Of a stretch of 64,000 nucleotides of DNA, positions 1-64,000 are shown one piece after another. How positions within the stretch are numbered: position 1 is the stretch's first letter; the number at the start of each line of letters is the position of its first letter. Made by a program: the position numbers and the translations under genes. Source of the DNA: an uncultured Pseudomonadota bacterium (GTDB lineage Bacteria > Babelota > Babeliae > Babelales > RVW-14); contig CAZGPI010000001.1 of NCBI GenBank assembly GCA_964527595.1, forward strand, positions 81,145-145,144. The letters are read 5' to 3'. The notes below the pieces were generated by a model, which saw only the letters and a list, made by a program, of their open reading frames with translations, was not told the DNA's origin and made no database searches.

Positions 1-64
1 AATAAAGCTAATTCGATTTTGTTGTATGTTCCCTGGATGCTGACAAATTTACAAGACATATGGA

Positions 65-337
65 TCAATCGTGCTGCCGTTTATTTTTTTGACGTTGATA
101 GAACAAACTAAATGCATCGTCCTTAATAGTGTTTTCACGTTTTTCAATCACTTTTCCACAGTTAAGGCACTTCCACCCTTCAAAATTTATAAAGTGGTCA
201 AAAAATGACTGTAAGACCAATAAGCCTCCGCACTTTGGGCACTTCATAAATTCATCCTTCTCATCAAGTACACGCCTCCCTTGCATAACATGTACAAATT
301 TACTTCTCCCCTTTGACCAAGGATAACATAGTATCAA
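65..337 (-). CDS. small zinc-ribbon protein, function unknown
   Basis: The translation contains CPKCGG...CLNCGK, two CxxC pairs typical of a 4-Cys zinc ribbon. The ORF-track start at 337 is a TTG; the first ATG is at 286 (MQGRRVL). No clear SD is present. Confidence 0.4.
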   Translation of the reverse strand: MILCYPWSKGRSKFVHVMQGRRVLDEKDEFMKCPKCGGLLVLQSFFDHFINFEGWKCLNCGKVIEKRENTIKDDAFSLFYQRQKNKRQHD

Positions 338-389
338 GAAATTCGAAATAATTTTAATAATTAATAAGAAAAACCAATTTTTTTATTAA

Positions 390-2003
390 TTATTTATCAA
401 GCAGCGTACTTACCGTCGTGATTTGATCGTGTTTTTTCTCTCTCAGCTCCGCGTTCAAAACCTGCAGATTGGCATTCTCGGTAACAACTCGAGCCGAACC
501 CTTGAGCACATCGATTTGTTGGTATGCGCCAGTCAATTGCAACCCAAGTTCAAGATTATCTCGTTCTTTCTCTTCTAGCTTTACACCAAATTTACGGTTC
601 ATGCCTTCTTGAGTTTCATAAGCGACTTGCGCTTTATCAGCTTCGGCTTGTTGACGCAAACGATCAAGTTCAAACTCCAAGCGCTTTGCCGTCAATTGAT
701 GCTCATGTAGTTCCTTGCCTTGTTCTTCAAATTTTTGCTTGAATTGATTTTTTGTGGAATTTTTTTCTTGGGTTACAACATCAACCATCGTGCGCAATTT
801 TTTAACCTCAACATCATTGTCGGTTGACGGAATCCCAACAGCAAGTTTGGTTACGGCGCTATCGACAATATCTTTAAAGCCGGGGTATGCCGACTTAACA
901 CGGCCAGTTACCTCATCGGCAACTTTGAGCACAAAGTTCCTAATCACCTGGCCGCTAAATCTAGACGTCGCCTCATTTTTTTGTGCAAATGCATTCAATT
1001 CATATAGCGCAAGTAAGCGAACCTTTTTGAGCTCATGATCACTAAGTTTTAAATTTTTGGCAACCTCAGTGAGAAACGTATCGGCTTTTCTTTGTGCTTT
1101 AACAATTTTTCTTAGCTTAATCTGTTTATTAACCACTTGATTATAATTTGGATCATCAACCTTTTGAGTTCCTCGTAATGTACGATCAAACCAAACTCGC
1201 TGATCATTGAAACGTTGTAAAAAATCTGGCAACTGTTCGGCGTCCTCGCCCTCCATTATGATCTGCTTCATAAGCAAGGTATTGGCATCAAATTCATTAC
1301 ACATCGCACGTCGCCACTCACGTGTTACATTATTCTTGTCCTTATCTAAACCATTCGCCAAACCAGGCTCAACTTGCATATCTTCACGATGCTGATGGGA
1401 CAGTCGACGAATAATCGCATCTTCGCGTTTCTTTTTACGTAATTTCAGTGATTCTTCATCGGCCTTATTGATAATATCAATGACCTTGAAAGCCGCATCT
1501 TTTTTAAGCTGAATAGCCTCTTTTTCAATTTTTTGAGCTACAGCCGCCGCTTGCTCCGATGCTTGCTTGAAAAGCTTATCGGTCTGTTGCTCGGCTCGCT
1601 CTCGAATTTTTTTAGCCTCAAGCTCAGACTCTTTCTTAAGTTGTTTTGCTCGATCTTCAATATCTGCCTTGAGATTAACTATCGATTTTTCAGCTGCCTG
1701 CTTTAAAGAAGAAACTTTAGAGTCAACATCCGATTCAAGCCGCCTGGCCGTTTCTTCAGCCTCTTGAACCAATTGGTTAACGCGCGGACTACTTGCAACC
1801 TCAACACCCTCAAGATCTGCCGTAACTTTAAATTTATCTTGCCCTGGTCGATATCCTTCTGGCTGATAAATCTCAGGCTGATTTTCTTTGAGCATTTCTT
1901 CGGGTCCCGGCATATAGGATTTGCCAGCACCCAAACACATAGTCATCATAATCATCAAGCACAAAGCCTGATTTACGCGACGGAAAAAACATGTATTCTT
2001 CAT
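390..2003 (-). CDS. exported coiled-coil protein, function unknown
   Basis: 537-aa ORF with ATG at 2003 preceded by TAGGAAA. It has an N-terminal basic plus hydrophobic leader (ALCLMIMMTMCLGAG). Long Glu/Lys/Ala/Gln-rich heptad-like stretches occupy both ends. I recognise no enzymatic motif. Confidence 0.6.
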   Translation of the reverse strand: MKNTCFFRRVNQALCLMIMMTMCLGAGKSYMPGPEEMLKENQPEIYQPEGYRPGQDKFKVTADLEGVEVASSPRVNQLVQEAEETARRLESDVDSKVSSLKQAAEKSIVNLKADIEDRAKQLKKESELEAKKIRERAEQQTDKLFKQASEQAAAVAQKIEKEAIQLKKDAAFKVIDIINKADEESLKLRKKKREDAIIRRLSHQHREDMQVEPGLANGLDKDKNNVTREWRRAMCNEFDANTLLMKQIIMEGEDAEQLPDFLQRFNDQRVWFDRTLRGTQKVDDPNYNQVVNKQIKLRKIVKAQRKADTFLTEVAKNLKLSDHELKKVRLLALYELNAFAQKNEATSRFSGQVIRNFVLKVADEVTGRVKSAYPGFKDIVDSAVTKLAVGIPSTDNDVEVKKLRTMVDVVTQEKNSTKNQFKQKFEEQGKELHEHQLTAKRLEFELDRLRQQAEADKAQVAYETQEGMNRKFGVKLEEKERDNLELGLQLTGAYQQIDVLKGSARVVTENANLQVLNAELREKKHDQITTVSTLLDK

Positions 2004-2296
2004 TTTCCTACCCGCTCGTTACCCACCCAAAAATTTTACGTTTGCGTTTATTTCTGCTGTTGCAACTTCCTTTTTTATTCTCCATGTAAGCTATTTCTAT
2101 TTTTAGTTTAATGGATTTTTAAAAACTAATTCAACTAAAATACTCTTTTTCCAAACAAACGCCGTCAAAATGCTCGCATCACCTATCGCTAATAGCCCAA
2201 AAAATTCATGCTTTGGCTAGATTCTTGCACCACCCCGCTACAATTTTTTAAAGTAAGAGGAGCATTTATTGATCGTTTTTTACGCAAAGGGGAGAG

Positions 2297-3673
2297 ATGG
2301 AACAAAAAAACAGACATTTTTTATGGTTGGCTTTGTTGTGTATAGGTCTTGGAACCGCAACATGGGCAACCCGCAAGCCGATTCTTACTTTTATAGGCAA
2401 AACTTTTCAAAACCATGAACAACAGATAGAAAAATCGGATGAATGGATAACCGTATTCGTTCACGGAACCTTTGGTTGTTACTTTGGACTCCTCAGCCTT
2501 CCATCGGTAATCACCGATACCGTTGGCAAAACGTTATACAAAAAACTTGTTGAGTCAAAACGTAAAGATCCGGCCAATTTTCTTGATCAGGCAATATTAC
2601 AACGCGGATTGATAAAAGTTCAACCAAGCTACGACCTTCATGTAACCAATGGACAAAGATTTTCGGCATATCCGTTGGCCCAGGCATTTCAGGATATCTC
2701 TAAATATAGTTCTCCTGGCCAGAGCAGTGATACCTTTTACACATTTGGCTGGAGTGGGTTATTAAGCCAAAAGCAACGGCGCGTTGAAGCCGTTCGTTTT
2801 TACAATTCCTTAAACTCTGAACTCGAACGCTACCACTGTATTGGCAAACACCCTAAAATTAGGCTTGTTGCCCATAGCCACGGAGGAAACCTTTGCCTCA
2901 ATTTCGGCGCTATAACTGAAATACTTTCATTATCAACCTATGACAATATAGATAACACAACACCAGACGCTGGCACCAATGAATCACTTACCACTATGCT
3001 TAACTATATTAAAAAACTTCCAAACAAAGAAAGCGTTGCTTATGCAAAGAAGCTTAAGCACCTTGACCATGTCCCGACAACCTCTATTACCATCGACGAA
3101 TTAGTGCTGTTTGGTACGCCGGTTCAAGTTGAAACCGAACCATTTTACTTTTCACCAACATTCAAAAAGATATATCACTTTTATTCAGAAGGGGATGCTG
3201 TCCAGGCAATTGACTCTATTAGCACAAAAAAAAACAGCAACCAAATAATTAATCGAACTACGGAAAATCTACCGCTGGCTCGAGCATTTCCTGATCTTGT
3301 TCAGTGCAAAATCATTATGAATCACCACCGTAAAACTAAATTTCGTAAAAACAAAAGCGTCGATTTTTATAAACAATATGACCTGGGCCATAAAGACTTA
3401 TGGGCAATATCATGGCACCAAAGCAACAACCCTATCGCACCGCTCCCTGTCTTTGTACTGACACCGCTCATTATAGCGGCACTTAACAAACAACCAGCAC
3501 CCAATGATAACGTTGATATTAATATAAAAATCACCACGAAACATCTAAAAATTCAGGTATCACCGCACGACGAAGAAAAACTTTATACCCGCACGTCAAT
3601 TTCTCGGGACAATTTGGAAAAAATGAGAAAAAACCTCAGACGTTGGGACCCCTACCACACAGTGAATTTGTAG
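2297..3673 (+). CDS. membrane-anchored alpha/beta-hydrolase (lipase/esterase-like)
   Basis: The gene has an SD (AAGGGGAGAG) before the ATG and an N-terminal TM (FLWLALLCIGLGTATW). VFVHGTFG is an oxyanion-hole-like strand. VAHSHGGN is a nucleophile elbow (G/A-x-S-x-G). FYSEGDAVQ is a candidate acid residue. Confidence 0.6.
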   Translation: MEQKNRHFLWLALLCIGLGTATWATRKPILTFIGKTFQNHEQQIEKSDEWITVFVHGTFGCYFGLLSLPSVITDTVGKTLYKKLVESKRKDPANFLDQAILQRGLIKVQPSYDLHVTNGQRFSAYPLAQAFQDISKYSSPGQSSDTFYTFGWSGLLSQKQRRVEAVRFYNSLNSELERYHCIGKHPKIRLVAHSHGGNLCLNFGAITEILSLSTYDNIDNTTPDAGTNESLTTMLNYIKKLPNKESVAYAKKLKHLDHVPTTSITIDELVLFGTPVQVETEPFYFSPTFKKIYHFYSEGDAVQAIDSISTKKNSNQIINRTTENLPLARAFPDLVQCKIIMNHHRKTKFRKNKSVDFYKQYDLGHKDLWAISWHQSNNPIAPLPVFVLTPLIIAALNKQPAPNDNVDINIKITTKHLKIQVSPHDEEKLYTRTSISRDNLEKMRKNLRRWDPYHTVNL

Positions 3674-3752
3674 TTGTTTTACCGTTTTTTTGGTTTTCTT
3701 CTTTAAAATTCCTCATTTGCTCAATTATCTGCTATTATGGATGGGTATTTAA

Positions 3753-6254
<2,502 letters not shown>

Positions 6255-6268
6255 GACGGATTATTTAC

Positions 6269-6748
6269 ATGAAAAAAATCATTAAAGCAGCGCTTGGATT
6301 TTTGGCGCTATTAACGGCTGGATGTGATAATGGCAAGCATTGTTGTGATTCTTGTTGTCATCACGATCATCCGTTGATTCAGTTCAAAAATGACGCTATT
6401 TATAAAATAACTCCAGCGGCAAATTTTGATAAATCAAACGCCGATGATTGCGTAATATTGATGCCAATTGATCAACAATCAGGGTTTATTCATACAGCTT
6501 ATGGAAGCCAAGTCATTAAAACACTTAATAAGTTTTTTGCTGACGCCAAAGACATATTGGTTCTCGAACTTGATAGCAGTATCCTGAAACAACGGGGAAC
6601 CGATATCCGGCCAGAAGCTAATAAGCCCGGTGGCGATATTTTCCCTCATTTGTATGGAACACAAAAGATTCCAGTTGCCGCCATCAAAGAAATAAAAACG
6701 CTCAAAAAAAATAAGCACGGCGAATGGAAAGACGCGCATAGCTTATAA
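6269..6748 (+). CDS. DUF952-family protein with lipoprotein signal and Cys/His-rich linker
   Basis: Lipobox LLTAGC follows the leader. The DUF952 signature is present (GFIHTA...LVLELD...GDIFPHLYG). A CCDSCCHHDH cluster sits directly after the lipidated Cys. Confidence 0.7.
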   Translation: MKKIIKAALGFLALLTAGCDNGKHCCDSCCHHDHPLIQFKNDAIYKITPAANFDKSNADDCVILMPIDQQSGFIHTAYGSQVIKTLNKFFADAKDILVLELDSSILKQRGTDIRPEANKPGGDIFPHLYGTQKIPVAAIKEIKTLKKNKHGEWKDAHSL

Positions 6749-6777
6749 AATAGATTCTATATGTCTTCAAAAAGTAC

Positions 6778-6828
6778 CAAAACCATGCAACAAACTGTCA
6801 AAATGTGACAGTTTGTTGCATGGTTTTG
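6778..6828 (+). terminator. perfect 23-bp stem / 5-nt loop hairpin downstream of the DUF952 gene
   Basis: caaaaccatgcaacaaactgtca-aaatg-tgacagtttgttgcatggttttg. The hairpin sits between two + strand genes. It has no U-tract, so intrinsic-terminator function is uncertain. Confidence 0.4.
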
Positions 6829-6905
6829 ACTTGTCTCTCAATTTTTAACAAGCTTTAAGAAAGTTTATTCAAACCGTTTGTATTGGAAAATATTGGGACA
6901 ATATA

Positions 6906-8483
6906 ATGAAAACAAAAATTTTGTCATTTTTTTTCTTTTTATCACTTGCAACCACCCTGGATGCAACAAACAAAGATGTTAAGAGCTGGGAATATATTTG
7001 TGAATCATCAAAAAATGCAGTCATTCAAATCTTAACCTTTTCAAAAAGCCCCAATATTCTTGAACCGTTCAGATCGCCAGACCGCCGCCGCTGGCGCGGA
7101 TCCGGTTTTTTTATAAAGCCAGAAGGTTTTCAAGAAGGCTATATTCTTTCCAATTTTCACGTTGTCGAAGAAAAAGAGTTGTGCTTTATGCAGCTCCCAG
7201 CTCTGAGCAAAGAACGATTTCTTCTTGACGTTGTTGGCAGTTGCCCTGAAAAAGATTTTGCCCTCCTTAGGCTCGGTACCAAGGATTGTGAAACTATTAA
7301 GCAACTGCTTAAAGTCAACGAATTACCCTACTTAAACTTGGGCGACTCGGACACGCTCGTTGAAGGTGAAACAGTTATGGCTCTTGGATATCCGCTTGGA
7401 ATGGAAAATTTTAAAAGCTCAAAGGGTATTGTTTCTGGTCGCGAAAGTGGCCAGATCGGTGAATGCATACAAACTACCGCAGCAATAAATCCCGGCAATT
7501 CTGGAGGCCCGGCCGTTGATAAAGCCGGCAATGCAATGGGCATAAGCGTCATGAAAAATGTTGCAACTGATGTTGAAGGAATTGCATTCCTCATACCTAT
7601 CAATAACGTAAAAAAACTTCTTCCCCAACTCAAAGACGGCAAAATTATTCGCATGCCTTTTTGGGGAATCGAAATCAATCCAACGACACCCTATCAATTA
7701 ACAAGACTAAAAGCACCGACCAATGGCGGCGTTTACCTTAAAAAGGTTTTTAAATCATCCTTATTTGAACAAGCAGATTTGCAAAAAGGCGATATTTTAT
7801 ATCAAATCAATAACAACACAATCGATCGTTTTGGCAACCTTGAGGCTCCATGGGGAACAGGAAAAATTAAATTGATTGATCACCTTAATCGCCTGGCCAT
7901 AAATTCAAAAAATACTATTGTTAGCTATCGTAACGGCAAACAAAGAGAATCTTCCGTGATCGTCAAAGAACGCACGCCATTTAAAATTGACAGAATTTAT
8001 CCAACGTACGAAGTGCTACCTCCATATGAAGTAATCGGTGGACTCGTTGTCAGTGAATTGTCGTTAAATCATATTCAAGAATTTGCCACACGCTATCGAG
8101 AAATGCTTGATCCATCAGAAGACGCAACCGCCGGTTTTCTTCGTTATGCTAACCCTAATAAGCGCCACGAAAATAGACTCATTATATCATCAGTGCTTCC
8201 AGATTCGCAGGGCGACAAAACTCGCTGTTTTGATGACACAATTGATCGCATAATCAGCAAAGTAAATGACACTGCTATCAAAACCATTCAAGAATTTCGT
8301 GACGCTGTGGGTAAATCAAAAGAAACTGGATCGCTTAAAATTGCCACCGAAGGCGGAACTGTTATTGAACTTTCAGTAGCTGCAATTGTAGCCAACGAAG
8401 AAACATTGCGTGAGCGAAACGAATTTTATCCACGTTCAACGCTTATTGATGAACTTGAAAAATGTGAACCGCTGTCCTCATAG
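6906..8483 (+). CDS. exported trypsin-fold serine protease with C-terminal PDZ-like region (Deg/HtrA family, Deg2/Deg9/Nma111-like)
   Basis: A signal peptide precedes the catalytic triad contexts SNFHVV, DFALLRL and INPGNSGGPA. The GYPLG...KGIVSGRE motif is present. It is a paralogue of 51112-52791. Confidence 0.8.
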   Translation: MKTKILSFFFFLSLATTLDATNKDVKSWEYICESSKNAVIQILTFSKSPNILEPFRSPDRRRWRGSGFFIKPEGFQEGYILSNFHVVEEKELCFMQLPALSKERFLLDVVGSCPEKDFALLRLGTKDCETIKQLLKVNELPYLNLGDSDTLVEGETVMALGYPLGMENFKSSKGIVSGRESGQIGECIQTTAAINPGNSGGPAVDKAGNAMGISVMKNVATDVEGIAFLIPINNVKKLLPQLKDGKIIRMPFWGIEINPTTPYQLTRLKAPTNGGVYLKKVFKSSLFEQADLQKGDILYQINNNTIDRFGNLEAPWGTGKIKLIDHLNRLAINSKNTIVSYRNGKQRESSVIVKERTPFKIDRIYPTYEVLPPYEVIGGLVVSELSLNHIQEFATRYREMLDPSEDATAGFLRYANPNKRHENRLIISSVLPDSQGDKTRCFDDTIDRIISKVNDTAIKTIQEFRDAVGKSKETGSLKIATEGGTVIELSVAAIVANEETLRERNEFYPRSTLIDELEKCEPLSS

Positions 8484-8580
8484 GCGACAACCCCCCTGTT
8501 TTTTGCTACATTATTCAGGCGTATGGGTTATTAATCTTGGGGCGATGCTCCAAAGAGCAGGTAAAAAATAGGGCTTTTGC

Positions 8581-11028
8581 ATGGAAATGAATAAAATTTA
8601 CGAAAGTGCCGCTTGTGAAAAGGCAGCACAAGAACTCTGGGAACTAGAAAAAATTTATCAATTTCAAGCTCAAGAAGATAAGCAAACCGTAAGTATCGAT
8701 ACACCACCTCCAACGGTATCCGGATCATTGCACATCGGCCACGTATTCTCATACACCCATCAAGACCTTATCGCCCGCTACAAACGCATGCGCGGATTTA
8801 ATGTTTTTTATCCCATGGGATTTGATGATAATGGCCTGCCAACAGAACGATATGTTGAAAAAAAACACGGCCTTAAAGCCCATATGCTCAAGCGTTCTGA
8901 ATTTATCGCCCTCTGTTTAAAAGAAACCGAAATTGTTGAAAAAGATTTTGAAAAATTATGGCGAAGCCTTGGGTTATCCATCGATTGGACAAAGCTCTAT
9001 TCAACTATTTCCGATAAAGCGCGCAAAACCTCACAATACTCATTTATCGATTTATATAAAAAGGGTTTTGTTTACAGAAAACAAGAACCATCACTTTATT
9101 GCACCACATGCCGCACCTCGGTAGCTCAAGCCGAACTTGATAGCGCCGATGTATCATCACAATTTAATGACATAACCTTCACCATCAATGGGCAACCGGT
9201 TACCATCGCAACAACACGCCCAGAACTTCTACCCGCCTGCGTCGCCGTATTTTGTCATCCAACTGACGAGCGATATCAAGCATTAATTGGCACCACGGCC
9301 ACAGTCCCTATTTTTGGCCAAGCCGTTCCAGTATTAGCTGACGAAAAGGTTGATCCCGCCAAGGGGACCGGATTGGTTATGTGTTGCACCTTCGGCGACC
9401 AAACCGATATTTTTTGGTACAAAAAACATAAATTACCATTTGTGCAAGCCGTCGGCCTTGATGGCAAATGGACAGCTCTCAGCGGACCACTTGCCGGCCT
9501 TGCCGTCATCGATGCTCGTAAAAAAATTATTGAATTACTTAAGGAAGCTGGATTGCTTATCGGCCAAAAAGCAATCACTCACGCCGTCAGTATTCACGAA
9601 CGCTGCCGCCAAGAAATTGAGTATCAAATTCTTTCACAATGGTTTGTGAAAATCTTGGATTACAAAGAAGATTTCCTAAAACGTGGCGACGAAATTTCTT
9701 GGTACCCAGAATTCATGAAATCACGTTATCGCGACTGGGTTGAACATTTAAACTGGGATTGGTGCATTTCGCGCCAACGATTTTATGGCATCCCATTCCC
9801 TGTTTGGCATTGCGGAAAATGTGAACATGTTATACTTGCTGAACGAGCACAATTACCCGTTGACCCTCAAGAACAAGCATATACGGGCGGCGCCTGCCCA
9901 GAATGTGGCAGTACCGACATTAGACCAGAAACCGATATCATGGACACCTGGAACACCTCATCGCTCACGCCACAAATTAATATGAACTGGCCCGATGAAT
10001 CTCCTGATCAACTATCATTGCCCATGACCATCCGTCCTCAAGCGCACGATATCATACGAACTTGGGCATTTGATACCATCGTCAAAGCTCATTTTCACCA
10101 CAACACTATACCTTGGAAAGATATTGTCATCTCAGGCCACGTACTTGCCGGAAAAGAAAAAATTTCAAAATCAAAAGAAAACAGCAAGATGGCTCCCGAG
10201 GTGCTATTGGCAACCTATCCAGCCGACGTTATCAGATATTGGTCGTCCAGTGCACGATTGGGAACCGACACCGCATTTAGCGAAAACCAACTTAAGATTG
10301 GTCAGCGATTAATCACCAAATTATGGAATGCCCTCCGTTTTTGTTCGCAACATATCGCCGATTATCAACCCACCAAAGAACAACCATCGCTTGACCCGAT
10401 TAATCAATGGGTACTCCATAATCTTTCGTTGACGGTCAAAGAATACATCAAGCGATATGATGGCTATGAATACAACAGCGCACTTGAATGCGTTGAGCAA
10501 TTCTTCTGGGGAATTTTTTGCGATAACTACCTTGAACTAGTGAAAGATCAATTCTTCAATCCACAAAATTACAGCGAACAACAACTTGCCGCAACGCGAT
10601 ATACTTTACACCACGTTGGTTTTGGTATTTTGCAATTATTCGCACCCTTTTTGCCTCATATAACCGAAACGTTATATCAACTGTTGTTTAAACAACACAA
10701 TGAAAGCGTTTCACTGCATGTCACCGTCATTGACCCTGCTCGCTATGCGTTTAATTTTGTCGATGGCGCAGCGCTTAGTGATAAAGTGGTGGCTATTGTC
10801 GGAGCGGTCAGAAAGCTTAAAAGTGAAAGCCAATTATCGCTTAAAGCGGACGTCAAAACACTTCATCTTCATAGCGACGATGCAAAATTACTCGATGATC
10901 TTAAGGCTCTTGAGCGCATTATTATTGGCATCACCAAAACAGGCGAACTTGCTTATAACGCAGAACCAATTAATGAATCATCGATGGTTGAAGAATCGGG
11001 AGTATTAATTGCTCACGTAAAGGTATAG
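8581..11028 (+). CDS. valS: valyl-tRNA synthetase (short form without C-terminal coiled coil, archaeal-like)
   Basis: Class I HIGH motif (PPPTVSGSLHIGH) and PMGFDDNGLPTE are present. WCISRQRFYGIPFPVW is present. KISKSK is a KMSKS variant. Confidence 0.85.
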   Translation: MEMNKIYESAACEKAAQELWELEKIYQFQAQEDKQTVSIDTPPPTVSGSLHIGHVFSYTHQDLIARYKRMRGFNVFYPMGFDDNGLPTERYVEKKHGLKAHMLKRSEFIALCLKETEIVEKDFEKLWRSLGLSIDWTKLYSTISDKARKTSQYSFIDLYKKGFVYRKQEPSLYCTTCRTSVAQAELDSADVSSQFNDITFTINGQPVTIATTRPELLPACVAVFCHPTDERYQALIGTTATVPIFGQAVPVLADEKVDPAKGTGLVMCCTFGDQTDIFWYKKHKLPFVQAVGLDGKWTALSGPLAGLAVIDARKKIIELLKEAGLLIGQKAITHAVSIHERCRQEIEYQILSQWFVKILDYKEDFLKRGDEISWYPEFMKSRYRDWVEHLNWDWCISRQRFYGIPFPVWHCGKCEHVILAERAQLPVDPQEQAYTGGACPECGSTDIRPETDIMDTWNTSSLTPQINMNWPDESPDQLSLPMTIRPQAHDIIRTWAFDTIVKAHFHHNTIPWKDIVISGHVLAGKEKISKSKENSKMAPEVLLATYPADVIRYWSSSARLGTDTAFSENQLKIGQRLITKLWNALRFCSQHIADYQPTKEQPSLDPINQWVLHNLSLTVKEYIKRYDGYEYNSALECVEQFFWGIFCDNYLELVKDQFFNPQNYSEQQLAATRYTLHHVGFGILQLFAPFLPHITETLYQLLFKQHNESVSLHVTVIDPARYAFNFVDGAALSDKVVAIVGAVRKLKSESQLSLKADVKTLHLHSDDAKLLDDLKALERIIIGITKTGELAYNAEPINESSMVEESGVLIAHVKV

Positions 11029-11038
11029 GAAACTGGTT

Positions 11039-11491
11039 ATGGTCTTTATAAAAAACCGCCAACGAAAAATACCAATTAACGCCCAGCATTTGTCCGATCA
11101 AGTGCAAGAGATGCTCACCATAATTGGGTATCCAGATTTTGGCGTAAGCGTTTTATTAACCACCAACCGTAGTATCCGCAAATTTAATAAGATGTTTAGA
11201 GGTAAAGATAAGCCGACCGATGTCTTATCATTCCCCTATTATCCAAAGCTTAAGCCAGGAAAAAAAATCAACGCTCGAACCGAAGAAGAAAAGTATTTGG
11301 GCGACATTATTATATCACTTGAATATGCGCTGGCCGATGCACCAAAGACCTGGGCTCGACCATTTAGGGAACATCTCGTTGTGCTTATTGCCCACGGGGT
11401 TGCCCATCTTCTTGGTCATGATCATTTGACCGATGAGCAATGGAAAATCATGCAAAAAGCTGAAGCGAAGTTACTTGCTGGTCCAAAGTAG
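11039..11491 (+). CDS. ybeY: rRNA maturation endoribonuclease YbeY
   Basis: The HGVAHLLGHDH zinc-binding motif is present and the size is typical at 150 aa. Confidence 0.9.
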   Translation: MVFIKNRQRKIPINAQHLSDQVQEMLTIIGYPDFGVSVLLTTNRSIRKFNKMFRGKDKPTDVLSFPYYPKLKPGKKINARTEEEKYLGDIIISLEYALADAPKTWARPFREHLVVLIAHGVAHLLGHDHLTDEQWKIMQKAEAKLLAGPK

Positions 11492-11516
11492 CTTCGCTTC
11501 ATAATATTAAACTTGA

Positions 11517-12776
11517 TTAGCGTTCGTCTCGCATTCGACGAGCAAATGCTGCATCATCGGCCACTTGTTTATTCTTCGCATCTTCTGCAGCCTGAAGACT
11601 TCTTGCTAGCGCAAAATCAGCAGACTCCTGTTTCTTTTTTTGAACCAAAGCTGGATTAAGAGTTTCGCACATTTCGCATTTATTATCTTCAGCCTTGTTT
11701 AAAAATGTACAAGCCGGACAGACCCACTTACCATCTACTGGCGCCGTAGCGGCGCTTGCTGCCGGTCGCTTACGAGCTACCTTCACCGGCTGCGTTTCGC
11801 TTGCTCGCGCAGCACCGAAACTTTTTTTGGCACAAATATACGTAAAATCTCGTATCTGGCCACTACGCTTAACCAAAGCAGGATGTATTAAGGGGTATGA
11901 TATTTCTGCATTGTTTCTAATTTCTACCGGAGAAAATCCAGCCGAACGTAACAAAAATTGTGCATAGCGATTAAGATATTCTTCTGATGGAAACCTAAAA
12001 ACTTCCGTTTTTTCGACAGTCTCAGGAATGCCAGAGCAAGCCCCAATCACTTTATAATCGTGGATCAAGTTATTAATATGAAACCTTTCTATAAAAAGTT
12101 TTCCAGAAGCATCGTTTTTTTTATCAAAACCTGGAGAAATAGTTATTGTTTTAAGTCTTCCGTCTATCAACAGTGGCCCAAAGCTTATAGGCCTATCGAT
12201 TGGTTGACTGCCTAAATTTAAATATGTATCGTTACGCGAGCCCGTATAAGTATAAAATTCTCCATCATCTCGAAGAGCACTGCAAATTACCCTTAATTCA
12301 GCCACCGTCCATTCAACATATTTCGTAACAGAGTAATCAAATATAATTCTTTTAAATTTTCCCTTGAGCTTGTTTAAAAAAGTTAAAAAAGATGATGTAT
12401 TAAAATCAAGAGGGACAAGAAATGGGCCTTTTCGTTGGACTAATTTCCCCTCGTCATCTATCTTCAATCTATCTAAAGACACATGCGGAGATACCAAAAA
12501 AGTATAACCCTCAAGTCGTGCTGGGTCTTGATCACCTGCACCAGCACCAAGCACCATTGTTAGATTGTCTTCATCTTTAAACTTTTCCACCAAAGCGTCC
12601 AAATAATTGATTACAAATACCCTATGGCATATTCTTTCATCAAGAGCAGGCTCTCCTTCTCTAGACCATGTTGAGGCAATCGGCCTATCATCAATCATCG
12701 CAGCATTCACCAAGGCCATAGAGCTAATGCCAATTAAGCAAACAAAGCTAAACTTAATTAGAAAATTACTCTTCAC
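11517..12776 (-). CDS. exported protein with C-terminal NZF (RanBP2-type) zinc finger and UIM-like helix; N-terminal domain unknown
   Basis: A GTG start at 12776 is preceded by a strong SD (AAGGAGG), and a signal-like leader follows. WVCPACTFLNKAEDNKCEMC (nt 11667-11726) fits W-x-C-x2-C-x3-N-x6-C-x2-C. The tail reads ESADFALARSLQAAED. VLGAGAGD might be a Rossmann-type loop, but this is a weak call. Confidence 0.65.
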   Translation of the reverse strand: MKSNFLIKFSFVCLIGISSMALVNAAMIDDRPIASTWSREGEPALDERICHRVFVINYLDALVEKFKDEDNLTMVLGAGAGDQDPARLEGYTFLVSPHVSLDRLKIDDEGKLVQRKGPFLVPLDFNTSSFLTFLNKLKGKFKRIIFDYSVTKYVEWTVAELRVICSALRDDGEFYTYTGSRNDTYLNLGSQPIDRPISFGPLLIDGRLKTITISPGFDKKNDASGKLFIERFHINNLIHDYKVIGACSGIPETVEKTEVFRFPSEEYLNRYAQFLLRSAGFSPVEIRNNAEISYPLIHPALVKRSGQIRDFTYICAKKSFGAARASETQPVKVARKRPAASAATAPVDGKWVCPACTFLNKAEDNKCEMCETLNPALVQKKKQESADFALARSLQAAEDAKNKQVADDAAFARRMRDER

Positions 12777-12927
12777 AAAACCTCCTTAATTTTAAATTAT
12801 TTCAAATGTTAAATTAACTGTAACTTGATTTTGAAAATAAAATCAAGAAGAATGTATTTGCAATAATGTGGGCGAATGAAGTAACCTATGTGGTACGAAA
12901 AAACAACTTATTCGCCGAAAGAGCTTT

Positions 12928-14046
12928 ATGAAGAAAAATATATTGGTTACGCTCAGCCTCTTTTTTACTACAATTGCCACAATATATAGCATGGAACAAC
13001 CTCTCCCAATTGTTTACCATCATGAGTACAATATTGTAAAATCACACCTTGTAGGTAAAGTGCTTGGTTTATTAGCGTCACCATTCATTAATAAACTTCA
13101 TCCATTTGATTCAGAAAAATATGGCAAGGTTTATAACAAACTTTGTGAACGTTTTAATCTCAGCGCCAAAGATTTTTACCAACCCTATGACATTGCAAGC
13201 ATTCCAGATGGCTTTGAATTTGATGAATGGTTAGATCGAGAATTAATTGAGTTGAATATACATACCCCTGAATATCTAGCCTCATTACACAATCCGGTCG
13301 TTATTCAAAGTATCGCTGAAGTCCCAGGACTCGCTTGGCTCTCAAACAAAACATTGCAAGAGGTTATCCTTCATCCTATGCGTTTGGCAACAGCTGGGAC
13401 CTATATGGCTTGCACGTTAGCGCTAACTCATCCGCACCATTGGGCCATAAATCTTTCGGGTGGTTATCATCATGCTAAATCAAATAGCGGCAGCGGGTTT
13501 TGTTATTTTGCTGATATACCATATGCCGTAACTAAACTTTGGCAAACTAATCCAAAACTTAGGGTTATGATTATTGACCTTGACGCCCATCAAGGCAACG
13601 GATATGAAGCTTTTTTTAAGTATGATCCACGAATTGCGGTATTTGACGTTTATAATGCCAATCGTTTCCCACGAGACTATTCGGCAGCACAATACATTAG
13701 GTATCGTTATGCACTCACACCGAATATGGATGACCCAATTTCTCAAGAATCATATATGGCTTTATTGCAAATAGAGCTACCTAAAGCTATTAATGAATTT
13801 CGCCCAGAGTTAATAATTTATAATGCAGGTACCGATATTTTTGACGGCGACCCAATTGGCGGAATGCACGTATCGGCTGAGGGCATTAATGAACGAGATC
13901 TTTTTGTTTTTGATCAAGCAGAACAAAAACACATTCCAATTGCCATGATCCTCTCTGGTGGATACACACCAGAGAGCGCTGATATTATAGCGAACTCTAT
14001 AACGGCAATCTTAGGGAAAAAAGCTTTAGAAGAATTTAATAATTAA
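12928..14046 (+). CDS. histone deacetylase-family enzyme (class IV / HDAC11-like) with N-terminal leader
   Basis: Motifs present are LPIVYHHEYNI, KLHPFDSEKYGKV, SGGYHHAKSNSGSGFCYFADI, IIDLDAHQGNG and YNAGTDIFDGDPIGG. The hydrophobic leader is MKKNILVTLSLFFTTIATIYS. Confidence 0.85.
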   Translation: MKKNILVTLSLFFTTIATIYSMEQPLPIVYHHEYNIVKSHLVGKVLGLLASPFINKLHPFDSEKYGKVYNKLCERFNLSAKDFYQPYDIASIPDGFEFDEWLDRELIELNIHTPEYLASLHNPVVIQSIAEVPGLAWLSNKTLQEVILHPMRLATAGTYMACTLALTHPHHWAINLSGGYHHAKSNSGSGFCYFADIPYAVTKLWQTNPKLRVMIIDLDAHQGNGYEAFFKYDPRIAVFDVYNANRFPRDYSAAQYIRYRYALTPNMDDPISQESYMALLQIELPKAINEFRPELIIYNAGTDIFDGDPIGGMHVSAEGINERDLFVFDQAEQKHIPIAMILSGGYTPESADIIANSITAILGKKALEEFNN

Positions 14047-14049
14047 TCG

Positions 14050-14565
14050 TTATCGAATGGGCCAGGGAAAACCCAACAGGCCACCCGCCCATAACAATGG
14101 ATCATCCCCTCTAACTAAACGTTCTACGTTCATCCATTCTCCCATAGCCCACTGCCTACGAAGACGAAGATCGTGACGCGGATATCCAAATTCTTCACGT
14201 TTTGCTAGAAGATCAGTAAAACAATCTCGCCACAAAACTGCAGCGTCCATAAGGTCTTGGTTATTTAGATATTCTACGGCGCGATGGTGAGAAATCTCAT
14301 AAAATTCAATTAAAATTGGGCCAACCATTTCATCATATAAAAAATCAAGAACCTCTCTTTGCCCTGGCCGCGCTTGCTGCACTTGCTGAACGACATTGTT
14401 TATTCTCTCTTGAACTTCCTGAGCAGCCAAAGCAGGATCTTGTTCTGGTGGAAGAACCATGAAACGAAAAACATCCGGAAACATACTAAAACAAGGCGAT
14501 ATTGTTGGTAATAATAATATCGCTAAAACAAACCCAAAATGAACAATTCTTTTCTTTGTAATCAT
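14050..14565 (-). CDS. exported hypothetical protein
   Basis: ATG at 14565 is preceded by GGAGG and followed by a hydrophobic leader. I recognise no domain. It is convergent with the HDAC gene, with a 3-nt gap. Confidence 0.5.
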   Translation of the reverse strand: MITKKRIVHFGFVLAILLLPTISPCFSMFPDVFRFMVLPPEQDPALAAQEVQERINNVVQQVQQARPGQREVLDFLYDEMVGPILIEFYEISHHRAVEYLNNQDLMDAAVLWRDCFTDLLAKREEFGYPRHDLRLRRQWAMGEWMNVERLVRGDDPLLWAGGLLGFPWPIR

Positions 14566-14679
14566 AAAAACCTCCGAATATCAAAACTATCAAAATTAAA
14601 CTAGACTAATAATGCTGCTATGTGATCAATTGGCGCTAAAAACAATGAATGCTCTTAATGTGCGCGAGAATAAAACAGC

Positions 14680-15771
14680 CTATTTGAAAAGAATGCCTTG
14701 AGCTCGACGATCAACCATTTCTTTTTCGAGTAATGGATTAAGAAGGTCATCAAGGTGGCCCAACATAACCATATCAAGTTTTTTAAGCGTAACGTCAGTT
14801 CTATGGTCAGTCACACGGTTTTGTGGAAAATTATAAGTACGAATCTTTTCTGCCCGTTCTCCACCACCAATTTGCTGTTTACGCGCAACACGCTCTTCGG
14901 CCTCTCGTCTTTCTCGTTCAGCTTCATATAAGCGTGCTTGCAATACCTTCATGGCTTTGGCTTTGTTTTTGATCTGTGAGCGTTCGTCTTGGCAAGTTAC
15001 CACAAGGCCTGAAGGAATGTGTGTAAGCCGAACAGCAGAGTCGGTTGTATTAACGTGCTGGCCTCCTGCACCACTTGAGCGATAAACGTCTACGCGTAAA
15101 TCACCTGGATTAATTGATACGTCAACGTCTTCGGCCTCAGAAAACACCGCAACGGTAACCGTTGATGTATGGATCCGCCCAGCTGATTCAGTTTTTGGAA
15201 CACGCTGAACACGGTGCACGCCAGATTCAAATTTAAGAAACCTATACACATACCTACCTTCAATATAGGCGATAAGTTCTTTAAATCCTCCAAGGTCGGT
15301 TTGACTACACTCAACAATTGAAACTTTCCAGCCTCTGGTCAATGCATAAGCGCTATACATTTTGTATAAATCTAGGGCAAATAATGCAGCTTCCTGTCCG
15401 CCAGTCCCTGCTCTAATTTCTAAAAACACTGAACGTTCGTTACGTTCATCGGTTGGATACAGAAGATCTTCCAGCTCTTTTTCTAGGGCTGCAAGTTTTG
15501 GCTTGTTTTCAGCAATTTCATCTTCATAGAGCGCTCGCATTTCACCCTGCTCTTTTTCAGCATTAAGCTTACAAGCTTGGATGGACTCCTGAAATTCAAC
15601 AATTTGGTTATGAAGATCAAGAACGGAGGCATAATGAGAAGCTTTACGCTGCATTGTTGCACGAGTCCGTTGGTCGAGATTCTGATTGTTCAGTTTTTCA
15701 GCCAAATCATTATATTCATTTTGAATGACAACCCAATCTAACATATCAATATCCCACGTTTTAGAACTCAT
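14680..15771 (-). CDS. prfA: peptide chain release factor 1
   Basis: GGQHVNTTDSAVR carries the GGQ motif. RVQRVPKTESAGRIHTS carries the RF1-type P-x-T tripeptide, not the SPF of RF2. Confidence 0.93.
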   Translation of the reverse strand: MSSKTWDIDMLDWVVIQNEYNDLAEKLNNQNLDQRTRATMQRKASHYASVLDLHNQIVEFQESIQACKLNAEKEQGEMRALYEDEIAENKPKLAALEKELEDLLYPTDERNERSVFLEIRAGTGGQEAALFALDLYKMYSAYALTRGWKVSIVECSQTDLGGFKELIAYIEGRYVYRFLKFESGVHRVQRVPKTESAGRIHTSTVTVAVFSEAEDVDVSINPGDLRVDVYRSSGAGGQHVNTTDSAVRLTHIPSGLVVTCQDERSQIKNKAKAMKVLQARLYEAERERREAEERVARKQQIGGGERAEKIRTYNFPQNRVTDHRTDVTLKKLDMVMLGHLDDLLNPLLEKEMVDRRAQGILFK

Positions 15772-15847
15772 GCCAAAAGAAAAACCTCACCGCCCAACCA
15801 TTTTAGCAAATGCTGTATTTTTTTCACTATCGATTTATTAGAACACT

Positions 15848-16597
15848 TTAATTGATGAGTTCCAATTTTTTAAAAATTAGAGCCCACTCATTCCTCATCT
15901 CATCCGTTAAGCTTGATGATTCTGGTGCTGACAAAAAGAAATTTTTGATATTTTTTTCATTCCATGGCTCTTTAAAATCATCGGTCTTATTCATAACTAC
16001 CAGGGTATAATCAAGTTGAGGATATTTTTCGGTTATAAGATTACGAAGCTGAAGTGCTTCCTGTTTTGTGATGACAGCCCTAAAGAAAAAAAGCTTCTTC
16101 TTTGATTTCAATGCATTACGAAATCGACTTATGCGCCGTTCGTATTTTGCTTTATTTTCATCATAATCTAACAAAAAAACTTGATCGCCCACATCAACTT
16201 TGAAGTCGTGGATGAATTTAATCTTATAAGTCTGATCGATTACTTCGCGATATTTTACCGGAGGCGCAACAAGAACTTCAAGAAAACCCTTAAAATCATC
16301 GCGTATAGCACGATAAATCGATTCATATTCACTAAAACACCAGTCAAATGGGAAGTATGCTCCAGAGAGATTATTCGCTTGAAAGTGTCGCGCGGCTCCA
16401 CAATTAAATCCAAGGCTAATTACAATTTTTTCTTCTTTAAATTCGGATTGGTCATCCCAGCCCTTAGCCGTCCACTCCTCAAATCCTGGTATTGGTTGCT
16501 CAAGTTCTGGCTGCTGAGTTATTTGCCCAAAAGATAAAAATGTATACAAAAAAAATGAGCCCAATAAAACTCTAGGCATCACAAAGTTCCTTTCCAT
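15848..16597 (-). CDS. exported protein resembling the DUF1796 putative papain-like peptidase family
   Basis: ISLGFNCGAARH...YFPFDW...IHDF...KYERRISRF resembles the signature I associate with DUF1796. This rests on recollection only. An alternative ATG at 16579 (MPRVLLG..., preceded by AAAGGAA) gives a cleaner signal peptide. Confidence 0.5.
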   Translation of the reverse strand: MERNFVMPRVLLGSFFLYTFLSFGQITQQPELEQPIPGFEEWTAKGWDDQSEFKEEKIVISLGFNCGAARHFQANNLSGAYFPFDWCFSEYESIYRAIRDDFKGFLEVLVAPPVKYREVIDQTYKIKFIHDFKVDVGDQVFLLDYDENKAKYERRISRFRNALKSKKKLFFFRAVITKQEALQLRNLITEKYPQLDYTLVVMNKTDDFKEPWNEKNIKNFFLSAPESSSLTDEMRNEWALIFKKLELIN

Positions 16598-16629
16598 TAT
16601 CTTTTAACACACTTACTCATTATGTTTTT

Positions 16630-17082
16630 TTACGATAATAGTGGTAATAATAGCGCAACAATATCTTTGTTACCATTTCGCATAGCAATACTATAAGCTC
16701 TCCATACTTGATCATGAGCTTGTGGGCTAAATCCTGGTGCTGCAATAATGGCCTTAACAATTTCAAGATCCTTATAACAAACAGCCAAAATGAGCGCCGT
16801 GGCATCAACCCAGCGATCGCATCCATTTACGTCAGCCCCTTCATCTATAAACCTACAAACAGCGGCAACAAGCCCTTGATAATAAGCATTAAGACGATTT
16901 CTATTCGTTTTTTTAAGAAGCGTTATATCAGAAGGTTTAGCGTGAGCGGCGGCAATTGCCTCAATTAATTGCTGCGCGTTGCAAGCAATTGGCGGCATGT
17001 CTGTCATGGTAAAAATGGTATTGTATTGAACACTTGAGAGAATAACTAAAAACATAAAGGTCAATTTATCATGAATCTTCAT
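16630..17082 (-). CDS. small exported ankyrin-repeat-like protein
   Basis: A leader is followed by FIDEGADVNGCDRWVDATALILAVCYKDLEIVKAIIAAPG, which looks like 1-2 degenerate ANK repeats. Confidence 0.55.
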   Translation of the reverse strand: MKIHDKLTFMFLVILSSVQYNTIFTMTDMPPIACNAQQLIEAIAAAHAKPSDITLLKKTNRNRLNAYYQGLVAAVCRFIDEGADVNGCDRWVDATALILAVCYKDLEIVKAIIAAPGFSPQAHDQVWRAYSIAMRNGNKDIVALLLPLLS

Positions 17083-17173
17083 AAATACTCTCTTGGAAGA
17101 TATTTGGTTAAGCTTTATATAAGCGTATCAAAAAACGGGGATTGCTCAAGACTCGATTAGCCCAACCACCCGT

Positions 17174-17202
17174 TTGACTACGACAATTAATTAATTTATA
17201 AT
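17174..17202 (+). promoter_or_regulatory. near-consensus sigma70-type promoter upstream of the nrdJ-like gene
   Basis: TTGACT (17174-17179), a 17-nt spacer, then TATAAT (17197-17202). It lies about 55 nt upstream of the ATG at 17258. Confidence 0.45.
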
Positions 17203-17257
17203 GGTCAATAAGCACAGGGTCCCATTAGCTTAATCGCTATTTTAAGCAGAGGTTATT

Positions 17258-19141
17258 ATGAAAAAATTCACTTTATATTCTCGAATTGTTTTTGCGCAAC
17301 TTCTGGTTGTAACAATGCCCATGGTTGCCATGGAGCAGGCTCAGACACCTGAGGTATCAAGCTCATTGCCCACAACAGATCAAAGCCACCAATATCATTC
17401 TACCTATCTGCCAAAGGCTTCTGCGCTATCGCTTCTATGCAGTGGAAAAATTCTTGCCGACCATGAATTACCACACCAAATGATGGACCGTGTAATTTAT
17501 ACACTGTTTTCAGTCGAAACAAAATTTAACACATCTCCCGCCGAAATAAAGCGTTTAGAATGTGAACTTGGATCACTATTAGATGCTGGCGATTGTGTAA
17601 TGAGTACGCCTATTTTGACCAACGCCGGCAGATACTGCGAAAAGCCTTTATCTGCATGCACAGTCCCTCTAATCGATTTGCGAGAAGATATGTCAAAAAT
17701 TAGGGTAGTTATTGATCGCTTGCATCAAGATGGCATGGGCACCGGATTTAATCTCGATGAATGCGAAGACCCTGTAGCAACCCTAAGACTTCTCAATAAT
17801 ATTGCCGTGCAAGGAGCAAGGAGTGGCAAAGAAGATCGTCCAGTTGGAAACATAGCCGTTCTTTCAGTGGGGCATCCTAAAATTCTCGAATTTATTAATG
17901 CAAAAAATCAAGTCGACACGCTCGGCGAGCAATGGATATTTAACATATCGGTTAACATTGACGATGCTTTCATGGACGCATTTTCGCGTAACACAACATA
18001 TATGTTACGTGATGGGAACGAAGTATTGGCGCAAGAGCTTTTGGGGCAAATGGCCAAAAGCGTATTTATCTGTGGCGATCCTGGTATTGTTTTCATAAAT
18101 CGTCTTAATGAGGGCAATCCAACGCCAGGTGTTGGTGATTATATTGCCGTTGCTCCCTGTGGAGAAGTTGGGCTAGCCGCTGGAGAAAGTTGTCAGTTTG
18201 GTTATATCAACGTAGCAAAATTTCTTAATAAGGGACAAGAGCAATCTCTTGATATTGACTTTGAAAGATTAGCGCAAGCAACACGATTAATGGTAAGAGC
18301 ACTCGACAATGCTTTAGAGTTAAGCATTGACAAATACGCCTGTGAGCAACAAGGAAGTATTATGAGGGCAAAACGCAAGATTGGTATTGGCATCTGCGGA
18401 CTTGCCGATCTTTTCATGCTATGTAATATTTCTTATGCTGATGAACAAGCTAGAAGATTAGCTCAAGATATTGTTGCCTTCATCAATTATACTTCAAAAT
18501 TAGCATCTCATGAACTTTCAATGACAAGAGGCTCATTTGAAGCAATGGCTCTTGGAGAAGGTTGCCGATACAATAATGATCCTGGTTTTATTGAGCAACG
18601 ATTTGGAAAAATTTCAACGCCTCATGTATCCACCGCAATGTGGCATGAATTATCACAAAAAATCAGAGAAACCAAATGCTTACGAAATGCGTCGACTATT
18701 GCATTACCACCAACAGGGAGGAGTTCAATGGTCATCAATGCCTCAGCTGGAATAGAACCACAATTTTCTTTGGTTGAAGCACGCGGGCTTAACCCTATCT
18801 TGGAAAAGGCTCTTACTGATACTGGAATAATTGATCCAAATTTAATAGAAAACATAATGAAACTCGGCCGCATTGGTAAATTATCAGAAATTCCTGCCAG
18901 CATTCGCCATATCTTTTTAACCGCACTGGAGATATCTCCTGCGGATCACCTAGCCATGATGGAAGCGTTACAATTAGTCGTAGACGAATCAATCTCAAAA
19001 ACGGTTAATGTTTCACCAACTATCAGTGAGCCCGAAATTGTTGATATTTTTCATCAAACGTATTTACGAAAACTTAAGGGCATAACCATCTATAGAGATG
19101 GAAGCCGAAACAGTCAGCCTAAAAAGCTTGGGGATAGTTAG
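17258..19141 (+). CDS. nrdJ: class II (B12-dependent-type) ribonucleotide reductase homologue, divergent, with N-terminal hydrophobic leader
   Basis: Motifs present are STPILTNAGR, RPVGNIAVLSVGHPKILEFI, APCGEV...ESCQFGYIN, GIGICGLAD, PPTGRSSMVINASAGIEPQF, ISKTVNV and TIYRDGSR. The SD is AGAGG. See the finding on substitutions. Confidence 0.8.
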   Translation: MKKFTLYSRIVFAQLLVVTMPMVAMEQAQTPEVSSSLPTTDQSHQYHSTYLPKASALSLLCSGKILADHELPHQMMDRVIYTLFSVETKFNTSPAEIKRLECELGSLLDAGDCVMSTPILTNAGRYCEKPLSACTVPLIDLREDMSKIRVVIDRLHQDGMGTGFNLDECEDPVATLRLLNNIAVQGARSGKEDRPVGNIAVLSVGHPKILEFINAKNQVDTLGEQWIFNISVNIDDAFMDAFSRNTTYMLRDGNEVLAQELLGQMAKSVFICGDPGIVFINRLNEGNPTPGVGDYIAVAPCGEVGLAAGESCQFGYINVAKFLNKGQEQSLDIDFERLAQATRLMVRALDNALELSIDKYACEQQGSIMRAKRKIGIGICGLADLFMLCNISYADEQARRLAQDIVAFINYTSKLASHELSMTRGSFEAMALGEGCRYNNDPGFIEQRFGKISTPHVSTAMWHELSQKIRETKCLRNASTIALPPTGRSSMVINASAGIEPQFSLVEARGLNPILEKALTDTGIIDPNLIENIMKLGRIGKLSEIPASIRHIFLTALEISPADHLAMMEALQLVVDESISKTVNVSPTISEPEIVDIFHQTYLRKLKGITIYRDGSRNSQPKKLGDS

Positions 19142-19199
19142 CATTGGCTGCAAAGCCTAAGACGTTATTCAACGTTCTTCAAGCCAGATTCTATGACGG

Positions 19200-19652
19200 C
19201 TAAGAATGCCTTTTTACTGCCTGAATCATCTCTTCTAGTGCCCGTAAAAAATGAGAGCGGTCACGCGTGGAAAAAGTGGCATTATAACTTGGAGCTATTT
19301 CTGTTTCACGTAAATAAGCACGTAAGTCACGCATTGCTTTTGCATTTCCTATATTATTATTATTAAAAATTTTGCCCTTTGGGCTCACGGCACTTACACC
19401 CTTTTTTAGGCACCGATCTGCCAGCAAGATATCTTCAGTAACCACAATATCACCAATCTCTATATGTTCGCTAATCCAATTATCTGCGGCATCTGGATCA
19501 GACTCAACCTGTATTTTATGCACGTTTTTATTAACGACTATATTAAGACGACTATTGCTTACTAAGTAAACCTGTAAGTTATGCCGCATGGCCACTCGAA
19601 AAACTTCTTCTTTTACGGGGCAAGCATCGGCATCTACGTAAATAATTAACAT
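19200..19652 (-). CDS. yaiI: UPF0178 / YaiI-family protein (DUF188)
   Basis: The N-terminus IYVDADACPVKEEV and the 150-aa size are typical of the family. Confidence 0.8.
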   Translation of the reverse strand: MLIIYVDADACPVKEEVFRVAMRHNLQVYLVSNSRLNIVVNKNVHKIQVESDPDAADNWISEHIEIGDIVVTEDILLADRCLKKGVSAVSPKGKIFNNNNIGNAKAMRDLRAYLRETEIAPSYNATFSTRDRSHFLRALEEMIQAVKRHS

Positions 19653-19929
19653 TCATAAACTTTCTAATTATAAAAACGTTATTTTTAAATTAATATCATT
19701 TTTGTAAAACAACTCGGCAAAAAAAACAATGTGTATATTTTTGCTATGACCAGAGGCCATCGATCTCTTATTCACAATACAACAAAAGAAGAGCGTATCA
19801 TGCTGCGCAAAGAATGAGCCCATGAGAAGTCAGAGGCATTACATACTATTCCGCGTTTTTTCTGTTTTCATACTGCAAGAGCATTGTTATGATATCCTGA
19901 ACCAGACGAAGCTGCGTAGCAGCGAAGAT

Positions 19930-20006
19930 TGGCGTCCCCAAGGGGATTTGAACCCCTGTTACTAGAATGAAAATCTAGTGTCCTGACCAGGCTAGACGAT
20001 GGGGAC
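19930..20006 (-). tRNA. tRNA-Glu (anticodon UUC), CCA encoded
   Basis: The reverse complement folds as a cloverleaf: GTCCCCA TC GTCT AGCCTGGTCA GGAC A CTAGA TTTTCAT TCTAG TAAC AGGGG TTCAAAT CCCCT TGGGGAC G CCA. Length is 77 nt. Confidence 0.9.
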
Positions 20007-20025
20007 GCATTTGTTCTGTAAAATA

Positions 20026-20101
20026 TGGTGAGCCGCGTTGGAATCGAACCAACGACCCACAGCTTAAAAGGCTGTTGCTCTACCAACTGAGCTAGCGGCT
20101 C
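20026..20101 (-). tRNA. tRNA-Lys (anticodon UUU), CCA encoded
   Basis: The reverse complement folds as a cloverleaf: GAGCCGC TA GCTC AGTTGGTA GAGC A ACAGC CTTTTAA GCTGT GGGTC GTTGG TTCGATT CCAAC GCGGCTC A CCA. Length is 76 nt. Confidence 0.9.
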
Positions 20102-20181
20102 GTGAATTTCACGCGAACATGCACAAAATTTATAGAAATAAGTCTTTTATGTCAAGTTTAAATCATTGAATTCGCGTTTTA

Positions 20182-21543
20182 TTACAAAAAACGGCTACAA
20201 ATAAAGCAATAAATCAAAACACCCAGAATATCCATAAGGGTCGCCAAAAAAGGCGTTGCCGAGTGCGCCGGATCGATGCCAAGCCGTTCAAGCATAATCG
20301 GAATGAACGCGCCCATCAAAATTGATGTAATGACAATCAAAAACAACGAAAAACTTATAACAACGGCATACAATAAGGAATGTGCGGTAAAAAAGACCCG
20401 CATAAAGCTTACAGCCGCCAATATAGTTGCCATAATTAATGACATGCCAAATTCACGAATCAAGATTTTAACGCCATTTTGACGAGTAATTTCTTTTGTC
20501 GTCAGACCACGAATAACAAGCGTTGCCGACTGGTTTCCAGCATTGCCACCAGTTCCAACAAGCATAGTTAAAAAGAAAGTAATAATTGCGTACTGATTGA
20601 GTAAGGCACCATAATTTGAAAGAATAAGACTTGAAAAGCTTTGTAACAACAACAAGCCAATAAGCCAGGGTAGGCGCTGACGAATAAGGATCCACCACGG
20701 CGTGGCGAAATAGCTGTGTTCCATGGGAGACAATCCAGACATCTTGTAAACGTCTTCACTGCCTTCTTCCCTAATAATCTCATAAACATCATCGGCCGTT
20801 ATTATGCCTAAAAAGTGATGCTCTTTATCGACTACCGGTGCACAAACCAATTCATAATGTTCCATCTGGTTAACAATATCTTCCTGGTCTTCATCCACAT
20901 ATACAAGCAGTTCGTTTTTTTCCATGATTCTTGCAAGAACAATATCGGGCTTACTGAGAACTAATTTATCGAGCGTTATAAAGCCAACCACAATATTTTC
21001 GGCATTTGTTACATAGATACGATGCATAATTTCTTGTGTTGGGCTTAAGCGTTGCAATAACTCAATGGTTCGCTTAACGGTAAAATTGTCTTGCAATGTG
21101 ACCACATCGCTCCGCATACGTCCGCCAGCGGATGATGGGTCGAAACTCAGTAACGATATGATCTGGTTGCGCTGCTTTGAATGGAGTAGCTTAAGATATT
21201 TCTCTAAATCTTCATCTGAAAGATAATCGAATAAATCGGTCAATTTATCTACTGGCAGGTCCTTTAGGATGATCGCTGCCGCTTCGCTGTCAAGATTAAC
21301 CAGCAGATTTGCTTGAACATCTTCAGGTATTTTTTCAAACACCTTAACACCAAGTTCAAGCGGCAATTTTTTAAACAATTTAATCTGATATCCAAACTCC
21401 AATTGACCAATAAGCATGGCAACGTCGGCCGGATGTTGTTGAAGCAATATGTGCCACAAGTCTTTCCCGAGCCCAGAGTCTTCACTGATAATTGTCTCTA
21501 TATTATTTTCTATCTGTAGAAGGATTTTTTTTATTAACAGCAT
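20182..21543 (-). CDS. mgtE: magnesium transporter MgtE
   Basis: The architecture is an N-terminal MgtE-N region, CBS pair and 5-TM C-terminus (GNAGNQSATLVIRGL, PFLATLMDI). The track start at 21549 is GTG. The ATG at 21543 has better spacing to GGAAGG. Confidence 0.9.
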   Translation of the reverse strand: MLLIKKILLQIENNIETIISEDSGLGKDLWHILLQQHPADVAMLIGQLEFGYQIKLFKKLPLELGVKVFEKIPEDVQANLLVNLDSEAAAIILKDLPVDKLTDLFDYLSDEDLEKYLKLLHSKQRNQIISLLSFDPSSAGGRMRSDVVTLQDNFTVKRTIELLQRLSPTQEIMHRIYVTNAENIVVGFITLDKLVLSKPDIVLARIMEKNELLVYVDEDQEDIVNQMEHYELVCAPVVDKEHHFLGIITADDVYEIIREEGSEDVYKMSGLSPMEHSYFATPWWILIRQRLPWLIGLLLLQSFSSLILSNYGALLNQYAIITFFLTMLVGTGGNAGNQSATLVIRGLTTKEITRQNGVKILIREFGMSLIMATILAAVSFMRVFFTAHSLLYAVVISFSLFLIVITSILMGAFIPIMLERLGIDPAHSATPFLATLMDILGVLIYCFICSRFL

Positions 21544-21670
21544 CTTCACCCTTCCGGATCAAAAAACGTTTTACCCTACCACCCAATTGACTTAAATCTA
21601 CTGGAAAATATACTATAAGAGAATGGTTCCTTTATATTATCCCTATTTTAGCAGAAATTAAAGATTTATC

Positions 21671-22597
21671 ATGAATGGCAAAACAGAAAAACTTATATGC
21701 ACCGTCGATCATATTGGCTCGCGTTTAGATAAATTCATCTTTACCAATTTTCCCGATTATTCGCGCACCTATTTTCATGACCTTATTCAAGATGGCCATA
21801 TCACCGTAAATGACAAACCGGCCGCTAAACCAAGCTATACATTAAAAGCTGACGATGTTATCTCAATCACGTTCCCACCGGTCAAAGCATATGACCTCAC
21901 CCCAAAAAAAGTTGATTTTGAAGTAATCGATGTCCAACCAGATTTTATCGTTATCAATAAACCTGCCGGCCTTGTTGTTCATGCTAGTGACAGCAATAAA
22001 GACGAAGTCTCCTTGGTAAATGGCCTCCTTTATTATTTTCAAGAACTCAAGGATCTTCTTGTTGGTACCGATGATTACCGTCCCGGGATTGTTCATCGTA
22101 TCGACCGCGACACATCTGGGCTCCTTATTGTTGCGCGAACGCAAAAAGGTCAAATTGCACTCAGCAAGATGTTTCACGACCGCTACATTCACAAAACCTA
22201 TCTTGCTGTTGTTGAAGGACACTCGCCACACGATGGACGTATTACACTATCAATTGGACGCGACGCAAAAGAACGACACAAAATGTCGCACGCTGGCATA
22301 TGCAGCCGCGACGCTTTAACCAACTACTCAACACTTGCATATTACCCAGAAAATTCATTAATAGCGGCCAATATCATTACCGGTCGCACACATCAGATAA
22401 GAGTTCACTTTTCAGCCATCGGTCACCCGCTCGTTGGCGACCAAACATATGGCAAAAAAAGCCACTTTATCAGTCGCCAAGCGCTCCATGCTTGGAACAT
22501 GTCCTTTACATATCAGGGCAAGGAATATACCTATCGATGCCCAATGCCTCAGGACATGAAGCTTTTGGTTGAAAAATTAAAAACACTTCCTATATAA
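21671..22597 (+). CDS. rluD: RluA-family 23S rRNA pseudouridine synthase (RluD-like)
   Basis: An S4-like N-terminus is followed by the HRIDRDTSGLL catalytic motif and GRTHQIRVH. Confidence 0.85.
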   Translation: MNGKTEKLICTVDHIGSRLDKFIFTNFPDYSRTYFHDLIQDGHITVNDKPAAKPSYTLKADDVISITFPPVKAYDLTPKKVDFEVIDVQPDFIVINKPAGLVVHASDSNKDEVSLVNGLLYYFQELKDLLVGTDDYRPGIVHRIDRDTSGLLIVARTQKGQIALSKMFHDRYIHKTYLAVVEGHSPHDGRITLSIGRDAKERHKMSHAGICSRDALTNYSTLAYYPENSLIAANIITGRTHQIRVHFSAIGHPLVGDQTYGKKSHFISRQALHAWNMSFTYQGKEYTYRCPMPQDMKLLVEKLKTLPI

Positions 22598-22639
22598 AAA
22601 ACAAAATCACGAAATCCAAGCTCTTTTTAGGAATTTATC

Positions 22640-23170
22640 ATGTTCAAACGTTTGCATACTGTTATTTTCGTTAGCCTTTTTCTCATCACTACTACACCAA
22701 TAATGATTAATGCTATGCCTTCGGCATCACCGGCGTCATCAAAAGGTGCTGCTGCCTCAATTACAAAGGGCGTATTAAGCGTCATCGTTGCTGGTGGCTT
22801 TAATATGAACACCCAAGATGAAAATGGAAGCTCGCCATTGCATTATGCGGTGCGCACGTCCCCACTTCCTGTTTTTAAAATAATTCTTGAGAGCGGAATT
22901 AACGTCGATCTTATAGATAAAAATGGCCAAACAGCTCTGCATCTTGCTGTAATTGCCAACGAATTAAAAAGGGTTGACGATCTCCTTCGCCATGGAGCTC
23001 GCGTTGACATTAAAGATAACGACGGTAAAGATGCTCTTTATTACAGTCACGGGGAAGTGAGACTCCTTATTCAGCAATATGTTGATGTTTCACCGCACGA
23101 TATTGTTATCACTTTTCCAGAAGATTACCCGCCTATTGCCGACGATTCCCGTGGTTGTATTGTACAATAA
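22640..23170 (+). CDS. exported ankyrin-repeat protein ending in CaaX box (CIVQ)
   Basis: A leader is followed by three ANK repeats (GSSPLHYAV..., GQTALHLAV..., GKDALYYS). The C-terminal four residues are C-I-V-Q (23156-23167). Confidence 0.85.
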   Translation: MFKRLHTVIFVSLFLITTTPIMINAMPSASPASSKGAAASITKGVLSVIVAGGFNMNTQDENGSSPLHYAVRTSPLPVFKIILESGINVDLIDKNGQTALHLAVIANELKRVDDLLRHGARVDIKDNDGKDALYYSHGEVRLLIQQYVDVSPHDIVITFPEDYPPIADDSRGCIVQ

Positions 23171-23177
23171 TTAGTTA

Positions 23178-24338
23178 ATGGGGTTTACAATGTTCAGATT
23201 TTCACGCGCCAACGTTATCAGCACAGCCTTATTCATCATTTCAATGTTGGCTTTTCTAAGTGCAATGGAATCCCAGGATCCAAGAATTCCAGATTATATT
23301 CTTGCCGAAGACAATATGTTTGCTCTGGCGCGTTCTTTTTACCCAGAATTTTGTCCAAAATCAACAATGGTTGATTTTATGCGCATAACAGAATCGCTTG
23401 CCGAAAAATCAACCGCCCTGGCAACAACTGAAGCTCAACGGCTTCTTGCTCGGCTAATCACAAAGCCAGAACAAATTGAACGAGTTGCGCACCCCGCCGA
23501 CCCACAATATGCTCTTGATATTCGCATACATCACCCAGCACTGTTTGCCGCGGCCATTGGAAATGGTTATTTAATTGAGTTTATTGGACTAGAAACAATT
23601 CCGCTTAATAATTTCATCAATCCATATAATGGCCTTTCGGTTTTTCATTATGCTGCTTACTACAATCAACCAGGCATGTCATGGTATCTTGCAACAATAG
23701 ATGCCCTCGAACGAGAAGAACCAATTGACTTAGATATTATGGATGGCCAAAGCAATACTCAACTTCATATCGCCGCAAAACAAGGTCATGCTCATTATGT
23801 GAGGCAAGCGCTGATAACCGGAGCCCGAGCCAATGCGCGTAATGGCACCGGCCAAACACCATTTGCGCTAGCCGCCAATGAAGAAACACGCAACGTTATA
23901 ACTGAACATCTTCAGAGTCTTACGAGTGGCGATCAAAGCAAAAAAAACGCCTTTGCGACAGGAAACACATCTCGAGATATGGCTTTTATTCGCGCAATTG
24001 AAATAAGTGCAACGGACCAGGAAGCGACAATAAAGACAGAAAAGCTCTTGAAACAACACGACCTTAACGTCAACGCTCAGGATATTAATGGGTGCACCGC
24101 TTTACATTTGGCTGCAAAAAAGAATTTTGAATCAACATATCAGTGCCTCCTTAAACGAAAAGATATCAATATTAACGCCCGAGACAATGAAAATCACACA
24201 GCCAAAGACTATGGCCTAGAAGAAACAAGACAAGACGTCGCTACAGGGCTGGTTAACGTACAAACGCAAACAGATCAAGAGACAGACATTCCGCAAATTG
24301 ATGACCTTCAAGAGCTCGTTGTGTGTTCTGTCCAATAG
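23178..24338 (+). CDS. exported ankyrin-repeat protein ending in CaaX box (CSVQ)
   Basis: A leader is followed by ANK repeats (NTQLHIAAKQGHAHYV, GQTPFALAA, GCTALHLAAKKNF). The C-terminal four residues are C-S-V-Q (24324-24335). An alternative ATG lies at 23190. Confidence 0.8.
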   Translation: MGFTMFRFSRANVISTALFIISMLAFLSAMESQDPRIPDYILAEDNMFALARSFYPEFCPKSTMVDFMRITESLAEKSTALATTEAQRLLARLITKPEQIERVAHPADPQYALDIRIHHPALFAAAIGNGYLIEFIGLETIPLNNFINPYNGLSVFHYAAYYNQPGMSWYLATIDALEREEPIDLDIMDGQSNTQLHIAAKQGHAHYVRQALITGARANARNGTGQTPFALAANEETRNVITEHLQSLTSGDQSKKNAFATGNTSRDMAFIRAIEISATDQEATIKTEKLLKQHDLNVNAQDINGCTALHLAAKKNFESTYQCLLKRKDININARDNENHTAKDYGLEETRQDVATGLVNVQTQTDQETDIPQIDDLQELVVCSVQ

Positions 24339-24557
24339 ATTAATTGAATAAAAAAACAACCGGACAAGAGTCCCAAATAAGTTTTGACTTTTATTTAAAA
24401 AAGCGGCAAAATGTAATCGTTATTTACTAGATTAATTAAGGAGAACTCGTATTTTTCTGCCTAAAACGCACAAAAATCAGCTTCTGGGTTAAAAGTAATG
24501 AGAAAATTAGGAAAAACGGGTTATTTCATTCTAAATAATAAGCAGTAAGGATTTAGC

Positions 24558-24821
24558 ATGGCAACGAGTAAAGGTGGCGGTTCTACAAGTAACGGCCGCG
24601 ATAGTCAAAGCAAACGTCTTGGTTGCAAGCGTTTTGATGGTCAAATCGTAAATTGTGGCACCATTTTGGTACGTCAACGTGGAACAAGACATCATCCAGG
24701 TAAGAATGTTAAGCGTGGAAGCGACGATACATTATTTGCAGTGGCCAATGGCATTGTTAAATATCATTCAGGATTAAAAGGAAGAAGGTTTGTTTCTATT
24801 TTTCCAGCAGAAGCAAACTAA
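24558..24821 (+). CDS. rpmA: 50S ribosomal protein L27
   Basis: The sequence [25 protein letters not shown]...VRQRGT is diagnostic. The SD is TAAGGA. Confidence 0.95.
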
Positions 24822-24876
24822 TTAGGTGAGAGATAGAAGAGTAGTGAATAATTAAGTCATTTTTTGTGGAGAGACG

Positions 24877-25791
24877 ATGCAATTTACAACCGAGTCTGTA
24901 AAATATCGCTTTGATTTTTTGAAGTTACGTTATGTATGGCTAGTTGTTTCAATTGCATATTTGGTTGTCGGCATCGGCGCTTATGTAATGTTCGGTGGTT
25001 TTAAATACCACATCGACTTTACTGGTGGAGCCGAAATCCGTCTTTCTTTTGAAAAATCTGTCGATATTGTCCAACTTCGCGCAGTTATCGGTGAAGGTGG
25101 CTGGAAAGACTCAGTTATCCAAGAAACGGGAACAGACAAGCGCGACTTTATGATCCGCTTGGGTGGCGATCTTGATGCTAACCTCGAACCAAAAATCGTT
25201 GAGGCTTTAAAGACCGGCATTGCTGGCAATAAAGCAACAATCGTAGGCATGTCCAAGGTTGGCGCCGAAGTTCGATCTGAAACAACGTGGAATGCAATAA
25301 AGGCTGTTTTATTAGCCATGTTGATTCTGTTGCTTTACATTGCCATTCGCTTTGAGTTTCGCTTTGGTTTAGGGGCTGTGGTTGCCTTGGCTCACGATCT
25401 TTTGGCAATCCTTGCGTTCTTAGTTTTAACCAGAACACAGGTGTCGTTGGATGTTTTGGCCGCCATGATGGCTATTCTGGGATATTCAGTCCATGATACC
25501 ATCGTTATTTTTAGCAGAATACGAGAAAACATGAAAAAGTTGCCGAATCTATCTGAATATGATATTGTCAACTTGAGTATTAATCAAACATTGAGTCGTA
25601 CTCTTCTGACTAGTTTTGCAACATTGCTTTCGGTTGTTGCCATTTTGATTCTAGGTGGAGAAACGTTACGCGGCTTGTCACTCATTATGTTTGTCGGTAT
25701 AATCGTTGGTACTTATTCATCGATTTACATTGCAAGTCCTGTAATGTTGGCTGCTCGAGCAAAAAAACAAGCAAAAATTGAATCGGTATAA
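24877..25791 (+). CDS. secF: protein translocase subunit SecF
   Basis: The IDFTGGAEI motif and a 6-TM layout are present (HDTIVIFSRIREN). No secD is adjacent. Confidence 0.9.
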   Translation: MQFTTESVKYRFDFLKLRYVWLVVSIAYLVVGIGAYVMFGGFKYHIDFTGGAEIRLSFEKSVDIVQLRAVIGEGGWKDSVIQETGTDKRDFMIRLGGDLDANLEPKIVEALKTGIAGNKATIVGMSKVGAEVRSETTWNAIKAVLLAMLILLLYIAIRFEFRFGLGAVVALAHDLLAILAFLVLTRTQVSLDVLAAMMAILGYSVHDTIVIFSRIRENMKKLPNLSEYDIVNLSINQTLSRTLLTSFATLLSVVAILILGGETLRGLSLIMFVGIIVGTYSSIYIASPVMLAARAKKQAKIESV

Positions 25792-25919
25792 AGAAGCGAA
25801 CATTCTCTTCCCCAAAAAATCCTTGTCCTTTTGAGTAAGCTGTTATCGTAATTGATTTGCTTACTCTTTTACAAATTGTTTAATGTCATCTTTCTTAACC
25901 TCTTAACATTTTTAATATT

Positions 25920-27509
25920 ATGGCTGCTCAAAATAAACTCGATAAAACGGTCGTAGCTGCACCAAATGACGCTCTTAAGAAGGATGTTCATGCCTCAAGC
26001 AAAAGCACTCCTCCTGAGCCAGCTGTTGTTGCTAAAGAAACAATAAAAGAACCTCGTGCAAGCAAGGAAGTCTCGGCTCCCGCACAGGCAAACAATCAAT
26101 CGCGTGTTTCTTCTGGTGAAAATCAAAAAGCCGCACCGCAGCCAACAACCCCAGCTCCTCGCGGTGGTACTTCGGCTCGACCTGAGGCGCGTACTCCCCA
26201 AGCACAAGCTCCCGTAGAAAATATCGTTAAGACGTCTATGAATGTTCAAGAACTCAAAGAAATGAACATTACCAGCCTCATTAATTATGCTCAGGGATTA
26301 GGACTTCCCGAAGTTGCAGCATTAAAAAAACAAGAAATTATTTTCAGAATTCTCGAATCACAATCCGAACAAAGAGTTGAGATTTTTGGCGAAGGAATTC
26401 TTGAACGATTACCTGATGGTTTTGGCTTTTTGCGTTCAGCTAAATTTAGCTATGTCCCTGGTCCAGATGATATTTATGTATCGCCAGCACATATTAAGCG
26501 CTTTGGGTTAAGAACCGGTGACGTTATTAAGGGTACAATTCGCAAGCCAAAAGAAGGCGAAAAATATTTTGCATTGCAGCGCGTTGATGCGGTTAACTAC
26601 CAGTCGCCAACGTTGGCTCCATGCAGAACTGTTTTTGAAAATTTGACGCCACTTTTTCCTAATAAGCAATTTAACTTAGAAGCTGATCCTACCGTTATAT
26701 CTACTAGAATGATGGACATGTTAACGCCTGTTGGTAAAGGCCAACGTGGCTTAATTGTTGCCCCACCTAAAACGGGTAAAACAACACTTTTAAAGGAAAT
26801 CGCCAACACTATTTTGGCCAATCATCCTGAAATTATCATGATCATCCTTTTGATTGATGAACGCCCAGAAGAAGTAACCGATATGGAACGTTCGGTTAAA
26901 GCGGAGGTTGTAAGCTCAACATTTGATGAATACGCAACGCGCCACGTACAAGTTGCCGAAATTGTGCTTGAAAAGGCAAAGCGCTTGGTTGAAAGTGGTT
27001 GCGATGTTGTTATTCTCCTTGATTCGTTAACACGTCTTGCTCGAGCCTACAATACCTTGGCGCCATCGTCTGGTAAAGTGCTTACTGGCGGTATTGATGC
27101 CAGTGCCTTACAAAGACCAAAACGCTTCTTTGGTGCCGCTCGTAACGTTGAAGAAGGCGGTTCATTAACGATTTTGGCAACAGCTTTGGTTGAAACTGGT
27201 TCCCGCATGGATGAAGTTATTTTTGAAGAATTTAAAGGTACGGGTAACATGGAAATACATCTGACCCGTAAATTAACCAATCGTCGTGTTTATCCTGCAT
27301 TCGATCTACAGGCATCCGGTACGCGTCGTGAAGAACTTATGATGAGTGAAGATGGCGTTAAAAATATGTGGGTATTGCAAAAATTCATGTCAACAATGAA
27401 CACCATGGAAGGCATGGATTTCTTGATTGATAAGATGCGCAAGACAAAAACGAACAGCGAGTTCTGGGATTTAATGTTCAAGAAAAAAATCGATAAAGAT
27501 ATTAAGTAA
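25920..27509 (+). CDS. rho: transcription termination factor Rho with about 105-aa low-complexity N-terminal extension
   Basis: The canonical Rho sequence starts at [20 protein letters not shown], Walker A ([10 protein letters not shown]), IDERPEEV and the C-terminus [13 protein letters not shown] are present. Confidence 0.95.
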
Positions 27510-27517
27510 CAAGTAAA

Positions 27518-27549
27518 ATCAGCCGCCGGTAGAGGCGGCTGATTTTTTT
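27518..27549 (+). terminator. intrinsic terminator after rho
   Basis: atcagccgcc-ggtaga-ggcggctgat is a 10-bp GC-rich stem followed by T6. Confidence 0.8.
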
Positions 27550-27561
27550 AAGGTTTTTGCT

Positions 27562-28602
27562 ATGTTGATTCTTGGAATTGAAACATCGTGTGACGAAACA
27601 GGCGTTGCTGTTTATGATACTAAACAGCAAAAAATAATTTCGCATGAACTTTTTTCACAAATCAAAGAACATGAACTATATGGTGGTGTAGTCCCTGAAA
27701 TTGCATCACGTTCACAACTTGAAAAAATTCATCCTTTGGTTACCACCGCCCTCGCTCATGCCAATACACAAATCGCTGATATTGATGTTGTTACCGTAAC
27801 ATCATCGCCTGGTCTTGCCGGTGCTTTATTTGTTGGCTTATGTTATGCCAAGGGAATTGCATGGGCATTGAACAAAAAATTGATAGGAATAAATCACCTT
27901 GAAGGCCATATATATTCGTCGTTTTTGACCCCCGATGGTTCGCTTGGCAATGTTCCATTTCCTCATATTTGCTTGTCCGTTTCTGGTGGTCACACAGCCA
28001 TGTATTTGGTCGAAGGTTTTAATGAATACCATTCGATAGGCCATACTATTGACGACGCCGCTGGCGAGGCATTTGATAAAATCGCCAAAATTCTTGGGTT
28101 TAGCTATCCAGGTGGTCCGATGATTGAACGATTAGCCGAGACTGGCGGTTTTATTGATCACTTTAAGTATCCACGAACAAAAAATCTTAATGACGAAATA
28201 TTTTTTAGCTTTTCTGGCTTAAAAACTGCCGTTTTATATGACCTTGTAAAACGTGGTGCGTACGACTTTAAAGCCGGAACTATTGTACAAGTAATGACAC
28301 CAGAATTGCAGCAAAAGGTTTCCAGCTCACTCCTCATATGTATCGCCGATATTTTTGAAAACAATGTGCGATGTGCTCTGAATAAATATCCGCAAGCAAA
28401 AGCGGTAACCTTTACCGGTGGAGTAGCTTGCAATAAATATTTGCGCGGTAGACTTGAAACATATTGTCATCGAAGAAATAAAAACTTTGTTGCAGCGCCT
28501 ATGCGCTTTTGCGGCGATAATGGAGCAATGATTGCTTTAGTCGGTGCATTTAAAGCCGAACAAAATCTATATGATGATTTCTTTATTGATATTCAGCCGT
28601 AA
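27562..28602 (+). CDS. tsaD: tRNA N6-threonylcarbamoyl-adenosine transferase TsaD
   Basis: Motifs present are ILGIETSCDETGVAV, INHLEGHI, SGGHT and GDNGAMIA. Confidence 0.93.
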   Translation: MLILGIETSCDETGVAVYDTKQQKIISHELFSQIKEHELYGGVVPEIASRSQLEKIHPLVTTALAHANTQIADIDVVTVTSSPGLAGALFVGLCYAKGIAWALNKKLIGINHLEGHIYSSFLTPDGSLGNVPFPHICLSVSGGHTAMYLVEGFNEYHSIGHTIDDAAGEAFDKIAKILGFSYPGGPMIERLAETGGFIDHFKYPRTKNLNDEIFFSFSGLKTAVLYDLVKRGAYDFKAGTIVQVMTPELQQKVSSSLLICIADIFENNVRCALNKYPQAKAVTFTGGVACNKYLRGRLETYCHRRNKNFVAAPMRFCGDNGAMIALVGAFKAEQNLYDDFFIDIQP

Positions 28603-28607
28603 CTTTT

Positions 28608-29375
28608 CTACTGAGCAAGCGTCAGCTTTACCTTTGCCGACGGTTGCTTAACTTCTTCTCGCACTTCTTCATGAAATACCATGGAATCTAACGATGTTAA
28701 TAGCGATTTTGCAGCAGCGCGATCAGTTGTTTTGTTTTTTATTTCTTTTTTCAAAATAATTTTCGGTAGTTTGATAAAGTTGCTTGCTAGATTAACGTTC
28801 CATGTATCCAGGTGGTCAACATATTTTGGATCAACAAGAACAATAATTGCATTGGTTGGTATGATTAATTGTTTTTTACTTAAATCTTTTTCGCGTTGAA
28901 CCCAAGATCCGCCAAATGATCCTCTTTTTTTAAAGGTATAACATTTATAGCTTTTATCGGCAAAAAGACGCAGACCGTTTACGTTATTATGCTGATCAAA
29001 ATCCTGCCTGAGTGTTTTTGCTATAACAAGCGTATATTTTTCAAGCTGATCCTCTTCAACGGGGATTGAAAAAAAGCCATCTTCATCGCTCATTGTTTCC
29101 TTACCTTCAAAACAAACTCTAAATTTAGGGAAGTTTTTGTTATAAGGTTCCTCACTAAAGGCAAGACATCCCTTTATCATAAGCGGTCCGTTTCCGTGAC
29201 AAGATCTGAATATTTTTTTTGGTTGCTCGGCTTGATGATTTACCCCTGGATTCGATTGCGGTTGCGGCGTTTGTTGTATGTTTTTTAAGAATTCAAGTGG
29301 AGTAAATGCATTACTTGTAGCAAATATTACAAATAGGCAGATCGTAACCGAAATAAGCGAAGTTGAGCGACTCAT
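28608..29375 (-). CDS. exported hypothetical protein
   Basis: The ATG is preceded by AGGAGAGG and followed by a signal peptide (ICLFVIFATSNA). No domain is recognised. FEGKETMSDEDGFFSIPV faintly recalls a carboxypeptidase-regulatory beta-sandwich. Confidence 0.55.
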   Translation of the reverse strand: MSRSTSLISVTICLFVIFATSNAFTPLEFLKNIQQTPQPQSNPGVNHQAEQPKKIFRSCHGNGPLMIKGCLAFSEEPYNKNFPKFRVCFEGKETMSDEDGFFSIPVEEDQLEKYTLVIAKTLRQDFDQHNNVNGLRLFADKSYKCYTFKKRGSFGGSWVQREKDLSKKQLIIPTNAIIVLVDPKYVDHLDTWNVNLASNFIKLPKIILKKEIKNKTTDRAAAKSLLTSLDSMVFHEEVREEVKQPSAKVKLTLAQ

Positions 29376-29489
29376 AAGCCTCTCCTATTTTTATCTAAAC
29401 ATGTGATTTCTCTTTTCATATATGCTATCTTAATCTTATGATTTAATAAATCTTTTGTTTACTATAGAAGATATAATGGAGTTGTTTCA

Positions 29490-30035
29490 ATGTTTGGGGA
29501 AAAAAAATTACGCGAGCTTTTTAATAAAGCGTTACGTGAAGGATGGACACCTAAACAACTTGCCTTGTCGGTGGCGGTTGGTCTGTATGTTGCATTTTCA
29601 CCATTTCCTCTTTTTCACACCGTTTTGATGATTGGTTTAAAGTTTCTTTTACGTTTAAATTTACCTATTCTTTTTATAGCAACATCGGTCAATAATCCAT
29701 GGACTATGGTCCCCTTGTATACATTGGATTATGCCTTTGGTTATTGGTTGGTGCATCATGTTCTGGGATGGACTCCGCTATTGACCATTTCGTTGGAAAA
29801 AATATTTGGGTCGGGGTCTGTTTGCGTCTGGTCATTTTTAATTGGTGGTAATATTCTTGGATTGCTTGCTGCTGGAATAAGTTACCCAATATTTCGTGTT
29901 ATTTTTGGACGTATTGTTGGCACTAAACAAACCGCCGACATTGGTATTGTCCCCGCTTTTCGTGAGCCTGTAGTCGTTGATATTAATGGGGTCCATAATT
30001 CTGAGAATCATAACCAAGATATGAGGTCGCTATGA
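29490..30035 (+). CDS. DUF2062-like integral membrane protein
   Basis: PKQLALSVAVGLYVAFSPF...HT is followed by 3-4 TM segments. The stop overlaps the smpB start. Confidence 0.6.
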   Translation: MFGEKKLRELFNKALREGWTPKQLALSVAVGLYVAFSPFPLFHTVLMIGLKFLLRLNLPILFIATSVNNPWTMVPLYTLDYAFGYWLVHHVLGWTPLLTISLEKIFGSGSVCVWSFLIGGNILGLLAAGISYPIFRVIFGRIVGTKQTADIGIVPAFREPVVVDINGVHNSENHNQDMRSL

Positions 30036-30487
30036 TGGTTATAGCTTCTAATAAAAAAGTATATTATGACTATGAAATAATTGAAACACTTGAAGCTGGC
30101 CTTGTTTTATCAGGAGATGAAGTCAAGTCAATTCGCAAGCGCCAGGTTACGATTAACGATGCCTTTGCAACCATACACAATGGTGAATTGTCATTGATTA
30201 ACTGTAACATCACCCCCTACTCTCATGCCTACACCAAAAGTGAAGCCCAAGCCAAACGCTCACGTAAATTGCTTTTGCACAAAAAAGAACTCAATCGCTT
30301 GATTGGTGACATATCACGCAAGGGAATAACAATCGTTCCGTTAAAGATGTATTTTAATGATCGCGGTTTTGTTAAGGTTGAGCTTGGAATCGCCAAACAT
30401 AAGAAAAAATTTGATAAAAAACAAGACATCAAAGAGCGTGATCTTTGCCGAGAAGCTTCTCGCGAGATTAAAGTCCGCTTGCGTTAG
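30032..30487 (+). CDS. smpB: SsrA-binding protein SmpB
   Basis: Motifs present are NKKVYYDYEI, LSGDEVKSIR, RSRKLLLHKKE and a basic C-tail. Confidence 0.93.
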   Translation: MMVIASNKKVYYDYEIIETLEAGLVLSGDEVKSIRKRQVTINDAFATIHNGELSLINCNITPYSHAYTKSEAQAKRSRKLLLHKKELNRLIGDISRKGITIVPLKMYFNDRGFVKVELGIAKHKKKFDKKQDIKERDLCREASREIKVRLR

Positions 30488-30495
30488 GGGATGGA

Positions 30496-31266
30496 ATGGT
30501 TATTGGGTCAAAATTGTACCGCACTAAAACTTGTACAAACTCATTAATATGGGCACGTGAAAATCTTGATACCGCGCCAGATGGTTCTGTTTTCCTTGCC
30601 GATACACTAACTAATGCTTATGGGCGCCAAGGTAGAACATGGCACGTCCTTCCAGGTCAATTACTGATTACTATTCTCCTAAAGCCAAAATTACTCGGCA
30701 AATGTGGCCTTGATGATATTCCTGTCCGTTTGAACCAATTAAATATGGCATTGTCTGTTGGTATTGCCAAAGTGCTTGAACCATATGGTATTGGTATTAA
30801 ATGGCCCAACGATTTTGTAGTAAATGATAAAAAGGTTGGCGGGCTTTTGGCCCATGTTGTTTGGCAAAACAATTGGCCCGCGGGCATAATTATTGGATTT
30901 GGTATCAATGTGAATACCCAATTTACAATTGAAGATTCATTATATGCAACGGCAACCAGTTTATCCATGGTAACCGGACATGTTTTGGATATGCGAGAGG
31001 TTTACCATAAACTTTTGGCAAGCCTTGACGAAGCCTATACTTTATGGGGAAGCGAAAAATTTGACGAAGTTTATCGGCAATGGAAGGCGCGTCAATTGTG
31101 CCTTGGCAAACGATTAACGATACACAAAAAAAATGGTGTCTTAATCAGTGGGGTTATGTCCCAGGTTATGCCAAATGGTGATATGATGATGGCCGTTGAT
31201 GGCGCAGGGATTCAGATTATTCCATTTTGCGTGGTAAGTGATGTAAAGCCCGTGAGCGCTTCTTAA
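30496..31266 (+). CDS. birA: biotin--[acetyl-CoA-carboxylase] ligase (group I, no HTH domain)
   Basis: GRQGRTWHVLPG and KWPNDFVVNDKKVGGLL are present. Confidence 0.85.
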   Translation: MVIGSKLYRTKTCTNSLIWARENLDTAPDGSVFLADTLTNAYGRQGRTWHVLPGQLLITILLKPKLLGKCGLDDIPVRLNQLNMALSVGIAKVLEPYGIGIKWPNDFVVNDKKVGGLLAHVVWQNNWPAGIIIGFGINVNTQFTIEDSLYATATSLSMVTGHVLDMREVYHKLLASLDEAYTLWGSEKFDEVYRQWKARQLCLGKRLTIHKKNGVLISGVMSQVMPNGDMMMAVDGAGIQIIPFCVVSDVKPVSAS

Positions 31267-31287
31267 AACTAGATTTGATTATTTCAA

Positions 31288-31329
31288 ACAAAAGAGCCGA
31301 CGGTCTGAAAAGAAAGTCGGCTCTTTTGT
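31288..31329. terminator. bidirectional intrinsic terminator between birA (+) and sppA (-)
   Basis: acaaaagagccgac-(14-nt loop)-gtcggctcttttgt, with an A-run on one side and a T-run on the other. Confidence 0.7.
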
Positions 31330-31345
31330 TAATTTGAGTTATGTC

Positions 31346-32314
31346 TTATTGCAATGTCGGTTGGGAGCATTTTTGTTGCATAAGAAATTTGTTGTACACA
31401 TCGCTAGCAAAACAGGCAAAGCTTTCAGCAAGTGAGCTTTTTGCATCAATGCCATGTTCTTCATCGCTACCCAAAAGGCGCATAAGGCCAGTTACTTGTT
31501 TTGGCTTAATGAATTTGATTTCAGTTTCTTCATCGATATTAAGAAGTCGTTTCATTTCTGAAACACCATCTTGAAATGATCCAAGCTTATCAACAAGTTT
31601 AAGTTTTAACGCCTGATTACCGGTGAAAATTTTACCATTTGCCCACGCGGTCGATTCTTTTTCTGATATTTTCCTGCAAGTTGCAACATCCTTAATAAAT
31701 TGCTTATAGATGTCATCTGCTTGGCCTTGGAGGTAGGCTAATTCTTCCTCTGAAGCATCCTTTAATGGGCTGCCGGCTGTTTTATAAGCACCGGATTGAA
31801 TGTAGCTAAATTTGACCTTCCAACTGGAAAGCAAATCCTTAACATTGGGTAACGAAAGCAAAACGCCAACACTGCCAACAAGTGAAGATGGATTACAGAT
31901 AATCTGATTACCAGCTATGGCAATATAGTAAGCGGCCGAAGCGCATACATTTTCAACAACAATGATAACCGGTTTTTTTTCTTTGCATTTTTTTAATGCA
32001 CTAAAAATTGCTTGCGCTGTACCAGGCATTCCACCTGGCGATTCTATTTTGACAATGAGCCCTTTGATATCGGGTGATTTGGCATATTTTTCAATTTTTT
32101 TCTCATAATATGAAGCGTCAAGCAATACCCCTTTAATAGGCAAAAGGCCTATTTGAACCTTGGGGGAAAAGTTGTCTTCGATGAAGTTTTTGAGGCCACC
32201 AAATACGACTGGTGCAAATTGTAAAACAACTAACAGAAAGAAAATATTTTTAATATATTTGAAAAAAAGATCAGACCGTGATGGTTGATTTTGAGGTGTT
32301 GATTTGTCTTCCAT
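31346..32314 (-). CDS. sppA: signal peptide peptidase SppA (36K type)
   Basis: Motifs present are IESPGGMPG, CASAAYYIA, GSVGV and KLVDKLG. The track ORF extends to 32449 across the rubredoxin gene. The ATG at 32314 (MEDKST) removes the overlap. Confidence 0.85.
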   Translation of the reverse strand: MEDKSTPQNQPSRSDLFFKYIKNIFFLLVVLQFAPVVFGGLKNFIEDNFSPKVQIGLLPIKGVLLDASYYEKKIEKYAKSPDIKGLIVKIESPGGMPGTAQAIFSALKKCKEKKPVIIVVENVCASAAYYIAIAGNQIICNPSSLVGSVGVLLSLPNVKDLLSSWKVKFSYIQSGAYKTAGSPLKDASEEELAYLQGQADDIYKQFIKDVATCRKISEKESTAWANGKIFTGNQALKLKLVDKLGSFQDGVSEMKRLLNIDEETEIKFIKPKQVTGLMRLLGSDEEHGIDAKSSLAESFACFASDVYNKFLMQQKCSQPTLQ

Positions 32315-32330
32315 GAACAAGATCCTTTGC

Positions 32331-32534
32331 TTAAAATTCTTTAGTTTTGCTTTCAGGAAAATCGGGCACTCGGTCAGATTTTGTTTCCTGAAAAAGATCA
32401 GGCTTGACGCTGCAAACAGGACAGACCCAATCTGTTGGTAATTCTTCAAAAGGTATGATTATACCTTCTTGGTTTTTTTCTGCGCTTTCGTCATCATAAA
32501 GATAACCGCAGACTCCACATATATATGCTTTCAT
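32331..32534 (-). CDS. rubredoxin
   Basis: CGVCGYLYD...DWVCPVCS provides two CxxC pairs with rubredoxin spacing, in 67 aa. Confidence 0.85.
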   Translation of the reverse strand: MKAYICGVCGYLYDDESAEKNQEGIIIPFEELPTDWVCPVCSVKPDLFQETKSDRVPDFPESKTKEF

Positions 32535-32545
32535 TTCTATAATCC

Positions 32546-32995
32546 TTAAGCTGCATTGCTTAAAAAACCTGGAGCAAAATCGACATATTTACAACCACAA
32601 CGCTTGTTATTTTTTCGTGGATTTTTACTGATGATAGAAAGTTTGTTTTTCTCATGAGATTTGTAGATGATTTCTATGAGTTGATCCGGAGAATTTTGAT
32701 TTGAATTTTTGAAAGAATATTTTTTGCAATCTGGTTTCTTGCGGTAATCGACATAAGAGGTTTTGATAGATGCTTTTAGCGGATTTTTACCAACAACTTC
32801 ATAACGGCATGAAATACGATCGAGCGTTCCCTTATTTTCGGCAATCTGCTGGTTGATGTTTTTAAGTGCATCTTGAACAAGCTTTTGCTCAACAACAGAA
32901 AGGTCCGAGAGAACTTGACCGTCGATTTGCTGAATGCTAACAATGCCTAAAAAAAGTGCGGCTGTTATTAAGTGCTTGATATAACGTGACGTCAT
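32546..32995 (-). CDS. small exported hypothetical protein
   Basis: The ATG at 32995 is preceded by GGAGGG and gives MTSRYIKHLITAALFLGIVSI. The longer track ORF starts at a TTG. Confidence 0.5.
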   Translation of the reverse strand: MTSRYIKHLITAALFLGIVSIQQIDGQVLSDLSVVEQKLVQDALKNINQQIAENKGTLDRISCRYEVVGKNPLKASIKTSYVDYRKKPDCKKYSFKNSNQNSPDQLIEIIYKSHEKNKLSIISKNPRKNNKRCGCKYVDFAPGFLSNAA

Positions 32996-33254
32996 ACGCC
33001 CTCCGTTTTTACTATGGTACTCTAAGTACTCTTTTTGTTTTCTTTGCTTGCCGAACCACCATGGTTCGTTATCTGACCCCCACTCCATAATACTCAAATA
33101 GAAATATCTATGTTAAGTTTTTGAATAAATGAGGCATTTTTTGCGGTTTTAAGCTTTGTGTGGCCATCGCTTTAACCTTTACCAATGTATGCTAATGAGA
33201 CGGACTTGTCAAATGGTGGCATTGCTCTATTGGTGCGAGGAAAGATGTGAGTCT

Positions 33255-34136
33255 TTATTGTTCTATTGGAACGACAAGAGATACCCAGCGCTTTTTGCTT
33301 TGCATGTCCTTGTGAATCGTGTGTTCAGCTATATGCAATTCGCTTAGAAGTTGTTCAAGGTATATATCTTGTGCCGGACCAACTTCCAAAATTACGTTTG
33401 GTACCGATACCTTCATTTGTGGTAATTTTCGTAAATATTTGGATGCATGCTGTAGTATTTGACGATAAAATATCATACCATTATCATCGCCAACCAAAGC
33501 GTCGCGGTCTTCCCAATTGCGAACATCGGTATCAAGTTGAGTATATTCATCGAATGAAAGGTATGGAGGATTACTCACGATAAGATGACATGTAAAGTTT
33601 GTCGGTAAATTTTCATAAAGATCTGAAGCAATAAAAGAGATATTTGTTAACTTGTTTATGTGCTTATTTTCATTGGCCAGTACAATCGCTTCTTGCTTAA
33701 GATCAACACCAATAATAGTTGTGCCTGAAAAATGTTTTGCGATCGCAAGGCCTATACAACCAGTTCCGGTACATAAATCAAGGACGGCAAACGTCTCAAT
33801 CCCCGATTTTTTATAGCAATCGATAAGCCAGGTTGTCCACTCTTCGGTCTCAGGACGAGGAATAAGCGTTGGCGGACGAACGTTTATAGTCAAACCGCAA
33901 AAGGGAACCGAGCCCAATAAGTATTGGAGCGGCTTGTGTTCTTGTACTCGTTGCATCACTAGAGCATCAAGCCGCTCAATTTGGGCTTGGCTAAGTGGTG
34001 CGGGGTTACTCAAGAGCCCGCTTTTGCTTTTATTGGTAACGGCCTCAACCAACCACCATGCCTCTTGTTCTGCAAGCATAGAATTTTCACAGGTAGGAAG
34101 AAGTTGTTGTATAAGTTGTTTGATATGTTTATTCAT
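33255..34136 (-). CDS. prmC: release-factor glutamine methyltransferase PrmC (HemK)
   Basis: DLCTGTGCIG is the SAM motif I. VSNPPY is the catalytic NPPY motif. Confidence 0.9.
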   Translation of the reverse strand: MNKHIKQLIQQLLPTCENSMLAEQEAWWLVEAVTNKSKSGLLSNPAPLSQAQIERLDALVMQRVQEHKPLQYLLGSVPFCGLTINVRPPTLIPRPETEEWTTWLIDCYKKSGIETFAVLDLCTGTGCIGLAIAKHFSGTTIIGVDLKQEAIVLANENKHINKLTNISFIASDLYENLPTNFTCHLIVSNPPYLSFDEYTQLDTDVRNWEDRDALVGDDNGMIFYRQILQHASKYLRKLPQMKVSVPNVILEVGPAQDIYLEQLLSELHIAEHTIHKDMQSKKRWVSLVVPIEQ

Positions 34137-34142
34137 GACTGA

Positions 34143-34736
34143 TTAGCCCATGAGAATTTCGTTAACAAAATTGGTAATGATTTGTAAGTTTTGCTTGAGC
34201 TTGCTGACGGTAAAAAGAAGCTCATTAAGCTTAATTGGTGCCGATGTTTTTTTTCCATCGCCTGTAGCTTTAAAGATTCGTGTTGTTAAGTCGGTAAGTT
34301 TTATTTCTTCATTACTAAGTTCACCCGCGAACACAATAACCGCACGATTATTATTTGGATATTTTTGAGAAAGTTCCTTTAATAATAAGGCTCGCTGTTC
34401 AGCTTTTGATGCCATTTTTTTTGTTTGTATTATTTCAACAAGGTCGCTGCGATTGCTCCAGTAGATATCTTTAATTTCTTTTTCTAATAACAAACCAGTA
34501 TCGGTCGTTTGGGACGATTCGAATGAAATGATCTTATGCATTGTACCATTTGCATCACGCTCAATTTTCGCCGATTCCAAAAGTTCTTTGATATTTGATT
34601 GTGGGGTATTTTGTGAAATTGTTTCAATTTTGTTACGCAAATTTTCAATTCTTGGCATAAAGCTACGCGCAAGTATTACTGACGGCATTATGGTAATTGC
34701 TGCAAGTATGAATATATTTACATTCTGATTCTTCAT
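34143..34736 (-). CDS. exported hypothetical protein
   Basis: The SD is AGGGAG and a leader follows (IFILAAITIMPSVILA). It is tightly packed between ftsY and prmC. Confidence 0.5.
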   Translation of the reverse strand: MKNQNVNIFILAAITIMPSVILARSFMPRIENLRNKIETISQNTPQSNIKELLESAKIERDANGTMHKIISFESSQTTDTGLLLEKEIKDIYWSNRSDLVEIIQTKKMASKAEQRALLLKELSQKYPNNNRAVIVFAGELSNEEIKLTDLTTRIFKATGDGKKTSAPIKLNELLFTVSKLKQNLQIITNFVNEILMG

Positions 34737-34754
34737 AACTATCTCCCTTACTGG

Positions 34755-35648
34755 TTATTCAAACAATAAATCGTGCACATATTCTTTGATGTCGAATGAT
34801 TTTACATCTTCGAGTTTTTCTCCAAAAGTTACATAAACAATTGGCAACTGAAGTTTTTCGGTAATAGCAAACACAACGCCGCCCTTTCCCGTCCCATCAA
34901 GTTTGGTGAGCACAAGACCACTCAGGGCCGTTGCTTCATGAAACAATTCTGCTTGGCGCAGTGAATTTTGTCCGAGCATCGAATCAATGATTATCCATGC
35001 GCTAACCGGCTCATTGGGGAGTTGCTTATCAATGATTTTGCGAATTTTTTCAAGTTCCTTCATGAGGTTAACTTTAGTTTGCAAGCGACCAGCCGTATCG
35101 ATAATAATATGATCAAAATTTTCATTTTTAAATTTTGCGCATGCATCAAAAATAACCGATGCTGGATCCTGATTTTCTTTACCTATATATACAGGAACAT
35201 TAACGCGTGATCCCCATTCAGCTAATTGCTGTGTTGCAGCCGCACGAAATGTATCACCAGCAACAAGGATAACTTTTTTGCCAGCCAGTTTGAGCATGTT
35301 TGCATACTTGCCGCCAAACGTTGTTTTGCCGCTGCCATTAATACCAACAAGCAGCACAATGCGTGGCGTAAGTTCTTGAGGTAATGCGGCCTTAAGATTT
35401 TCATTAAGAAGTTTTTCAAGCTCTTCTTTTGCTTGTTCAATCGTTGTGATTTTTGCCGATGCAATATCATTCGTTAATTGCGTAATTATTTTATTGGTCG
35501 TTGCAACGCCGGTATCAGCGGAAATAAGGAGCTCTTTAAGTTCGGTGATGAATTGTTCATCAAGTTTGTTACGGCTAAATATTGATACAACTTGGCTGGT
35601 GAACGTTGTATAAACTTTTTTAATTTTGTCTTTAATAAATCCAAACAT
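34755..35648 (-). CDS. ftsY: signal recognition particle receptor FtsY (NG domain only)
   Basis: GINGSGKTTF, DTAGRL and TKLDGTGKGG are present. Confidence 0.93.
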   Translation of the reverse strand: MFGFIKDKIKKVYTTFTSQVVSIFSRNKLDEQFITELKELLISADTGVATTNKIITQLTNDIASAKITTIEQAKEELEKLLNENLKAALPQELTPRIVLLVGINGSGKTTFGGKYANMLKLAGKKVILVAGDTFRAAATQQLAEWGSRVNVPVYIGKENQDPASVIFDACAKFKNENFDHIIIDTAGRLQTKVNLMKELEKIRKIIDKQLPNEPVSAWIIIDSMLGQNSLRQAELFHEATALSGLVLTKLDGTGKGGVVFAITEKLQLPIVYVTFGEKLEDVKSFDIKEYVHDLLFE

Positions 35649-35736
35649 GCCATCCCTACGTTTTTATATTTTGGCGCGATAAGCTTGTGCCAAGTATACT
35701 ATAAAACTTTAGCAAGGGGTAGCGTGATGCTAAATG

Positions 35737-36546
35737 TTACAGTTTGTCGAATGTTCTACCAAACCATTTGTATTGAAGTTGAGTGATGGTGCCATCGGCC
35801 TTTAATTCATCGACGATTTTTTTGACAGCCGACATTAATTCTGTGCGCCCTTTTTTTATGCACATACCGGCGCCAAAACCCCACGGTTCATCAAGCTGCA
35901 TTTTGAAGATTTTCACGTCAGGATCTTGCCGATGAAAGAAATCTGCACGAAATTGGCCCGCAAAAACAATAAGGGCTTTGCCACTTTTGATCTGCGATAA
36001 AAGGTCATTTTCGGTAGCAACCGATATGATATTTTTGATTCCATAATCTTGAAGAACAAAAAACCAAGAAGAGTTTTTCAGAACGCAGGCAAATTTATTT
36101 TCGGTCTCTAATATTTTTTTGAGGTCATGAATAGATTTAAAATTTTCTGGGATATTTTTCCACATAACGCCTGTTAAGTATGAGTGCGACACACCGTACA
36201 GATGTATCATATCAACGTCCTCCAAGCGCCTTTTCGTTATTGCCATCGAGTCACAGGTAAGGTCAATTTCTCCCGATTGAACGGCTTGTATTTCAGTGTC
36301 TTCGGTATATGTTTTTATAACGAGCTTGCGATTAAGTTTTTTCGCAATTTTTCTAGCGACTTCAATATCAAATCCATCAAAAAAGTTTTCTGGCTTCAAA
36401 ATTGTTGATGGCGGTAATCCAGAGCGTCTCATACCAACAATAAGTTTCTCTTTGTGCTTTTTAGTATATTTTACCAGAAATGTAATGCTTGAAATTGCTA
36501 CCAAAACAAGAGAAATAAGTAACCAAATTTTTGTCGTTGATCTCAT
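35737..36546 (-). CDS. membrane-anchored family-3 solute-binding protein (amino-acid ABC type), orphan
   Basis: DGFDIEVARKIAKKLNRKL...AVQSGEIDLTCDSMAITKRRLEDVD is typical of SBP_bac_3. The ATG at 36546 is preceded by AAGGAA, whereas the track start at 36618 is a TTG. No permease or ATPase is adjacent. Confidence 0.75.
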   Translation of the reverse strand: MRSTTKIWLLISLVLVAISSITFLVKYTKKHKEKLIVGMRRSGLPPSTILKPENFFDGFDIEVARKIAKKLNRKLVIKTYTEDTEIQAVQSGEIDLTCDSMAITKRRLEDVDMIHLYGVSHSYLTGVMWKNIPENFKSIHDLKKILETENKFACVLKNSSWFFVLQDYGIKNIISVATENDLLSQIKSGKALIVFAGQFRADFFHRQDPDVKIFKMQLDEPWGFGAGMCIKKGRTELMSAVKKIVDELKADGTITQLQYKWFGRTFDKL

Positions 36547-36625
36547 GGATTTCCTTAAGGCTAAAACATTGAAAACGCAGCTTTTTCTGGAGTCTAAAGT
36601 GTCGTGTTGGTTTGTCAATAAACAT

Positions 36626-37201
36626 TTACTGTTTTTTGTACCAGGTTAGAAATTTTTGCAATGCGCGCAGTCTATATAAATATTTTTTTGCCTCCGGCGT
36701 GTCACGCAGTTGCGCATACGTTTGCGTCGAACCTTGAGGAATAAAAATTGCATCAAATGGTAATGTTGGTAGGGCATTAAAAGCTGCCGGCTTGATAAGC
36801 GTCCCGATGCATTCGCCTTCAAATATTTCGTAACTATTTGGGCCATCAATATAGACCATATAAAGAAGAAATTTTGCCGATTCTCCTTCTTCAATAAGTT
36901 TCTTAATCCCTTCAAAGCCCAAGCCTTGCCAAATGTATTTGGTCAGAGCGCCGGGAAATTTATTATATTTATCAAAATAGATTCCAGCATCATCAATTAA
37001 TAATGGCTTTCTGGCAAGATCCCATGCTCTTTTTGCCTTGTCAATTGCAATTGCTCGCTGGTCGGTTGTTTGTATTTCAGGAATATCGGCATCAAATTGT
37101 TTTATTGCTAAACTAGGTTCATGGTCGGCGATGAAATGTGCAACCTCTGCAAACTTTCCTTGATTGCCGGTGGCATACAAAATCTCTTTTAATTTTGGCA
37201 T
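36626..37201 (-). CDS. rdgB: non-canonical purine NTP pyrophosphatase (RdgB/HAM1 family)
   Basis: YATGNQGKFAEV, DDAGIYFD and FDAIFIPQG...TYAQL are present. The SD is GAGGAG. Confidence 0.85.
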   Translation of the reverse strand: MPKLKEILYATGNQGKFAEVAHFIADHEPSLAIKQFDADIPEIQTTDQRAIAIDKAKRAWDLARKPLLIDDAGIYFDKYNKFPGALTKYIWQGLGFEGIKKLIEEGESAKFLLYMVYIDGPNSYEIFEGECIGTLIKPAAFNALPTLPFDAIFIPQGSTQTYAQLRDTPEAKKYLYRLRALQKFLTWYKKQ

Positions 37202-37436
37202 AAGCTCCTCATAAATGTCTCTCAGGAATGACCAGGGCTGATCGTTTTTACTTCTTCCCTGGGAATGGGTATTGGCTACCTTTTCGTTCCGCTAATCCAT
37301 TATTGGTTTTAAAAATTGTGTTCGATGGCTTTGGTCAACATAGAAAAATTGAAGCAAAATGTAAAATATTGAAATGTGGGCCAAAAGATAACTATGATAA
37401 TTATAAGTCTATATTCTTTGGGGAAAGGGGGATTCT

Positions 37437-38222
37437 ATGATCGCTAATGTTTATGAAGCGCTTACTTCTACTTTGGCGGGCGGTAATGCGGCGGTGATTA
37501 TTGGTTTGGCGTTTATTGCCGGCGTGGTAACAAGTTTTACTCCGTGCTTATATCCGATGATTCCTATTACCATGGGCATCTTACAAGCACAAGCAACATC
37601 GTCGATATGGTCAAATTTACTCTCAGCATTTAGTTATGTACTTGGTATGGCAATGGTATATGCGAGTCTTGGATATATAGCGGCAACGACTTCGGTTATT
37701 TTTGGGCGCTGGGCAGCTAACCCATGGTTTATTTTCTTTGTTGTGGTCGTTTTTTTGTATCTTGCATTTTCGATGTTTGGGTTTTATGAAATATATATGC
37801 CATCTTTTTTAACGCATCAAACCGATGCTCCCACAAGGCGAAGTTCATTAGTCAGAAGTTTTTTATTTGGCATAATTTCTGGTACCGTTGCATCTCCATG
37901 CTTGACCCCGCCCTTAGCAATTTTATTAACATTTGTTGCAAAAAAAGGAAGCCCTATTTTGGGCTTTGCTACACTTTTTGCTTTTGCGTTGGGCATGGGA
38001 ATATTGTTAATGGTTGTTGGTGCATTTTCAAGTTCACTTTCCCTCCTGCCGCGAGCTGGAATGTGGATGCTTGAGATAAAAAAACTTTTTGGATTTGTAA
38101 TGTTGGGCATGTGTGTTTATCTTGTCCGTCCAATAATTGGTGATCTATGGGCAATGTATCTTTATGGTACGGTTGGCATAACGATGATTACTTATTATCT
38201 CGTAAAAATGCTGCGTCGATAG
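37437..38222 (+). CDS. ccdA: cytochrome c biogenesis / thiol-disulfide transporter CcdA (DsbD transmembrane domain)
   Basis: FTPCLYPMIP and ASPCLTPPL are the two conserved Cys-Pro motifs, set in 6 TM segments. Confidence 0.85.
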   Translation: MIANVYEALTSTLAGGNAAVIIGLAFIAGVVTSFTPCLYPMIPITMGILQAQATSSIWSNLLSAFSYVLGMAMVYASLGYIAATTSVIFGRWAANPWFIFFVVVVFLYLAFSMFGFYEIYMPSFLTHQTDAPTRRSSLVRSFLFGIISGTVASPCLTPPLAILLTFVAKKGSPILGFATLFAFALGMGILLMVVGAFSSSLSLLPRAGMWMLEIKKLFGFVMLGMCVYLVRPIIGDLWAMYLYGTVGITMITYYLVKMLRR

Positions 38223-38305
38223 CTTGATTTGTTTGAATTTTGTAAGAATAGCTGGTACCATGCATGTCTTCAGGTGATGGGATTTGTTTTTAGAAAGGGC
38301 TTTTC

Positions 38306-38920
38306 ATGATACGCGGACGCTATTTTTTATTCATAGTTTTTTTAGGGTTGAGCAGTGGTTCTATTTTTGCCATGGAGCGTGAAGTTGATTCATTACTCCC
38401 CGTCTACCAAAAACGATTTTGTGGTATTGTTAGCTTTTATTGTGGTGCGAAAGGCCGAATAGCAGTTGCCTCAGCTGAAGTCAAAACAGCAATAGCTGAA
38501 CGCGTAGAATCCTTGCGTGCCAGCATAAAGTTGAATGGGCTTCCAATTAGTGCCTTTGATTTGATTGTTAATCAAAAAGACGGCGAAGGAAGCAGTCTCC
38601 TTTCAAGCTCTTGTTTTTGGGGAAATCTTCCGGTTGTTCAGGCGCTTTTGGCTATCCCTGAAGTATGCGTTACAGAAAAAGATTTAGAAGCTGTACTTGC
38701 CGGCAAAAATGCAGCAATAGGACAACGACGCCTTGGCAAAACCATTAATCATGGCTTAGACAGTGATTATAGAGAAATCATTAAACTATTCATTCAGCAT
38801 AAAAACATTGATGGTTTTTCATTATCTGATGAAGCGCTGATAGCCTTTTCGTTTTTTTGTCCCAACGATTCGGATAAAAATTTTATCGATTCTTGTTATA
38901 GAATTTATCGAAGCAATTAA
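38306..38920 (+). CDS. exported hypothetical protein with degenerate ankyrin-like repeat
   Basis: A leader is present. GSSLLSSSCFWGNLPVVQALLAIPEV resembles one ANK repeat. Confidence 0.45.
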   Translation: MIRGRYFLFIVFLGLSSGSIFAMEREVDSLLPVYQKRFCGIVSFYCGAKGRIAVASAEVKTAIAERVESLRASIKLNGLPISAFDLIVNQKDGEGSSLLSSSCFWGNLPVVQALLAIPEVCVTEKDLEAVLAGKNAAIGQRRLGKTINHGLDSDYREIIKLFIQHKNIDGFSLSDEALIAFSFFCPNDSDKNFIDSCYRIYRSN

Positions 38921-39033
38921 GATAAATTTAATTATAAAATTGGGGCTTTCTTTGTTTCTTGCCAAATAAGGGGTTTTGGCTAAAATTAACAGCATGCAAC
39001 ACAAAATAATTATAGAAACCAAAGGAGCCATTA

Positions 39034-40812
39034 ATGCAGTTTTTCAAAAGAACTCAGTGGTGTGGGCAAGTGGCAGAGCCACTGCTCAATAAAGAAATTT
39101 GTTTATCAGGTTGGGTGCAAAAGCGCCGCAATCTTGGTGGGATTATTTTTGTTGATTTACGAGATCGAACCGGACTAATGCAATTGGTTTTTGATCCAAC
39201 ACATCACGCTGAAGTAACCGAACAAGCGCAAGCATTACGATCAGAATTTGTTATATCAGTTAAGGGAACAGTTGTTTTGCGTTCCACTGAAGCAATTAAC
39301 GATAAAATGCCTACAGGCCGCTATGAATTGCGCGTTGCTGAATTAGCAATTTTAAGCAAATCGGCCGTATTACCATTCCAAGTTGAAGATGATAATGTCT
39401 CAGAAGAGTTACGTTTAAAATATCGTTATCTCGATTTGCGCCGCAAAAAGATGCAAGATTTTTTACGCTTACGTCACGAAGTTATTTTTGCCATGCGTCA
39501 ATATTTTAACGACCAAGAATTTGTTGAAGTTGAAACACCAATTTTATCCAAAAGTACCCCCGAAGGCGCGCGAGACTTTTTGGTCCCTTGCCGATTACAA
39601 CCCGGAACGTTTTACGCGTTACCCCAATCTCCTCAAATTTACAAACAATTACTCATCGTCGGCGGACTGGAACGCTATTTTCAAATTGCACGTTGTTTTA
39701 GAGATGAAGCTTTGCGTGCTAACCGACAACCTGAATTTACGCAGCTGGACATCGAAATGTCATTTGTTGATGAAAACGATATTCAGTCAATTTGTGAAGG
39801 CATGTTTAGCGTACTCTGGAAGAAATTCTTACAGACTGAACTAAAATTGCCCCTTGTTCGTTATAGTTATGATGAAGTTTTTGGTCGTTTTGGATCAGAT
39901 AAACCAGATATGAGATTTGGCCTAGAAATAAAGGATATCTCATCCCTATTTGAGTCAACGGCCATTGGATTTCTTAAGTCCATTATTGAAGAAAATGGCA
40001 AAGTCGGATCTTTGTGTGTTTCAGGTAAGCATTTTAGCCGCTCTGAACTTGATAATATCTCAAATTATGTTTCAAAAGAACTCGGCGCTAAAGGCCTTTT
40101 GTGGATTCGCCGCAAAGAAGATGGAACTTTGGACTCTGCAATCGCAAAAAACTTGCCGGCAGATTTTTGGCAACAAGCAAAAATTGTTATTCCTGAGTTG
40201 ACCGATAGCGATACATTATTTGTCATCGCCGGACAACATGAAGATGCGTGGACAATTTTAGGCCAATTGCGCTTAACCTTGGGCAAGATGCTTAATTTGA
40301 TCGATAAGAATAACCATCAAATGTTTTGGGTTACCGATTTCCCTATGTTTGAATGGAATAAAACAGAGAATCGTTGGGAAGCAAAACATCATCCATTTAC
40401 GTCACCCCAAATTGGGTGGGAAAATATGGCGTTAGGCGACGTTAAAGCCCGAGCTTATGACTTAGTGTGTAACGGTGAAGAATTGGGTGGCGGGTCAATT
40501 CGTATCCATGACGCCGAAGTTCAGAGCAAGGTATTTAGTGCTATCGGTATTAATCCAGAAAGTGCCAAAGAAAAATTTGGATTCTTACTTGAAGCACAAA
40601 CCTTTGGCTATCCACCAGATGGGGGAATTGCTTTTGGTATCGATCGTTTAATTATGATGTTGGCCGAAACCGATTCAATTCGTGATGTTATTGCATTTCC
40701 TAAGACAACAACTGGTTCATGTTTGATGATGCAAACGCCGGCACGCGTTGATGCGGCTCAACTTAAAGAGTTGTTTATCGAAAGTCTGTGGAAAGAAAAA
40801 AAGAGTGAGTAA
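39034..40812 (+). CDS. aspS: aspartyl-tRNA synthetase (bacterial type)
   Basis: Class II motifs are present: FYALPQSPQIYKQLL, RCFRDEALRANRQPEFTQLD, GGGSIRIH and GIAFGIDRL. The SD is AAAGGAG. Confidence 0.95.
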   Translation: MQFFKRTQWCGQVAEPLLNKEICLSGWVQKRRNLGGIIFVDLRDRTGLMQLVFDPTHHAEVTEQAQALRSEFVISVKGTVVLRSTEAINDKMPTGRYELRVAELAILSKSAVLPFQVEDDNVSEELRLKYRYLDLRRKKMQDFLRLRHEVIFAMRQYFNDQEFVEVETPILSKSTPEGARDFLVPCRLQPGTFYALPQSPQIYKQLLIVGGLERYFQIARCFRDEALRANRQPEFTQLDIEMSFVDENDIQSICEGMFSVLWKKFLQTELKLPLVRYSYDEVFGRFGSDKPDMRFGLEIKDISSLFESTAIGFLKSIIEENGKVGSLCVSGKHFSRSELDNISNYVSKELGAKGLLWIRRKEDGTLDSAIAKNLPADFWQQAKIVIPELTDSDTLFVIAGQHEDAWTILGQLRLTLGKMLNLIDKNNHQMFWVTDFPMFEWNKTENRWEAKHHPFTSPQIGWENMALGDVKARAYDLVCNGEELGGGSIRIHDAEVQSKVFSAIGINPESAKEKFGFLLEAQTFGYPPDGGIAFGIDRLIMMLAETDSIRDVIAFPKTTTGSCLMMQTPARVDAAQLKELFIESLWKEKKSE

Positions 40813-40840
40813 CTAAAAACATTTTGTTATATATTTGTTA

Positions 40841-40889
40841 TCAAAACAAAAGAGCGGGCATTTTTGAAATGCCCGCTCTTTTGTTTTGA
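40841..40889. terminator. bidirectional intrinsic terminator between aspS (+) and 40910-42220 (-)
   Basis: tcaaaacaaaagagcgggcattt-ttg-aaatgcccgctcttttgttttga is a 23-bp stem flanked by A/T runs. Confidence 0.75.
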
Positions 40890-40909
40890 TAATTTGTTTC
40901 AAGAAATTC

Positions 40910-42220
40910 TTAGGATAGAAGCTCTCTCAGTTTCTTGGTGACGCCAAGCTCTCCTAGCGTTTTCTTCCATCTTGGGCCTCCTCCTGCACAACCGCCAACC
41001 CTTACGATTTTAACTTCGGGTTTTTCGACTGATTTTACAACAGGAGCAGCGGCCGCCACCACTTCTTCAGTTTTTGGTGCTGGCTTTTTCTCTATCCACA
41101 CCAACTTCTTGGCGCCAGAACGTTTTCTTGCGGCACTTTGCATGCTTTCTTTACGCTGTTTGTCACTATTTTCGGCCGCTTCTACTTTTTTTTTTGGAGC
41201 TTTGGCGGCAACGCTACGTTCTTTAGGATCTGATACAGATAACCGTGCAAAGTCTTCTTCTAGCTTTTCTGTCGAAGCTGCAACCGGCTCACTCCTTTTT
41301 TTTTCAAAGAGGGCTAAGCGTGCTGCTCTCGCCCTTAGCTGTTCTTCTGTTTCTTGACGTGGCAATGAAGCTGCGGCTGCTTGCATTGTTAGTGGTGCTT
41401 TATCGGTTTCTTCAAAATGACCTACTTTCTTACCTGAAGTTCCTAATTCTTTAAAATGCCTACCACTGACACCTTGCTGCTGGGCAATTCTTCTTTTATT
41501 CGTTTTAGGAGCTGCGGCTGATGGTTCTTCAACTCCGGGGGCAAGTTGGCGTGCGGCTTCACCTTCATTTGCCGGCTGCGCATTAACGACAAGATGAGCT
41601 TCATTATGCACTTGTTCCACTGGTGCGGGATCCACAGTTGGTTGCGTTGATAGCAATATTGCGGCTGCTTCATCAGGGTCAACAGCTTCAGGAATAATTA
41701 CAGGATCTTGCGGCACAACTACATTTACTTGACCAGTCGGCAAATCGTTATGCACTTGTTCAGCTGCTTGAGGATCCACATTTGGGTGCATTGATAGCTC
41801 GAGAGCGGCCGCTTCATCAGGATCAATTATTGGATCTAGTTGAGCCCCTGTATTTGCTGGTTGGTTTGTTGCATCGGGCGATTTTTCATAAGCCATATAT
41901 ATAAGTGCAAGGGTAATGATAGTTGCAGCGCTTGCTCCCAACCAAATTGCTGTTTTCATGCGTTTATAAAATGATTGAGAAAGTGGTTGCGTCACTAAAA
42001 GATCTTCAAGTTGTTGGGCATTTCCTTTTTTTGAACCCAATAACAAAGCCACTTGATTAGGATTAAGTGTTTTAGCTAATTGAACGAGCTCTTGTTTTTC
42101 GCTTTTGCTATTTTGCGTTGCAATTACATCACTTGCACTATTAGCCTGAAGTGTTCCGAGTGCACCAAAAAAAATAGTGACGACAAAACTGATGGCATAT
42201 CTTTTCTTTACCATAAACAT
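40910..42220 (-). CDS. exported/membrane protein with internal repeat and Ala/Lys/Glu-rich C-terminal half
   Basis: A signal peptide and a second TM (AIWLGASAATIITLALIYMAY) are present. A duplicated block DPDEAAA..L.S..P.VDP...EQVHN occurs twice. The tail is basic and low-complexity. Confidence 0.55.
   Translation of the reverse strand: MFMVKKRYAISFVVTIFFGALGTLQANSASDVIATQNSKSEKQELVQLAKTLNPNQVALLLGSKKGNAQQLEDLLVTQPLSQSFYKRMKTAIWLGASAATIITLALIYMAYEKSPDATNQPANTGAQLDPIIDPDEAAALELSMHPNVDPQAAEQVHNDLPTGQVNVVVPQDPVIIPEAVDPDEAAAILLSTQPTVDPAPVEQVHNEAHLVVNAQPANEGEAARQLAPGVEEPSAAAPKTNKRRIAQQQGVSGRHFKELGTSGKKVGHFEETDKAPLTMQAAAASLPRQETEEQLRARAARLALFEKKRSEPVAASTEKLEEDFARLSVSDPKERSVAAKAPKKKVEAAENSDKQRKESMQSAARKRSGAKKLVWIEKKPAPKTEEVVAAAAPVVKSVEKPEVKIVRVGGCAGGGPRWKKTLGELGVTKKLRELLS
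41582..41824 (-). repeat. intragenic tandem duplication (two units of about 33 aa separated by a linker of about 15 aa)
   Basis: aa 133-165 (DPDEAAALELSMHPNVDPQAAEQVHNDLPTGQV) resemble aa 181-213 (DPDEAAAILLSTQPTVDPAPVEQVHNEAHLVVN). Confidence 0.6.
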
Positions 42221-42318
42221 AAAAAATCCTTAATGGGTTAACGATTGAGCTTCATAAAATGAATACGAATTTATTGTATAGATAGAAGTTTAATTGTCTT
42301 TAGAGAAAAAACAAGTTT

Positions 42319-43035
42319 TTAGGCTTTTGACTTGCCGCCCTTAAGCATTATTTCAAATGGTATTTTATTGACGCAGTCAAGGGACTCAAGTGAAATGGTA
42401 AGTTGGTTTTTGATGTTTTTTTGCGTAACAAAAATGATTTTCTTTGTTTTGCTAAAACTTGCGATAAGGGCTGGGTGTTGCGGATCGAGGACTTTGGTCC
42501 GAATGTTTTCGACCGAAAACTTATTTGATTGTTGCATATTAATGTTAAGCGTTGTTACCCCAAGAGCCGTGCCAAAGATGACGCTTGGCAAAACGGCAAA
42601 ACCGATGCCTGATATAAGGATTGCCGTTGAGGCTATTGCCGTAACGATTGGAATAATAACTGGATTGGTTGTTACTTTGCGTTTAATCACCAAACTATTT
42701 TCAATCTTTATATCGATATTAGACTGCGCAAGAAGATATTCTTGAGCTGTTCGATTTTCAACGGTTATTTCAAGTGCTTGATAATACGAGGTGAGGCCTA
42801 GAATTTTTACTGGATTATAGCAGTTAAAGAGCGTTCTCATTTCAGCCGCCGATAAAGGGTGAACCGACAATTTAATGTTGTTTTTTTCCTGAGAAAAATC
42901 GGAATAGCTTTTTGCAGAACATTGAGTTAAGCCGATGCTTATGACAAAAAGCAATGCACCCAGGTGCTTAATTTTATTACATACATTAGCAGCTAACATA
43001 ATAAGCATTGCTTGTCCTTGCCGTAATAAAAGCAT
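42319..43035 (-). CDS. lipoprotein with central double-TM hairpin; paralogue of 42986-43669
   Basis: The lipobox is IGLTQC. Later hydrophobic segments are PIVTAIASTAILISGIGFAVLPSVIFGTALGV. The likely true start is the internal ATG at 43008 or 42999, which shortens the overlap with the upstream gene. Confidence 0.5.
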   Translation of the reverse strand: MLLLRQGQAMLIMLAANVCNKIKHLGALLFVISIGLTQCSAKSYSDFSQEKNNIKLSVHPLSAAEMRTLFNCYNPVKILGLTSYYQALEITVENRTAQEYLLAQSNIDIKIENSLVIKRKVTTNPVIIPIVTAIASTAILISGIGFAVLPSVIFGTALGVTTLNINMQQSNKFSVENIRTKVLDPQHPALIASFSKTKKIIFVTQKNIKNQLTISLESLDCVNKIPFEIMLKGGKSKA

Positions 43036-43669
43036 TAAAGGTTGTTGTGGTGTTTGTTGCCGCGGTTGTAAAGGTTATGTTAAAGCGAGGTGTGTATTGA
43101 GTTCGTTTTACAAAAACAAGTGTATCAATCGATTCAAATGGCGGTATAACAAGTGTTTCGTTAAGAAATTTGGCATTGTTTTTAAGATATTTAATGGATC
43201 GTTCATGTTGACGAATACTTTGTTGGCAAGCACATGAACCTAAAATAAACACGGTTGGTAGAACAATTTGCCAACAAAAAATTATCCCCAAAACCGATGT
43301 CAAAACGCATGGGATAAAATTGATTGAGAAAAGCTTCGGTTCTTGTTTTTTAAGATTTTCGAGCGTTTCAATGGGTAATGAAATGTTTTTTAGGGGCATT
43401 TCTTGGGCATAAGCCGTTTTATTTTTTATGTGAAGGTGTATTGGTTGGTATTTTGAAAGATAGTTTTTGAATTCATCTTGATCAAATGCTCTGATCGTAA
43501 GATCTATATTGCTTTTGTGTTCTTCAAATGAGTAAATAATCTTTTCTTTGGGGACAATCCGTTGTGCCTGGTATTTGGCGCATCCAGGGAAAATGGCGAA
43601 TGCTAAGACCCACAACAGGAATAGGGCATAAGGCTTTGTCTTTATGGGCAATTTCATTTGGTTCTTCAT
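42986..43669 (-). CDS. lipoprotein with central double-TM hairpin; paralogue of 42319-43035
   Basis: The lipobox is IFPGC. The layout matches its paralogue: a beta-rich N-domain (DLTIRAFDQDEF, compare KLSVHPLSAAEM), then TM segments, then a C-domain. An alternative ATG lies at 43657. Confidence 0.5.
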   Translation of the reverse strand: MKNQMKLPIKTKPYALFLLWVLAFAIFPGCAKYQAQRIVPKEKIIYSFEEHKSNIDLTIRAFDQDEFKNYLSKYQPIHLHIKNKTAYAQEMPLKNISLPIETLENLKKQEPKLFSINFIPCVLTSVLGIIFCWQIVLPTVFILGSCACQQSIRQHERSIKYLKNNAKFLNETLVIPPFESIDTLVFVKRTQYTPRFNITFTTAATNTTTTFNAFITARTSNAYYVSC

Positions 43670-43825
43670 TTATGGTTGCGCGATCATTTATATTAAACAT
43701 GGGCCAAGATGAATATTCATTGTAAAAAGATAGCAAATACAGATTACTAAAAACAATTTTTTAATAATTTTATATTCATTAAGGGGATGGGAGTTTAGTA
43801 GGGGGACATTCTTGGGGGGATTCAC

Positions 43826-44467
43826 ATGAAAAGTTTTTTGCTTTTTATCTTTTTCTGCTGTTGTTTTTTTAATACACATGCATCGCTGAGCACCTTTTTC
43901 AAAGAGTTTGGTCGATTTAATGAAAAAAACAAACAACATCTTGGCGAAGTTTTTGATAATTTCCATTCCGTTGAAGAAGGGCAATTTTATCGCTCTCAAC
44001 AATTATCTCCGCTAGTTCTTGATAAACACATTAAAACAAATGGTATCAAAACGTTGATTTGTTTGCGTGGTGACGGTGATACTGAGTGGTGGAGAAATGA
44101 AAAAGCGGTTGCCGAGCATAATGGCACATTGGTTTTTTCTTTGAGCCTGAGCGCTGTTTACCTAACCACAAAAACCGATCTTATGAAAATATTAACGATT
44201 TTCCAAGAAGCCCCGCGACCAATTCTTGTCCATTGTATTGGTGGCGCCGACCGTACCGGAGAAGTTTCAGCCTTATGGGTTCTTGACCAACAAAAAAAAG
44301 ATAAAAGCGAAGCCCTTAAGCAACTGGCTATAACGTATGGTCATCGAAAATATAAAAATTCGGCTAAAGATTTTTTAATCGAGATTTGGCAGGGACGCGA
44401 CTGGGCCTTTAATGTCTATGACCACAAAAATTATCCATCGCTATGTAACCCTTCAGATTTGCGATAA
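43826..44467 (+). CDS. exported CX5R protein-tyrosine/dual-specificity-type phosphatase (Siw14/OCA, COG2365-like), copy A
   Basis: A signal peptide is present. NFHSVEEGQFYRSQQLSP...GIKTLICLRG is followed by the P-loop VHCIGGADRTGEVSALW. Confidence 0.8.
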   Translation: MKSFLLFIFFCCCFFNTHASLSTFFKEFGRFNEKNKQHLGEVFDNFHSVEEGQFYRSQQLSPLVLDKHIKTNGIKTLICLRGDGDTEWWRNEKAVAEHNGTLVFSLSLSAVYLTTKTDLMKILTIFQEAPRPILVHCIGGADRTGEVSALWVLDQQKKDKSEALKQLAITYGHRKYKNSAKDFLIEIWQGRDWAFNVYDHKNYPSLCNPSDLR

Positions 44468-44520
44468 AGGTACGTATCAAAGCTTGAGGAATAGGGGATA
44501 TTTACGGGGAAAGGATTTCC

Positions 44521-45159
44521 ATGAAAAGGTTTTTGTTTTTAGTATCATTTTGTTGTTGTTTTTCAGCACAGGCATCGCTAAGCAATATCTTCAAAGAACT
44601 TACCCAATTTAATGCAAAAAACAGGCAACATGTTGGCGAAGTTTTTGATAATTTTTATACGGTCGATGAAGGGCAATTTTATCGTTCGCATTTGCTGCCG
44701 CCACAAACGCTTGATAAATATATTAAAAAAATTGGCATTAAAACGGTGTTACATTTGTGCGGGGAATTAGATGGTGAATCGTGTGCCAGCGAAAAAGCGG
44801 TTGCTGAGCAAAATGGCATATTCTTTTTTTCTCTTAGTATGAGTGCTGTTTATCTGACCAATAATACCGACCTTATGAAGGTGCTAACTATTTTCCAGGA
44901 AGCCCCCCGCCCAATTCTTGTACATTGCATGGGTGGTGCTGATCGTACCGGAGAGGTTTCGGCTTTATGGGTTCTTGATCAGCAAAAAAAAGACAAAAGC
45001 GAAGCCTTCAAACAACTGGCTATAACCTATGGTCATCGAAAATATAAAAATTCGGCTAAAGATTTTTTAATTGAGATTTGGCAAGGGCGCGAATGGGCCT
45101 TTAATGTCTATGACCATCGCAATTATCCATCGCTATGCAGACCTTCAGATTTACGATAA
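44521..45159 (+). CDS. exported CX5R phosphatase, copy B (tandem paralogue)
   Basis: The architecture matches copy A, with P-loop VHCMGGADRTGEVSALW. The SD is AAAGGA. The 3' end overlaps the convergent cyclin gene by 37 nt. Confidence 0.8.
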   Translation: MKRFLFLVSFCCCFSAQASLSNIFKELTQFNAKNRQHVGEVFDNFYTVDEGQFYRSHLLPPQTLDKYIKKIGIKTVLHLCGELDGESCASEKAVAEQNGIFFFSLSMSAVYLTNNTDLMKVLTIFQEAPRPILVHCMGGADRTGEVSALWVLDQQKKDKSEAFKQLAITYGHRKYKNSAKDFLIEIWQGREWAFNVYDHRNYPSLCRPSDLR

Positions 45160-45830
45160 AGGTATTTATCGAGGCTAGTAAGATAGATATTGTAGGTACC
45201 TTCGTCGACCGACAATGAAAATTTTATTGCAAAAAGCAACTCAAACTCGAGGCGATTTAGCCCTGCTGTTGATATGCCAAAAATTTTAGCATAATATGCA
45301 TTATCAAAAAATTCGTCCTCTAAAAATTTTGTAGCAATGAGGAGCGCCGTTGCAAATAGTTGATGAATATTCGTTGGCGAAACACGATTGCCGGCCTGAG
45401 CTTGAATATAGCGATCTATGTAGATGAGCGCAAAAATATAGCATGATTCAGAGCATTGCGAGGATTGAACAATCCTAAGCAAGTAGTCTTCAAGGGATAT
45501 ATCAGGAATTTTTCGCAAATCAAAATACGTTAGTTTTTCGGGCAAACCGTTTTTTAGGGATTGTTTGGCAAGTCCATTTAATGCAACAACAATAGCATGT
45601 AATCGGCTTGGTGTTTGCGGGAATTTGCATAACTCAAATTTTGCGTGACGATTGGCATCGCCGCAAGCATCGCAAAGTTTCCCATAAAAGGAATCTTCCA
45701 ATAAGGCGATCGCAGCCACTGGGTTTACGCTAACCGCTGACGCATCACAAGCGTCAGCGGGATTGATCATTGATTGTAGTGTTGTTAAGGATAAGCAAAG
45801 AAAAATTAGTGCTAAGCAACGTTGTAACAT
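45123..45830 (-). CDS. PHO80-like (P/U-type) cyclin-domain protein with N-terminal leader
   Basis: DISLEDYLLRIVQSSQCSESCYIFALIYIDRYIQ...NIHQLFATALLIATKFLEDEFFDNAYYAKIFGISTAGLNRLEFELLFAIKFSLSV follows the PHO80-type cyclin-box consensus closely. The SD AAGAGG lies in the 9-nt gap after the nrdD stop. Confidence 0.85.
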   Translation of the reverse strand: MLQRCLALIFLCLSLTTLQSMINPADACDASAVSVNPVAAIALLEDSFYGKLCDACGDANRHAKFELCKFPQTPSRLHAIVVALNGLAKQSLKNGLPEKLTYFDLRKIPDISLEDYLLRIVQSSQCSESCYIFALIYIDRYIQAQAGNRVSPTNIHQLFATALLIATKFLEDEFFDNAYYAKIFGISTAGLNRLEFELLFAIKFSLSVDEGTYNIYLTSLDKYLYRKSEGLHSDG

Positions 45831-45839
45831 AAGCCTCTT

Positions 45840-47762
45840 TTATAGTGTTGGTTCTTGTGGTAAATCTTGTTGAATTGGCATATGCGTAACTTCTGTAATA
45901 TCGTCTTTGAATATTCGTTTCTTATGTTCTTCTTGGCGTCCGCGGTTCCATGCCGATACCGGAGTAAAGTATCCGATAATACGAGTATAATGTTCTGTTA
46001 TTGGCGCCGCGCAGATTGGGCATGATGGAACGGGTCCAGCAACGGTAATATGACTGTTTTTACATTTACAGAAATTATAGTTTACGGCAAAGTGATCACA
46101 ACCACAGATAATTGCATAATCGATCAATTTTTTCATTTGATCAACCGAGGTTAACTTTTCACCAACATTCAAATGTGAAATGCCACCACCAGTTAAGGCA
46201 CGAGAAAATGTTCCATCAAGTTTTACGCGGTCGACAATATCACAATCAACCCATAATGGAACGAATTGATTAGAGTATATTTTGTACTGCATATTGTAGA
46301 GTAGCTCATCTTTTGCAGCAAATTTAACTGCAAGGCTTTCTGCGGGTACTTGTTCAACGTTGAATGGAACGTTATATTTCTTACTGCATTCTGTTGCATA
46401 GTTTTTTATTGATTCAAGCAAATCATATGCAAGTCGTTTACCCTGCTCGGTCAAGATTGAATAACCAAGTTCTTCGAGACATTCATAAACACCGTTGATA
46501 CCAAAGGTGCTGAATAAGCGGCTCATGGACATAATGTCATATTTAAAGAACGGTAAAAAACCTTCATTTACCCTAAGAGCAAGAAGCTTGCGGTGAGCAT
46601 TTAATGCATCTCTTGATTGATCAAGTTTTACCTTAAGAAGTTCTAATAAATTTTCATATGATGTTGCAAGCTTACCAAGTCTGGCTAGATTTAGGGTAAC
46701 AATGCGATGCGAGCCGAGAGAAATGCCGCCATTACCAAAACTATCACAGCCAGCAAGTTCTAGGTCATTAATGAGGCGGCAGCAACTTGCAATTTTATTT
46801 CCGGAGGATATGTAGATATTAAAACAGGCTTTTTCAAGATTTATTGCAGAAAAGTATTCAAGTGCTTCACGATCTAAGATGTTGCGATTTTCATCAATGC
46901 GCAAATTGAGGGTGACAACGGGAAATCGATAAGGTAAGCCACTTGAAGGATCACCTTTACTAAACCAGTCGCAGAATATTTTTTGAATTTCCATAATGGC
47001 ATCAATGTCTGGTGTTGATCCATCAGGAAAAACGAGTTCACCAAATAGTTGGATTAGGTTTGGTTTATCAAAGATTGATAAGTTGGTAAATGGGGATTGA
47101 TGCGACGGACGAAGTTTTTTGTTTAGTGTGTGAATCAATGACTGAAAATCGTTTTCGATTTCTTTGCGTACTCGAGGATCGCTTAGGTCAAGTTTGTCTC
47201 TTTTTATAAAGTAAGAATAACAAACAAAAAGATCGCCAATAGCAACGGCACCAGCAATTTGTTGGGCCAATTCTATAGTGACTTCTTTTACTTGATCAAT
47301 AAATGATCGTGCGCGATGAGGAGGGAGCGACTTAAGTTGTCCCCAAAAATTTCCGCGATCAAGCAAAAAATATGATGAATATGCCCAGCAATAAGGGACT
47401 TGTATAGCGGTGCTATCATGGAAGTATAGATCACCATTCCACATAGAATGCATAATCTTTTCGGCCTGATCTTCGCCATACTCTTTTGTTAATATTGCAT
47501 GCAAGTCATGATACCCGAGCAGCTTAAAATTACTTTTAGAAACCTCAGAAAGGTAGTTGCCATGAGATCGACCGTCATGCAGATTTGCATTATTATCAAT
47601 TGATATATCGATTAATTGTTCGCCATAATAGCGATCAGACATAAGCGACATATCTAGTTGTTTTTCAGAGATCCCTTCAAATTCAAGGATCCGTGGATTT
47701 GTTTCGGCATATATTTTTTTGAAACTATCTGAAAATTGTGAGTAGTTTTTTAACATTTCCAT
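45840..47762 (-). CDS. nrdD: anaerobic ribonucleoside-triphosphate reductase (class III)
   Basis: The C-terminal Zn ribbon is CKCKN...CPIC. The glycyl-radical motif is RIIGYFTPVSAWNRGRQEE. Length is 640 aa. Confidence 0.93.
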   Translation of the reverse strand: MEMLKNYSQFSDSFKKIYAETNPRILEFEGISEKQLDMSLMSDRYYGEQLIDISIDNNANLHDGRSHGNYLSEVSKSNFKLLGYHDLHAILTKEYGEDQAEKIMHSMWNGDLYFHDSTAIQVPYCWAYSSYFLLDRGNFWGQLKSLPPHRARSFIDQVKEVTIELAQQIAGAVAIGDLFVCYSYFIKRDKLDLSDPRVRKEIENDFQSLIHTLNKKLRPSHQSPFTNLSIFDKPNLIQLFGELVFPDGSTPDIDAIMEIQKIFCDWFSKGDPSSGLPYRFPVVTLNLRIDENRNILDREALEYFSAINLEKACFNIYISSGNKIASCCRLINDLELAGCDSFGNGGISLGSHRIVTLNLARLGKLATSYENLLELLKVKLDQSRDALNAHRKLLALRVNEGFLPFFKYDIMSMSRLFSTFGINGVYECLEELGYSILTEQGKRLAYDLLESIKNYATECSKKYNVPFNVEQVPAESLAVKFAAKDELLYNMQYKIYSNQFVPLWVDCDIVDRVKLDGTFSRALTGGGISHLNVGEKLTSVDQMKKLIDYAIICGCDHFAVNYNFCKCKNSHITVAGPVPSCPICAAPITEHYTRIIGYFTPVSAWNRGRQEEHKKRIFKDDITEVTHMPIQQDLPQEPTL

Positions 47763-48202
47763 TGTCCCGCCTCTTTTTTAAAAACCCTTTGATTTGTTGA
47801 TGCTGGCCACCCGTTGACATGAAGTTCGCTACGGTATTGTCCACAGACAATTAATTGTAAATTTTTGAGTAAATCTTGAGGTAACACTTCAAATTCGCGA
47901 CCGGTGTAAAGCGCTATTTCTTTAGAGCTCGTTGTGGTAACTTTTTCACAAAGAGCCTTGAGAAAATCGATTTGATCAGTTGGTTCGCCACCTAAAAAAA
48001 CTACGGCATCTGCCAATGGATGTTGCTGTATTTTTAGCAAAACATCTTCGATTGGCATAAGGAGCCCATTTTCACGTTCCCATAAATCTTTGTTTTGGCA
48101 ACCAGAACATCTGATGCTGCACCCTGAAAGGTAAATGGCAATTGCTGTTTTGCCTGGGTAGTCGATGAATGACGTGCACATGCGTGCGATGTAACCCTGC
48201 AT
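47750..48202 (-). CDS. nrdG: anaerobic RNR activating protein (radical SAM)
   Basis: The CSIRCSGC (CxxxCxxC) cluster lies near the N-terminus. Length is 150 aa. The stop overlaps the nrdD start by 13 nt. Confidence 0.85.
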   Translation of the reverse strand: MQGYIARMCTSFIDYPGKTAIAIYLSGCSIRCSGCQNKDLWERENGLLMPIEDVLLKIQQHPLADAVVFLGGEPTDQIDFLKALCEKVTTTSSKEIALYTGREFEVLPQDLLKNLQLIVCGQYRSELHVNGWPASTNQRVFKKEAGQWKC

Positions 48203-48368
48203 TGTCCCCCCGTGAGTTTGATGACCCTAATTTTTAACTTGGTATATTTTAGATGAAAAAAGAGTAAGAAGAAAATGATTTTTAAAATTATTCTGTTGGT
48301 ATTTTAGCCAACAATAAAAACAACTAACTTCTTACGCGAAAAGATTAAATATTGTTTATCTAACAAAA

Positions 48369-64000: not shown

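Follow-up and report, generated by a model that had tools for sequence, protein, structure and literature searches.

A candidate ubiquitin-docking effector from Babeliales with a methyltransferase-like domain, an NZF zinc finger, and MIU-type motifs

Intracellular bacteria are known to subvert the ubiquitin system with imitations of eukaryotic components; most of those described to date are ligases, deubiquitinases, or ubiquitin-modifying enzymes. The window analyzed here, the whole stretch of 64,000 nucleotides, raises the question of what a zinc finger of the ubiquitin-reading kind would do at the end of a bacterial protein that appears to be exported. The ORF concerned (11517..12776, reverse strand) encodes 419 aa, and the original prediction described its product as an exported protein carrying an Npl4-type NZF finger followed by a helix resembling a ubiquitin-interacting motif (UIM). 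The reading that we favor, at a probability of roughly 0.6 and built on sequence comparison and structure modelling, is that of an effector aimed at the host by an obligate intracellular member of the Babeliales, whose tail would dock an enzyme-like domain onto (poly)ubiquitin. Such a protein probably acts on ubiquitin-marked material in the protist host.

The source is a Babeliales (Dependentiae) genome. The PrfA encoded in the window shares 86% identity with that of one MAG (contig CAZLQB010000010.1), its next-best matches (52–65%) come mostly from MAGs named Babeliales, Babeliaceae, or Dependentiae, and the RNase P is of bacterial class A. Dependentiae form a widespread, scarcely studied phylum of protist parasites. 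The window is rich in exported eukaryote-like proteins: a hydrophobic N-terminus opens about 55% of its ORFs, and other genes encode an exported HDAC-like protein, a cyclin-domain protein, phosphatases, ankyrin proteins, and a second exported NZF protein (ORF 53034..54497). In this second protein, a candidate deubiquitinase, the NZF is of TY type and is accompanied by a UIM-like stretch and by a Cys/His domain taken as a putative protease. No relatives of this second protein were retrieved in the protein search that was also run for the target. In the isolate Chromulinavorax destructans, signal peptides are found on 44% of CDS and were interpreted as marking secreted effectors (PMC6561590).

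The 5′ end of the gene comprises the following elements:

12796..12824, reverse strand: candidate sigma-70-like promoter, GTTACA-17 nt-AATAAT with extended TG (consensus match only)
12781..12787, reverse strand: Shine-Dalgarno sequence AAGGAGG, with a 4-nt spacer before the GTG (direct sequence reading)
12702..12776, reverse strand: Sec signal peptide by prediction, aa 1-25, MKSNFLIKFSFVCLIGISSMALVNA, likely to be cleaved behind VNA

Translation starts at a GTG (12776..12774), which is read directly in the DNA together with its Shine-Dalgarno sequence, as had been proposed. In the public annotation, the protein (P0001, 400 aa) begins at Met20 and for that reason lacks the signal peptide; inspection of the sequence upstream of the Met20 ATG found no Shine-Dalgarno sequence. 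The promoter candidate lies within the 151 bp that separate the gene from the divergently oriented gene for the exported HDAC-like protein, and eight promoter-consensus sites were found in the region against 3.8 expected. A simple scan found no intrinsic terminator 3′ of the gene. Export likewise holds as a prediction: MKSNFLIKFSFVCLIGISSMALVNA, followed by A, displays the n-, h-, and c-region layout typical of a Sec signal peptide (hydrophobic core score 2.4), and comparable N-termini are kept in nearly all complete long members of the family to which the N-terminal domain belongs. A Sec signal by itself delivers a protein to the periplasm only, a compartment in which oxidation would threaten four free cysteines.

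The C-terminal part of the protein contains a linker, the finger, and a helix:

11727..11822, reverse strand: Ala/Pro/Arg-rich linker, aa 319-350, predicted disordered (pLDDT <50 for the modelled part)
11652..11735, reverse strand: NZF-type RanBP2 zinc finger, aa 348-375 (Pfam PF00641, alignment, AF2 model)
11667..11726, reverse strand: finger core W351-C353-C356-T357-F358-N360-C367-E-M369-C370, WVCPACTFLNKAEDNKCEMC, aa 351-370
11523..11654, reverse strand: single predicted alpha-helix, aa 375-418, 44 residues, starting directly after the finger (pLDDT 70-86)
11580..11618, reverse strand: MIU-type motif 1, D387-F-A-L-A391-R-S-L394-Q395-A-A-E398-D399 (Rabex-5 match)
11523..11558, reverse strand: degenerate MIU-like motif 2, D407-D-A-A-F411-A412-R-R-M415-R-D-E418 (repeat alignment; weaker than motif 1)

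The claim of an Npl4-type NZF stands, with the core WVCPACTFLNKAEDNKCEMC at exactly the position first proposed. PF00641 matches aa 348-375 at E = 9.8e-9 with 34.8 bits, above the curated gathering cutoff of 27, and only about 4e-9 skeletons of the form W.C..C-T-[FY].N{6}C.[phi]C would be expected by chance across all six reading frames of this DNA window. W351, C353, C356, N360, C367, and C370 occupy the invariant columns of an alignment with solved fingers, and the sequence matches of the finger include the NZFs of HOIL-1L, YAF2/RYBP, TAB2/3, HOIP, and Npl4. T357 and F358 are present together with the hydrophobic M369 in the second CxxC, and this combination of Thr-Phe/Tyr with a hydrophobic residue is the Ile44-patch contact signature of the ubiquitin-binding subgroup (PMC11372445). 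Assigning the finger to the ubiquitin class follows solely from this TF/Met signature, from which we infer a ubiquitin-binding-type NZF. In the AF2 model of the tail, built with an alignment of just the window's two fingers, the finger (pLDDT 87-89, metal-free) adopts zinc-ribbon geometry and superposes on the fingers of TRABID, HOIP, TAB2, RYBP, and Nup153 at 0.5–0.7 Å over 25–27 residues; the modelled geometry appears compatible with zinc coordination of the NZF kind. The linker DNA has 67% GC and an ordinary GC3, its high GC arising from Ala/Arg/Pro codons. A recent foreign origin of the tail was considered and rejected, as GC3 (0.35 in the C-terminal part versus 0.28 in the N-domain) carries no such signal.

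The helix appears to be of a different kind from that predicted. The UIM consensus consists of an acidic run followed by phi-x2-Ala-x3-Ser-x2-acidic. The Ala-x3-Ser part of this layout is present, in ADFALARS, but the N-terminal acidic run is absent: one acidic residue stands before it, Ser+3 is Ala, and the minimal pattern has a chance expectation of 0.08 in the tail. Pfam UIM models (PF02809, PF23625) found no match on the tail or on either half of it, even at E ≤ 10, and the UIM reading was rejected on this ground; as a positive control, the UIM model picks up the UIM-like stretch of the second NZF protein at E = 0.008. A phmmer search of the tail against the PDB also returned nothing.

A Rabex-5-type MIU fits the helix instead. 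The helix corresponds to residues 41-84 of the modelled fragment, and ESADFALARSLQAAED begins 13 residues past the last Cys of the finger. The MIU core D-phi-x-L-A-x-x-L-Q-x-x-E is identical between motif 1 and Rabex-5 KQIQEDWELAERLQREEEE (Rabex-5 sequence checked in PDB 2FID/2C7M), has a chance expectation in the tail of about 7e-6, and finds no comparable motif downstream of the finger in any of 121 other NZF ORFs. Its Leu-Gln pair represents highly conserved MIU residues (PMC5824887). Where one motif had been claimed, the single long helix holds two of MIU type, which form a tandem repeat 21 residues apart with K-Q before each. Motif 2 lacks the Leu-Gln pair, having M-R in its place, and fits the MIU pattern only in relaxed form (D408...M415-R). 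A391 and A412 are analogous to the central Ala residues of RNF168 that were mutated (A179G, A450G) in an MIU ubiquitin-binding test (PMC2699339). Recognition of poly-ubiquitin by several such modules in tandem, the finger included, is plausible.

The enzyme-like part of the protein precedes the linker:

11817..12701, reverse strand: N-terminal domain, aa 26-320, class I (Rossmann-like) methyltransferase fold (profile, model, Foldseek)

The modelled fold of this domain is class I methyltransferase-like, which gives substance to a weak hint of a Rossmann or methyltransferase fold that had been taken from VLGAGAGD (aa 75-82) and IIFDYS (aa 144-149). Both stretches coincide with the columns that vary least across the family. 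The predicted structure, with a core pLDDT >90, has a seven-stranded Rossmann-like methyltransferase topology, and Foldseek retrieved 73 PDB matches at E ≤ 1e-3, the best 50 of which are all class I SAM methyltransferases (best E = 1.9e-5). TM-scores to solved methyltransferases are 0.3–0.5, low because an insertion of about 80 residues (about aa 182-259) is poorly modelled. Conserved positions comprise G77 (glycine loop LTMVLGAGAGD; GAGAG in the target), D84, R87, D124-F125-N126, D147 (IIFD), G172, G280-F281, Y294-P295, and K318. G77 and D147 are invariant in 39/39 family sequences; of the family invariants, G77 sits in the glycine loop, D147 where strand 4 ends, and G172 in the turn that leads into strand 5. 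Among seven sub-threshold PDB profile matches (best E = 0.063), five are methyltransferases, and the three alignments shown fall on the FD...GG block.

The N-domain family, for which no Pfam model exists, has 45 representatives among 1.84 billion proteins. The target matches a 39-sequence profile of the family (P0002-P0045) over the whole domain at E = 7e-65 and keeps G77, D147, and G172. Long forms carry signal peptides, and short forms without one match giant viruses; Mimiviridae proteins match the N-domain at E = 4e-8. In the closest relative, P0002, the same domain is fused to a thioredoxin with a WCGPC site, and the target is the only one of the 45 representatives with an NZF. A faint partial F-box match in the ankyrin-bearing member P0009 (E = 0.22) was set aside as evidence. 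No paralogue of the N-domain was found elsewhere in the window. A search of 5.8 billion proteins for whole-protein orthologues gave only the target itself and P0002, and neither a pattern scan of GTDB genomes nor a scan of JGI metagenome contigs yielded an orthologue of the same architecture; conservation therefore lends no support to function. The 86-aa tail alone as query found nothing, with eight candidates having shared words, and most of 120 metagenome loci with the same finger skeleton look eukaryotic when composition and ORF structure are judged by eye. We read the enzyme-like domain as an ancient module specific to its lineage, and the NZF-MIU tail as a eukaryote-type addition in this member alone.

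Under the effector reading, the protein would leave the cytoplasm by Sec export through its N-terminal signal peptide, as its sequence predicts and as the family retains, and would then be delivered into the host cell, a step suggested by the biology of the phylum. There, the zinc-loaded NZF would engage the Ile44 patch of ubiquitin via T357, F358, and M369, as judged by motif identity with solved NZF–ubiquitin complexes, and the 44-residue helix would offer two MIU-type sites centered on A391 and A412. With the NZF and two MIU-type sites, the tail could bind up to three ubiquitins, favoring chains or dense ubiquitin surfaces. It may thereby bring the methyltransferase-fold domain to ubiquitin or ubiquitinated host proteins for modification, the substrate being speculative. 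SAM-dependent methylation would be the simplest chemistry; the fold comes from the model, and cofactor and activity are speculative. That the N-domain is an active methyltransferase on ubiquitin or ubiquitin-conjugated host proteins, recruited by the NZF and tandem MIU, is a rather doubtful proposition at present.

The N-domain could also be a noncatalytic scaffold on an exported ubiquitin-binding protein, which would act as a chain decoy and mask ubiquitin coats from host receptors such as autophagy adaptors. The tail alone holds three potential ubiquitin sites. Strand 2 of methyltransferases usually ends in an acidic residue that holds the SAM ribose; this residue is not conserved in the family (positions 96-97 are T/N/S/D), no Pfam methyltransferase model is significant on any of the 39 family members (best E = 0.033), and the target differs from the family consensus at three conserved polar/aromatic positions (80, 85, and 177). 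However, it keeps the three invariant and most of the near-invariant residues (G77, D84, R87, D124, F125, N126, D147, S149, K152, G172, Y294, P295, and K318), which is not as expected for a decayed scaffold, and the family exists widely without a ubiquitin reader, so the domain must serve an independent function. We regard the decoy as unlikely.

Very unlikely, in our estimate, is that the finger binds Ran-GDP (as in Nup153/RanBP2), RNA (as in ZRANB2), or another host protein, with the helix as a charged linker. The top-scoring matches of the finger are in fact the Ran-binding Nup153 fingers, both in sequence (E = 7.9e-8) and in fold (ranks 1-6), and in most human NZFs secondary surfaces serve non-ubiquitin partners (PMC11372445). 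Yet the aligned Nup153 fingers have CV, LV, or LL at the TF position and V, I, or A at the Met position, so that they lack the very signature that marks the ubiquitin-binding subgroup. A near-perfect MIU core also comes after the finger in the target, and the only other NZF in the window adjoins a UIM-like stretch.

An envelope protein with no host target, from a family of envelope enzymes and with a tail serving as a generic zinc ribbon or disulfide module, would agree with a signal peptide that reaches the periplasm only and with the P0002 thioredoxin fusion (WCGPC), an architecture typical of envelope redox proteins, but is improbable given that the finger passes the curated cutoff of the otherwise eukaryotic PF00641, that most same-skeleton metagenome loci look eukaryotic, that we know of no bacterial partner for MIU motifs, that short signal-less family members are found in giant viruses, which lack a periplasm, and that the neighboring exported HDAC-like, cyclin-domain, and ankyrin proteins have eukaryotic known targets.

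If the tail of the proposed effector binds ubiquitin, Dependentiae would address enzymes to their sites of action by means of ubiquitin readers. The same genome would use this reader-plus-enzyme idea at least twice, since a putative Cys/His protease forms part of the second NZF protein. The tail would also open a first way to the function of a methyltransferase-fold family that lacks annotation and is common to Dependentiae and giant viruses, and its 85 residues make a small construct suited to ubiquitin-chain binding tests. If the methyltransferase proposal were true as well, the protein would represent a ubiquitin-directed methyltransferase effector from an enzyme family common to Dependentiae and Mimiviridae. 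To our knowledge, methylation directed at ubiquitin is not among the reported means by which bacteria attack this system.

No bacterial protein with an NZF or MIU module was described in the literature searched, and the nearest parallels to the tail are eukaryotic. The NZFs of Npl4, TAB2/3, HOIL-1L, HOIP, TRABID, and RYBP/YAF2 share with the target the RanBP2 zinc ribbon and the spacing W-x-C-x2-C-T-F-x-N-x6-C-E-M-C. These belong to eukaryotic cytosolic or nuclear proteins, whereas the target finger sits on a bacterial Sec-signal protein, fused to a methyltransferase-fold domain. The N-terminus of Rabex-5 (PDB 2FID, 2FIF, 2C7M, 2C7N) provides the same order of modules, a ubiquitin-binding zinc finger and then an MIU helix, with core D-W-E-L-A-E-R-L-Q-R-E-E against D-F-A-L-A-R-S-L-Q-A-A-E in the target. 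The Rabex-5 finger is of A20 type rather than NZF, the second, degenerate MIU copy 21 residues on is particular to the target, and there is no homology outside the motif. By sequence, the closest ubiquitin-binding NZF is that of HOIL-1L (PDB 3B08, 3B0A, 7YUI; CPGCTFINK...CEMC, E ~6e-4), in which a helix after the NZF contacts the second ubiquitin of a linear chain (PMC11372445). The HOIL-1L finger is likewise continued by a helix, and Foldseek aligns 51 columns over finger and helix. The HOIL-1L helix has no MIU motif, and the rmsd of 6.5 Å over finger and helix indicates that the helix direction differs in the target model.

The N-domain shares its Rossmann-like fold with class I SAM methyltransferases, among them CgnL (7PD7), juvenile hormone acid methyltransferase (7EC0), phosphoethanolamine N-methyltransferases, and NpmA/KamB (Foldseek probability 1.0 for the top matches). 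Common to both are the strand-1 glycine loop, an Asp ending strand 4, an L-x3-G-G/E-hydrophobic turn before strand 5, and a late "AGF" strand; the N-domain departs from these enzymes in lacking motif I and strand 2 acidic residues, in its large insertions, and in having no significant HMM. NleE of enteropathogenic E. coli offers a functional parallel: this effector is a methyltransferase whose target is a zinc-binding Cys in the NZF of TAB2/3 (PMC4239114). Like NleE, the target may be a bacterial effector that ties methyl transfer, suggested here by the modelled fold, to NZF and ubiquitin-chain sensing. The folds are different and the logic is opposite: NleE attacks host NZFs and has none, whereas the target carries an NZF as a targeting module. 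Within its own phylum, the protein resembles the Sec-signal effectors of Chromulinavorax and Babela (ankyrin-repeat and other eukaryote-like proteins), with which it shares an export signal and the possession of eukaryote-type interaction domains.

By computation, the 419-aa protein encoded by ORF 11517..12776 (−) consists, from N- to C-terminus, of a signal peptide, a domain with a methyltransferase fold, a disordered linker rich in Ala/Pro/Arg, an NZF finger, and a long helix with two motifs of the MIU type (inverted UIM, as in Rabex-5). Taken as a whole, the protein is probably an effector equipped with a ubiquitin reader, a reading to which we assign a probability of roughly 0.6. The GTG start and Shine–Dalgarno sequence named in the original prediction are both present, and a candidate promoter lies upstream:

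12787..12781 (−), Shine–Dalgarno sequence AAGGAGG, four bases 5′ of the GTG (12776..12774)
12824..12796 (−), candidate sigma-70-like site GTTACA-17-AATAAT with extended TG, by consensus match

The sigma-70-like candidate falls in a 151-bp divergent spacer common to the target gene and an exported histone deacetylase-like gene. The public record of the protein (P0001) is only 400 aa long, as it begins at Met20 and loses the first 19 residues; inspection of the sequence upstream of the Met20 ATG revealed no Shine–Dalgarno sequence. The N-terminus of the 419-aa form, MKSNFLIKFSFVCLIGISSMALVNA followed by A, is organized like a Sec signal peptide and includes a predicted V-N-A cleavage site, which supports the proposed export at the level of sequence. 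The P0001 start thus hides the signal peptide, and two members of the N-domain family (P0013 and P0021), which start at the mature HNWPHY motif, seem to be similarly mis-started.

No Pfam or NCBIfam model matched the N-terminal domain, in which a weak Rossmann or methyltransferase-like hint had been noted. That hint appears right as regards the fold: with an AlphaFold2 model (pLDDT >90 over most of the core, pTM 0.71, insertion at domain residues 157–234 unmodelled) as the Foldseek query against the PDB, class I SAM-dependent methyltransferases took all of the top 50 places (best E = 1.9e-5; 73 matches at E ≤ 1e-3; TM-scores 0.3–0.5). Among predicted viral structures (BFVD), the best matches were Mimiviridae proteins (E = 4e-8), of which one bears a methyltransferase annotation. 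A sequence profile of the domain gave sub-threshold PDB matches only, five of seven to methyltransferases, and the three printed alignments all fell on the "FD...L..GG" block. Alignment of 39 sequences revealed invariant G77, D147, and G172 and near-invariant F125-N126, I144, L168, F281, Y294-P295, and K318. Catalysis by the domain is at most putative: no methyltransferase HMM matched the family significantly, the acidic residue usual after strand 2 is not conserved in the family, and at positions 80, 85, and 177 the protein diverges from the consensus of its relatives, other conserved polar residues being kept. Ubiquitin-directed methylation is a tentative and rather doubtful assignment; that the methyltransferase-like fold is a catalytically dead scaffold, with the protein serving as a ubiquitin decoy, we consider unlikely.

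In a search of 5.8 billion proteins, the sole relative retrieved was P0002, which combines a signal peptide and the same N-domain (34–38% identity) with a C-terminal thioredoxin. This fusion suggests a purely periplasmic role for the target, an explanation to which we give little weight. Profile searching of 1.84 billion representatives with the N-domain yielded 45 proteins at E ≤ 1e-3. The closer members (300–600 aa) nearly all carry N-terminal signal peptides, and many have, as judged by eye, a coiled-coil-like C-terminal tail with repetitive L-x2-L-K-x-K-L; one bears ankyrin repeats and one thioredoxin, and the domain occurs in two tandem copies in some (P0003, P0004, and P0017). The gene for P0007 is surrounded by bacterial housekeeping genes (ProRS, Gmk, LptFG, RNase Y, L20, L35, and IF3). 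Distant members, including P0027–P0044, are ∼220 aa long and lack signal peptides. A related sequence resides on a giant-virus MAG contig (L086 1967..2845 (+), IMG/VR GVMAG-M-3300009182-39); together with the Mimiviridae structure matches, this is why the family seems common to Dependentiae and protist-infecting giant viruses. None of the 44 other family members contains an NZF.

The finger sequence WVCPACTFLNKAEDNKCEMC is located at 11667..11726 (aa 351–370), exactly where the original prediction placed an Npl4-type NZF. The Pfam model for RanBP2-type zinc ribbons (PF00641) matched aa 348–375 with 34.8 bits against a curated cutoff of 27, and the chance expectation of such finger skeletons in the window is ∼4e-9. 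Ubiquitin-binding NZFs form a subgroup defined by the RanBP2 fold, Thr-(Phe/Tyr), and a hydrophobic residue inside the second CxxC, with the TF motif and the hydrophobic residue binding the Ile44 patch of ubiquitin (PMC11372445). The target displays this signature as T357, F358, and M369. When the PDB was searched with the finger sequence, Nup153 fingers ranked first, followed by the ubiquitin-binding NZFs of HOIL-1L, YAF2/RYBP, TAB2/3, HOIP, and Npl4. Despite this ranking, binding to Ran, RNA, or another partner is improbable; the aligned Ran-binding Nup153 fingers have CV/LV/LL and V/I/A where the target has TF and Met. In an AlphaFold2 model of aa 335–419, the finger (pLDDT 87–89) was superposed by Foldseek on TRABID NZF1, HOIP NZF1, TAB2 NZF, RYBP, and Nup153 fingers at 0.5–0.7 Å over 25–27 residues. 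Since the modelled geometry is that of solved NZFs, it argues against a finger unable to hold zinc and, with the PF00641 match and signature residues, is consistent with the Npl4-type assignment.

The same model displays a single uninterrupted helix at aa 375–418 (pLDDT 70–86). The UIM-like motif originally ascribed to it is not supported: Pfam UIM models failed to match the tail or either half of it even at E ≤ 10, and the A-x3-S of the stretch is neither preceded by an acidic run nor followed by an acidic residue. As a positive control, the UIM models gave a sub-threshold match (E = 0.008) to a UIM-like stretch of a second NZF protein in the window (53034..54497), which renders the negative for the tail informative; a minimal UIM pattern would arise in a tail of this kind with a probability of 0.08.

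Read in the opposite direction, the stretch fits an MIU. Rabex-5 KQIQEDWELAERLQREEEE (sequence verified in PDB 2FID and 2C7M) aligns with target KKKQESADFALARSLQAAED, which has the complete core D-phi-x-L-A-x-x-L-Q-x-x-E, expected by chance in the 44-residue tail at ∼7e-6. Leu-Gln are highly conserved MIU residues (PMC5824887). A second, weaker copy, KNKQVADDAAFARRMRDE, has K-Q, D, A, [LF]-A-R, and [LM] in common with the first, and its central Ala412 lies 21 residues past Ala391 of copy 1. Where a single helix bears ubiquitin motifs in tandem, as in RAP80, their spacing selects chain type, and by analogy the 21-residue interval might do likewise. Among 121 finger-bearing ORFs from 120 metagenome loci with an identical finger skeleton, none showed an MIU-like motif, even under relaxed criteria, in the 70 residues that follow the finger. 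Three metagenome loci (L094, L116, and L124) are low-GC contigs with small ORFs (111–138 aa) ending CFNCRDWACKxCTFxN...CEMC, the NZF at the very C-terminus and another CxxC before it; they possibly derive from giant viruses or symbionts.

As an effector, the protein would be exported and delivered to the host. Its NZF would bind the ubiquitin Ile44 patch in a zinc-dependent manner through T357, F358, and M369, while the helix could engage additional ubiquitin at A391 and A412, which would give avidity toward ubiquitin chains or toward dense coats of ubiquitin. The target of the enzyme-like domain might then be ubiquitin itself or ubiquitinated proteins close by.

The window originates from a Babeliales (Dependentiae/TM6) bacterium, as follows from its PrfA and RNase P RNA. 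PrfA shares 86% identity with its counterpart in one MAG labelled "uncultured Pseudomonadota", with next-best matches (52–65%) mostly from MAGs named Candidatus Babeliales, Babeliaceae, or Dependentiae; the RNase P RNA (58773..59169, +) is bacterial class A. Dependentiae/TM6 is a phylum of obligate intracellular protist parasites. In the isolate Chromulinavorax destructans, 44% of CDS have signal peptides, and their products have been interpreted as secreted machinery for manipulating the host (PMC6561590). The window, with a hydrophobic N-terminus on ∼55% of ORFs of at least 120 aa, fits this secreted-effector picture. Its exported proteins are listed first below, followed by ordinary housekeeping features, to which the RNase P RNA also belongs:

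12928..14046 (+), histone deacetylase-family protein with signal peptide (PF00850, E = 2e-49), divergent from the target
15848..16597 (−), DUF1796 putative papain-like peptidase, hydrophobic N-terminus
16630..17082 (−), 22640..23170 (+), and 23178..24338 (+), three ankyrin-repeat proteins, hydrophobic N-termini
43826..44467 (+), tyrosine/dual-specificity phosphatase-like protein, ∼212 aa, signal peptide (PF13350, E = 4e-7)
44521..45159 (+), adjacent paralogue, ∼212 aa, signal peptide, N-terminus near-identical to that of the preceding protein
45123..45830 (−), cyclin-domain protein, 235 aa, signal-peptide-like N-terminus (PF08613, E = 6.7e-27; PF00134, E = 6e-11)
6906..8483 (+) and 51112..52791 (−), two HtrA/DegP-like serine proteases with PDZ domains, housekeeping
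19933..20101 (−), two tRNA genes, housekeeping

The ankyrin proteins and DUF1796 peptidase are in keeping with published accounts of secreted ankyrin arsenals in Dependentiae. The 45123..45830 product places a eukaryote-type cyclin on a bacterial protein predicted to be exported.

A six-frame scan of the window identified a further finger, WICQNCTYENTQDKVKCEMC (54219..54278), in ORF 53034..54497 (−). The 487-aa product displays a signal peptide, the UIM-like KEEADLKRAIEDSKQ (Pfam UIM, E = 0.008), and a TY-type finger whose nearest match is TRABID NZF1, followed by ∼300 residues with GLCGYYA...GGHW...FDSFN and a C-terminal hydrophobic helix. The Cys...His...Asp/Asn order suggests a papain-like protease, possibly deubiquitinase-like; no relatives were retrieved from the 5.8 billion proteins. 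The genome therefore combines NZFs with other ubiquitin motifs in at least two exported proteins.

Searches of the 5.8 billion proteins, GTDB genomes, and metagenomes found no orthologue with the target architecture, so the protein is thus far a single case whose function cannot be argued from conservation. Literature searches turned up no account of an NZF or MIU in a bacterial protein, a negative of limited weight. As a kind, eukaryote-like effectors are well known from intracellular bacteria, as is interference by bacteria with ubiquitin. New are the presence of an NZF together with MIU motifs in an exported protein of a bacterium, the attachment of these modules to a domain with a methyltransferase fold, and the N-domain family itself, which lacks a Pfam model and seems to be shared with giant viruses. 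The layout resembles that of Rabex-5, in which an A20 finger rather than an NZF precedes the MIU helix, and that of HOIL-1L, whose NZF is followed by a helix contacting the second ubiquitin of a linear chain; the finger–helix model aligns with HOIL-1L (PDB 3B08) over 51 columns in Foldseek. The nearest thematic precedent is NleE, a methyltransferase that attacks host NZFs, whereas the target itself carries one.

Follow-up and report, generated by a model that had tools for sequence, protein, structure and literature searches.

HDAC11 is the least understood of the classical deacetylases, and its physiological substrates are still debated. Here we examine a gene of this type in a 64,000-nucleotide stretch of an uncultured Dependentiae genome (the window; all positions count from its first letter). 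The protein encoded by this gene begins with a hydrophobic leader, which raises the question of whether the enzyme leaves the cytoplasm and, if so, on what it acts. To our knowledge, all Dependentiae described so far live as parasites inside protist cells.

The gene encodes an intact zinc deacylase

Residues 58-361 of the predicted protein match the Pfam family PF00850 (E 2.1e-49; 168.9 bits against a cut-off of 27.9 bits), and the gene is the sole PF00850 gene in the genome (39 contigs, 1.36 Mb, 94% complete). Four HDAC motifs had been quoted in the earlier note on this DNA, and all four are found in the translation: LSGGYHHAKS, GFCYFADI (residues 190-197), DLDAHQGNG and NAGTDIFDGDP (Table 1). 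The key motif residues are invariant in an alignment of 35 sequences, comprising the HDAC protein and 34 homologues; specifically, H181/H182, D219, H221, D303 and Y346 occupy invariant columns. Residues D219 and H221 presumably act as zinc ligands, a role that we assigned from established HDAC structures. As read from its translation, the gene product is an intact HDAC11-type deacylase in which all catalytic residues are present.

Table 1. Features of the deacylase gene and its surroundings, in window positions
Feature	Position	Strand	Basis
GAAAGAG, Shine-Dalgarno-like purine tract at -11 to -5 before Met1	12917..12923	+	Sequence
Class IV (HDAC11-type) zinc deacylase precursor, predicted coding sequence, 372 aa	12928..14046	+	ATG start; open reading frame list; PF00850
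Leader (residues 1-21), with n-region MKK, the uncharged stretch N4-S21 and candidate signal-peptidase cuts following A17, T18 or S21	12928..12990	+	Translation
Met22 codon, junction of leader and enzyme, no Shine-Dalgarno-like site upstream	12991..12993	+	Sequence; homologue alignment
Insertion of about 12-13 residues within 37-54, loop L1, directly before the HPFD gate	13036..13089	+	Missing from 34 of 34 aligned homologues
HPFD (H58-P59-F60-D61), clade B loop L1 signature	13099..13110	+	H58, F60 and D61 invariant in the alignment; definition of PMC13325672
E131, equivalent of human Glu94, clade B peptide-substrate signature	13318..13320	+	Alignment
GGYHH (178-182), catalytic tandem His181/His182 and aromatic foot-pocket gatekeeper Y180	13459..13473	+	Alignment; clade signatures
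DLDAHQGNG (217-225), zinc ligands D219 and H221	13576..13602	+	Invariant columns
NAGTDIFDGDP (299-309), third zinc ligand D303	13822..13854	+	Invariant columns
SGGY (343-346), catalytic Tyr346	13954..13965	+	Invariant columns
Convergent neighbouring open reading frame with its own leader, ending 3 nt from the HDAC stop codon	14050-14565	-	Open reading frame list

The enzyme carries the residues of class IV, clade B

Class IV enzymes have been divided into two clades, A and B, which are separated by named residues (PMC13325672). Clade B has HPFD in loop L1, where Arg replaces Pro in clade A; Glu at human position 94, where clade A has Gly; an aromatic foot-pocket gatekeeper (Phe/Tyr) in place of Thr/Ser; and a foot-pocket end without the Arg that forms an Arg-Glu pair in clade A (PMC13325672). 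The clade B signatures have been tied to peptide fatty-deacylase activity, and two of them, the Glu94 equivalent and HPFD, to peptide substrates (PMC13325672). In the window protein, all clade B signatures that can be tested here are present, because it has H58-P59-F60-D61, E131, Y180 and P150. [quoted passage not shown] The spacing between E131 and P150 is 19 residues, the same as that between human E94 and P113, as mapped via sequence alignment rather than superposition.

Structural comparison points in the same direction. The family profile finds its best match in the PDB in the Leptospira interrogans HDAC11 (9GZ5/9RJD, E 3e-62), with HDAC6 and class I enzymes behind. An AlphaFold model of the HDAC protein (pLDDT 88, pTM 0.88) has its best fold match in 9GZ5, the Leptospira HDAC11 with cis-5-dodecenoic acid (TM 0.85 on target), followed by Vibrio cholerae HdaH with decanoic acid (9GKY, TM about 0.8 on target). 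By BLASTP, identity amounts to about 46-48% to bacterial relatives and 30% to the Leptospira enzyme. Identity to human HDAC11 is about 39%, a value that serves as a lead rather than a test. The human sequence used for it reproduces the residue numbers given in PMC13325672 (H35-P36-F37-D38, E94, P113 and F141) and agrees with the human motif WPIVYSPRYNI of the earlier note.

None of the NCBIfam models matches the HDAC protein, and it is therefore not an AcuC or ApaH equivalog or of the polyamine-deacetylase type. We accordingly rejected a cytoplasmic acetoin or polyamine deacetylase of the AcuC/ApaH type, given also that SGGYHH stands in place of the RPP motif that goes with a short foot pocket. 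Taken together, the clade B signatures and the best solved structures (9GZ5/9RJD, 9GKY) uphold the class IV, HDAC11-type identity proposed earlier, and the enzyme is a class IV, clade B-like zinc-dependent lysine deacylase with predicted activity.

Leaders are widespread among bacterial relatives

The N-terminus of the HDAC protein reads MKKNILVTLSLFFTTIATIYS-MEQP-LPIVYHHEYNI. Its alignment with leaderless homologues, which begin MKLPIV... or MSEKLPIV..., starts at L26, four residues past Met22, and this bears out the description of a 21-residue hydrophobic leader with the enzyme homology setting in just after a junction Met. Such leaders are frequent in the family. Among 152 sequences (the 120 best database matches plus the Dependentiae copies), 79 bear a leader and 49 are leaderless. 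In a 50%-identity library, 65 of 100 full-length representatives have a leader, 20 start at the enzyme and 15 carry non-hydrophobic extensions; because a representative set over-counts fast-evolving lineages, this 65% is not a fraction of organisms. The named leader-bearing copies include those of Desulfatibacillum alkenivorans DSM 16219, D. aliphaticivorans, and Omnitrophota and Elusimicrobiota assemblies, and both Desulfatibacillum species are cultured, free-living sulfate reducers. The leaders of homologues end in a classical manner, of the Q-A or A-x-A type (for example LGLQA↓K and PAAS↓G, with arrows at the cut), and are retained although their sequences diverge. Since most homologues have no junction Met, their leaders must be translated.

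These counts overturn the idea that the leader is a special adaptation of the window enzyme, as about two thirds of its nearest bacterial relatives have one, free-living Desulfatibacillum included. Because leaders are this common, also in free-living relatives, export to the periplasm would be the ancestral or a common state. This implies that, with leader-bearing homologues present in host-free bacteria, export alone is uninformative on host delivery. By these comparisons, the HDAC protein belongs to a probably exported branch of the family that is widespread in bacteria.

The gene is patchy and remodelled within Dependentiae

The closest named database relative of the HDAC protein comes from 'Candidatus Babeliales'. 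A search of genome contigs with the single protein returned no relatives, and a phylum-wide genome search was used for the counts instead. A homologue is present in 48 of 261 Dependentiae genomes (18%) and in 36 of 145 genera, with up to four matching places per genome. The copy from the same genus (E 2.6e-70) is only 45% identical to the HDAC protein. At least 26 of about 30 full-length Dependentiae copies inspected have a hydrophobic leader, which is joined to the LPIV motif by a linker of 0-100 residues. Additional hydrophobic segments occur at the C-terminus of two homologues (L007 and L011) and at the N-terminus of three others (L020, L021 and L028). In one relative from the Babeliales clade (P0007), leader and HDAC domain are followed by C-terminal ankyrin repeats that Pfam confirms; the N-terminal extensions of L021 and L028 had been considered as ankyrin repeats too, and Pfam gave no confirmation for them, which leaves P0007 as the only confirmed case.

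Three insertions set the HDAC protein apart from the 34 homologues: one of about 12-13 residues within positions 37-54, one of about 14 within 92-108 and one of about 4 at 269-272. The first of them lies in loop L1, adjacent to residues that, in the Leptospira structure, line the distal foot pocket; AlphaFold models it at low confidence (pLDDT 52-57). In the same-genus homologue the insertion at this position of loop L1 is longer, at about 40 aa, and shorter insertions occur there in several other Dependentiae copies. We infer that loop L1 is under remodelling within Dependentiae, which possibly retunes substrate access; the insertion in the window protein could impair or retune activity.

A proposed route to the host and its periplasmic alternative

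The genome encodes SecY, two tandem S26 signal peptidases (type I), three secretins and two GspE/PilB-type ATPases. Markers of type III, type IV and type VI secretion systems (FHIPEP, VirB4 and VipB) were not found in this 94%-complete genome, which makes the Sec and secretin pathway, or vesicles, the only evident exit. In a cultured member of Dependentiae, Chromulinavorax destructans, Sec has likewise been proposed as the effector route (PMC6561590).

We propose, at somewhat less than an even chance, that the gene encodes an active HDAC11-type deacylase that is exported by Sec, released from the cell and acts on host-derived acyl-lysines. Translation would begin at ATG 12928 and yield a precursor with a Sec signal peptide, whose chain SecYEG would move across the inner membrane. 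One of the two signal peptidases I would then cut it, most likely after Ser21 and otherwise after Ala17 or Thr18, and the zinc enzyme would fold outside the cytoplasm. Its most likely fate would be to leave the periplasm via the secretin/GspE-type machinery or in outer-membrane vesicles; release to the host is judged the most likely fate because the Dependentiae cell lives inside a protist. The targets would be host-derived acyl-lysines, with medium- or long-chain fatty acyl groups more probable than acetyl. The fold, the catalytic residues, the clade signatures, the make-up of the leader, the signal at the start site and the presence of export machinery are shown by the analysis, whereas cleavage, export, host release and substrate are the parts of this proposal that we infer. 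The patchy distribution, fast divergence and variable copy number of the gene, together with the ankyrin-fused relative, appear to lean towards a host-directed role, which the added hydrophobic segments, the eukaryote-like neighbours described below and the clade B peptide-substrate residues would also favour. Nothing points to a nuclear role: on inspection by eye, neither an NLS nor any other feature of eukaryotic targeting is obvious in the HDAC protein. The protein is a plausible candidate for a host-acting enzyme in Dependentiae.

The same export could also end one compartment earlier. It is possible, though on balance unlikely, that the enzyme stays in the periplasm or envelope and that its substrates are bacterial or imported, for instance envelope proteins that bear acyl groups, N-acyl amino-acid lipids or further compounds with amide-linked fatty acyl groups. 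This would fit the family well, in that leaders are the majority state in both counts given above, and the leader-bearing enzymes of free-living bacteria (Desulfatibacillum, and also the Omnitrophota and Elusimicrobiota examples) would be required to do the same job. The Desulfatibacillum gene, moreover, sits in an ordinary chromosomal context, and PMC13325672 and PMC11532494 leave non-peptide substrates possible for the class. What sets the Dependentiae genes apart is that their presence in 18% of genomes, very fast divergence, variable copy number and ankyrin fusion are unlike those of a housekeeping envelope enzyme, and the clade B signatures (the Glu94 equivalent and HPFD) are linked with peptide substrates.

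The leader is probably a cleavable Sec signal peptide

The leader is built like a Sec signal, with n-, h- and c-regions and -3/-1 sites. The n-region contains K2 and K3. It is followed by an uncharged run of 19 residues, N4-M22, which is also the median length among the 261 leader-bearing ORFs of the genome. The second half of this run, TTIATIYS, resembles a c-region in its many small and polar residues. The strongly hydrophobic core is short, and the sites after A17, T18 and S21 all fit the -3/-1 rule. Residues 1-25 contain neither the Cys of a lipobox nor the Arg-Arg of a twin-Arg motif, which indicates neither a lipoprotein nor a Tat signal. In the AlphaFold model, residues 2-18 form a separate helix (pLDDT 57-67). 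Taken together, these features describe a probable Sec signal peptide with predicted cleavage and export, and export of the HDAC protein is likely on this basis.

The short core and the three candidate cleavage sites, together with the c-region-like TTIATIYS, also bear on whether the leader is removed at all. An uncleaved signal anchor, by which the catalytic domain would be tethered to the inner membrane facing the periplasm, would be consistent with the near-transmembrane length of N4-M22, with the additional hydrophobic segments of the homologues L007, L011, L020, L021 and L028, and with the ciliate clade B enzymes for which PMC13325672 reports signal anchors. Yet these same properties of the leader, and the classical cleavage ends of homologues, speak for removal, and we consider a permanent anchor improbable.

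Whether the leader is translated was judged against the whole genome. ORFs with a leader and no other transmembrane segment make up 261 of the 1076 ORFs of at least 100 aa (about 24%). A Shine-Dalgarno-like site stands before the first ATG in 62% of the leader-bearing ORFs versus 47% of the non-leader ORFs, and before only 4 of 179 (2%) internal Mets at positions 15-40 of the leader ORFs. The n-region contains K or R in 241 of the 261 leaders, and of segments taken from inside proteins just 4.4% would qualify by the hydrophobicity test applied to the leaders. The Shine-Dalgarno contrast, the K/R n-regions and the 4.4% background therefore show that the leaders of this genome are translated and are a real property of its proteome. 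Shine-Dalgarno sites in this genome are of the AGGA, GGAG and AGAG types and are centred at -11 to -7, where AGAG is 4.7-fold enriched, and the tract before Met1 contains AGAG. From its sequence and genomic setting, the leader of the HDAC protein is very probably translated from ATG 12928.

An origin of the protein at Met22, with the 21 upstream codons untranslated or rarely so and an ordinary cytoplasmic deacylase as the product, is very improbable: Met22 does stand four residues before LPIVY, as in the starts of leaderless homologues, and the tree neighbour P0025 is leaderless, but GAAAGAG precedes Met1 whereas no such motif precedes Met22, internal Mets in this genome rarely have one, the 21 codons spell a canonical n/h/c signal that few internal segments would mimic, and nearly every Dependentiae homologue has a leader. 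For the same lack of a Shine-Dalgarno site, here and genome-wide, Met22 was also rejected as a second or vestigial start. The junction Met was rejected as a feature of the family, as Met directly precedes LPIV in 7 of 79 leader-bearing members, about chance level.

Two side observations concern the junction. Where leaders end in this genome, the dipeptides AM and ME are enriched (2.9-fold and 3.4-fold, respectively). Met22 lies where leaderless homologues start. Both would fit a history in which leaders were placed in front of older start codons.

Phylogeny and gene context

FastTree trees were built from 148 and then 153 sequences, comprising near relatives, the Leptospira sequence and the human sequence used above, with no clade A sequence. 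Internal branches are short and poorly supported, and the Dependentiae copies are scattered. The HDAC protein pairs on long branches with the leaderless metagenomic sequence P0025 rather than with other Dependentiae copies, and the human sequence lies within the bacterial bush with weak support. In this poorly supported sampling of near relatives, Leptospira and human, the trees give no placement of the HDAC protein among cytoplasmic AcuC or polyamine enzymes and no sign of a host-to-parasite transfer. Because the trees did not resolve, we base on them no conclusion about a donor, about monophyly or about whether leaders were gained or lost first.

Genes near the HDAC gene encode leader-bearing and eukaryote-like proteins, among which Pfam recognises a RanBP2-type zinc finger, ankyrin repeats and DUF1796. 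The convergent, exported-type neighbour that had been noted at a 3-nt gap is confirmed in both its coordinates and its leader. Pfam recognises no domain in this neighbour, the genome contains no paralogue of it and 29 other HDAC loci contain no homologue, and a functional link with the HDAC gene was rejected since none of the three comparisons supports one. Neither here nor in three relatives (P0070, P0002 and P0025) does the gene context offer a functional hint.

Implications

The gene points to a probably exported branch of the HDAC11 family that has drawn little attention, and it is no proof of a host-directed weapon. Should most bacterial relatives work beyond the cytoplasm, the class may originally have acted on acyl-amides of the envelope or the extracellular space, not on histones or cytosolic proteins. 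In Dependentiae, apparently devoid of type III, type IV and type VI secretion systems, the gene is a concrete, assayable candidate for a Sec-routed editor of host lysine acylation. A broader hypothesis concerns the whole family: Sec-exported class IV deacylases would be the predominant bacterial form of HDAC11, an unrecognised extracytoplasmic branch. Dependentiae would have recruited them repeatedly and remodelled them, by insertions in loop L1, fusion to ankyrin repeats and added membrane segments, into enzymes that leave by Sec and secretins and remove fatty-acyl or acetyl groups from lysines of protist host proteins. We hold this wider reading to be doubtful.

Bacterial leaders on the HDAC11 family go unmentioned in the surveys PMC11532494 and PMC13325672, which on this point deal only with eukaryotic targeting or Legionella secretion. 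Specifically, the term 'signal peptide' does not occur in PMC11532494 and occurs in PMC13325672 in the context of eukaryotic targeting only, and the supplements of PMC13325672 contain neither Dependentiae nor Desulfatibacillum. The word deacetylase has no occurrence in PMC6561590, and neither for a deacetylase in Dependentiae nor for signal peptides on bacterial HDAC11 did literature searches return anything relevant.

Comparison with known systems

With human HDAC11 and the Leptospira enzyme liHDAC11/B (9GZ5/9RJD; PMC13325672), the window protein has in common the arginase/deacetylase fold, the catalytic and zinc residues, HPFD and the equivalents of E131, Y180 and P150. It differs from them in its Sec-type leader, as those enzymes are cytoplasmic or nuclear, and in its three lineage-specific insertions, one of which lies beside the active-site gate; its activity is predicted. 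Vibrio cholerae HdaH, a cluster 5b lysine de-decanoylase (9GKV/9GKY; PMC11532494), has the identical SGGYHH lining an extended foot pocket. In the scheme of PMC11532494, VcHdaH and HDAC11 belong to cluster 5, and the window protein is cluster 5-like. VcHdaH is leaderless, with 318 residues in the solved chain, and its catalytic Tyr motif is GGGY, unlike the SGGY that the window protein has in common with human HDAC11.

The histone deacetylase LphD/Smh1 of Legionella pneumophila, a secreted para-effector cited in PMC11532494, is likewise an HDAC-fold protein of an intracellular parasite of protists and acts in the host. LphD/Smh1 is a cluster 3 enzyme delivered by the Dot/Icm type IV system with no Sec leader, whereas the window protein is a class IV enzyme with one. 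Membership among effectors of the LphD/Smh1 type was rejected, given the class IV, cluster 5-like assignment and a genome in which no VirB4 was found; the window protein may nevertheless work in an effector-like manner.

The closest parallel on the side of export is the predicted Sec secretome of C. destructans (PMC6561590). There, 44% of CDS have predicted signal peptides, membrane proteins included, compared with the 24% of ORFs of at least 100 aa that have a leader and no other transmembrane segment in the genome studied here. The leader-bearing ORFs include ankyrin and other eukaryote-like proteins.

HDAC11 homologues with extra segments in Dependentiae

L021 (G112:C9) and L028 (G023:C1), two Dependentiae homologues of the window's HDAC11-type deacylase, carry an N-terminal extension of ~260 aa, which includes a leader and two adjacent hydrophobic segments, and within which Pfam finds no domain. 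The two segments form a hairpin-like pair. Unlike these N-terminal segments, the hydrophobic segments of the homologues L007 and L011 are C-terminal. L040 (G139:C58), a homologue from the same genus as the window's genome, is only ~45% identical to the window protein; its loop L1 insertion reaches ~40 aa at the same position as the 12-13-aa insertion of the window protein, and the loop L1 gate motif changes from HPFD to FPFD.

One of the two database matches P0057 and P0082 is filed in a eukaryotic transcriptome collection (EukProt NODE_759). This match has a bacterial-type leader and groups with the Dependentiae copies, and probably stems from a symbiont or parasite that contaminated the data of that eukaryote.

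Upstream of the HDAC gene, the divergent spacer contains several AT-rich inverted repeats, one of them a perfect 9-nt pair, CTTGATTTT/AAAATCAAG.

Features in and near the window
Feature	Coordinates	Strand	Remarks
Divergent spacer, zinc-finger protein gene/HDAC gene	window 12777-12927		151 nt
Perfect inverted pair	window 12824-12847		inside the spacer
Class II ribonucleotide-reductase-like protein	window 17258-19141	+	PF02867, E 1.6e-72
Tandem pair of signal peptidase I paralogues (S26)	G000:C1:148262-150299		~3 kb past the window's 3' end

A common junction at leader ends across the genome

Across the whole genome (G000, in which the window is C1:81145-145144), 1076 ORFs reach 100 aa or more, and 261 of them encode a hydrophobic leader at the N-terminus but no further TM segment. 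The dipeptides AM (40 occurrences against 13.7 expected) and ME (18 against 5.3) are both enriched where the leaders end, an excess that gives a common ...A|M-E/P/Q junction. Shine-Dalgarno-like sites are missing before the internal Mets at these ends, which are therefore not second starts.

The leader of the ribonucleotide-reductase-like protein ends ...MVA-M-EQ; the enzyme family is normally cytoplasmic and here has an export-type N-terminus. In a small set of ORFs (MEPPRKRARTDA, MEPERKRQRIVG and MEPEQKRFLPFC among them), M-E-P-x-x-K-R-x-R directly follows the leader junction. These ORFs lie outside the window on several contigs, for example on the minus strand of C2 near its 3' end, and the stretch, placed at the N-terminus predicted for the mature protein, resembles a basic patch of the nuclear-localisation type.

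The same genome, with its very large predicted secretome, encodes the tandem S26 paralogues, whose open frames, at 415 aa and 443 aa, are unusually long for LepB.

Follow-up and report, generated by a model that had tools for sequence, protein, structure and literature searches.

Two adjacent ankyrin-repeat genes of a Dependentiae bacterium end in candidate CaaX prenylation boxes

Results

Architecture of ank1 and ank2

In the stretch of DNA analyzed here (64 kb, hereafter the window), two ankyrin-repeat genes lie next to each other on the + strand. The first, ank1 (22640..23170), encodes a protein of 176 aa, for which NCBI annotates a shorter product of 151 aa that begins at Met26 (P0036). 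The second, ank2 (23178..24338), encodes 386 aa, or 382 aa when read from the ATG at 23190 (as P0001). By direct reading, ank1 terminates in tgt att gta caa (23156..23167), encoding C-I-V-Q, followed by the stop codon taa (23168-23170). The terminus of ank2 is tgt tct gtc caa (24324..24335), encoding C-S-V-Q, followed by tag (24336-24338). An earlier note on this DNA had reported these two tails at the ends of adjoining ankyrin genes, and our reading agrees with it. Two Logan assemblies from separate sequencing runs contain both genes with their tails (L001, 99.96% identity; L002, 100% identity). Because these independent assemblies carry identical tails, an assembly artefact is ruled out.

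Both proteins begin with a putative Sec-type leader, recognized by inspection and hydropathy: MFKRLHTVIFVSLFLITTTPIMINA in ank1 (22640..22714, + strand) and MFRFSRANVISTALFIISMLAFLSA in ank2 (23190..23264, + strand). Each leader combines a K/R n-region with a hydrophobic stretch and ends just before a Met, which is Met26 in ank1. The 10-residue hydropathy maximum reaches 2.9 in both leaders, and small residues are seen by inspection at positions -3 and -1. The ank1 leader (MFKR...IMINA) passes directly into MPSAS and the ank2 leader (MFRFSR...AFLSA) into MESQ, so that the leader-Met junction previously ascribed to both proteins is indeed found in both. With a charged n-region, an h-region and small -3/-1 residues, ank1 and ank2 would classify by sequence as Sec-dependent secreted proteins.

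Both proteins score above the curated Pfam cut-offs for Ank_2, Ank, Ank_4 and Ank_5 (PF12796, PF00023, PF13637, PF13857). The ankyrin core of ank1 (22757..23089, + strand, approximately residues 40-150) holds an Ank_2 match at residues 44-126 (E=2.9e-23, 82.7 bits against a cut-off of 27.3), and AlphaFold models it with a pLDDT of ~79-98. The repeats of ank2 (23706..24257, + strand) are identified by Pfam (Ank_2, E=1.4e-16, 61.2 bits, with the same cut-off) and by AlphaFold combined with Foldseek, in which the model matches solely ankyrin/DARPin structures. An acidic disordered linker precedes the box in each protein, at 23090..23155 (+ strand) in ank1 (pLDDT 44-52, residues 151-176) and at 24261..24323 (+ strand) in ank2 (pLDDT <50, residues 358-382), and neither linker carries a polybasic or second-Cys signal. 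Since AlphaFold shows the tails of ank1 and ank2 as disordered, the flexible linkers should leave both CaaX tails accessible.

The earlier note called the pair tandem. This holds in the sense of neighboring genes, but not in the sense of duplicates: ank1 and ank2 share 35% identity over 63 aa, within the repeat region only, which is generic repeat similarity. We therefore reject tandem duplication as the origin of the common tail. As the two genes are not recent duplicates, the CaaX motif either has arisen twice or has been kept through near-total divergence. A promoter and terminator scan of 21500-24900 gave nothing informatively above shuffled expectation, and a replication origin near 24 kb, where the GC skew switches, was discarded, as no DnaA-box cluster is present there.

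The tails belong to the tetrapeptides accepted by yeast farnesyltransferase

The single cysteine of ank1 is the CaaX Cys, exactly at position -4. A terminal Gln in a CaaX box is preferred by farnesyltransferase (FTase) over GGTase-I. The claim that both tails match the FTase CaaX pattern is borne out by experimental data from yeast, in which 489 of 8000 Cxxx tetrapeptides form the 'prenylation positive' set and 508 the negatives (Berger et al., 2022, PMC9231725, S1 File). CIVQ and CSVQ both lie within the positive set (PMC9231725, S1 File), which reports the specificity of yeast FTase on reporter proteins, and the FTase of a protist host may differ. Neither tetrapeptide appears in the Ydj1-derived list of the same file (PMC9231725), and for this reason the two positives probably derive from the Ras-based screen, which requires full processing. 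Hence ank1 and ank2 both present one feature of host-prenylated CaaX effectors, namely a Cys at -4 in a tetrapeptide accepted by FTase or GGTase-I.

Among the 57 window ORFs of >=100 aa, only one other terminus has a Cys at -4. This is CLDS, encoded by the ORF at 50540-51064, which had been judged unlikely to work; it is a member of the experimental negative set (PMC9231725, S1 File). As proposed earlier, the window thus holds no further usable CaaX box.

The ank2 family

No orthologues of ank1 were found by word-indexed protein search. For ank2, word-indexed searches and an exhaustive HMMER search revealed a small, divergent family, which is counted among the matches listed, the HMMER list being dominated by giant multi-repeat ankyrin proteins. 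Its members share a family-specific N-domain defined by alignments (23352..23714, + strand; HP..YALD.R.H.P.LFAAA.GN ... HYAAYYNQP), which ank2 has in common with P0189, P0213, P0002, P0211 and L009. A metagenome scan with this N-domain returned generic ankyrin matches only (L016, L017), and an IMG/VR search returned nothing.

Among the matches listed, CS[VI]Q ends two of the six complete C-termini of the ank2 family. One of the two is that of P0189, a protein 40% identical to ank2 with about ten extra repeats, whose terminal CSIQ is also a positive-set box. The other four C-termini listed (HTRLS, EQLAE, YSLMA and KKCRCLK) lack CaaX; the last belongs to P0213, whose Cys-rich polybasic end reads KRKKCRCLK. 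We considered a common C-terminal module of ank1, ank2 and P0189 (P-x-I-x-D-D ... C-x-[VI]-Q), and dropped it because the residues preceding the box are not significantly alike in shuffle tests (p = 0.02, 0.13 and 0.59).

An F-box in the ank2 family was suggested by the segments LPPELIEQII in P0002 and LPDEILQLV in L009, and it was rejected for want of support from Pfam, PDB or Foldseek. Pfam F-box models at E<=10 gave no match in ank2, P0002, P0189 or P0213, and the partial relative L009 gave a sub-threshold match to PF12937 (E=0.29). PDB profile search, PDB phmmer and AlphaFold with Foldseek found nothing F-box-like; as the N-domain model is of low confidence, a cryptic F-box is unlikely rather than impossible.

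Source organism and window context

Dependentiae are widespread and almost wholly uncultured protist parasites, with genomes rich in signal-peptide ankyrin proteins. The GyrB of our genome shares 65-69% identity with named Dependentiae/Babeliales/TM6 proteins, and by this sequence the source organism is assigned to Dependentiae/Babeliales. Neighborhoods of gyrB in four related loci (L022-L025, 81-85% GyrB identity) differ from the window in gene order, and none of them extends to an rluD-rpmA interval. The Dependentiae isolates described in PMC6561590 live as intracellular pathogens or parasites in protists, so that GyrB placement and isolate lifestyle together indicate an intracellular producer at the level of the phylum. 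The cultured C. destructans enters the cytoplasm of its host, releases outer-membrane vesicles and encodes 98 Ank proteins, 78% of which have signal peptides (PMC6561590).

Approximately 13 proteins of the window bear leaders, including a cyclin, a histone deacetylase, a RanBP2 zinc-finger protein, a ribonucleotide-reductase-like protein and Ank proteins. Since several members, namely the cyclin, the histone deacetylase and the RanBP2 zinc finger, are eukaryote-like and carry the leader-plus-Met arrangement, this class probably acts within the host. In the 64-kb window we saw no genes for type III or type IV secretion.

Alternative explanations for the tails

We consider ank1 and ank2 to be probable secreted effectors of an obligately host-associated Dependentiae bacterium, which would be farnesylated by the host and anchored to its membranes; the reasoning starts from yeast farnesyltransferase, which lipidates such tails. 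In favor of this reading, CaaX is no general trait of ankyrin proteins: across the 148 top ankyrin matches, Cys stands at -4 in 5, at -3 in 4 and at -5 in 7. Likewise, no positive-set CaaX was found in ~200 ORFs of related and other loci. Three other readings of the tails have to be weighed.

The first is coincidence, by which two neutral, functionless Cys(-4) tails were noticed because CaaX was sought. Cys accounts for 1.4% of residues in the window proteome, and, weighted by composition, a protein has a probability of 1.2e-3 of ending in any of the 489 positive Cxxx. A genome of 1300 genes should therefore hold 1.6 CaaX-like tails by chance under this strict definition and about 6 under a lax one, in which 33% of Cxxx are prenylatable. 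Coincidence would also accommodate the lack of ank1 orthologues, the lack of the motif in most ank2 relatives and the non-significant resemblance upstream of the Cys (shuffle p 0.02-0.59).

What speaks against coincidence is the pairing. Under the strict definition ~0.07 positive tails are expected among the 57 window proteins, with P(>=2) = 2e-3, and an adjacent pair has a probability of ~8e-5 per window or ~2e-3 per 1300-gene genome. The lax definition raises P(>=2) to 0.03 and the adjacent pair to 1e-3 per window or 0.03 per genome. Moreover, both genes encode Ank proteins with leaders, both boxes count among the experimental positives, and the sole Cys of ank1 falls exactly at -4. The CSIQ of P0189 adds a third protein, and the chance of such an end among five ank2 relatives is ~6e-3. 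On balance, we regard coincidence as unlikely.

A second reading treats the tails as a eukaryotic relic, in which the genes or their tails come from a eukaryote or giant virus with prenylated Ank proteins, and the CaaX is unused and never meets an FTase. Eukaryotic proteins joining Ank and CaaX do occur among the matches, such as a sturgeon ANKDD1A-like protein (P0018) ending KKCTVS, and the junction Met might once have initiated translation of a leaderless gene that was then acquired. However, the eukaryotic and viral matches are of generic repeat type only, with <=31-39% identity and partial coverage, and IMG/VR gave none. A tail of four residues on a disordered linker would also be expected to decay fast if it were unused, yet it is kept in three proteins that are <=40% identical. 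This origin seems to us rather improbable.

Least convincing, and in our view very improbable, is a non-prenyl role of the Cys (periplasmic or surface disulfide, covalent attachment, metal binding, or host S-palmitoylation), which would suit the Sec-type leaders, the oxidising periplasm as default destination and the non-CaaX Cys-rich end of P0213, but leaves without a need the -4 spacing, aliphatic a2 and terminal Gln that are FTase requirements, cannot involve an intramolecular disulfide in ank1, which has no second Cys, and would call on a bacterial system recognising C-terminal C-x-[VI]-Q, of which we know none.

Discussion

A proposed model for host farnesylation of ank1 and ank2

Returning to host-farnesylated effectors as the favored reading, we propose a path in five steps. 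The leader would direct ank1 and ank2 through the Sec translocon, with cleavage predicted from sequence just before the junction Met. The mature protein would then pass the outer membrane and arrive in the host cytoplasm, which is the weakest link of the model; a secretin, outer-membrane vesicles or residence of the bacterium directly in the cytoplasm are candidate routes. There, host FTase would bind the exposed CIVQ or CSVQ and add a farnesyl to the Cys, after which Rce1 and Icmt at the ER would probably trim and methylate the tail. Finally, the lipid may tether the ankyrin domain to host membranes from the cytosolic side, and the repeats would bind a host partner there. Because the linkers are acidic and lack polybasic or second-Cys signals, endomembranes are a likelier site than the plasma membrane.

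To our knowledge, FTase is present only in the eukaryotic cytosol, and a maintained CaaX on Sec-leader proteins would thus be genetic evidence of onward delivery. If the combination of CaaX and Sec leader is selectively maintained, it is conceivable, and we put this forward only tentatively, that Dependentiae pass Sec-exported proteins into the host cytosol and that the leader-Met class is the cargo of an undescribed route.

Comparison with known prenylated effectors

The closest parallel is AnkB of Legionella, whose CaaX is farnesylated by macrophages and Dictyostelium (PMC2916131). Like ank1 and ank2, AnkB is a small ankyrin protein with a terminal CaaX, made by an intracellular parasite dwelling in protists (PMC2916131, PMC5506055). 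The proposed logic is also the same, with processing by host FTase, Rce1 and Icmt and anchoring at the cytosolic membrane face. In contrast, AnkB has a functional F-box, which is not detectable in ank1 or ank2; it enters the host through the Dot/Icm type IV system, while they carry N-terminal Sec-type leaders; and its box ends in Cys (169-CVLC, PMC2916131), whereas theirs end in Gln. AnkB comes from Pseudomonadota and ank1 and ank2 from Dependentiae, and the likeness is one of architecture. The parallel drawn in the earlier note therefore stands as an analogy of Ank plus CaaX but not as membership: since no F-box was found, ank1 and ank2 resemble AnkB in logic only.

Other bacterial effectors use the same principle. 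SifA of Salmonella is host-prenylated. In Legionella, host prenyltransferases use the C-terminal CaaX of PelC and PelE for targeting to membranes or the vacuole (PMC13081727), as we propose here. Unlike ank1 and ank2, the Pel proteins and SifA are type III or type IV substrates from Pseudomonadota with unrelated domains, and some are geranylgeranylated. Within the phylum, the secreted Ank expansions of Dependentiae such as C. destructans (PMC6561590) share the Sec-type leader and ankyrin repeats and are presumed effectors. Our literature search found no report of CaaX or a prenylation motif in Dependentiae, and no paper joining the phylum with such terms.

Among eukaryotic proteins, the CASQ of yeast Ydj1 is of the same C-a-a-Q class as the ank1 and ank2 tails, although it is 'shunted' (uncleaved). 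The PRL phosphatases, ending CCIQ or CCVQ, also belong to the C-a-a-Q FTase class. Ydj1 and PRL are the eukaryotic cell's own cytosolic proteins and have no signal peptide, whereas ank1 and ank2 bear leaders.

Implications

On their sequence features, ank1 and ank2 would join a known kind of protein, the host-prenylated CaaX effectors, of which we found no report from Dependentiae. Should the tails prove non-functional, they would be a mere rare coincidence in two orphan genes. If functional, the CaaX would give the first concrete, testable mechanism for two Dependentiae ankyrin proteins, namely membrane anchoring through lipidation by the host. The CaaX proteins would then also serve as natural reporters of whether Sec-leader effectors arrive in the host cytosol, and host prenylation of bacterial effectors would extend from Pseudomonadota to a deep-branching phylum.

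Two adjacent ankyrin genes ending in CaaX boxes

The neighbouring genes ank1 and ank2 are flanked by a gene for an rluD-like pseudouridine synthase (21671-22597) on one side and by rpmA (24558-24821) and secF (24877-25791) on the other. ank1 (22640-23170, +) encodes 176 aa ending in DDSRGCIVQ; its Cys codon lies at 23156, its stop codon at 23168. ank2 (+) spans 23178-24338 (386 aa), or begins at 23190 as in its database copy P0001 (382 aa), and ends in QELVVCSVQ; the codon for the Cys of the box is at 24324, the stop codon at 24336. Direct reading bears out the positions and residues that the earlier note assigned to the CIVQ and CSVQ tails. It also bears out the claim that the window holds no other convincing CaaX box: the only further terminus with Cys at -4 is CLDS (50540-51064). 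The pair is present as identical copies in independent Logan assemblies from two sequencing runs, and both proteins pass the Pfam curated thresholds for several ankyrin models.

FTase requires a disordered protein end. In AlphaFold models of ank1 and ank2, built on shallow alignments of 23 and 5 sequences, the repeat core is confident and the last ~25 residues are disordered. The CaaX cysteine is the sole cysteine of ank1. BLASTP similarity between the two proteins is confined to the repeats (35% over 63 residues), which rules out recent duplication, and the stretches directly ahead of the boxes show no significant likeness.

Box quality and chance expectation

Box quality was judged against the experimental yeast data that Berger et al. 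2022 used for training (PMC9231725, S1 File): as positives, 489 Cxxx sequences that genetic screens based on Ras or Ydj1 had identified as prenylated, and, as negatives, the 508 lowest-scoring Cxxx sequences. CIVQ and CSVQ both stand in the positive list, which reflects the specificity of yeast FTase and may differ from that of the host. CLDS, already dismissed in the earlier note, sits in the negative list.

The strongest rival is that two functionless tails coincide. With the amino-acid frequencies of the 57 window proteins (Cys 1.4%) as weights on the positive list, the chance that a random protein ends in a listed box is 1.2e-3, so that 0.07 such tails are expected per window and at least two with a probability of 2e-3. 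An adjacent pair is expected at ~8e-5 per window or ~2e-3 per 1300-gene genome, and at ~1e-3 per window even if one third of all Cxxx were prenylatable. No positive-list box was found in ~200 ORFs of related or other fetched loci. Cys occupies -4 in 5 of 148 ankyrin proteins, versus 4 at -3 and 7 at -5, showing no general preference for -4. Two unrelated ankyrin proteins, the sturgeon ANKDD1A-like P0018 (KKCTVS) and the 1057-aa P0247 (AACRIQ), end in positive-list boxes; judged by these tails, the ankyrin-CaaX combination therefore occurs sporadically elsewhere. We consider coincidence unlikely.

Relatives of ank1 and ank2

No orthologue of ank1 was found: its 22 matches are all generic ankyrin proteins, none ending in Cxxx. 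ank2 is part of a small protein family that is recognised by the N-domain HP..YALD.R.H.P.LFAAA.GN ... HYAAYYNQP ... MDG.SNTPLH. Its members include P0189 (603 aa, 40% identity to ank2, leader ending PLFA|MEGQ), P0213 (695 aa; L018 59-2146, on contigs from the SRA runs that also yielded the window organism), P0002, P0211 and one more partial copy, all three on one MAG, and a 3'-truncated copy on CAZBUZ010000084.1 (L009). The six complete C-termini of the family are CSVQ, CSIQ, KKCRCLK, HTRLS, EQLAE and YSLMA. CSIQ, the end of P0189, is also in the yeast positive list; by its sequence, the box recurs in P0189 despite divergence to 40% identity and a gain of about ten repeats, but is not universal in the family. 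That the tails are an unused relic of eukaryotic ancestry seems to us still less probable than coincidence.

The paralogue P0213 has a polybasic, Cys-rich tail, AKRKKCRCLK; with Cys at -3 and -5 it does not form a CaaX box, but it resembles some other type of membrane-targeting signal. Locus L021 holds two family members in tandem; the second, whose ORF contains a run of X, may be disrupted at its N-terminus.

Organism and lifestyle

An NCBI protein encoded on a 318-kb contig matches the window GyrB at 100% identity, several metagenomic proteins match it at 76-85%, and proteins bearing the names Candidatus Dependentiae, Babeliales or candidate division TM6 match it at 65-69%. From these identities, we assign the organism to uncultured Dependentiae. 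ank2-family genes occur in two NCBI MAGs labelled 'uncultured Pseudomonadota bacterium' (L009 on CAZBUZ; L003 and L021 on CAZLQB0100000xx). The GyrB of the CAZBUZ MAG (L024) shares 81% identity with that of the window, by which we judge the label of this MAG wrong and the MAG itself a close Dependentiae relative; we suspect that the MAG holding P0002 and P0211 is mislabelled too.

The Dependentiae isolates known earlier have amoebae as hosts; C. destructans, a lytic intracellular pathogen, infects a heterotrophic flagellate, moves into the cytoplasm of this host and releases outer-membrane vesicles (PMC6561590). Signal peptides occur in 44% of its proteins, including 78% of its 98 ankyrin proteins (PMC6561590). 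The leader-bearing proteins of the window fit this picture.

A class of leader-Met proteins

About 13 of the 57 window proteins begin with a charged and hydrophobic, signal-peptide-like leader ending exactly at Met (INA|MPS, LSA|MES, IYS|MEQ, VA|MEQ, IFA|MER, QAA|MPE). ank1 (22640-23170, +) and ank2 (23178-24338, +) fall in this class, as the earlier note had said, and the NCBI gene call of ank1 begins at the junction Met. Since Met is a small fraction of residues, its position at the junction is far from random. Ordinary exported proteins (HtrA-type proteases, lipoproteins) have leaders without it.

Those leader-Met proteins with recognisable domains are eukaryote-like. They include a cyclin (45123-45830, -; PF08613 E=7e-27, PF00134), a histone deacetylase (12928-14046, +; PF00850 E=2e-49) and two RanBP2-type zinc-finger proteins (11517-12776 and 53034-54497, both -; PF00641), candidate effectors of host cell cycle, chromatin or nuclear transport. 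The same group also contains a third ankyrin protein (16630-17082, -) and a 627-aa ribonucleotide-reductase-like protein (17258-19141, +; PF02867 E=2e-72, residues 171-612). Further members of the leader-Met class are the proteins at 390-2003 (-), 14050-14565 (-), 34143-34736 (-) and 38306-38920 (+), and possibly 60016-60771 (-). The reductase-like protein carries a ~150-aa N-terminal extension and the leader-Met ahead of its barrel, which is odd for a cytoplasmic enzyme. Homologues in other Dependentiae MAGs share the junction (P0189, P0213, P0002, L009, P0186, P0244, P0276, P0307; also 2764-4047 of the gyrB locus L022). The junction Met may be the original start codon of a gene that was acquired without a leader, a sign of dual start sites, or a sorting signal.

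Other features of the window

At ~24000, near the spacer between ank2 and rpmA (24339-24557), GC skew flips sign: it is about -0.1 across 19-24 kb and positive beyond 24 kb, which places the cumulative-skew minimum of the window here. Because no DnaA-box cluster was found nearby, a local or strand-bias effect is more likely than a replication origin. The tandem paralogues 43826-44467 (+, 213 aa) and 44521-45159 (+, 212 aa) have Cys-rich leaders (FFCCCFF and SFCCCFS) and near-identical ends (NYPSLC[NR]PSDLR). A DUF1796 putative papain-like cysteine peptidase (15848-16597, -) has a leader. A small lipoprotein (6269-6748, +) contains the Cys/His-rich stretch GCDNGKHCCDSCCHHDHP; its homologue remains beside gyrB in relatives (L024, L025), annotated there as DUF952. 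The bacterial class A RNase P RNA (58773-59169, +; 225 bits) and two tRNA genes (19933-20006 and 20029-20101, both -) are overlain by ORFs 58881-59117 and 19868-20086, which we rejected as spurious.

Proposed host prenylation and comparison with Legionella

We think that ank1 and ank2 are probably exported effectors, farnesylated by the host at the CaaX box and anchored on host membranes. The terminal Gln points to FTase and away from GGTase-I. Sec export and leader cleavage would be followed by passage to the host cytosol by some route, the weakest step; host FTase would then farnesylate Cys(-4) in tetrapeptides shown as substrates in yeast, Rce1/Icmt would probably process the tail, and the ankyrin domain would become anchored. 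Since the acidic linkers carry neither a polybasic nor a second-Cys signal, endomembranes would be a likelier destination than the plasma membrane. A non-prenyl role for Cys(-4) is the least probable alternative. Host prenylation is plausible and consistent with all checks run, but unproven.

The ankyrin effector AnkB of Legionella is farnesylated at its CaaX box by macrophages and Dictyostelium (PMC2916131), and PelC and PelE are other prenylated effectors (PMC13081727). ank1 and ank2 follow the logic of AnkB, and of prenylated effectors such as PelC and PelE. AnkB reaches the host through the Dot/Icm type IV system, whereas ank1 and ank2 carry an N-terminal Sec-type leader. An F-box in the ank2 family, prompted by LPPELIEQII-like motifs in two relatives, found no support in Pfam, a PDB profile search or a structure search. 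AnkB-type membership is not supported, since the F-box is unconfirmed and the Sec-type leader sets them apart from Dot/Icm-delivered AnkB.

The mechanism is textbook for Legionella; in the library searched, we found no report linking Dependentiae with CaaX or prenylation. A Sec-type leader together with a modification signal usable only in the host cytosol is an intriguing combination, and it could make Dependentiae effector delivery experimentally tractable.

Follow-up and report, generated by a model that had tools for sequence, protein, structure and literature searches.

A PHO80-type cyclin gene behind nrdG-nrdD in a Dependentiae genome, a putative mimic directed at a host kinase

A gene for a PHO80-type cyclin was found directly after the anaerobic ribonucleotide reductase genes nrdG-nrdD in the bacterial DNA analysed here, a stretch of 64,000 nucleotides (the window). 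It is fairly probable that its product is a secreted, eukaryote-derived cyclin mimic that acts on a host Pho85/CDK5-type kinase, is co-transcribed with nrdGD and is probably insensitive to the host inhibitor. The window belongs to the genome of a Candidatus Dependentiae bacterium (TM6/Babeliales), an obligate intracellular parasite of protists; the nearest named relatives of its AspRS are from Candidatus Babeliales/Dependentiae, and a bacterial RNase P and tRNAs are encoded in it. Because these bacteria are parasites of protists, a host-directed mimic is the natural reading. An orthologue lies directly after nrdG-nrdD in three more contigs of related bacteria (L003, L004 and L012), and as judged from sequence the gene is a eukaryote-derived cyclin turned bacterial gene, apparently confined to a small clade of this obligate intracellular phylum. 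The features of the locus are given below (window coordinates, strand, description).

43826..44467, plus: secreted DSP/PTP-like phosphatase, paralogue 1
44521..45159, plus: secreted Cys-based (HCxxGxxRTG) DSP/PTP-like phosphatase, paralogue 2
45123..45159, no strand assigned: 37-nt convergent 3' overlap of the cyclin gene and phosphatase gene 2
45123..45830, minus: cyclin gene (235-aa PHO80/P-U-type homologue), from the ORF, PF08613 and matches to Pho80, Pcl10 and cyclin Y
45213..45548, minus: cyclin box, the PF08613 match (residues 95-206), with K168, D172, N177 and E195 as well as Q157 and G190 of the altered groove
45771..45830, minus: Sec-type signal-peptide-like leader, residues 1-20 (MLQR / CLALIFLCLSLTT / LQS, then M21), from hydrophobicity
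45831..45839, minus: nrdD-cyclin spacer AAGAGGCTT, 9 nt, with a Shine-Dalgarno-like AAGAGG at 45834-45839
45840..47762, minus: nrdD, anaerobic ribonucleoside-triphosphate reductase (PF13597, E 1.4e-87; NF006127, 606 bits, cut-off 545)
47750..48202, minus: nrdG, radical-SAM activase, overlapping nrdD by 13 nt
48203..48368, minus: ABC-F/nrdG intergenic region with the palindrome TGTTGG-N8-CCAACA at 48293-48314, from conservation and a terminator-like match

Cyclin domain, predicted fold and kinase-facing residues

The cyclin ORF starts with ATG, and its domain was observed directly. The PHO80-like cyclin profile PF08613 matches residues 95-206 with 95.2 bits (cut-off 21, E 6.7e-27), and the Cyclin_N profile PF00134 scores 42.6 bits (cut-off 23). 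Sequence matches to solved structures include Pho80, Pcl10 and cyclin Y. The sequence-only reading of this DNA had called the gene a PHO80-type cyclin, and profile match, solved-structure matches and predicted fold all agree with that call; the HMM search it had proposed placed both profiles above their cut-offs, and the structure comparison it had proposed gave Pho80 as the best match. The peptides on which it relied (ISLEDYLLRI, ALIYIDRY, NIHQLFATALLIATKFLEDEFFDNAYYAKIFGIS and LNRLEFELLFAIKFSL) are all present in the translation. The cyclin box does match the consensus, but the wording "almost residue for residue" was exaggerated: the boxes of plant, Closterium, Diphylleia and Perkinsus proteins are about 40-48% identical to the bacterial box, and of the 36 columns whose conservation among eukaryotic homologues reaches 80% or more, the window cyclin keeps 30 (23-30 per bacterial copy).

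The AF2 model has a pLDDT of 77.6, with values of 86-97 in the greater part of the box, a lower value of 80 at residues 171-180 and low confidence over residues 1-34. Its predicted cyclin-box helices span residues 113-124, 128-144, 155-169, 177-184 and 188-201, and two further predicted helices (73-93 and 210-228) flank them. In the Foldseek search with this model, the best match was Pho80 (2pmi_B, E 5.5e-7, TM 0.57/0.62); Pcl10 (E 3e-5) and CCNY (E 1e-4) were also matched, and cyclins A and D reached only E values of at least 0.07. According to the model, the fold is a single five-helix box, nearest to Pho80, Pcl10 and cyclin Y and not to the two-box A/B/D/E cyclins. The yeast Pho80/Pcl10 (PDB 2pk9/2pmi and 4krc/4krd), plant cyclin U/P and animal cyclin Y proteins share PF08613, and they also have a single cyclin box with N- and C-terminal helices, as in the bacterial cyclin.

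Conservation and loss of residues were observed directly in a comparison of the four bacterial cyclins (window, L003, L004 and L012) with 164 eukaryotic homologues. K168, D172, N177, E195 and Y137/D139/R140 are invariant in the four bacterial copies; K168, D172 and E195 are also 99-100% conserved in the eukaryotic sequences. K168 and D172 are the α3 Lys and Asp, aligned to Pho80 K132 and D136, and E195 is the α5 Glu. The α3 Asp equivalent in Pcl10 and PCL-1 forms a salt bridge to CDK arginines, and this Asp stands in for T-loop phosphorylation in Pho85 complexes (PMC9815767). We infer that the bacterial cyclin may bind a Pho85/CDK5-type host kinase.

In the alignment, the Pho80 counterparts of Q157 and G190 are R121 and E154, whose salt bridge belongs to the groove that binds Pho81. 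This bridge is a regulatory feature and does not define the fold. Pho81-type inhibitors are documented in fungi. The two groove columns hold 99% R and 99% E in the 164 eukaryotic sequences; the pair is Q157/G190 in the window, R/E in L003, Y/K in L004 and K/E in L012; of the four, only L003 keeps the R-E pair. The pho80 alleles R121K and E154V abolish Pho81 control (PMC10511240). Because the R-E bridge is destroyed in the window cyclin (Q157, G190), its complex should escape the inhibitor, and it is probably insensitive to a CDK inhibitor of this kind. All four copies share two substitutions specific to the clade, G184F and D171E, and residues 22-72 form a bacteria-specific, Cys-containing segment. 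Compared with Pho80/Pcl10, cyclin U/P and cyclin Y, the bacterial copy differs in its Sec-type leader and in the 22-72 Cys segment, and the window cyclin also in the loss of the R121/E154-equivalent bridge.

The pairwise identity among the four cyclins is 34-45%, whereas it is 76-90% for nrdD, nrdG, ABC-F and HtrA; the cyclin has evolved at a 5-9 times higher rate than the genes around it. This contrast (about 40% against 76-90%) marks the cyclin as a likely host-arms-race gene with effector-like fast evolution, and relaxed constraint may account for part of the high divergence. The fast evolution would also suit a different action in the host. The secreted mimic may be a decoy or retargeting subunit, which sequesters the host CDK from its own cyclins or substrates and does not activate it constitutively; a cell-cycle block, or derepressed starvation or autophagy programmes, would be examples. 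About 75-80% of the columns other than the conserved CDK-facing ones differ from the eukaryotic majority, and with the bacteria-specific segment 22-72 the substrate-docking surfaces may be lost or changed. However, the invariant D172, K168 and E195 fit an activating geometry, and loss of the inhibitor groove would be relevant only with an active complex, so we regard a decoy as conceivable but unlikely.

Gene order and expression of the nrdG-nrdD-cyclin locus

The gene arrangement and its synteny were observed directly. The order nrdG > nrdD > cyclin with a very short gap, read earlier as one transcript, was found again in the three other contigs. The junction in the window reads ...CTA TAA AAGAGGCTT ATG, with 3 nt between AAGAGG and the ATG. 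The earlier claim of an AAGAGG Shine-Dalgarno site filling the 9-nt gap stands for this genome; however, the gaps of L003 and L004 contain no such motif. GAGG at -7 precedes other genes of the window as well, and an SD-like 4-mer was found for 31 of its 55 ORFs. The genes 3' of the cyclin vary among the window, L003 and L012, whereas the nrdD-cyclin link persists. From this geometry and synteny, the cyclin is expected to be co-transcribed with nrdGD and translationally coupled to it. The intergenic region between ABC-F and nrdG (89% mean column identity among the window, L003 and L012) is probably the ABC-F terminator and/or a regulatory or promoter region of the nrdG-nrdD-cyclin unit. A functional tie between the cyclin and dNTP supply, which had also been proposed, is speculation, its one support being adjacency in closely related genomes.

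The cyclin might instead be transcribed from its own promoter, independently of nrdGD, and the adjacency would then be an inherited gene order without regulatory meaning. The four genomes are close relatives in which synteny by descent is expected. The nrdD-cyclin gap is 84 nt in L012, which could hold a promoter of its own, and a promoter-like hexamer pair (10/12 sigma-70-like) lies inside nrdD at 46101-46074, about 240 nt upstream of the cyclin. But the 12 promoter-like matches of the region are not enriched over shuffles (15.3 +/- 4.7), and the 9-nt gap of the window is too small for a promoter. The gaps of 9, 5 and 23 nt (window, L003 and L004), together with the absence of a terminator-like site in a search after nrdD, argue against an intergenic promoter in three genomes. 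The persistence of the link while the 3' genes change also speaks for a shared transcript, and we give an independent promoter a rather small chance.

At its 3' end the cyclin gene was said to overlap a convergent phosphatase gene by 37 nt without room for a terminator. The overlap was confirmed at 45123-45159, and a search for a terminator-like site there found none. The C-terminal tail of the cyclin, which lies over the overlap, is not conserved among the orthologues, and the C-terminus of the phosphatase is conserved between the two paralogues. Paralogue 2 has a single Pfam family above its cut-off (PF13350, 27.3 against 22.2), and nothing close was found. A tie to the PHO pathway through Siw14/PFA-DSP-like inositol-pyrophosphate phosphatases was considered and rejected: Y_phosphatase2 scored 22.6, below its cut-off of 27, the matches in the PDB were to CX5R phosphatases of a generic kind (E at least 0.009), and the phosphatases are missing from the orthologous cyclin loci.

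Export leader, distribution and origin

The N-terminus of the cyclin (MLQRCLALIFLCLSLTTLQS, followed by M) is signal-peptide-like by a heuristic reading, with a 13-residue hydrophobic core (Kyte-Doolittle 2.9). By the same kind of reading, a short hydrophobic leader after a basic residue is kept in all four orthologues, and the positions L8, F10, T17 and M21 are invariant among them; the putative export leader proposed earlier is borne out to this extent. Cleavage would fall before M21. A lipoprotein reading of 'ADAC' was rejected because D at position -2 is incompatible with a lipobox. M21 was also rejected as the real start, since all four orthologues have an open, hydrophobic frame ahead of it, for which chance was roughly estimated at about 1%. 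In Chromulinavorax, signal peptides are present in 44% of CDS, Sec was inferred for effectors and outer-membrane vesicles (OMVs) were observed (PMC6561590); a type II secretion system (T2SS) with two gspD copies is core to TM6 genomes (PMC4776705). The cyclin may likewise be exported and delivered to the host.

Hydrophobic N-termini occur in 29 of the 55 window ORFs, among them RING, NZF, ankyrin and HDAC proteins. Since about half of the ORFs have such leaders, a leader by itself says little in favour of an effector, and the cyclin gene lies within a housekeeping operon; the fold might therefore have been repurposed for a bacterial role, be it periplasmic, in the envelope or as the partner of a bacterial Hanks-type kinase, and not be directed at the host. 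We consider this very unlikely. We know of no bacterial CDK or periplasmic kinase partner, and the bacterial copies retain precisely those residues with which eukaryotic cyclins contact the CDK. The rate of evolution is also typical of host-interaction genes. Moreover, the cyclin appears limited to a small intracellular clade: a pattern scan of 185,579 GTDB species genomes gave one locus, a count that depends on the pattern used. A metagenome pattern scan gave one further bacterial locus, and that of IMG/VR contigs no relative. In more distant relatives, a walk from AspRS showed that synteny breaks straight after this gene.

The taxonomy of the homologues was likewise observed directly. Among 7,719 homologues, the named or screened ones are eukaryotic (e.g. 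from Perkinsus, Diphylleia, Closterium and plants), except for the three bacterial orthologues P0016, P0018 and P0019. No donor lineage can be named, as the closest named relatives are dispersed over Perkinsus, Diphylleia, Closterium and land plants. In an NJ tree built from 168 cyclin boxes, the bacterial copies group only together with the long-branch P0079, and their strict monophyly was recovered in 89 of 200 NJ bootstraps. Because this monophyly is weak, the argument for a single origin is made from synteny and the shared substitutions G184F and D171E.

An assembly chimera, eukaryotic contamination or a decaying, functionless remnant of horizontal transfer, which the all-eukaryotic nearest homologues and the strong divergence of the orthologues might suggest, is effectively refuted: the nrdD-cyclin junction is identical in the window and two independent SRA assemblies, orthologues at the same position in three further contigs speak against both contamination and a one-off, the four ORFs are intact with conserved core residues, and the gene has no introns, a GC3 (0.339) equal to that of neighbouring genes, and a bacterial leader and SD site.

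Proposed mechanism and related systems

In the reading preferred here, that of a host-directed mimic, the cyclin would be transcribed together with nrdGD from the conserved region 5' of nrdG, and ribosomes would reinitiate 9 nt past the nrdD stop to translate it. The leader would direct Sec export, and the protein may leave the cell by the T2SS or in OMVs. In the host, the cyclin box would bind a Pho85/CDK5/PCTAIRE-type or CDKA-type kinase through its α3/α5 face (K168, D172 and E195). With the Pho81-recruiting R-E salt bridge destroyed, the complex would escape the host inhibitor, and a nutrient/phosphate-sensing or G1/S kinase might be locked "on" or mis-targeted to the benefit of the parasite. 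A bolder form of this reading is offered only tentatively and is doubtful as a whole: that this Dependentiae clade has the first bacterial cyclin, a secreted, fast-evolving and, for want of the inhibitor-docking salt bridge, uninhibitable activator of a host Pho85/CDK5-like kinase, made in step with nrdGD, by which the nutrient/phosphate signalling or G1/S state of the host would be made to supply nucleotides during parasite DNA replication.

Bacteria perturb host cell cycles via toxins or enzymes, and viruses carry captured cyclins. The literature search found no PF08613 in bacteria and no cyclin in Dependentiae papers, and a review of cyclomodulins does not mention a cyclin homologue or mimic. 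No published bacterial cyclin was found, and the closest analogues are the cyclins of giant viruses and herpesviruses. In both viral groups, too, an intracellular parasite has taken over a host cyclin. The giant-virus cyclins (Sylvanvirus, Megaviridae, Bodo saltans virus and mimivirus L268b) were the best matches of the BFVD fold search (Sylvanvirus, E 6.7e-8, 28% identity). The gammaherpesvirus v-cyclins are D-type and not PHO80-type, and they match only weakly here (E 0.46-1.2). Herpesvirus v-cyclin-CDK6 complexes resist CDK inhibitors, which parallels the predicted effect of groove loss in the bacterial cyclin. Viral cyclins, as products of the host cytoplasm, do not require an export signal, whereas the bacterial cyclin has a leader.

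Bacterial cyclomodulins such as Cif, CDT and CNF are likewise host-directed proteins, but none of those described is a cyclin homologue. Eukaryotic-like effectors of amoeba-associated bacteria (Legionella, Chlamydiae, and the ankyrin, F-box and RING proteins of Dependentiae) are also often acquired from eukaryotes, and in the window, secreted proteins with RING, NZF, ankyrin and HDAC domains are encoded by neighbouring genes. For the cyclin, delivery by Sec/T2SS or OMVs is proposed, and not by a T3SS or T4SS.

P-type cyclins are poorly understood in protists. If the cyclin binds a host CDK, it would represent a new class of cyclomodulin, and also a naturally "inhibitor-blind" P-type cyclin with which Pho85/CDK5-type signalling in protists could be dissected. 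In that case the Dependentiae, an almost uncultured phylum, would also have a concrete effector that is open to testing.

Gene layout and fold of the cyclin

The cyclin gene and its neighbours are arranged as follows.

45123..45830, minus strand: cyclin ORF, 235 aa, start ATG
45840..47762, minus strand: nrdD, adjoining the 5' side of the cyclin gene
47750..48202, minus strand: nrdG, with a 13-nt overlap with nrdD
44521..45159, plus strand: convergent phosphatase ORF, with a 37-nt overlap with the cyclin 3' end

The nrdD-cyclin junction reads CTA TAA AAGAGGCTT ATG; the 9-nt gap contains AAGAGG and then a 3-nt spacer. No terminator-like sites were found at the nrdD-cyclin and cyclin-phosphatase junctions. 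The sequence-only reading had described this ORF, the SD-filled gap and the convergent overlap without a terminator. All peptides quoted there are present in the translation, and its observation is confirmed and its interpretation supported in the main points.

The product had also been called a PHO80-type cyclin, which the HMM and structure comparisons bear out. PF08613 (PHO80-like cyclin) matched residues 95-206 with 95.2 bits (E 6.7e-27), and PF00134 (Cyclin_N) matched with 42.6 bits (Pfam). The nearest solved structures by sequence were Pho80 (1.6e-10), Pcl10 (1.5e-8) and cyclin Y (4e-6). The AlphaFold2 model (21 sequences) has a mean pLDDT of 77.6 and a pTM of 0.74, with pLDDT 86-97 over most of the box and low confidence at residues 1-34. 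Foldseek ranked Pho80 first (E 5.5e-7), with Pcl10 and cyclin Y also in the top ranks (E up to 2.5e-4, TM ~0.55-0.65); the two-box cyclins A and D gave E >= 0.07. The identity to eukaryotic cyclin boxes is ~40-48%, and the claim of an "almost residue for residue" consensus was therefore too strong, though the family match stands. Because the Pfam, sequence and fold matches agree, the PHO80-like domain call is secure; this domain and its bacterial ownership are practically beyond doubt.

Relatives, synteny and the nrdGD unit

The window contains a bacterial class-A RNase P RNA and two tRNAs. The nearest named relatives of its AspRS are Candidatus Babeliales/Dependentiae (59-65% identity), and metagenomic relatives reach 85%. 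A chimera or contamination is ruled out, since the identical cyclin gene with the same junctions occurs in two SRA assemblies.

When 1.84 billion representatives were scanned in full with HMMER, 7,719 matches were obtained, among which only the bacterial proteins P0016 and P0018 aligned over the full length including the leader. The third bacterial match, P0019, represents the L003 orthologue in a shortened gene call. The other homologues to which a name could be given come from eukaryotes (Perkinsus, Diphylleia, Closterium and plant cyclin U/P); in these, the hydrophobic N-terminal stretch corresponds to the N-terminal helix of the cyclin itself and is not a leader. The orthologue is located directly downstream of nrdD in three other contigs.

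L003 (MAG contig CAZLQB010000020.1): HtrA, hypothetical gene, ABC-F, nrdG, nrdD, cyclin; 5-nt gap
L004: nrdD, cyclin (P0016); 23-nt gap
L012: HtrA, HD, ABC-F, nrdG, nrdD, cyclin (P0018), ComM; 84-nt gap

The MAG of L003 is titled "uncultured Pseudomonadota bacterium", yet its HtrA, ABC-F, nrdG and nrdD are 79-90% identical to the Dependentiae window, and the label is probably wrong.

The four bacterial cyclins share 34-45% pairwise identity; for their neighbours it is 82-90% (nrdD), 77-83% (nrdG), 76-88% (ABC-F) and 78-81% (HtrA). The cyclin GC3 (0.339) equals that of the neighbouring genes, and therefore the acquisition is old and fully ameliorated. Strict monophyly of the four was recovered in only 89 of 200 NJ bootstraps. 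G184F and D171E are common to all four, at sites where the eukaryotic consensus is 93% and 88%; together with the synteny, these changes argue for a single acquisition.

A promoter between nrdD and the cyclin gene has no room where the gaps are only 9, 5 and 23 nt. The cyclin-nrdD link is kept while the genes downstream of the cyclin differ (window, L003 and L012). The junction sequence itself is not conserved across loci, and the SD is specific to the window genome. Co-transcription with nrdGD is the parsimonious reading and seems probable, and the 84-nt gap of L012 could leave room for exceptions. Functional coupling to dNTP supply, as the sequence-only reading had proposed, is suggested by adjacency alone in closely related genomes and seems improbable; the simplest alternative is that an expressed operon captured, at its end, an acquired gene lacking a promoter. 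The ABC-F/nrdG intergenic region (48203-48368) is 89% identical over three genomes, whereas the proteins there are just 76-90% identical. It holds an invariant palindrome (48293-48314, TGTTGG-N8-CCAACA) followed by a T-rich tract, which may serve the nrd unit as a terminator and/or operator and seems unlike the NrdR box.

Functional residues and the putative leader

Thirty-six alignment columns are conserved at >= 80% in 164 eukaryotic homologues; of these, 30 are kept by the window protein and 23-29 by the orthologues. Outside these 36, only ~17-28% of the columns match the eukaryotic majority. K168, D172, N177, E195 and Y137/D139/R140 are invariant in the bacterial cyclins. D172 aligns with Pho80 D136, and the equivalent alpha3 Asp of Pcl10 and N. 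crassa PCL-1 forms a salt bridge with Pho85 Arg132 and neighbouring arginines (PMC9815767). The invariance of D172 and other key residues amid such divergence indicates that purifying selection acts on the CDK-facing surface.

Q157 and G190 align with Pho80 R121 and E154, whose salt bridge lies in the docking groove for the minimum domain of the CDK inhibitor Pho81; in pho80 R121K and E154V the bridge is lost, Pho81 binding is destabilised and the kinase is constitutively active (PMC10511240). Eukaryotic sequences have R in 99% at the first position and E in 99% at the second; the four bacteria (window, L003, L004, L012) have Q/R/Y/K and G/E/K/E. Of the four radical departures of the window protein from the eukaryotic consensus, two fall on this pair. 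We infer from these alignments that the bacterial cyclin keeps CDK binding and has lost the conserved regulatory docking site; an "inhibitor-blind" cyclin that escapes its inhibitor is a tentative extension. P0016 (L004 1356-2219) is also extended at its C-terminus by 50 aa rich in Pro, Gln and Thr. The extension ends in ...HWCCKRFC, a Cys-rich tail reminiscent of eukaryotic prenylation/palmitoylation motifs, with no canonical CaaX box.

Residues 1-20 (MLQR-CLALIFLCLSLTT-LQS) have a short hydrophobic core behind a basic residue; a membrane anchor would need a longer h-region. All four orthologues share this leader type, in which a small residue precedes an invariant Met (LQS/M, LQA/M, IYA/M, GYT/M). 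The export leader claimed earlier is a putative one, by a heuristic call. The same ending is seen in at least nine signal-peptide-like leaders of the window (12928-14046, 14050-14565, 16630-17082, 17258-19141, 22640-23170, 23178-24338, 38306-38920, 11517-12776 and 45771-45830; IYS/M, CFS/M, IFT/M, MVA/M, INA/M, LSA/M, IFA/M, NAA/M and LQS/M) and in those of the three cyclin orthologues in other genomes. The pattern could be a cleavage-site preference of the lineage, a leader grafted upstream of the ancestral start Met, or dual initiation that yields both a secreted and a cytoplasmic form.

Other effector candidates and the possible role

Members of the Dependentiae (TM6) live as obligate intracellular parasites in protists, and their genomes measure 1-1.5 Mb. 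Hydrophobic N-termini occur in 29 of the 55 long ORFs of the window, including RING, NZF, ankyrin and HDAC-domain proteins. A type II secretion system with two copies of gspD belongs to the core of the phylum (PMC4776705). In Chromulinavorax, signal peptides are found on 44% of CDS, putative effectors were inferred to use Sec, and outer-membrane vesicles were observed (PMC6561590). Other genes in the window include:

43826-44467 and 44521-45159, plus strand: two tandem paralogous Cys-based phosphatases, VHC(I/M)GGADRTGE, signal peptides
60016-60723, minus strand: RING protein, leader MKKILLVALFSFLSFGFS..., C-terminal eukaryotic-type RING finger (zf-RING_5 E 1.2e-8)
53034-54497, minus strand: leader-bearing RanBP2/NZF zinc-finger protein (TRABID NZF match E 4.4e-4)
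11517-12776, minus strand: leader-bearing RanBP2/NZF zinc-finger protein (PF00641 E 9.8e-9)
12928-14046 (plus), 16630-17082 (minus), 22640-23170 (plus), 23178-24338 (plus) and 15848-16597 (minus): leader-bearing eukaryote-interaction candidates, namely a histone-deacetylase-domain protein (PF00850 E 2e-49), three ankyrin-repeat proteins and a DUF1796 papain-like peptidase
17258-19141, plus strand: divergent class II (B12-dependent, NrdJ-like) ribonucleotide reductase (TIGR02504 343 bits vs cut-off 400)
54728-55960, plus strand: concentrative nucleoside transporter, CNT family (PF07662 E 1e-70)

The tandem phosphatases, convergent with the cyclin gene, have weak DSP/PTP matches (best PDB SsoPTP, E 0.009) and are absent from the orthologous loci; they are therefore probably independent effectors. 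The RING protein is a candidate secreted E3 ligase mimic. Eukaryotic NZF domains are ubiquitin binders, and the 53034-54497 product additionally carries Cys...His motifs (LCGYYAL ... GGHWLAAAL) suggestive of a papain-like hydrolase. The reductase has an N-terminal signal-peptide-like leader and a ~45-aa low-complexity linker, and reads APCGE where NPCGE is presumably expected for the family; such a leader is odd, and nrdDG is also in this genome. The CNT transporter is consistent with nucleoside scavenging alongside the RNR genes.

By fold and sequence the bacterial protein belongs to the PHO80-like cyclin family, and departs from it only in the regulatory salt-bridge feature. As functional analogues, the nearest are cyclins that other intracellular parasites have captured. 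The best BFVD matches are from giant viruses of protists (Sylvanvirus, E 6.7e-8, then Megaviridae, Bodo saltans virus and mimivirus L268b). The D-type v-cyclins of herpesviruses are a second analogue, and can be likened to an "inhibitor-blind" bacterial cyclin. The known bacterial cyclomodulins are not cyclin homologues. No report was found in the literature of cyclins in Dependentiae, of PF08613 in bacteria, or of cyclin domains among eukaryotic-like effectors. Given the family membership, the parasite analogues and the absence of a bacterial report, the cyclin can be regarded as a eukaryote-like effector or parasite-captured cyclin. A decoy variant of the mimic seems unlikely, and we lean towards the view that the protein would be a secreted cyclin mimic directed at host CDKs.
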